From contig LRSL01000039.1 in assembly GCA_001563335.1 (NCBI GenBank), positions 1-21,556 on the forward strand: a DNA stretch of 21,556 bases, given 5' to 3'. The position numbers and the translations under genes were made by a program. This document shows, piece by piece, positions 1-21,556 of the stretch. The notes beneath the pieces are model-generated. The model was not told the DNA's origin, ran no database searches, and was given only the letters and a program-made list of their open reading frames with translations. This DNA is from Candidatus Thorarchaeota archaeon SMTZ1-45. GTDB lineage: Archaea; Asgardarchaeota; Thorarchaeia; Thorarchaeales; Thorarchaeaceae. Within the stretch, counting starts at the first letter, position 1, and the number at the start of each line of letters is the position of its first letter.

Positions 1-637
1 TAATGCAATCCACACGTTTGCATCAGACCCAGATTTTTCACAAGTATATGCTGACAGATCGGAGTATCTAGGAATACCAGAGCAGCTATCAAGCCACAAT
101 CTTATTGATCCGCGGCTCCACCCAAATCAACAGTTTACACTCCCTTGGATTCATGATGTCTACGCTTTCGGTCATCTCAATATTGTATTGGAGATTGATC
201 AACATCATGAGAGAGCTGAACAGATTTTGGAGATGGTTCTCACTCCCGAGTACCAAAATCTTCCTTGGAGCTATGGTATTGCAAAGTATGGGAATCAATA
301 CTATGTCCTAGGCTGGGCGGCTCATCTCCCGGGGTACTCCAAAGCTCCTGAAGGCAGGTCGTTCGCAGAGATGCTCAATCTACTGGAAGCATTAGCTCCT
401 TTCACATGTATAAGGAAAAGTCAATGGTTCCAGAGTTCAATGAAACACTTGGAGAAGTTTCGAACTGAAGAAGGCACATACTCATTTCCGGAAACATGTT
501 TACCTGAGCAGAAAAAGGGCTACTGGATAAGAGGAGAGTTCATGGCATTTGACGAGCGAAAAACTGTGAATAATGCGATGGTGGTTGAGTCGACCTTTCG
601 TGTCCTCTCAATCAGAAAACGAGCTGGATTGTTATAG
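1..637 (+). CDS. Hypothetical protein, 5'-truncated by the window edge
   Basis: The frame of ORF 188..637 is open without a stop back to position 2 (NAIHTFASDPDF...), so the true start lies outside the window. No family could be named with confidence. Confidence 0.75.
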   Translation, partial: NAIHTFASDPDFSQVYADRSEYLGIPEQLSSHNLIDPRLHPNQQFTLPWIHDVYAFGHLNIVLEIDQHHERAEQILEMVLTPEYQNLPWSYGIAKYGNQYYVLGWAAHLPGYSKAPEGRSFAEMLNLLEALAPFTCIRKSQWFQSSMKHLEKFRTEEGTYSFPETCLPEQKKGYWIRGEFMAFDERKTVNNAMVVESTFRVLSIRKRAGLL

Positions 638-644
638 AGTTGGA

Positions 645-1838
645 TTATTTACTATCATAACCTGTGAAAATAAACGATAGACCTCTATTTCTAAGTATAA
701 GCAGTGTGAATGGAATTGATAGTCCAAAGGCGATTACAAACCGTATAGACCAGAAGAGCGTGAATGTTGATTCATAGTCTGTTGTTGAAAAACCGAACAG
801 ACTTACAAGTATGGGAACTAAATAGAAGAAAAGGGGATGTATCTCATAGATGATTTGAGAATTCACCCCAAGAAACTGCATCCTTTTACTGAAGAATGAT
901 GGATTGAGAAGGCTTGATATCATGAAGAAGGCAATTGTGCCTGAAGTGCCAGTTAGGAGGTACAACCATCCATTTTTGCCGAACCAATCATCAGGGTGGC
1001 TAACGAAGCCATTATACTGTGAGAGCAGAATGAAGGTTGTTGATAGAACTATGAAGATTACCCCATCACGTATTTTTGATTCTGTACTCCACCGTTCTAA
1101 ACCCCTATACCTTTTCATCTCATAGCCGATAATGCAGAATGTCGTGGCAAACAGTACACTATTCACACGCCATGGCACTAATATTGGAGAAAATACGTCT
1201 GTAATCCATAAGGCAAGAAATGGAAGAATAACAACAAACGGCCAGCGCACCCTTGGATCCTGAGCATGTGTCACTGCCTCGATTAATATGAAGAGCATCA
1301 AGCCAAAGTAAAGGACCGGGAGAAACCACAAGTATGTAGGTTGCCCAGGAGGTCCAGCCCCATAAATTAACCAAAAAACCAAATCTCCCGGTGTTAGGTA
1401 GGTATCAATTGAACCAGTCAACGGGATGAAAAGAAGCGTCATAATTATGTAAATGGCGAAGTATGGAAGCAAAAGTTGGCGTCCACGGGAGAATGCATAA
1501 TTTTTGAGGTTTCTACGATGCCTTTCGCTATTGTATGTCATGCCTGCGAGAATGAAGAACAACGGCATAACAAAACTGGTTATGATAAAAATTACAGACT
1601 CTAAAAGGACATCGCTCATTGGGGGAATCATAGAATGAGCCACAACTACAAAGACTATTCCGAAACCTTTTGATATATCAATCCAATCTTGCCTTTTACT
1701 GGGGACTGGTTCATTCAGGACAGTACAGCTCCATTTTAGCGCACACTGGAAAATGCGTAATGCTATACAACCCTTGGTAAGCTTTTTAACGCTCACCATC
1801 GCGGTGTGTTTCGACGCGCTCGTTGTGAGTGCTGTCAA
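645..1838 (-). CDS. Acyltransferase family 3 (OafA/YrhL-like) polytopic membrane acyltransferase; true start probably near 1720
   Basis: Motifs RQDWIDISKGFGIVFVVVAH, FVMPLFFILAG, R-x-x-LLPY, LWFL and LGVNSQIIYEIH, with about 10 hydrophobic segments. The first ~40 codons overlap the divergent tRNA promoter/leader and are probably not translated. Confidence 0.88.
   Translation of the reverse strand: MTALTTSASKHTAMVSVKKLTKGCIALRIFQCALKWSCTVLNEPVPSKRQDWIDISKGFGIVFVVVAHSMIPPMSDVLLESVIFIITSFVMPLFFILAGMTYNSERHRRNLKNYAFSRGRQLLLPYFAIYIIMTLLFIPLTGSIDTYLTPGDLVFWLIYGAGPPGQPTYLWFLPVLYFGLMLFILIEAVTHAQDPRVRWPFVVILPFLALWITDVFSPILVPWRVNSVLFATTFCIIGYEMKRYRGLERWSTESKIRDGVIFIVLSTTFILLSQYNGFVSHPDDWFGKNGWLYLLTGTSGTIAFFMISSLLNPSFFSKRMQFLGVNSQIIYEIHPLFFYLVPILVSLFGFSTTDYESTFTLFWSIRFVIAFGLSIPFTLLILRNRGLSFIFTGYDSK
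1783..1790 (+). promoter_or_regulatory. Putative TATA box of the tRNA-Gly(GCC) transcript
   Basis: TTTTTAAC is the only TATA-like element upstream of the tRNA; archaeal spacing predicts a start near 1811-1816. Confidence 0.5.
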
Positions 1839-1842
1839 AAAT

Positions 1843-1980
1843 GCGTCCGTTGTCTATAGGACTTCAATTTCTGATGTCCTGACAAAGGGGCTATGATGGA
1901 TCCCTGCCATGGTGCAGGGGCTCATCCCTCGGAACCGCAGAACGGATCCGGCCCGGGTTCGAATCCCGGCGGACGCACCA
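1843..1980 (+). tRNA. tRNA-Gly(GCC) with two introns (1857-1886 in the D-loop at position 14/15; 1910-1942 canonical 37/38), encoded CCA
   Basis: Acceptor GCGTCCG/CGGACGC + ACCA; T-arm CCGGG-TTCGAAT-CCCGG; anticodon stem GATCC/GGATC with spliced loop CTGCCAC. The spliced D-arm GTCTAGGGGCTATGAT matches GTCTAGGGGTTATGAT of the intron-less tRNA-Gly(TCC) in this window at 15 of 16 positions. Intron 2 forms a strict bulge-helix-bulge (CTGC/GCAG, bulges CAT and AAC, inner GGT/ACC). Confidence 0.93.
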
Positions 1981-2084
1981 TTTCTTATTTGGTTTAAAAG
2001 TATCAATTTGAAGGCATTTCTGCCTAGAGAAGTGCTTATTATCTAATGATTCGACAATTTGAGCAACTGATTTTGGTGATGTAG

Positions 2085-2606
2085 ATGAGGATAAACTGGG
2101 TTTCGATTGTTCTAGCTTTCGTGTGCATTGGGTTCGTAGTGGGTTCTGCTCTTTCATTCGCGGTCCCCTACCAAAAGGACGAAATGATTCTAGAGGGGTC
2201 GGACTTCGGTATCGTGGGTGGTCTGACAGTACCGTTTCATGCTAGATTTCCTTTGAGGTCTTACAATCAGTCTATAGACATCTTCCTACAATGCACCAAT
2301 GGCTCTCTTGACATTGTTGTATTGAAGGCTACTGAGCGGGAAGCATGGTATCAAGGAGAAAATTACTCGGTATATTATGAGGCAAGAAATGTGACAAGTG
2401 TCATGACTACTGTTGAAATCTATCCACCAGATATTTACTCGATTGATATCATTTTTCAGACAAATTACGGGGATGTGCAGATGAGTGTGAGTATGACCAG
2501 CCAATGGATGGGATATGACGATTCAACTGGATTTAATTCTCTATTAGTGGCAATACCCTTTGGTTTGGGTTCATTCTACTATGCTACTAAAAAGGCCAAA
2601 GAATGA
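2085..2606 (+). CDS. Hypothetical membrane-anchored protein (N-terminal TM/signal, beta-rich extracellular domain, C-terminal TM); cassette 1
   Basis: GGTGA SD-like motif upstream; hydrophobic termini; N-glycosylation sequons NQS, NGS, NYS, NVT in the central domain. Confidence 0.8.
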   Translation: MRINWVSIVLAFVCIGFVVGSALSFAVPYQKDEMILEGSDFGIVGGLTVPFHARFPLRSYNQSIDIFLQCTNGSLDIVVLKATEREAWYQGENYSVYYEARNVTSVMTTVEIYPPDIYSIDIIFQTNYGDVQMSVSMTSQWMGYDDSTGFNSLLVAIPFGLGSFYYATKKAKE

Positions 2607-2653
2607 TAGCAACGCGATTGGAGCAGATATTTCCTGAATTAAGGAGTAGCCAA

Positions 2654-2681
2654 CCAGGTTCGGATCCCGGAGAGCGCACCA
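2654..2681 (+). repeat. tRNA 3'-end fragment R1 (T-arm + 3' acceptor strand + ACCA), att-like direct repeat
   Basis: CCAGG TTCGGAT CCCGG AGAGCGC ACCA, 23/28 identical to 1953-1980, followed by CTTCTTCT. No 5' tRNA half is visible upstream. Confidence 0.88.
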
Positions 2682-2743
2682 CTTCTTCTACTTAACCATT
2701 TATTTGTGACTGAAAGTATAGCTGAGGACGGAAGGTTATTGGA

Positions 2744-3430
2744 ATGGATATTTTATTACCGCCAGGATTATTCCATTATATGCCCTTATGGTTCATTTTC
2801 TTCTTTATCATCTACTTTCATAACTGGCAACATGCTTCATGGAAAAAAAGACGCAATATTGCTATAGCTGTCGTGTTGATTCCTATGACCTTTCTGATAC
2901 CACTTCATATCTGGGGAACATACAATCTTATTGGAATTGAGAACAATGGAGTATTTGCAGGTCCGTTCACGACATTGGAAACCTCGTCAACTATCTCGCC
3001 TAATACCACCTACACATCAGAAATCCTATCTAATCTATATACTATGGAATTAGTAAAGGTATCAATCTCTACAAGTGACAGTGTCGTGTTCTATATTTTA
3101 GATGAGAACAAACCTGATGTCCGATATGCAGAGGTCAATATCACTGACACAGAGTATCAAATCAGTATCTATCTACCATATTACTACACGGAGCTGTTTA
3201 TAGTAGCAAAATGGACGTTGAATATTCACAACCCAAGTTCTAATACAACTGTTGATTATACAATTACAATGCATGGTCTCTATGGATGGCCTGCAGCCCA
3301 TGAACAGCCTAGATATAGATGGAGTTATCAGCAGTTTATTCAACCATTTTGGGCACTACTGAGTTTGTGCATAGCTTATGTCAGTTCCACTTTTATAGCG
3401 TTTTACTATTATGACGAGTTAGAACCATAA
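2744..3430 (+). CDS. Hypothetical membrane protein (two N-terminal TMs, beta-rich extracellular domain, C-terminal TM); cassette 2
   Basis: 228-aa ORF with hydrophobic segments, a Ser/Thr-rich domain with NTT/NIT sequons and visibly AT-rich DNA (18/60 GC in 3001-3060). Confidence 0.8.
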   Translation: MDILLPPGLFHYMPLWFIFFFIIYFHNWQHASWKKRRNIAIAVVLIPMTFLIPLHIWGTYNLIGIENNGVFAGPFTTLETSSTISPNTTYTSEILSNLYTMELVKVSISTSDSVVFYILDENKPDVRYAEVNITDTEYQISIYLPYYYTELFIVAKWTLNIHNPSSNTTVDYTITMHGLYGWPAAHEQPRYRWSYQQFIQPFWALLSLCIAYVSSTFIAFYYYDELEP

Positions 3431-3436
3431 GTATGC

Positions 3437-3464
3437 TTGAGTTCGAATCCTGGTGAGCGCACCA
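3437..3464 (+). repeat. tRNA 3'-end fragment R2, att-like direct repeat
   Basis: TTGAG TTCGAAT CCTGG TGAGCGC ACCA, 21/28 identical to 1953-1980, separated by 6 nt from the stop codon at 3430. Confidence 0.85.
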
Positions 3465-3629
3465 CACCTCATGGTTCTACTCATTGGTTCAAACCACGCC
3501 TCTCAGGGTTTATATGCTCTCAAAAACAATGTTCACCTGACTATGGGAGTTATTGTCTTTCAAAGCCGCCACCTCAAAATCCTATTTTTCAGTCCTAGTT
3601 TTCCTAAAGTCTACTCTCATAGCTAAATC

Positions 3630-5072
3630 ATGAAATTAGTGAGAAAAATGAAAAATAAGAAACGCATACGTATTACCACAATGGTAACTTTTACCATTAT
3701 GATGCTACTCATGACGGTCGCTGCAATGCCTGTGACCGCGTATGGCAATTCCAGTGGCGTTGGGTACCAGGGAACAGGTGATGACCCTCATGATTGGATA
3801 ACACTCCGTGCAATCAATATTCTCAGCTCAGACGGATACTCGAAAATCAGCTCGGAGGCCAGTTTATACTTCGGGGATTTGCAGGATGGGTCCTACGACG
3901 CGGATTGGGAACAAGGAGTCATTGAAGGAAATCCTATTGCAGCTAAAGACCACTACTGTGATCCCTTCACTGGCCTGGGTCTAATGGGGATATTCAAAGG
4001 AGCACACATCTATGCTCAGGAGTATTTTGACAAAGCAGTTGCTCTCTATAAGGGGGGCAATAGGAAGGATGCATACTACAATCTTGGATTTGCAGTCCAT
4101 GTGCTTCAAGATGTAACTGTTCCCCACCACACTCGCATTTGGGATGCTAAACAAGATGGTCATAAGGAATATGAAGATTACATCAATGGGAAGAAGAGTG
4201 ATATCAACAAAATTAGTGGTCCGGGTCTTTATGATGGGGCTACGACTGCAAGTGGCTGGGTTCGGAATAACGCTGGCATGAGCTATGGCTTTCACACATT
4301 TGTGAACGGTGGCCCTACCTCAGGCAACAACAACTATGAGTTTGCAGCAGATAGCCTCTTGCCCATAGCTGTGAGAACAACTGCTGGATTTCTACGTTTC
4401 TTCTATGAGGAAGCGAATCAGGGTAGAAGTGAAACTCAAATGTCAGGCACTCTATCCAGTAGGGGAAGCTCCTACATCGGTTATGTCGATGTAGCTTTTG
4501 GTGATCATACTGTTGTCCTAGTGGGCAACGAACCTGACGCAGACTTTGACCTCTTTGTGAAATGGGAATCTGCTCCAACTTCTTCATGCGATGCATCTAG
4601 CACGTCATATGATTCAATAGAGAAGGTCACTGTGCGGGGAAAGGGTCGTCTGTACTTCAAAGTCTATGCGTGGTCAGGTAGTGGGAACTGGAAATTAGCT
4701 GTCATCTATGGCAAGGCGGACAAGGCCACTACAATCAGAAACTCACTCAACTATGTCTGGGATCGCACAGACACCTTCAGCCTTAAAGGAGGACAGACAG
4801 AAGGTCGCATGATTGGCTGGGCATTCCTAGCTGGACCAGATGAAGATGACTTCGACCTTTATGTACGGTGGGAGAGTACACCAACAACCTCAACTTATGC
4901 AGCAAGAGGATATTCATCGAGATCCCAAGAGATATGCGATGCAAAATCACAGTGGTATTCCACACCCATGTACCCGATAAAGGGGTACGTAAGCGACAAC
5001 TACCTCTTCTATGTGATGGTGAGAGCTTACAGGGGATCTGGAAGTTTTATACTCATGATATTGATATTCTAA
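3630..5072 (+). CDS. Secreted zinc-dependent phospholipase C / S1-P1 nuclease fold protein with two C-terminal PPC-like domains; cassette 3
   Basis: Basic-hydrophobic signal peptide ending VTA; Zn-ligand pattern HDWI, GSYDAD, DHY, GFAVHVLQDVTVPHH, HKEYE as in the Zn-dependent PLC family; two pre-peptidase C-terminal-like repeats DADFDLFVKWESAPT and DDFDLYVRWESTPT. The start could be 3630 or 3648. Confidence 0.85.
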   Translation: MKLVRKMKNKKRIRITTMVTFTIMMLLMTVAAMPVTAYGNSSGVGYQGTGDDPHDWITLRAINILSSDGYSKISSEASLYFGDLQDGSYDADWEQGVIEGNPIAAKDHYCDPFTGLGLMGIFKGAHIYAQEYFDKAVALYKGGNRKDAYYNLGFAVHVLQDVTVPHHTRIWDAKQDGHKEYEDYINGKKSDINKISGPGLYDGATTASGWVRNNAGMSYGFHTFVNGGPTSGNNNYEFAADSLLPIAVRTTAGFLRFFYEEANQGRSETQMSGTLSSRGSSYIGYVDVAFGDHTVVLVGNEPDADFDLFVKWESAPTSSCDASSTSYDSIEKVTVRGKGRLYFKVYAWSGSGNWKLAVIYGKADKATTIRNSLNYVWDRTDTFSLKGGQTEGRMIGWAFLAGPDEDDFDLYVRWESTPTTSTYAARGYSSRSQEICDAKSQWYSTPMYPIKGYVSDNYLFYVMVRAYRGSGSFILMILIF

Positions 5073-5115
5073 GAGGGTACTAAGAAGAGCATCTATTGAA
5101 TAGTGGTGTAGCGAC

Positions 5116-5143
5116 CTGGGTTCGAATCCTGGCGAGCTCACCA
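5116..5143 (+). repeat. tRNA 3'-end fragment R3, att-like direct repeat
   Basis: CTGGG TTCGAAT CCTGG CGAGCTC ACCA, 23/28 identical to 1953-1980, followed by CTTCTTCTTTG. Confidence 0.9.
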
Positions 5144-5242
5144 CTTCTTCTTTGACTTTATAGGGTGTAATTAACCAGTGTAGATTAGTACAAGACTAAT
5201 GCGATAGTAACGCATTTGTCTTACTAAGGATATATCTAAAGT

Positions 5243-5734
5243 ATGGAGGCTACAAAGAAGCGGAGCTTGAAGTTTGAACCAGTTCTGGTTATCTATACAT
5301 TCTTCTCGCCGAGTATAGGCGAAGCTGAGGTTTGGGGGATTGGAGAACATTATGTTCTTGACGCGGTAGTACGTCGCTCTTTCACTTCAAGTCTGTTTTG
5401 GGTTTTCGAAGGGTGGAGTGCAGAAACTCTAACAGGAGAACCAAATTCTGCTCAGCTAATATTTCCCTACTCTGCGCCTCCACTTGCAACTATGTTGTGG
5501 CTAGTGGGATGTCTATCAACAGTCTTAGTTTGGATGGTTCTGAAAGGATACGTATCTCGTGAGATCGGACTCTTTCTAGTAATAATTACTCTACTACTTC
5601 CCTTTTTCATTCCTGGAATAAGCACTAATATAGTGGAGGAGAGCTACACTTACAACAGGACTCCGTTACCAGTTTCTCAAATGATTGGATTCATTATTCT
5701 CATGTTCAAACGAAAATGGAACATTACCAAATGA
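5243..5734 (+). CDS. Hypothetical membrane protein
   Basis: 163-aa ORF with 3-4 hydrophobic segments; no recognisable family. Confidence 0.7.
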   Translation: MEATKKRSLKFEPVLVIYTFFSPSIGEAEVWGIGEHYVLDAVVRRSFTSSLFWVFEGWSAETLTGEPNSAQLIFPYSAPPLATMLWLVGCLSTVLVWMVLKGYVSREIGLFLVIITLLLPFFIPGISTNIVEESYTYNRTPLPVSQMIGFIILMFKRKWNITK

Positions 5735-5844
5735 ATTCTGAGGATTCACTTCTCTCCGTTTTGTAATGATAGCGAGATTCCCAATATTCAGACTTCTAGT
5801 GCAAGATTGAAAAGGAAGGTGAAACCTAGTACTCGTTTGGCGAG

Positions 5845-6972
5845 TTGAGTCAGATGCAAAAGGGCACTCATGGATCCAATTCCAGGATGCACCCGATTTT
5901 GATCGTACTTTCAAAAGTACCAATGAAACTCACCTATACAATGATACTCGTTGGCGTATTGACATATGCTGTATTCATTCTGCTCACTCTGCTGACAGGT
6001 GAAGCAGTACAAGTCCTACTCTCTTTCATGCATCTGGTTCAATTGGACTTCTCGCTGCTTATTATGGTTGGACTATTCTTCTTACGTAGCTATTATACAA
6101 TGCTTGACAGGACTCTCAGAGAGATTCGTTATGCGTTTGTGATTGATGATGATGAGTATGAACGGTATCTTGAAAATCTGATCAAGAGGATGAGCGACAG
6201 ACGGGGGTATCTCTATGGCATTCCTTTCATTGTTCTTGCAATGATCTCAATTCTTCTTTTTGTGATGCCAAATATGCCCAATCCTCTATTCCCTGTTGAC
6301 CCCCTGTCGCCAGTTTGGCTCTATATCTCTATGATCGAATTCATTCTAATTATGCTTCCACTATTTGGAGTGGCCATCTGGCTTGGTGTTGTGGTCATGT
6401 CTGTATCAAAGGACATTGGACGAAGGCTGGAAATTTCCGTAGAACCAATTTCACCTGACCGTGCAGGAGGACTTGTTTCGTTCTCTGAGATGCTCCTGAG
6501 GGGTGTTTTCATGTATTCTCTCTTAATTGTCTTGCTAATACCTCTACTCGCTTACCTTGTGCACAATCTGAGTTTCATTAGTCCGTTACTATCTTTGATT
6601 CCCACAGCGGGACTGACACTAGCAGTTGTGACCATTTGCATATTCTTTCTAGGCCCTCAGTATTATGTTCACAACATCCTAGAGAAAGAAAAGAAGAAAC
6701 ACTTGTTTCAAGTTAGTAATGAGGTGAATGCAGTCCTTTCTAACATCAGAAGCATACTCGCCTCATCTTCTTCGAAATCTGATATTCCATCTCAGCAACT
6801 TACTCTTGTAAGCCTTCAACTCACCACGTTCTTTGAACAGGTAGAAAAGATGAAGACATGGCCCTCGACACTCTGGATGACCGCGAAGGCAATCAGCTCT
6901 CTACTCCTCATCTTACTCACGTTTTTTGTCAACCAGTTCCTAATCCAATACCTGGAGATGGTCTTTGGTTAA
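5845..6972 (+). CDS. Hypothetical polytopic membrane protein (about 7 TM); start may be ATG 5887
   Basis: Long ORF with alternating hydrophobic helices, a PDRAGGL loop and a TWP motif before the last helix. Confidence 0.8.
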   Translation: MSQMQKGTHGSNSRMHPILIVLSKVPMKLTYTMILVGVLTYAVFILLTLLTGEAVQVLLSFMHLVQLDFSLLIMVGLFFLRSYYTMLDRTLREIRYAFVIDDDEYERYLENLIKRMSDRRGYLYGIPFIVLAMISILLFVMPNMPNPLFPVDPLSPVWLYISMIEFILIMLPLFGVAIWLGVVVMSVSKDIGRRLEISVEPISPDRAGGLVSFSEMLLRGVFMYSLLIVLLIPLLAYLVHNLSFISPLLSLIPTAGLTLAVVTICIFFLGPQYYVHNILEKEKKKHLFQVSNEVNAVLSNIRSILASSSSKSDIPSQQLTLVSLQLTTFFEQVEKMKTWPSTLWMTAKAISSLLLILLTFFVNQFLIQYLEMVFG

Positions 6973-6993
6973 TCATTGGCTTTGTTCGACCTT

Positions 6994-7929
6994 TTAAGGT
7001 CTGTAGACTCGGGCAGCATTCTCCCAGTATAGCTTCCGAAGAACAGAGAGAGGTAAATCAAGGCCATTTATGAAAGTACCACCTGAGTCCTTGGTGTCTT
7101 CATCCTCGAACGGGAGGGGCTCATCTTGAACATCTGTTTCCCATAATAATCTCTGAGCAAGATATCTGGCGCCGAAGTACTCCATTTCACCACGGTGGGC
7201 TGACAAATCTGTTCCGAACAGAATTCTTTCTGTATACTTCAATAGAAACTTCTTGGCTTTGACTACATCCTTGCTCAGCTCGCGTGCCATCCATCTTGAA
7301 GATGCTGTGTCGAGGATGATGTTCGAGAACCTGTCTAACCAACTACTGAGATTTGCAAGCCGGTGTATCTCAGACTGTGCGCCAAAGTGTGGAATCTGAA
7401 AAAGCAGTCGAGTGTGTCGTTCTAGAACTCCTTCTATCTGACTCAAATTGTCTTCCTTTGTCCCATACTTTGATGCATCTTGATAATGCAGTTGAAAGTA
7501 AGTGTCAGGATCTGCAACATGAATCAGTAGTGGAAGTTCGCAATCTTCAAGAGCTTGGAATACAGGGTCAAGCTTTGGACTATCAATTCTGAAGTCGCTT
7601 GGTACATCTTCAATATAGTCACGCCAGCGAGGACCGAACCAAGTCTTTGCAAGTGAATATCCCTCGTCTTTTGTCTTTGAAATATCATCAATGACTGGCT
7701 CAACATTATAGTGTGCAATATCTCTCAGGGACAGATATTTTGCAAAGACGAAACGCTCGGGATACTTCTCTCTAGCGTATTCGAATCCATCCTTTGAGTG
7801 GACAATCCCAATCTGTGTGGCCACACCAAACTTATCTTCGATTCTTAGCATCTTATCGATAGTTTCTGGTTCACCAATATGGGTGTGAGCATCAAAGATG
7901 GGTCCTTTGTATTTCCACTCTTCCGTCAA
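6994..7929 (-). CDS. Amidohydrolase family (Amidohydro_2-like) metal-dependent hydrolase
   Basis: IFDAHTH (HxH), LLIHVADP, PHFG and RILFGTD metal-ligand motifs; YWENAARVY C-terminus. Confidence 0.88.
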   Translation of the reverse strand: MTEEWKYKGPIFDAHTHIGEPETIDKMLRIEDKFGVATQIGIVHSKDGFEYAREKYPERFVFAKYLSLRDIAHYNVEPVIDDISKTKDEGYSLAKTWFGPRWRDYIEDVPSDFRIDSPKLDPVFQALEDCELPLLIHVADPDTYFQLHYQDASKYGTKEDNLSQIEGVLERHTRLLFQIPHFGAQSEIHRLANLSSWLDRFSNIILDTASSRWMARELSKDVVKAKKFLLKYTERILFGTDLSAHRGEMEYFGARYLAQRLLWETDVQDEPLPFEDEDTKDSGGTFINGLDLPLSVLRKLYWENAARVYRP

Positions 7930-8056
7930 GATTCACCAACACGCTGGATTATCATCTATTGAAAAGCCATTCTGTATAGGTCATCAACTCACAATTTCTG
8001 CTTTAATGGACACCTTATTTTGAATCCGCTTTCAGAAAGACTTGAGGAGAATTTGC

Positions 8057-8623
8057 ATGCGAGTGGTGGTGCTTCACGGAAGTCCAAGAAGAGGAGGAAA
8101 CTCAGACACCTTGGCTGAATACTTCGTGAAAGGAGTGAAAGAAACTGGTGACTTTGAGGTTCTAGACTTCATCTTGAATGATATGGATATCAGACCATGC
8201 CAAGGGTGTGAGTCATGTGCCGCATCAGCAGAGCACAAATGCGCGATAGACGATGACATGCATCAGATCTACTCCGTATTTGCTGAAGCTGATATTGTAG
8301 TCTGGGCGACTCCGATGTACTGGGGATACATGACAGCTCAGATGAAGATAGCACTGGACAGGATGGAGGCTCTTGCAATGGACCCTGAGAAATACTGGGT
8401 GAATAAAGAGTTTGTCGCAATTCTGACATATCGTTATCATTACCAGTCAACCATTGGGTTCTTTGAGCGGATTCAAGACTATTTCAGATTCAAGTTCAAC
8501 TCTATATTGTACTGTTCGAAGAACGAAGATGGTCCTGAGGACTTTCACGTGTCAACGTGTCAAGACAAGTTGGATGAAACGAGTAGTTTGGGTAGAGCAA
8601 TCGGTATCAAAATAATTACCTAA
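8057..8623 (+). CDS. Flavodoxin-like iron-sulfur flavoprotein (NADPH-dependent FMN reductase family)
   Basis: HGSPRRGGNS FMN loop, CQGCESC...C cluster motif, ATPMYWG, K-x-x-LDR. GAGGAG precedes ATG 8057 (the ORF track starts at TTG 8042). Confidence 0.9.
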   Translation: MRVVVLHGSPRRGGNSDTLAEYFVKGVKETGDFEVLDFILNDMDIRPCQGCESCAASAEHKCAIDDDMHQIYSVFAEADIVVWATPMYWGYMTAQMKIALDRMEALAMDPEKYWVNKEFVAILTYRYHYQSTIGFFERIQDYFRFKFNSILYCSKNEDGPEDFHVSTCQDKLDETSSLGRAIGIKIIT

Positions 8624-8642
8624 TGGCATCGAATGAGAGCCA

Positions 8643-8918
8643 CTAGGCTGTTTGAAGGCTCATGAGCTTCAAACACTTAGGACACACAATTGTCCTGTTT
8701 TGTTGAAGGTCAGAAGTCGTAGGTTTCAATATTGTTTTGCAACTTGGACATTTTATGACATTTTCGGCAAGTCTAGTCATGGGTCTTGAGGATTTCTTAG
8801 AGGGAGTAAATGTCCTCTTGGACTGGTTTTTATCTTGAACAAAAAGACGACAGGCAATTTGGATGATAATAGCGAGAATATACAGAAGGATGTACACTGC
8901 GTTGTATGATGGACGCAT
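8643..8918 (-). CDS. Small membrane-anchored zinc-ribbon protein
   Basis: N-terminal hydrophobic helix, basic linker, CPSC-x17-CPKC. Confidence 0.6.
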   Translation of the reverse strand: MRPSYNAVYILLYILAIIIQIACRLFVQDKNQSKRTFTPSKKSSRPMTRLAENVIKCPSCKTILKPTTSDLQQNRTIVCPKCLKLMSLQTA

Positions 8919-8973
8919 TGATGTATCTACTTACTCACTATACATTACGACACCTTTTCTAATAGGGTTGTCG

Positions 8974-9486
8974 CTAATTCTGCTTCTCCAACCAAGCAAG
9001 AATATGTTTCATGTGAGATTGAAGATGCCAATGTCGCCATAGGACTATTGTCTGTCCAGTAATTGGTTCCTGAGCCCATGCATAATCGAATACACTATCA
9101 AGGTGCTTCTTGCTAAGCTTCTTCACGTGTTCAATCACAAGAGCAAAGGTTTCATTGCATTCTTCTACAACCTCTTGCAGTGGTCGATCACGATTTTGGT
9201 GATGGATTTCAAGATTGAGGATGACCATCTCCTCCTTAATCTCATCCATGGTTTCACCTTTGACGAGCATTATGGGTTTCTCGCCCCTGTAGACAGACTC
9301 AATCCACAGAATACCATGCTTATTCCAAGCTGTTATGTGTGCCAGGAGGTCCTTGATTGACCTTTCGCCCTGCACTCCCGACATCTCCATTTGAGATTCA
9401 TTGAGACCCTTCAACAGGTTTTGGAGTTTTTTGTGTGCTTTTAGGAGAATCTCAATTAATTCTGTTGTAGTCATATCCGAGCTCAC
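8974..9486 (-). CDS. DinB-superfamily four-helix bundle (ClbS/DfsB-like)
   Basis: SIKDLLAHITAW motif and C-terminal H-x-x-x-H (HLQSH). Confidence 0.8.
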   Translation of the reverse strand: MSSDMTTTELIEILLKAHKKLQNLLKGLNESQMEMSGVQGERSIKDLLAHITAWNKHGILWIESVYRGEKPIMLVKGETMDEIKEEMVILNLEIHHQNRDRPLQEVVEECNETFALVIEHVKKLSKKHLDSVFDYAWAQEPITGQTIVLWRHWHLQSHMKHILAWLEKQN

Positions 9487-9570
9487 GCGCTTCTCAACCT
9501 TGATCTACTGCCAACCATACTATGTCAGTTTACTGAAGAGTTTTTAGACGGAATACGAGTTCAAGAACGA

Positions 9571-10419
9571 ATGATGATGGAGTTGTCGTTGAACTCGGTG
9601 GCTCTAGTGATGTGCAGGAACAGTATCAAGATGGCACTTGAAGAAGGGCTCTCTCACATTAGCGGTTTTGGTGTTCTGGAATCACCAGTCCTTGTGAAAC
9701 CAAACATATGTACTATATCCGATGATACTGGATACTCTGTCACTCGTGTTGAAACTGTCAGGGCTCTGATTGAATTGCTATTGAAGGTTGATGAGAAACT
9801 GTCAATCAAGATTATAGAGTCTGACAGCCAGAGTAAGTATGCAGAAGCGGCTTTCCAGAAGTTCGGATACACTCAACTCTGTGTTGACATGCAAGATTCT
9901 GGGTTCGATGTCAGTACAGTTGATCTGAGTAGAGCACCTCTTATAGAAATGGAGTTCATGGGAGATTACTTCGAGAATCCAGAACTACCAGAGATAATTC
10001 TCGATGCGGGCTACTTCATTTCAGTTGCAATTCCCAAGACACACTATCTGTCGTTCATCACAGGGGTTTTGAAGAATCTCTTTGGGATACTTCCCAGAAA
10101 GGATCAATCGTTCTATCATTCAAAAATCAATGAGGTGATTGTCGACCTTGCTAGAATCATCAAACCAAACCTGAATGTTGTGGACGCAAGAGTCGGGGTT
10201 GAGGGGTGGAATGGTCCTAGGACGAGGAAACTTGATGCATTCATATTAGGACGTGGAGCAGTATCTGTTGACTCAACCATGGCGAGGATAATGGGTTTCA
10301 AACCTGAACAAATTCGTCATATTATGGACACCCATGGTTATGGTTTGGGCACAATCAATCCTATTGTTCTTGGTGAACCCATCCAAAAGATTGCTGTTCA
10401 ATTTAAACCTCCGAGATAG
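9571..10419 (+). CDS. DUF362 domain protein
   Basis: VLVKPN, IIESD, PKTH, ITGVLKNLFG, VVDA and VSVD motifs. Confidence 0.88.
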   Translation: MMMELSLNSVALVMCRNSIKMALEEGLSHISGFGVLESPVLVKPNICTISDDTGYSVTRVETVRALIELLLKVDEKLSIKIIESDSQSKYAEAAFQKFGYTQLCVDMQDSGFDVSTVDLSRAPLIEMEFMGDYFENPELPEIILDAGYFISVAIPKTHYLSFITGVLKNLFGILPRKDQSFYHSKINEVIVDLARIIKPNLNVVDARVGVEGWNGPRTRKLDAFILGRGAVSVDSTMARIMGFKPEQIRHIMDTHGYGLGTINPIVLGEPIQKIAVQFKPPR

Positions 10420-10477
10420 AAGGGGAACTATGTTTCTTATGCAAACCCTTGAAAAGCAGTAATTTTATCATCTGAAT

Positions 10478-10888
10478 ATGCGACGTGTCCTCTTTCTCTG
10501 CACAGGCAATTCAGCCAGAAGTCAGATGGCTGAGGCACTCCTCAAACATCTAGGTGGAACGGAGTATGAGGTGCGTAGTGCAGGTACGAAACCTCAAACA
10601 CATGTTAATCCATTTGCCATCGAAGTTTTGAAAGAGAGAGGTGTTCCAACTGAAGGACTCTATCCCAAGCTTGTCAATGACTTCGTGAACCAAGAGTTTG
10701 ACCTTGTTGTTACTGTCTGTGATAGTGCAAGACAGGTTTGTCCACACTTTCCAAATGCAAAACAAATGGAGCACTGGTCTCTTGAAGACCCAGCAGCCTT
10801 CGAAGGAGCCTATGATGAGATTCTCTTCACTTTTAGAGAGACTCTTGAAGACATTGAGGGGAAAATAAGAAACAGAATTTTGAACTAG
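10478..10888 (+). CDS. arsC: Arsenate reductase, thioredoxin-coupled LMW-PTP family
   Basis: CTGNSARSQMAE P-loop, SAGT, VTVCDSARQVCP resolving cysteines, HWSLEDP. Confidence 0.92.
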   Translation: MRRVLFLCTGNSARSQMAEALLKHLGGTEYEVRSAGTKPQTHVNPFAIEVLKERGVPTEGLYPKLVNDFVNQEFDLVVTVCDSARQVCPHFPNAKQMEHWSLEDPAAFEGAYDEILFTFRETLEDIEGKIRNRILN

Positions 10889-12901
10889 CTACTTGTCAAT
10901 CCAGCCCTCAAATTTTCTCTGAAGTGTCTTGGTATAGACTTTTCTCCAATCATAGTCTACCTTGTCACACCACTTGTATACAACCTTTGGATGAACATAT
11001 GATTTGAGGGAGGTTCCTAGATTCCATGTGCGACAGTCCCTTGCAAGTGTAAAATCAACTTCTATCTTCTTCTTGGCAAGTTCTGCTTTCTTCACACGTT
11101 CCTTGGTGGTTTCAACAGCTCTCTCGGCTCTAGCTATTCGCTCTGTAGATTTTTCCTTCCACTCGTTGAGGATCTTCTGTTGTTTTTCTAGAGATTGTCT
11201 ACTCTTCTGATATCGTTCTCGAGCGCTTACTAGTCCAGCTTCTGCGTTTTCCAACCGATCACGTGCTCGATCTATTCGTTCCTGAGCCTCTTCCAATCGC
11301 TCCTTTTTGGTGGATTTTCCTTTAAGCTTGCTTGTTCTTGTACGACTTTTCTGAGCTCGAGCATTGTCCCAAGTCATTTTGGCTTTGTCACGCTTCTCTC
11401 GCCATGACTTGACAGATGCCATGTTCTTCTCAACTGATTCCTTTTGCTTTGAGATGCGAGCCTGTTTCCCCTTTCTTAGCTCTTCTTCCTTTTTCCTCAC
11501 CATTCGAAGACGTTGCTGTTTCTCTTTCAGTTGTAAAAGTGCTTTCTGAATTCTTGTTTCAGCTTTCCTGATACGTTGTCTGTATCTATCAGCACTGCGG
11601 CTCCATCCCTTTGGAGCTTGCTTTGTATGGTTCATAACGCGGGCTACTTCAAGGTTCGCACGCTTGAAAGCCTTCTTCTTCATGAACTCAGGATCCACTT
11701 TCTTCGCCTTACTGGTCTTGAGTTCTTCACGCATCGTCACTGTGGCATGATAGGTACGAAATACTTTGGCTGTGAGTTCGGGATAGACTTCACTTAGAAA
11801 TCGGTTTACATGAGTACTTCCGATAGACGGGAATATTTGGGCTATCTTTTTGGGAGCCCCACCGGTTCTCTTACTCTTTCTTCTGCTAAATGATTCAATG
11901 CGCTCAAGAGCATTATCATGCAGCTCCTTCAATTCATCATAGACAACTGGAAGCATCTCAACTTCCTTGTGCCATCGAACACTGTCCTTTCCTAGAAAAT
12001 CAAAGACTACTGTGTTTTCTCGAAATGTCAAGTGCTCAGCTCTGAGCGTGGTCGCACCAACTGTGTCTGCCTCTTCTGGGTCTTTCTCATCTCCAACACG
12101 AAGGCTGAAACGATCAATCAAGTAACAAGCTGCAGCGACCATTCTTCTCTTTGGATTTTCAGAATGTAATCCATCCATGATATGCGAGCGAATCACGTCT
12201 ATCCATCGTTCCACTCGCAGAGCCCTATCGAACTTTGCAGCTTCGCGTTCTTGTTTGATTGGTGTGCTATCGTGAAGCCAGATGTACTTCACTTTACCAG
12301 TCAGCTCATCAGTCCATTTTGCAATCCACATAGTATCAGGAGCCCACACGAGTTCCCCCCACTCACCTTCCAAGCTTGATAGTCCCTCTGGACTGATATT
12401 CAAAGTGATGTCCTTCTTAGTAGCTCCCTGTTTCCACCTGCCCCTCAGGGGATGGTTTCCCCGCCCCATGAAGATGCCTGATGGTTCAGTCTGGTAGTTG
12501 CCAAGTTCCATCCTCTCACCATCAACTAGTGCATAACCATACTTCTGTTTTAGTTGTTCACGGGTCGCTATTCGATCCTCACGAACAGCCTTCTTCTCCT
12601 CAGAGGTCATGTTTTCCTTAGACGCTCTTTCCTCCTCCACTACCTGAATCACTTCACTAAAGTCGACCTCATCAATGTTCAAAACTGGCTCTACTCCAAG
12701 TGCTTTGCTGAAATCAGTCATGAAGTTACTCGCAAAGATAGGGTCATCAACATAGGGAGTGCCAAGTTTCTTGACCCAAGCAACAGCCATCTCTTCTTGA
12801 AGCTGCGAAAGGATGATCTCTCTTTCTCTTGCTCTAATTGAAAGTCCACGCGGTTGAGGTGGTTCAATGACAAGAATGCCATTGTGTATCAGTGATTCCA
12901 T
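10889..12901 (-). CDS. top1: DNA topoisomerase IB, eukaryote-like, with long coiled-coil linker
   Basis: EPSGIFMGRGNHPLRGRWK, catalytic R (LRVGDEKD), DTVGATTLR, K (FDFLGKDS), R (LTAKVFRTY), H (MNH) and Tyr (LGTSLKSYVHP). Confidence 0.95.
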   Translation of the reverse strand: MESLIHNGILVIEPPQPRGLSIRAREREIILSQLQEEMAVAWVKKLGTPYVDDPIFASNFMTDFSKALGVEPVLNIDEVDFSEVIQVVEEERASKENMTSEEKKAVREDRIATREQLKQKYGYALVDGERMELGNYQTEPSGIFMGRGNHPLRGRWKQGATKKDITLNISPEGLSSLEGEWGELVWAPDTMWIAKWTDELTGKVKYIWLHDSTPIKQEREAAKFDRALRVERWIDVIRSHIMDGLHSENPKRRMVAAACYLIDRFSLRVGDEKDPEEADTVGATTLRAEHLTFRENTVVFDFLGKDSVRWHKEVEMLPVVYDELKELHDNALERIESFSRRKSKRTGGAPKKIAQIFPSIGSTHVNRFLSEVYPELTAKVFRTYHATVTMREELKTSKAKKVDPEFMKKKAFKRANLEVARVMNHTKQAPKGWSRSADRYRQRIRKAETRIQKALLQLKEKQQRLRMVRKKEEELRKGKQARISKQKESVEKNMASVKSWREKRDKAKMTWDNARAQKSRTRTSKLKGKSTKKERLEEAQERIDRARDRLENAEAGLVSARERYQKSRQSLEKQQKILNEWKEKSTERIARAERAVETTKERVKKAELAKKKIEVDFTLARDCRTWNLGTSLKSYVHPKVVYKWCDKVDYDWRKVYTKTLQRKFEGWIDK

Positions 12902-12981
12902 TTAGAGTCCTCGTCGTCTGTCGTTTCCAACCGGTGTTAACAAAAGGATTACGCTATCGAACTATGCAGAATTATGATGAA

Positions 12982-13056
12982 TGGTGCGGCCACCGGGATT
13001 CGAACCCGGGTCACGAGCTTGGAAGGCTCGAATCATAACCCCTAGACTATGGCCGC
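12982..13056 (-). tRNA. tRNA-Gly(TCC), intron-less, encoded CCA
   Basis: Reverse complement GCGGCCA TA GTCT AGGGGTTA TGAT T CGAGC CTTCCAA GCTCG TGAC CCGGG TTCGAAT CCCGG TGGCCGC ACCA folds as a full cloverleaf. Confidence 0.97.
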
Positions 13057-13082
13057 TTTGAGAGCAAGGCATTCTTAGTATT

Positions 13083-13091
13083 GATTTAAGC
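13083..13091 (-). promoter_or_regulatory. Putative TATA box of tRNA-Gly(TCC)
   Basis: CTTAAAT on the minus strand about 30 nt upstream of tRNA position 1. Confidence 0.55.
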
Positions 13092-13167
13092 GTATTGTTC
13101 AAGTTACGAAAAAGTTAGAAACACTGCCTCTTGGAGGAGTTGTAGAGTGCCGAGGTCTGTGTGTTTG

Positions 13168-13365
13168 ATGGAGCGATTTCGTTATGCAACACCCATGCTC
13201 CTTCTACTGGGGATACTCGCAGTTGTGGTGGCAAGTATTTCCCTGCCTTCACCAGCGAATAATCCATTTTCAAACATCCCTACTCTGGTTATGGGAGTGT
13301 TGATGATTGCTTTTGCAATCATCCTTTCAATTATTGCCAGAAGGGGAGAACTTGAAGAAACATAA
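13168..13365 (+). CDS. Small two-TM hypothetical protein
   Basis: Two hydrophobic helices. ATG 13168 (MERFRY) is the likely start within ORF 13147..13365. Confidence 0.65.
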   Translation: MERFRYATPMLLLLGILAVVVASISLPSPANNPFSNIPTLVMGVLMIAFAIILSIIARRGELEET

Positions 13366-13374
13366 CCCTCATTC

Positions 13375-14091
13375 TCAAATAACAGAATATCTGTTCTTGA
13401 CAACATCTATTCTTAGCGAGTACAACCATAAGAATTCTGCACAGATATGCCAGGTCATCATCATCTCCTTATCTAATTCGAGATGTGTGTCGAAGTATGA
13501 CGTTATCTCCTCGGGTTGGGGACCATGTGGGAATGCTCCAACACCCACAATCACAGGAATTGAGGAATCTTGAGGGAGCAAGTTTTGAAGATTTTCCACT
13601 GATGTCTTTTTCCCGCTCTCAGAGGCTAAAAGCGTCATTGAGGAGGGACTTCCATCTTTCAATTCTGAGATTAGATTTCCGAGTGTTATATCTACAAACC
13701 GCAAGAGAGGGTCGCCTTGTGGAGGAACACGCCCTTCGAGTAGGAGTTGTTCGATCAATCCAACAAATCGGTCATAGTTTCGAGGAAGTCTAACATCGGG
13801 GTGCACCTCGACTATACTACCATCTTGAAGGTGTAGGTGTACACTGAGAAGACCTTCCTTACAGAGGGGGGTTTCAAGAATTGAAAGTAAGCTGAGATAT
13901 GTAATGTCTGGTCGCCCTCTGCGTTCACTCAGAGAGAGTTTTGTCATTGATTGACCGTGGTGTGTCTGATCAAGGATAATCTCAGAGGGTTTCTTTCCCC
14001 GACGTGCGGAATATTTCTGGATTTGTTTTAGACTAGTAATTTCTCTAGGTATCAATTCAATTGCACAGTCAAGGAGTATGATATGTAGCAT
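13375..14091 (-). CDS. nep1: 16S rRNA pseudouridine N1-methyltransferase Nep1/Emg1 (SPOUT)
   Basis: ILDQTHH, RGRPDI, RLPRNYDRFVGLIEQLL and VGVGAFPHG motifs. Confidence 0.93.
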   Translation of the reverse strand: MLHIILLDCAIELIPREITSLKQIQKYSARRGKKPSEIILDQTHHGQSMTKLSLSERRGRPDITYLSLLSILETPLCKEGLLSVHLHLQDGSIVEVHPDVRLPRNYDRFVGLIEQLLLEGRVPPQGDPLLRFVDITLGNLISELKDGSPSSMTLLASESGKKTSVENLQNLLPQDSSIPVIVGVGAFPHGPQPEEITSYFDTHLELDKEMMMTWHICAEFLWLYSLRIDVVKNRYSVI

Positions 14092-14170
14092 TGGTATTCT
14101 CCTTAAGGAATGTTCAACACGAACGATTTAAGCAGTTTGACCTATCTTTCATTGTTGTAGAGGCTTGTGT

Positions 14171-14494
14171 ATGTCAAAAAGAAGTCACCCAAGAGTCAAG
14201 GCGAAACGTCTTGCAGAAGTGAGGGTGGAGATTCTTTGGGAACAGGCAAAGAAAGCAATTAAATCCGGTAGACCAGAAATAGCAAGACAACAGATGTTCA
14301 GTGCCCGAAAAATCGCACAGAGGACAAGGACCAAGCTGCCACAACATATCAACCGAAGAGTCTGTAGGAGTTGCGGGAGCATTCTGGTACCAGGAGATAA
14401 TTGTAGGGTTAGAGTGCGACATAATAGGTCAAAACATCTTGCAGTGACCTGCTTGAACTGTGGGAGAGTAAAAAGGTACGACATCAACAAGTGA
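14171..14494 (+). CDS. rnp4: Ribonuclease P protein component 4 (Rpp21)
   Basis: Helical N-terminus, CRSC...LVPG...RVR...TCLNCG zinc ribbon; conserved position upstream of yhbY-rps19e. Confidence 0.92.
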   Translation: MSKRSHPRVKAKRLAEVRVEILWEQAKKAIKSGRPEIARQQMFSARKIAQRTRTKLPQHINRRVCRSCGSILVPGDNCRVRVRHNRSKHLAVTCLNCGRVKRYDINK

Positions 14495-14545
14495 GTCGTA
14501 GGCATAGCTTAATACAGGTTCCTGAAGATTGTAGGTTGAATTTAG

Positions 14546-14830
14546 ATGAAAAACGACAAAGATTCTGTCAGAATAAAGATTACTTGGCAGGAACCAGCAC
14601 TTATGCAGATTGGGAAAGGAGGTGTTTCTGCAAACATCATAGAGGAGGCAAAAAGGCTCCTCAAGAAACATCAGTATATGAAAGTCCGCATTCTAAGGAG
14701 TGCACTTGGTGACTCAACCAAAGGAGACTTGTTGAGTTCCCTTTGTCAGAAGACGGGAGCGAAGCTCGATGGTTTTCGCGGAAACACTGCGGTAATCTAT
14801 AAGACCCGACAGATGCAAGCCTTCCAATGA
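14546..14830 (+). CDS. yhbY: YhbY/CRM-domain RNA-binding protein
   Basis: QIGKGG (GxxG), MKVRIL, RGNTAVIY. Confidence 0.9.
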   Translation: MKNDKDSVRIKITWQEPALMQIGKGGVSANIIEEAKRLLKKHQYMKVRILRSALGDSTKGDLLSSLCQKTGAKLDGFRGNTAVIYKTRQMQAFQ

Positions 14831-14897
14831 TTCTGAAGCACCTAATACTTGGTTTTAATCCTCTGATCATATTAGTTTCATCAAACACAACGACAAC

Positions 14898-14905
14898 CTT
14901 TTATG
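14898..14905 (+). promoter_or_regulatory. Putative TATA box of the rps19e operon
   Basis: CTTTTATG preceded by an A-rich BRE-like stretch, about 95 nt upstream of the rps19e ATG. Confidence 0.45.
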
Positions 14906-14998
14906 CGGACTCTAGACGGTGGTTCCAGCCTTTTGAGGTAGGTCAGCCGCTAAACTTGGGTGAGGTGACCTGTTCTCAATGAGATTGGTGACAAACAT

Positions 14999-15451
14999 AT
15001 GCCTACTGTCTATGATATTCCAGCAAATATCCTCATACGTCGACTTGCTCAGGACCTGAAGTCCAGAGAGGAGATAGCTGTTCCAGACTGGATGCCGTTT
15101 GCGAAGACTGGTGCTCATAGAGAGCGGGGTCCAGATGACCCAGAATTCTGGTATGTCAGATGTGCAAGTATTCTCCGCAAGATATACTTGAACGGTCCAA
15201 TTGGAACTGAGAAGTTGCGTATTGCATACGGTGGAAAAAAGAGACGTGGCGTAAAGCCAAACAAGTTTCAGAAAGGGAGTGGGTCTATCGTAAGGACCGC
15301 ACTGCAACAGCTTGAAAGAGCTGGATTCATCAAGAAGCAAGGAAATAAAGGTAGAGAGATGACCGACATTGGTAGGTCATATATGGACAAACTGTCATCA
15401 ACTCTAAAGAAAGAACTCTCACAGGCAATTCCAGAACTGGAGAAGTACTAA
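14999..15451 (+). CDS. rps19e: 30S ribosomal protein eS19
   Basis: MPTVYDIPA, KTGAHRERGP, WYVRCASILRKIY, GSGSIVRTALQQLE; GGTGA SD. Confidence 0.97.
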   Translation: MPTVYDIPANILIRRLAQDLKSREEIAVPDWMPFAKTGAHRERGPDDPEFWYVRCASILRKIYLNGPIGTEKLRIAYGGKKRRGVKPNKFQKGSGSIVRTALQQLERAGFIKKQGNKGREMTDIGRSYMDKLSSTLKKELSQAIPELEKY

Positions 15452-15469
15452 GCTGGGTGATAAGGCAAA

Positions 15470-15799
15470 ATGAGTGATGATGAACTCGAAGCGATCCGCC
15501 AGAGAAAGGAGGCTCAACTTCGGGAGCAGGCACTCAGAGAACAAGCCAATGAGCAGCAAGCTGCTGAAGCCCAAGCACAAAAGGAAGCTCTGCTCAGGCA
15601 GATTCTCACTCCTGAAGCACGTGCCCGACTAACGAACATAAGAATGGTCAAACCTCAGTTTGCTGAGCAAATTGAGATTCAACTCATTCAACTGGCGACT
15701 GCTGGAAGGCTTAGAGCACGTGTGACTGATGAACAACTGAAAGGACTCCTGCAACAACTTCAGGGAAAGGAACGAGAACGGAAAATATCATTCAGATGA
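15470..15799 (+). CDS. PDCD5/TFAR19-like dsDNA-binding protein
   Basis: [36 protein letters not shown]; standard synteny after rps19e. Confidence 0.93.
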
Positions 15800-15821
15800 A
15801 TTGCTGTTAAAGGTGACTAAA

Positions 15822-15977
15822 ATGGCACGAAACAAACCACTAGCAAAGAAAATGAGGATGGCGAAAGCAATGAGAAGTAACTCCTCAGTACCTACATGGG
15901 TCATTGTCAAGACCGGCGGTAAGTTGAGAAGAACACCTTCGCAGCGTAATTGGCGTCAGACAAAGCTAAAACCATAA
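15822..15977 (+). CDS. rpl39e: 50S ribosomal protein eL39 (absent from the ORF track, 51 aa)
   Basis: Translation [51 protein letters not shown]; AGGTGA SD. Confidence 0.96.
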
Positions 15978-15991
15978 TCAGGTGGGCATAG

Positions 15992-16399
15992 ATGTCAAAT
16001 AAGAAGAAGAAAGAACCAGAGCTCGAGGTCTCTGAAGAAGAGCCTGAGATTGAAGAGGCTGAAGAGATTGAAGAAGCACCAGCTGACGCTAAGAAAGTTG
16101 AGGTTCCAGTAGAGGAAGAGAAACCTGAAGAGGAAGAAGAGATCATAGATGAACGGATCTACACCGTGCCATTAAGGAAAGCCTACTGGTCAGGGACCAG
16201 ACTTCGTAGGTCTAATAGAGCAGTCAGGGTTCTCCGCGAGTTTGTGGAGAGGCATATGAAACCTGAGGAGCTTCTTATCCAACCTGAAGTAAATGAGCAC
16301 ATCTGGGCAAGAGGTATTCAGAAACCTCCACGAAGAGTTAGAATCCGAGCGACCAAGAATTCAGACAATCTTGTGCGTGTCTATCTTGCGGAGGGGTAG
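15992..16399 (+). CDS. rpl31e: 50S ribosomal protein eL31 with acidic N-terminal extension
   Basis: ERIYTVPLR, RAVRVLREFVERHMK, VNEHIWARGIQKPPRRVR. Confidence 0.96.
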   Translation: MSNKKKKEPELEVSEEEPEIEEAEEIEEAPADAKKVEVPVEEEKPEEEEEIIDERIYTVPLRKAYWSGTRLRRSNRAVRVLREFVERHMKPEELLIQPEVNEHIWARGIQKPPRRVRIRATKNSDNLVRVYLAEG

Positions 16400-16405
16400 C
16401 TCAGA

Positions 16406-17071
16406 ATGATCGCCCGAACAGACTTCGAGGGCGATTCGAATGTTGGAGCTTATGGAATCGCCACAGACCGCTTTGTATTTGTTAGCTCTAATATGTCAGA
16501 GAAGGGACTAGACACCATCGAGAAAACGTTCAATCTACCTTTAGTTCAAACAACAATTGCTACTCTAGACGCTGTGGGACTGGTTTCTGTGGCTACATCT
16601 AATGGGATTCTTGTTCCATACACAACAACAGATGAGGAGCTTGCTCAACTCAAGAGTTCGTCAGAGGTCCCAGTAGACTGGTTGGATGACAAGATGACGG
16701 CACTTGGAAATATTATCATTGCCAATGACAATGGCGCAATATGTCATCCCGACTTCAATTTTAGATCTAGACGGAAGATATCAGATGTCCTTGGAGTGGA
16801 AGTCGTTTCTGGTAGTCTTGCTAAATTACCTATTGTGGGTGCAAATGCGATAGCAACAAACCATGGAGCAGTAGTACATCCTCTAGCCACGAAAAGTGAG
16901 ATTGAACTGCTAGCACAGTTGTTAAAAGTGCATGTAGAAGTTGGAACAGTGAACAGAGGAAGCCCATACACAAGTCTGGGTGTGTTAGCAAATACTGATG
17001 GAATGATTGCAGGAACTGATACAACAGGAGTTGAACTAGCACATATCAGTCAGGTCTTGGGATTTGTATAG
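16406..17071 (+). CDS. eif6: Translation initiation factor 6 (aIF6)
   Basis: Pentein repeats, LGNIIIAND, GTVNRGSP, TTGVEL. Confidence 0.96.
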   Translation: MIARTDFEGDSNVGAYGIATDRFVFVSSNMSEKGLDTIEKTFNLPLVQTTIATLDAVGLVSVATSNGILVPYTTTDEELAQLKSSSEVPVDWLDDKMTALGNIIIANDNGAICHPDFNFRSRRKISDVLGVEVVSGSLAKLPIVGANAIATNHGAVVHPLATKSEIELLAQLLKVHVEVGTVNRGSPYTSLGVLANTDGMIAGTDTTGVELAHISQVLGFV

Positions 17072-17087
17072 ATGAGGTGCAACTTGG

Positions 17088-17330
17088 ATGAGTTCGAAAA
17101 TTTGGCGAGCAACTGGCGCTTACATAAAAGGGAAGAGAAAGTTCACATTTACTAGAGAGCTTCTTGCTGATAAGGAGGATCATGTCAGGGAGCGAATCTT
17201 CTCAGAAATGGGTAGCCGCCATAGGGTGAAACGCAAAGATGTTGAAATCTCTGAGATAAACGAGATTAAACCTGAAGAAGTCACAAACTTGGAACTAAGA
17301 AGAATACTTGGAGTGGAGACTGAATTCTAA
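17088..17330 (+). CDS. rpl18a: 50S ribosomal protein eL20 (L18Ae/LX)
   Basis: FSEMGSRHRVKR motif; synteny between aIF6 and pfdA. Confidence 0.93.
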   Translation: MSSKIWRATGAYIKGKRKFTFTRELLADKEDHVRERIFSEMGSRHRVKRKDVEISEINEIKPEEVTNLELRRILGVETEF

Positions 17331-17779
17331 TGAAGGAAGATCCACAAGCTAAGCTCGAGAGGGTCTATAACGAGCAACAGATAATGGAATCAAATCTCAA
17401 TCTTTTGCAGCAACGAATTGAAGTAGTCCAAGTATATATCACAAACTATCGCTCTGGTCTTTTAGTCCTAGAGGAGATAGAGAAAAGGAAAGAGGATGAG
17501 GAGATGCTCATGAATGTGGGAGGCAGCATCTTCGTTCAGGCCAAACTTGTAGATCCAGACAGGGTAATCCGCGGGATTGGAAACGGAGTTCGAATAGAAC
17601 AGAATGTTGCAGACGCAAAAGCAGCGATAATTGAGGCTGTGTCCAGTCTAGAGAAACAATACGAGGCGCTTACTCAAGAATATCAACGTTTGATTGCTCA
17701 TGCATCTAATCTTAATGCACAATTTCAGCAGCTAGCAGCACAGATTCAAGGTGCAACATCCCCCGGTAAGGAGGAGTAA
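17330..17779 (+). CDS. pfdA: Prefoldin alpha subunit
   Basis: Coiled coil - beta hairpins (MNVGGSIFV, RGIGNGVRIE) - coiled coil; TAATG overlap with rpl18a. Confidence 0.92.
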   Translation: MKEDPQAKLERVYNEQQIMESNLNLLQQRIEVVQVYITNYRSGLLVLEEIEKRKEDEEMLMNVGGSIFVQAKLVDPDRVIRGIGNGVRIEQNVADAKAAIIEAVSSLEKQYEALTQEYQRLIAHASNLNAQFQQLAAQIQGATSPGKEE

Positions 17780-17783
17780 CTTA

Positions 17784-18695
17784 TTGTTTGAGAAGCTCAG
17801 GGGAGCACTAGATTCAGCTATTACAAAAGCTACGACAAGAGAGCTTAACGAGAAGAATCTTGCAGATGCTGTCTGGGAGCTTCAGATGGTTCTAATTCAG
17901 AATGATGTGGCGGTTGAAGTTGCAGAGCACATATGTGAACTGACAAAGAAGAAAGTACTTGGAACGAGAGCAGGAAGACTCGAGAACCTCAGTCGCCTTT
18001 TCAAGTCTGCTATATACGATTCAATTCTCGAAGTTCTCACACCTGAGCATCCACTAGACCCAATTGAATTTGCACGAGAAAAGAGGGAAAAGGGAGAAAC
18101 AACTACTATTCTGTTTGTTGGGGTCAATGGGACAGGCAAGACGACAACTTTGGCAAAGCTTGCTAATATATTCAAAAAAAAGGGATTCTCGGTTGTAATT
18201 GCGGCTGGTGATACTTATCGAGCAGGAAGCATCGAACAGCTTGAGAAGCATGCTGAAAGATTGGGAGTTCGGGTAATAAGACAGGACTATGGTGCTGATG
18301 CTGCAGCTATAGCTTATGATGCTGTTGCGCATGCAAAGGCGCGGCACATTGACATAGTCTTGATTGACTCTGCTGGCAGGATGCAGAGTAACAAGAATCT
18401 CCTTGAGGAGATGAAGAAGATTGTACGTGTGGCTGAACCCGACTTGAAGATCTTTGTTGGAGATGCTCTAGCTGGAAATGATGCTCTATCTCAGGCAAAG
18501 GAGTTTCATAATGCAATAGGCATTGATGGGGCGATTCTGGCTAAAGTTGATGCAGACCCATCTGGTGGAGCAGCTCTTTCTATTGCATTTGTCACTGGGA
18601 GACCCGTGGTCTATGTTGGAGTAGGCCAATACTATGATGACCTAAAGCGTTTTGACCCCAGTTGGTTTGCAGAACGACTCATTGCCGAGAATTGA
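17784..18695 (+). CDS. ftsY: SRP receptor FtsY
   Basis: GVNGTGKTTT, DTYRAG, DSAGR, AKVDAD, GVGQ. TTG 17784 (MFEKL) after GAGGAG is preferred over 17751. Confidence 0.96.
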   Translation: MFEKLRGALDSAITKATTRELNEKNLADAVWELQMVLIQNDVAVEVAEHICELTKKKVLGTRAGRLENLSRLFKSAIYDSILEVLTPEHPLDPIEFAREKREKGETTTILFVGVNGTGKTTTLAKLANIFKKKGFSVVIAAGDTYRAGSIEQLEKHAERLGVRVIRQDYGADAAAIAYDAVAHAKARHIDIVLIDSAGRMQSNKNLLEEMKKIVRVAEPDLKIFVGDALAGNDALSQAKEFHNAIGIDGAILAKVDADPSGGAALSIAFVTGRPVVYVGVGQYYDDLKRFDPSWFAERLIAEN

Positions 18696-18707
18696 GGAAG
18701 TGGACAG

Positions 18708-18716
18708 TTTTTTATA
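18708..18716 (+). promoter_or_regulatory. Putative TATA box for argF-pfkB (the T-run may also terminate ftsY)
   Basis: TTTTTTATA about 46 nt upstream of the argF TTG; GAGGTG SD at 18750-18755. Confidence 0.45.
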
Positions 18717-18761
18717 CGACTCAACTATGATGGCGCTATAGAAAGCCCTGAGGTGTAAGTA

Positions 18762-19685
18762 TTGAGCCTAAGAGGTAGAAATTTTATTGATCTTGCGGAT
18801 TTCGAAAGGTTTGAGCTTAGACAAGTCTTGGACACTGCGCATGATCTGAAGCGGAAACAGAAACGAGGTGAACCACACGAGCTTCTGAAAGGCAAGTCCT
18901 TGGCTATGATCTTCATGAAGTCATCTACTAGAACTAGGGTATCTTTTGAGGTGGGAATGACACAGCTTGGGGGTCATGCACTCTATCTTGAGCCAGGTGG
19001 CACTCAACTTGGAAGAGGAGAAACAATCGGAGACACTGCTCTGGTTCTAAGCAGATACTGTGATGTGATTATGGCACGGGTCTATGGTCATAATGAGGTC
19101 ATGGAGCTAGCCAAGCACGCTACTGTCCCAGTCATTAATGGATTGTCGGACCTCTTGCATCCATGTCAGATTATGGCAGACATGCAGACCATAGAAGAAC
19201 ACAAGGGAAATCTTGAGGGACTCAAGATAACATACGTTGGCGATTCGAATAATGTCAGTAATTCAATAATGCAGGGTTGCACAATCATGGGAATGGATGT
19301 CACTATAGGGTCTCCGAAGGGATATACACCATCAGATGAGATGATGAAGAGAGCAACTGCACTAAGCACAAGGTATGGGACAACACTAGAAGTTGTAAGC
19401 AATCCTAGCGAGGCGGTGAAAGGGGCTGATGTAATCTATACTGACACGTTCTTCAGCATGGGTCAAGAGAGGGAAAAGGAAAAAGAGGATGCACTGATGC
19501 CATTCCAAGTGAATAAAGCATTAGTCAGTAAAGCAAATAGCGAAGCCATCGTGATGCACTGTTTGCCTGCTCACCGTGATGAGGAACTAACCTCAGAGGT
19601 TATGGATGGTCCTCACTCGGTTGTATTCGATCAAGCAGAAAATCGTCTGCATGCACAGAAGGCAATACTTGCACTCATTGTATAA
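18762..19685 (+). CDS. argF: Ornithine carbamoyltransferase
   Basis: SSTRTRVSFE, HPCQ, YTDTFFSMG, MHCLPAHR, QAENRLH. Confidence 0.96.
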   Translation: MSLRGRNFIDLADFERFELRQVLDTAHDLKRKQKRGEPHELLKGKSLAMIFMKSSTRTRVSFEVGMTQLGGHALYLEPGGTQLGRGETIGDTALVLSRYCDVIMARVYGHNEVMELAKHATVPVINGLSDLLHPCQIMADMQTIEEHKGNLEGLKITYVGDSNNVSNSIMQGCTIMGMDVTIGSPKGYTPSDEMMKRATALSTRYGTTLEVVSNPSEAVKGADVIYTDTFFSMGQEREKEKEDALMPFQVNKALVSKANSEAIVMHCLPAHRDEELTSEVMDGPHSVVFDQAENRLHAQKAILALIV

Positions 19686-19688
19686 GGG

Positions 19689-20705
19689 GTGGATAGGTTG
19701 CCGGGCGAGGTTGTAGCAATAGGAAGAATCAATGTCGATATTGACATGAGAGTAGAAAAACTTCCAGAGATAAACCAGCATATAATTAGTCAAGTGGGTA
19801 GAATTGACTTTGGCGGGTCAGCCGCTAACTTCGCTTGTCAGTGCGCAAAACTGGGTATCAAGACAATGCTGGTGAGCTGTGTTGGTGATGATGAATTTGG
19901 AAAACTAGCAACAAAGGCAATCACAAAAGATGGGGTGGACACAAGCTGTCTTCTCGTTCTGGAGAAACAGCCAACAGGCATCTTTGTCTATACTCATGAC
20001 ACTAATGGCAATCGCCTTGTTGTTGTTGAACCCGGAGCTAATCGATTCCTTGAGAAACGTGTATTTGAAGAGGAAAAGCTACTCGATGCTCAGTTAGTTC
20101 ATATCGCAGGCTCTTTTCCCATGTTGACAGGCAGGGTAGCTGAACTCACTACATCAAATGGAATGATTCTATCTCTAGATCCTGGACGTGCAGGATCGAA
20201 TCTTGACTATGATAAGATTCTGAAACAAACCGATCTTCTATTCCTGAATCAGACCGAACTCAAGGAGTACTTCAAGATTAATCCTAGTGAAAGCGCTCTT
20301 CGAACTTTTGCAAAGACATTTCCAGGCATAGTGGTCCTAAAGATGGGAGAGAAGGGTGCTATAGCTACAGATGGGTTTGAATATTGCACATCTGAGGTCT
20401 TTGAAGTACCAGTCGTTGATACACTGGGTGCAGGTGATTCATTTGCAGCTGGATTTGTTGCAGCATGGATGCGGTCAGAGAGAATAGAACAAGCCCTGAA
20501 TGTAGCAAATGCAGTAGCTGCACTGACGATCACTCAGCCTGGAGCGCAGAATGGACAACCAACCCTTGATGAAGCAGCCAAACTCTTGCGACGACATAGG
20601 ATTTCGATTGATTCTGTGTTGAAGACCTTCAAAGTTAGAAGCAAAACGAGAAAATCCAAAGGTAAAAAGAATGCCAAGTCTAGGAAGGGCCGTGGTAGTA
20701 ACTGA
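19689..20705 (+). CDS. PfkB/ribokinase family carbohydrate or nucleoside kinase
   Basis: GGSAANFA, VGDDEFG, DTLGAGDSFAAG; Lys/Arg-rich C-terminal tail. Confidence 0.92.
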   Translation: MDRLPGEVVAIGRINVDIDMRVEKLPEINQHIISQVGRIDFGGSAANFACQCAKLGIKTMLVSCVGDDEFGKLATKAITKDGVDTSCLLVLEKQPTGIFVYTHDTNGNRLVVVEPGANRFLEKRVFEEEKLLDAQLVHIAGSFPMLTGRVAELTTSNGMILSLDPGRAGSNLDYDKILKQTDLLFLNQTELKEYFKINPSESALRTFAKTFPGIVVLKMGEKGAIATDGFEYCTSEVFEVPVVDTLGAGDSFAAGFVAAWMRSERIEQALNVANAVAALTITQPGAQNGQPTLDEAAKLLRRHRISIDSVLKTFKVRSKTRKSKGKKNAKSRKGRGSN

Positions 20706-20784
20706 GTATTATCTGGGTAGTATTCTACTTTTTGTTACAACAATACCTGCGTAATAACATCATCTAGATGTGAGTGGTAATATT

Positions 20785-21556
20785 ATGCACCCGTTACTAG
20801 AAGAGGTCCTCAAATCGTCAGGTGGAAAACGTGACTCACCTGGCAAGAAAACGAAAAAGGTTCCAAAATCAGCTACAACTGATGAGGAACTTGCTGAGTT
20901 ACTTGAATCTGTGAACGCGAGAATATTAGTTGTAGGTGTTGGTGGAGCAGGAAACAATGCAATAACACGCCTAATGGAAGTTGGTGTAGAGGGAGCTGAA
21001 ACGCTTGCAGCAAATACAGATGCTCAGGACCTCTACTTCTGCAACTCACATCATAAATTACTCCTTGGAAGGGAAACTTGCGGAGGATTGGGAGCTGGTA
21101 ATGATCCAGACATTGGAGAGGCTGCTGCAATCGAAACATACGATGATATCAAGGATGTGGTACATGGAGATCTTGTATTCATCACTGCAGGAATGGGAGG
21201 AGGGACTGGAACAGGAGCTGCGGCCCATATAGCTAAGGCAGCTAAGGAGAATGGTGCTCTGACAGTAGCAATTGTTTGTCTACCATTTGATGTAGAAGGA
21301 GCTACTAGAAAGAAGAATGCAACTCGTGGTCTCAATGCCTTGATGGAACACGTAGACACCCTCATCGCTATACCCAATGAAAAACTCCTAGAGATTGCAC
21401 CGGATTTATCCCTTCCAGAGGCATTCATGGTAGCAGACGAGGTATTAGTCCGGGCTGTGAAGGGAATTGCTGAACTGATATCAAAACCAGGTCTTGTGAA
21501 TCTGGACTTTGCTGATGTACGAACCACTATGAAGAATGGTGGAGTTTCAATAATCG
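20785..21556 (+). CDS. ftsZ: Cell division protein FtsZ, 3'-truncated by the window edge (absent from the ORF track)
   Basis: Translation from ATG 20785: MHPLLEEVLK...VVGVGGAGNN...NTDAQDL...GLGAG...AGMGGGTGTG...NLDFADV. An in-frame GTG at 20770 is an alternative start. Confidence 0.97.
   Translation, partial: MHPLLEEVLKSSGGKRDSPGKKTKKVPKSATTDEELAELLESVNARILVVGVGGAGNNAITRLMEVGVEGAETLAANTDAQDLYFCNSHHKLLLGRETCGGLGAGNDPDIGEAAAIETYDDIKDVVHGDLVFITAGMGGGTGTGAAAHIAKAAKENGALTVAIVCLPFDVEGATRKKNATRGLNALMEHVDTLIAIPNEKLLEIAPDLSLPEAFMVADEVLVRAVKGIAELISKPGLVNLDFADVRTTMKNGGVSII

What the first reader, a model, noticed from the sequence alone, without database searches (positions are those of the whole stretch)
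1953..5165. Integron-like array of single-gene cassettes delimited by tRNA 3'-end copies
Directly after tRNA-Gly(GCC) the pattern [one ORF, same strand] + [28-nt T-arm/acceptor/CCA copy] occurs three times. CCA ends are at 1980, 2681, 3464 and 5143, so the units are 701, 783 and 1679 bp. The ORFs show no evident sequence similarity to each other, so this is not a recent tandem duplication. Established: integrative elements using tyrosine recombinases target tRNA 3' ends and leave such displaced fragments, but they are usually multi-gene and carry an integrase. Here each unit is one gene and no integrase or transposase is in the window. Inference: a cassette-capture system in which minimal gene circles are serially inserted at a tRNA in trans, with tRNA ends in the role of attC sites. 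This is the best candidate for an undescribed system in the window.
Basis: partly seen in the sequence, partly recalled or inferred. Interest (0 to 1): 0.9.

Follow-up and report, generated by a model that had tools for sequence, protein, structure and literature searches.

The report
Single-gene cassette array behind archaeal tRNA-Gly
Behind one glycine tRNA gene of an Asgard (Thor-type) archaeon lies a shuffled row of mostly single accessory genes, each bounded by a copy of the tRNA's last 23-28 bases and none encoding an integrase, which looks like an integron-style gene-capture site built on a tRNA.

Summary
An intron-bearing tRNA-Gly(GCC) gene (1843-1980) is followed by three copies of its T-arm/acceptor/CCA end (ends 2681, 3464, 5143), each after one same-strand ORF. 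Two further cassettes (ORFs 5243-5734 and 5845-6972) have lost their repeats. The same locus (acyltransferase | tRNA | array | amidohydrolase) is hypervariable. In the genus, 15 of 28 species genomes hold 2-7 copies; 6 of 17 genomes of a second genus hold at least two. A recurring pool of gene families appears in different orders, with breakpoints at the repeats. 20 of 27 repeat-bounded units hold one ORF. One metagenome contig shows the empty site, and one MAG holds two haplotypes differing by two cassettes. Cassettes are more alike between genera than the flanking core genes. No recombinase was found in any cassette. The window's genome has no tyrosine or serine recombinase hit, and 20 of 28 genus genomes have no tyrosine recombinase hit. 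Best reading: serial site-specific insertion of minimal, enzyme-less cassettes into the tRNA T-loop by an unidentified enzyme acting in trans. The closest described kind is a tandem tRNA/tmRNA-end island array, such as the Dehalococcoides ssrA islands and CIMEs. A LAGLIDADG-like gene family that sits behind tRNA genes is a candidate driver.

The parts
645..1838 (-). Acyltransferase_3 gene. It is the conserved left flank of the locus in most relatives.
   Evidence: Pfam PF01757, E 7e-30. Orthologues at 58-76% identity lie next to the tRNA in 11 genus genomes.
1816..1827 (+). 12-nt remnant of the 5' end (acceptor plus D-stem) of the ancestral tRNA-Gly(GCC) variant, 15 nt upstream of the present 5' end.
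   Evidence: The same remnant-spacer-new 5' end arrangement occurs in G005, G014, G015 and G020.
1843..1980 (+). Functional tRNA-Gly(GCC) gene with encoded CCA and two introns (1857-1886 in the D-loop, 1910-1942 after position 37). Acceptor strands are GCGTCCG/CGGACGC.
   Evidence: (ARAGORN calls the spliced form) and alignment with relatives. It is the only Gly(GCC) gene found in the genome.
1981..2681 (+). Cassette 1: trailer, ORF 2085-2606 (173 aa, membrane protein, family 'fam6'), left arm, and tRNA-end copy 2654-2681.
   Evidence: fam6 also lies in the arrays of G011, G019, G015, G013 and G023 at other positions. Its left arm is conserved in G011 and G019.
2682..3464 (+). Cassette 2: ORF 2744-3430 (228 aa, membrane protein, no Pfam match) and tRNA-end copy 3437-3464.
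   Evidence: Only 3 relatives were found in 5.8 billion proteins, one of them 99% identical.
3465..5143 (+). Cassette 3: ORF 3630-5072 (480 aa, secreted, weak Zn-phospholipase-C and PPC domain hits) and tRNA-end copy 5116-5143.
   Evidence: A 67% identical homologue lies in the array contig of G071, a genome of another genus.
5144..5760 (+). Cassette 4: ORF 5243-5734 (163 aa, 'fam4'). Its bounding tRNA-end copy is eroded or deleted.
   Evidence: fam4 is a repeat-bounded unit in G014 (616 bp) and G020 (735 bp).
5761..6993 (+). Cassette 5: ORF 5845-6972 (375 aa, multi-pass membrane protein, 'fam19'). The terminal tRNA-end copy is deleted (about 83 nt are missing relative to G014).
   Evidence: fam19 is a repeat-bounded unit in G014, G009, G072 and G082.
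6994..7929 (-). Amidohydrolase_2 gene. It is the conserved right boundary of the array.
   Evidence: Pfam PF04909. In the empty site (L166) and at the terminal repeats of G011 and G014 it starts 7-10 nt after CCA.

Best explanation
The region is an insertion hotspot that works as a gene-capture array.

The ancestral state is acyltransferase | tRNA-Gly(GCC) | amidohydrolase, with the tRNA's CCA 7-10 nt from the next gene. Small DNA modules have been inserted one after another into the T-loop of the tRNA gene. Each module consists of a replacement T-loop-to-CCA end, a pyrimidine-rich trailer, usually one gene with its own upstream region, and a left arm that often mimics the 5' T-stem. Each insertion restores the tRNA with the module's own 3' end. 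It pushes the previous 3' end downstream, where it stays as a 23-28-nt direct repeat. Repeats are later lost by small deletions, which fuses neighbouring cassettes.

The modules encode no recombinase, so the enzyme must act in trans. The most likely candidate is a tRNA-T-arm-specific site-specific recombinase of an unbinned or transient mobile element.

Shown: the anatomy, the empty site, polymorphism at the repeats, recurrence and shuffling of single-gene modules, and the absence of recombinase genes in the arrays. Inferred: the T-loop crossover point, the circular intermediate, and catalysis in trans.
For: (1) Repeats are far above chance, and the intron-bearing tRNA is real.

(2) Copy number varies. 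In the genus, 15 of 28 genomes hold at least 2 Gly(GCC)-type copies (up to 7), 8 hold one and 5 hold none (Gly(UCC)- and Gly(CCC)-type ends were excluded by hand). In a second genus, 6 of 17 genomes hold at least 2 exact copies.

(3) Between the same flanks, a pool of families (fam4, 6, 7, 11, 12, 15, 16, 17, 19, 20, 23, and an ABC-transporter operon) recurs in different orders and combinations.

(4) There are 27 repeat-bounded units of 580-6974 bp, median 1196 bp. 20 hold one ORF. Several of the 7 multi-ORF units are pairs of families that are single units elsewhere. Loss of an internal repeat is seen directly in the window against G014.

(5) Contig L166 shows the empty site: the tRNA is followed at once by the sequence that follows the terminal repeat in G011 and G014.

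(6) One MAG (G023) holds two contigs. In one the tRNA is joined directly to the fam17 cassette; in the other two cassettes lie between (99.5% identity over 187 nt beyond the repeat).

(7) The trailer co-varies with the downstream gene and the left arm with the upstream gene, and only the 23-nt core is shared. Identity starts inside the T-loop.

(8) Between genera, cassette proteins have a median best-hit identity of 78% (n=23) against 54% for flank and core proteins (n=18). Mann-Whitney p=0.0006, but the rows are not independent.

(9) No recombinase was found. About 40 cassette representatives have no recombinase domain in Pfam. 11 tyrosine recombinases of the family gave no tblastn hit in 93 array loci. 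The window's genome has no hit to PF00589, PF16795 or PF00239. PF00589 hits 8 of 28 genus genomes, mostly on very short contigs.

(10) Similar one-ORF units lie behind tRNA-Ala(GGC) and tRNA-Gln(UUG) of the same genome.
Against: No enzyme is identified. No circular form or excision joint was seen in 4 public runs, where the array is the same in all; these were contigs only, which drop rare variants. No viral contig in IMG/VR carries the core site. None of the 15 integrase loci fetched from the genus carries a Gly-type site; one has another tRNA's end.

12 of 34 displaced copies lack a T-stem-like left arm, which is odd for a tyrosine recombinase that needs two inverted binding arms. Genomes are MAGs (the window's is 87.7% complete), so absence of a recombinase is not proven.

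Higher cassette identity between genera could partly reflect constraint rather than transfer. Orientation is not uniform (14 + against 6 -).
Confidence: 0.55

Rival explanations
1. Accretion and decay. Each repeat marks the integration of an ordinary integrase-bearing provirus, plasmid or island at the tRNA. The elements then lost their integrase and most of their genes, leaving CIME-like stumps that are no longer mobile units.
For: Tandem integration with re-use of a tRNA site and later decay is well described (passages of PMC5704250, PMC6563490 and PMC9897764). Tyrosine integrases exist in 8 of 28 genus genomes, and one sits beside another tRNA's end. Repeats and cassette borders do erode. 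Some units are multi-gene, 3.4-7 kb.
Against: There is no integrase, replication, virion or conjugation gene or fragment in about 40 cassette families. The same single genes recur as separately bounded units in different genomes and orders, which random decay of large elements would not give. 11 of 27 units are 1 kb or less. Described archaeal integrated elements are 2.6 kb or more and carry an integrase (PMC6563490 passage) or are 9-23 kb (PMC9897764 passage).
Confidence: 0.2
2. Homing-endonuclease-driven capture. A LAGLIDADG-type endonuclease ('fam25') cuts tRNA genes. Break repair from donors that carry an insert plus a replacement tRNA end (or a whole immune tRNA variant) copies cassettes in, using the short tRNA-end repeat as homology. 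No recombinase is needed.
For: fam25 has no Pfam hit, but its model (pLDDT 85.8) matches I-DmoI, I-Tsp061I and intein endonucleases (Foldseek E 2e-6 to 1e-4, TM by target about 0.55). A paralogue hits LAGLIDADG_3. The family is multi-copy and patchy: 18 of 28 genomes, 0-8 copies, with many fragments. 7 of 26 copies lie convergently within 1 kb of a tRNA 3' end, 4 of them within 41 nt, behind six different tRNAs. fam25 is the tRNA-proximal cassette of the Gly(GCC) array in G015 and in metagenome contigs L130/L137, and it lies beside an inverted tRNA in G014. Resident tRNA remnants next to a different complete tRNA variant, and left arms without T-stem likeness, both fit break repair.
Against: Only a few arrays contain fam25, and the window's array has none. 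Cleavage specificity is unknown. Most left arms do keep the T-stem. Repair with 23 nt of homology is inefficient. The association could simply mean that fam25 is one more cargo or selfish rider of the same hotspots.
Confidence: 0.13
3. No dedicated machinery. After one or a few founding integrations, the 23-35-nt repeats and the conserved flanks serve as portable homology for ordinary homologous recombination or gene conversion between strains. The copies may also be kept because the T-arm hairpin plus pyrimidine tract ends transcripts.
For: The T-loop variant (G or A at loop position 4) is largely uniform within a genome: 8 of 8 in G015, 4 of 4 in the window. This suggests conversion or local exchange. 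Every copy keeps a T/C-rich trailer. The array is stable across 4 runs.
Against: Homologous recombination cannot create new repeats. Each newly bounded cassette needs an insertion that duplicates the core. The sharp common left limit of identity inside the T-loop points to a defined cut site. No RNA data were available to test a terminator role.
Confidence: 0.1

Closest known systems
Dehalococcoides ssrA-specific genomic islands (McMurdie et al. 2011, PMC3146451; passages read)
   Same: A single-copy tRNA-like gene is followed by an array of direct repeats of its 3' end. [quoted passage not shown] Islands lie in tandem with strain-specific accessory cargo. Some units lack an integration module and were proposed to be cis-mobilizable.
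   Different: Those islands are kb to tens of kb in size, and 16 of them carry a six-gene integration module with a serine recombinase. Here units are mostly one gene (median 1.2 kb), none of 27 or more carries any recombinase, the host is an Asgard archaeon, and the target is a true tRNA with introns.
CIMEs and site-specific accretion at tRNA genes in streptococci (review PMC5704250; passage read)
   Same: att-flanked, integrase-less units lie in tandem at the 3' end of a tRNA gene and are thought to depend on another element's integrase.
   Different: CIMEs are defined as decayed ICEs or IMEs. Here no trace of such ancestry was found, and the same single-gene modules recur as independent units.
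Integrons (IntI, attI, attC cassettes), including those reported in archaeal MAGs (10.1101/2022.02.06.479319; search listing and abstract only)
   Same: An array of mostly single-gene, mostly co-oriented accessory cassettes sits at one platform. Order is shuffled between relatives. The cassettes encode no recombinase.
   Different: There is no intI next to the array or in the genome, and no attC-type sites. The repeat is a tRNA end and the platform is an essential tRNA gene. Cassettes appear to carry their own upstream regions.
Archaeal tRNA-integrating elements with SSV-type or pNOB8-type tyrosine integrases (PMC7253208 and PMC8371274, search listing only; PMC9897764, passages)
   Same: Integration partly duplicates a tRNA gene and leaves a displaced fragment.
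   Different: Those elements are 9-23 kb (Thermococcaceae examples) and encode the integrase, which in the SSV type is split by integration. No split or whole integrase is present here.
Free-standing homing endonuclease genes ('intronless homing'), named from recall, and archaeal intron-encoded LAGLIDADG enzymes such as I-DmoI (PDB matches)
   Same: The fam25 fold and motifs, its patchy multi-copy distribution, and its position directly beside conserved RNA genes.
   Different: fam25 proteins are very large (484-1231 aa) with long acidic N-terminal regions. They lie outside introns and inteins, behind tRNA genes. No activity is known.

Membership tests
Integron | intI tyrosine recombinase gene adjacent to the array | tested here: not met
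   There is no PF00589 or PF16795 hit in the window's genome. No recombinase domain was found in the window ORFs. 11 integrase queries gave no hit in 93 array loci.
Integron | Cassettes end in attC sites (imperfect palindromes of about 60-140 nt with conserved R/L boxes) | tested here: not met
   The repeats are 23-28-nt copies of the tRNA T-loop/acceptor/CCA. Only the 5-7-5 T-arm is palindromic.
Integron | Array of mostly single-ORF, co-oriented cassettes whose order varies between relatives | tested here: met
   20 of 27 units hold one ORF, 14 of these 20 co-oriented with the tRNA. Order is shuffled among genomes.
Classical tRNA-integrating provirus, plasmid or island | Direct repeat of the tRNA 3' part at the distal end, and an empty site in relatives | tested here: met
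   The empty site is in L166.
Classical tRNA-integrating provirus, plasmid or island | The element encodes its own integrase | tested here: not met
CIME (cis-mobilizable element) | Flanked by attL and attR, with no integration or transfer genes | tested here: met
CIME (cis-mobilizable element) | Derived by decay from an ICE or IME, and mobilised together with a neighbouring functional element | tested here: inconclusive
   No remnants of such genes were found. Mobilisation cannot be tested with these tools.
ssrA/tRNA-end tandem island arrays (Dehalococcoides type) | Serial insertion in the T-loop giving an array of 3'-end direct repeats downstream of the gene | tested here: met
   The identity limit lies inside the T-loop, and up to 8 copies occur in a row (G015, contigs C10 plus C189).
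ssrA/tRNA-end tandem island arrays (Dehalococcoides type) | Units carry a conserved integration module (serine recombinase DsiB) | tested here: not met
   PF00239 has no hit in the window's genome. There is no recombinase domain in the cassettes.
LAGLIDADG homing endonuclease (for the fam25 side finding) | Double alpha-beta-beta-alpha-beta-beta-alpha fold with an acidic residue at the end of each LAGLIDADG helix | tested here: met
   Foldseek matches to I-DmoI, I-Tsp061I and PI-PkoII. The S-D(G/C) motif is invariant, and a P-E-D-G-like second motif is seen in the alignment. A paralogue hits PF14528.
LAGLIDADG homing endonuclease (for the fam25 side finding) | Site-specific DNA cleavage of a cognate target lacking the gene | not testable with these tools
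Only positional association with tRNA genes is available.

The most novel reading that the evidence does not exclude
Thor-type Asgard archaea run a recombinase-free gene-capture platform on essential tRNA genes. Selfish LAGLIDADG endonuclease genes (fam25) cut resident tRNA genes and spread together with immune tRNA variants, which have a changed acceptor stem or introns placed in the T-arm or D-loop. The breaks they make let minimal one-gene cassettes, each carrying a replacement tRNA end, be copied in, shuffled and exchanged between genera. This would link three things mechanistically: tRNA intron placement, tRNA gene replacement, and an integron-like accessory gene array.
Probability: 0.12. 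Interest if true: 0.9.

Novelty: new variant of a known kind. Interest (0 to 1): 0.7.

Why it matters
Asgard archaea are studied for how they gained genes, yet their means of gene capture are little known. This locus shows a compact, repeatedly used site where single accessory genes are added, lost and exchanged across genera. The cargo includes surface and membrane proteins, a nitroreductase, acetyltransferases, an epimerase and an ABC transporter. No integrase is in sight, and most of these genomes lack any tyrosine recombinase hit.

If the catalyst is found, it would be either a trans-acting tRNA-specific recombinase serving minimal cassettes or a homing endonuclease that drives cassette capture. 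Either would be a new way to build an integron-like array. It would also give a direct test of the old idea that tRNA introns and split tRNA genes protect against, or result from, mobile element attack.

Practically, the conserved flanks and the 23-nt core give PCR handles to sample the cassette pool from sediments.

Tried and rejected
Tandem duplication is rejected. The three window ORFs share no similarity, and the units have different relatives.

Complete tRNA pseudogenes are rejected for the window's copies, because no 5' acceptor strand lies upstream. One longer remnant (D-loop to CCA) does exist in G015.

Assembly artefact is rejected. The core is shorter than usual assembly words, and contigs from 4 runs span each repeat.

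Reads: one search gave contigs only. The same array appears in X1-X4. The only joint lies at the tRNA itself, where depth is 220-490 and clearly comes from many organisms. There are no repeat-to-repeat joints. I draw no conclusion on excision from this.

IMG/VR scan for the core site found 0 contigs. The 15 integrase loci of the genus contain no Gly-type site. Profile search of fam25 against PDB sequences gave nothing meaningful. Pfam on fam25 gave nothing except the C109 paralogue.

I considered the eukaryote-type topoisomerase IB (10889-12901), which shares tyrosine-recombinase chemistry. It is a conserved syntenic gene in all relatives seen, I have no evidence linking it to the array, and it is left as a note.

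A correlation of fam25 copy number with array length across the 28 genomes was looked at by eye only and not computed, so no claim is made.

Supplementary files of papers were not opened. Supplementary tables of PMC9897764 and PMC3146451 may list small or integrase-less tRNA-end units that I could not see.

Claim of 'not in print': searches, and the passages read, turned up no description of single-gene tRNA-end cassette arrays in archaea. This holds for that library only.

Full report
What is there.

The window is contig C39 of a 3.54-Mb, 42% G+C MAG (87.7% complete). Close relatives carry 'Candidatus Thorarchaeota' record titles.

At 1843-1980 lies a tRNA-Gly(GCC) gene that ARAGORN and Rfam miss. 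It has a 30-nt D-loop intron (1857-1886) and a 33-nt intron after position 37 (1910-1942). With both removed in a script, ARAGORN calls a 75-nt tRNA-Gly(GCC). It is the only Gly(GCC) gene found in the genome.

Its T-arm/acceptor/CCA end recurs at 2654-2681, 3437-3464 and 5116-5143 (0 of 100 shuffles reach the count). One + strand ORF lies in each interval. The three ORFs are unrelated to each other. Pfam finds no integrase or transposase in the 28 window ORFs scanned.

The array is longer than reported.

ORF 5243-5734 and ORF 5845-6972 are repeat-bounded units in other genomes: 616 bp in G014 and 735 bp in G020 for the first, 1320 bp in G014 for the second. Alignments show that in the window the repeat between them has been largely deleted and the terminal repeat is missing, with about 83 nt absent. 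The array thus runs from 1981 to the amidohydrolase gene at 6994 and holds five cassettes.

Comparison with relatives.

The frame acyltransferase(-) | tRNA-Gly(GCC)(+) | array | amidohydrolase(-) ... topoisomerase IB ... tRNA-Gly(UCC)(-) is conserved.

In the 28 species genomes of the genus, Gly(GCC)-type end copies number 0 in 5 genomes, 1 in 8 genomes, and 2-7 in 15 genomes (ends of the two other Gly tRNAs were excluded by hand). Many contigs break at these copies. In a second genus of the family, 6 of 17 genomes have at least 2 exact copies. In the other 15 genera of the class no genome had more than one exact copy.

I mapped ORFs and repeats in 27 loci of the genus and 6 of the second genus. 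Between the same flanks lies a pool of recurring families in different orders:
- fam6 (window ORF1) is first in the window, last in G011, and in the middle in G019 and G015.
- fam4 and fam19 are window cassettes 4 and 5.
- Other families are a nitroreductase, GNAT acetyltransferases, NosD-type beta-helix proteins, an epimerase, BNR and FG-GAP proteins, DUF4145, and a regulator plus ABC-transporter operon.

Of 27 units bounded by repeats on both sides, 20 hold one ORF of at least 70 aa (14 on the tRNA's strand, 6 opposite). Sizes run from 580 to 6974 bp, median 1196 bp. Several multi-ORF units are pairs of families that are single units elsewhere.

A metagenome scan for the core gave 66 contigs. 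By my count, 23 of them carry the genus's flank genes. They include arrays of up to 6 copies and one empty site (L166). There the tRNA's CCA is followed at once by the sequence that follows the terminal repeat in G011 and G014.

In MAG G023 one contig joins the tRNA directly to the fam17 cassette, while another has two cassettes in between.

Anatomy of the repeat.

Across 54 copies the shared block is T-loop position 2-3 through CCA (consensus TTCRAAT CCCGG CGAGCGC ACCA), followed by a T/C-rich trailer. The 5' T-stem is kept in about 22 of 34 displaced copies and is unrelated sequence in 12.

The trailer co-varies with the gene downstream, and the 25-55 nt left of the core co-varies with the gene upstream. 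So each module runs from just after one core to just before the next, and the exchange point lies in the core. This is the picture expected from attP x attB recombination in the T-loop, with each newcomer supplying the tRNA's new 3' end.

The window's three displaced copies carry the acceptor strand of the ancestral tRNA (NGAGCGC; the tRNA itself has CGAGCGC in G022, G011, G002, G016 and G021), not that of the present gene (CGGACGC).

Transfer.

For proteins of the second genus, best-hit identity to the first genus has a median of 78% for array genes (n=23) and 54% for flank or core genes (n=18). Mann-Whitney p=0.0006; the rows are related, so this is indicative only. Window ORF3 has a 67% identical homologue in an array contig of the second genus. 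Window ORF2 has only three relatives in 5.8 billion proteins.

The missing enzyme.

- The window's genome has no hit to Phage_integrase, the archaeal Phage_integr_3 family or Resolvase.
- Phage_integrase hits 8 of 28 genus genomes, mostly on contigs of a few kb, and 1 site in a single-contig genome of the second genus.
- None of the integrase loci carries a Gly-type site.
- 11 such integrases find nothing in 93 array loci.
- IMG/VR has no contig with the core.
- Four public runs show the same array and no excision joints, but they are contigs.

The catalyst is thus unknown, and acting in trans is an inference.

A candidate noticed on the way.

The tRNA-proximal cassette in G015 and in contigs L130 and L137, and the gene beside an inverted tRNA-Gly in G014, belong to a family I call fam25. 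It comprises 484-1231-aa proteins with acidic N-termini and a conserved 450-aa C-terminal domain.

Pfam and PDB sequence searches are blank. However, the AlphaFold model (pLDDT 85.8) matches LAGLIDADG homing endonucleases, and a paralogue hits LAGLIDADG_3.

The family is patchy and multi-copy. 7 of 26 copies lie convergently within 1 kb of a tRNA 3' end, four of them within 41 nt, behind Arg, Asn, Gly, Phe, Ser and Leu tRNAs.

Around tRNA-Gly(GCC) there are also signs of whole-gene replacement:
- A 12-nt remnant of the ancestral 5' end sits just upstream of a complete variant gene in the window, G005, G014, G015 and G020.
- A D-loop-to-CCA remnant lies behind fam25 in G015.
- Variants with about 30-nt insertions in the T-arm occur in G003 and G014.

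This suggests, but does not show, endonuclease-driven turnover of the tRNA gene and perhaps of the cassettes.

Comparison with what is known.

Partial tRNA duplications from integration are common in archaea, but the elements reported are 9-23 kb (PMC9897764) or at least 2.6 kb with an integrase (PMC6563490). The nearest described system is the array of ssrA 3'-end repeats with T-loop insertion in Dehalococcoides. There, many islands carry a serine-recombinase module and others were proposed to be CIMEs (PMC3146451; CIME definition in PMC5704250).

The present case shares the logic but differs in scale (single genes), in the complete lack of recombinase genes in the arrays, and in host. It works like an integron but fails the integron membership tests.

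Verdict.

This is a real, recurrent, hypervariable cassette array at a tRNA gene. The mechanism is inferred, not shown. I rate it a new variant of a known kind, with interest 0.7.

Noticed in passing
window 1843-1980: The tRNA-Gly(GCC) gene has two introns (D-loop 1857-1886; after position 37, 1910-1942) and an encoded CCA. ARAGORN and Rfam both miss it. Intron number and position differ among species: none in the D-loop in G020, G011 and G016, and about 30-nt insertions in or before the T-arm in G003 and G014.
   Followed up: partly
window 1816-1827; also L017, L019, L024, L016: A 12-nt remnant of the ancestral tRNA 5' end (GCGCTCGTTGT-) lies 15-17 nt upstream of a complete tRNA variant with a changed acceptor stem. 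It is shared by five genomes, which suggests replacement of the whole tRNA gene by an incoming copy.
   Followed up: partly
G000:C69:170074-173652(-), C69:13552-15807, C85:10209-12221, C42:3465-5831, C109:45215-48910; L024:6604-8055; L016:1756-4857: 'fam25' is a patchy multi-copy family of large acidic proteins whose C-terminal domain folds like a LAGLIDADG homing endonuclease. 7 of 26 copies sit convergently just behind tRNA genes.
   Followed up: partly
G000:C15:51490-54967 and G000:C101:2011-2956: The same architecture occurs at other tRNAs of this genome. At tRNA-Ala(GGC): ORF 51625-52107, end copy 52109-52136, and a second copy at 54940-54967. At tRNA-Gln(UUG): ORF 2142-2915 and end copy 2929-2956.
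   Followed up: partly
G000:C69:167238-170055: Two inverted copies of the tRNA-Arg(CCG) 3' end (167238-167260 and 168627-168654, - strand) lie upstream of the + strand tRNA, which has a fam25 gene 19 nt downstream. This looks like an inverted array.
   Followed up: no
L016 about 5114-5260 (G014): In G014 the complete tRNA-Gly(GCC) lies inverted next to fam25, while the usual position holds only a 5' part and a T-arm-to-CCA part of the other variant. This is a rearranged locus.
   Followed up: partly
window 10889-12901 (-): A eukaryote-type DNA topoisomerase IB (Topoisom_I_N, catalytic core, C-terminal domain) is conserved 4-6 kb from the array in all relatives seen. It uses the same chemistry as tyrosine recombinases, but nothing links it to the array.
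   Followed up: no
genus-wide: 20 of 28 genomes of the genus, including the window's, give no Phage_integrase hit at all, so a XerA-type recombinase seems to be missing or too divergent to detect.
   Followed up: no
L015 1913-5440 (G002); L040 (G004); L037, L039 (G003, G023): The 5' side of the tRNA is variable too. G002 has a 4-kb block of four ORFs between the acyltransferase and the tRNA. In other genomes a GNAT gene (G003, G023) or another family (fam32, G004) replaces the acyltransferase. G004 has a 5' tRNA remnant 1.6 kb upstream of the gene.
   Followed up: no
window 13375-21555: The rest of the window is housekeeping: EMG1/Nep1 methyltransferase, RNase P Rpr2 subunit, ribosomal proteins S19e, L31e and L18Ae, eIF-6, prefoldin, the SRP receptor FtsY-type GTPase, aspartate/ornithine carbamoyltransferase, a PfkB kinase and a tubulin/FtsZ-family GTPase.
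   Followed up: no
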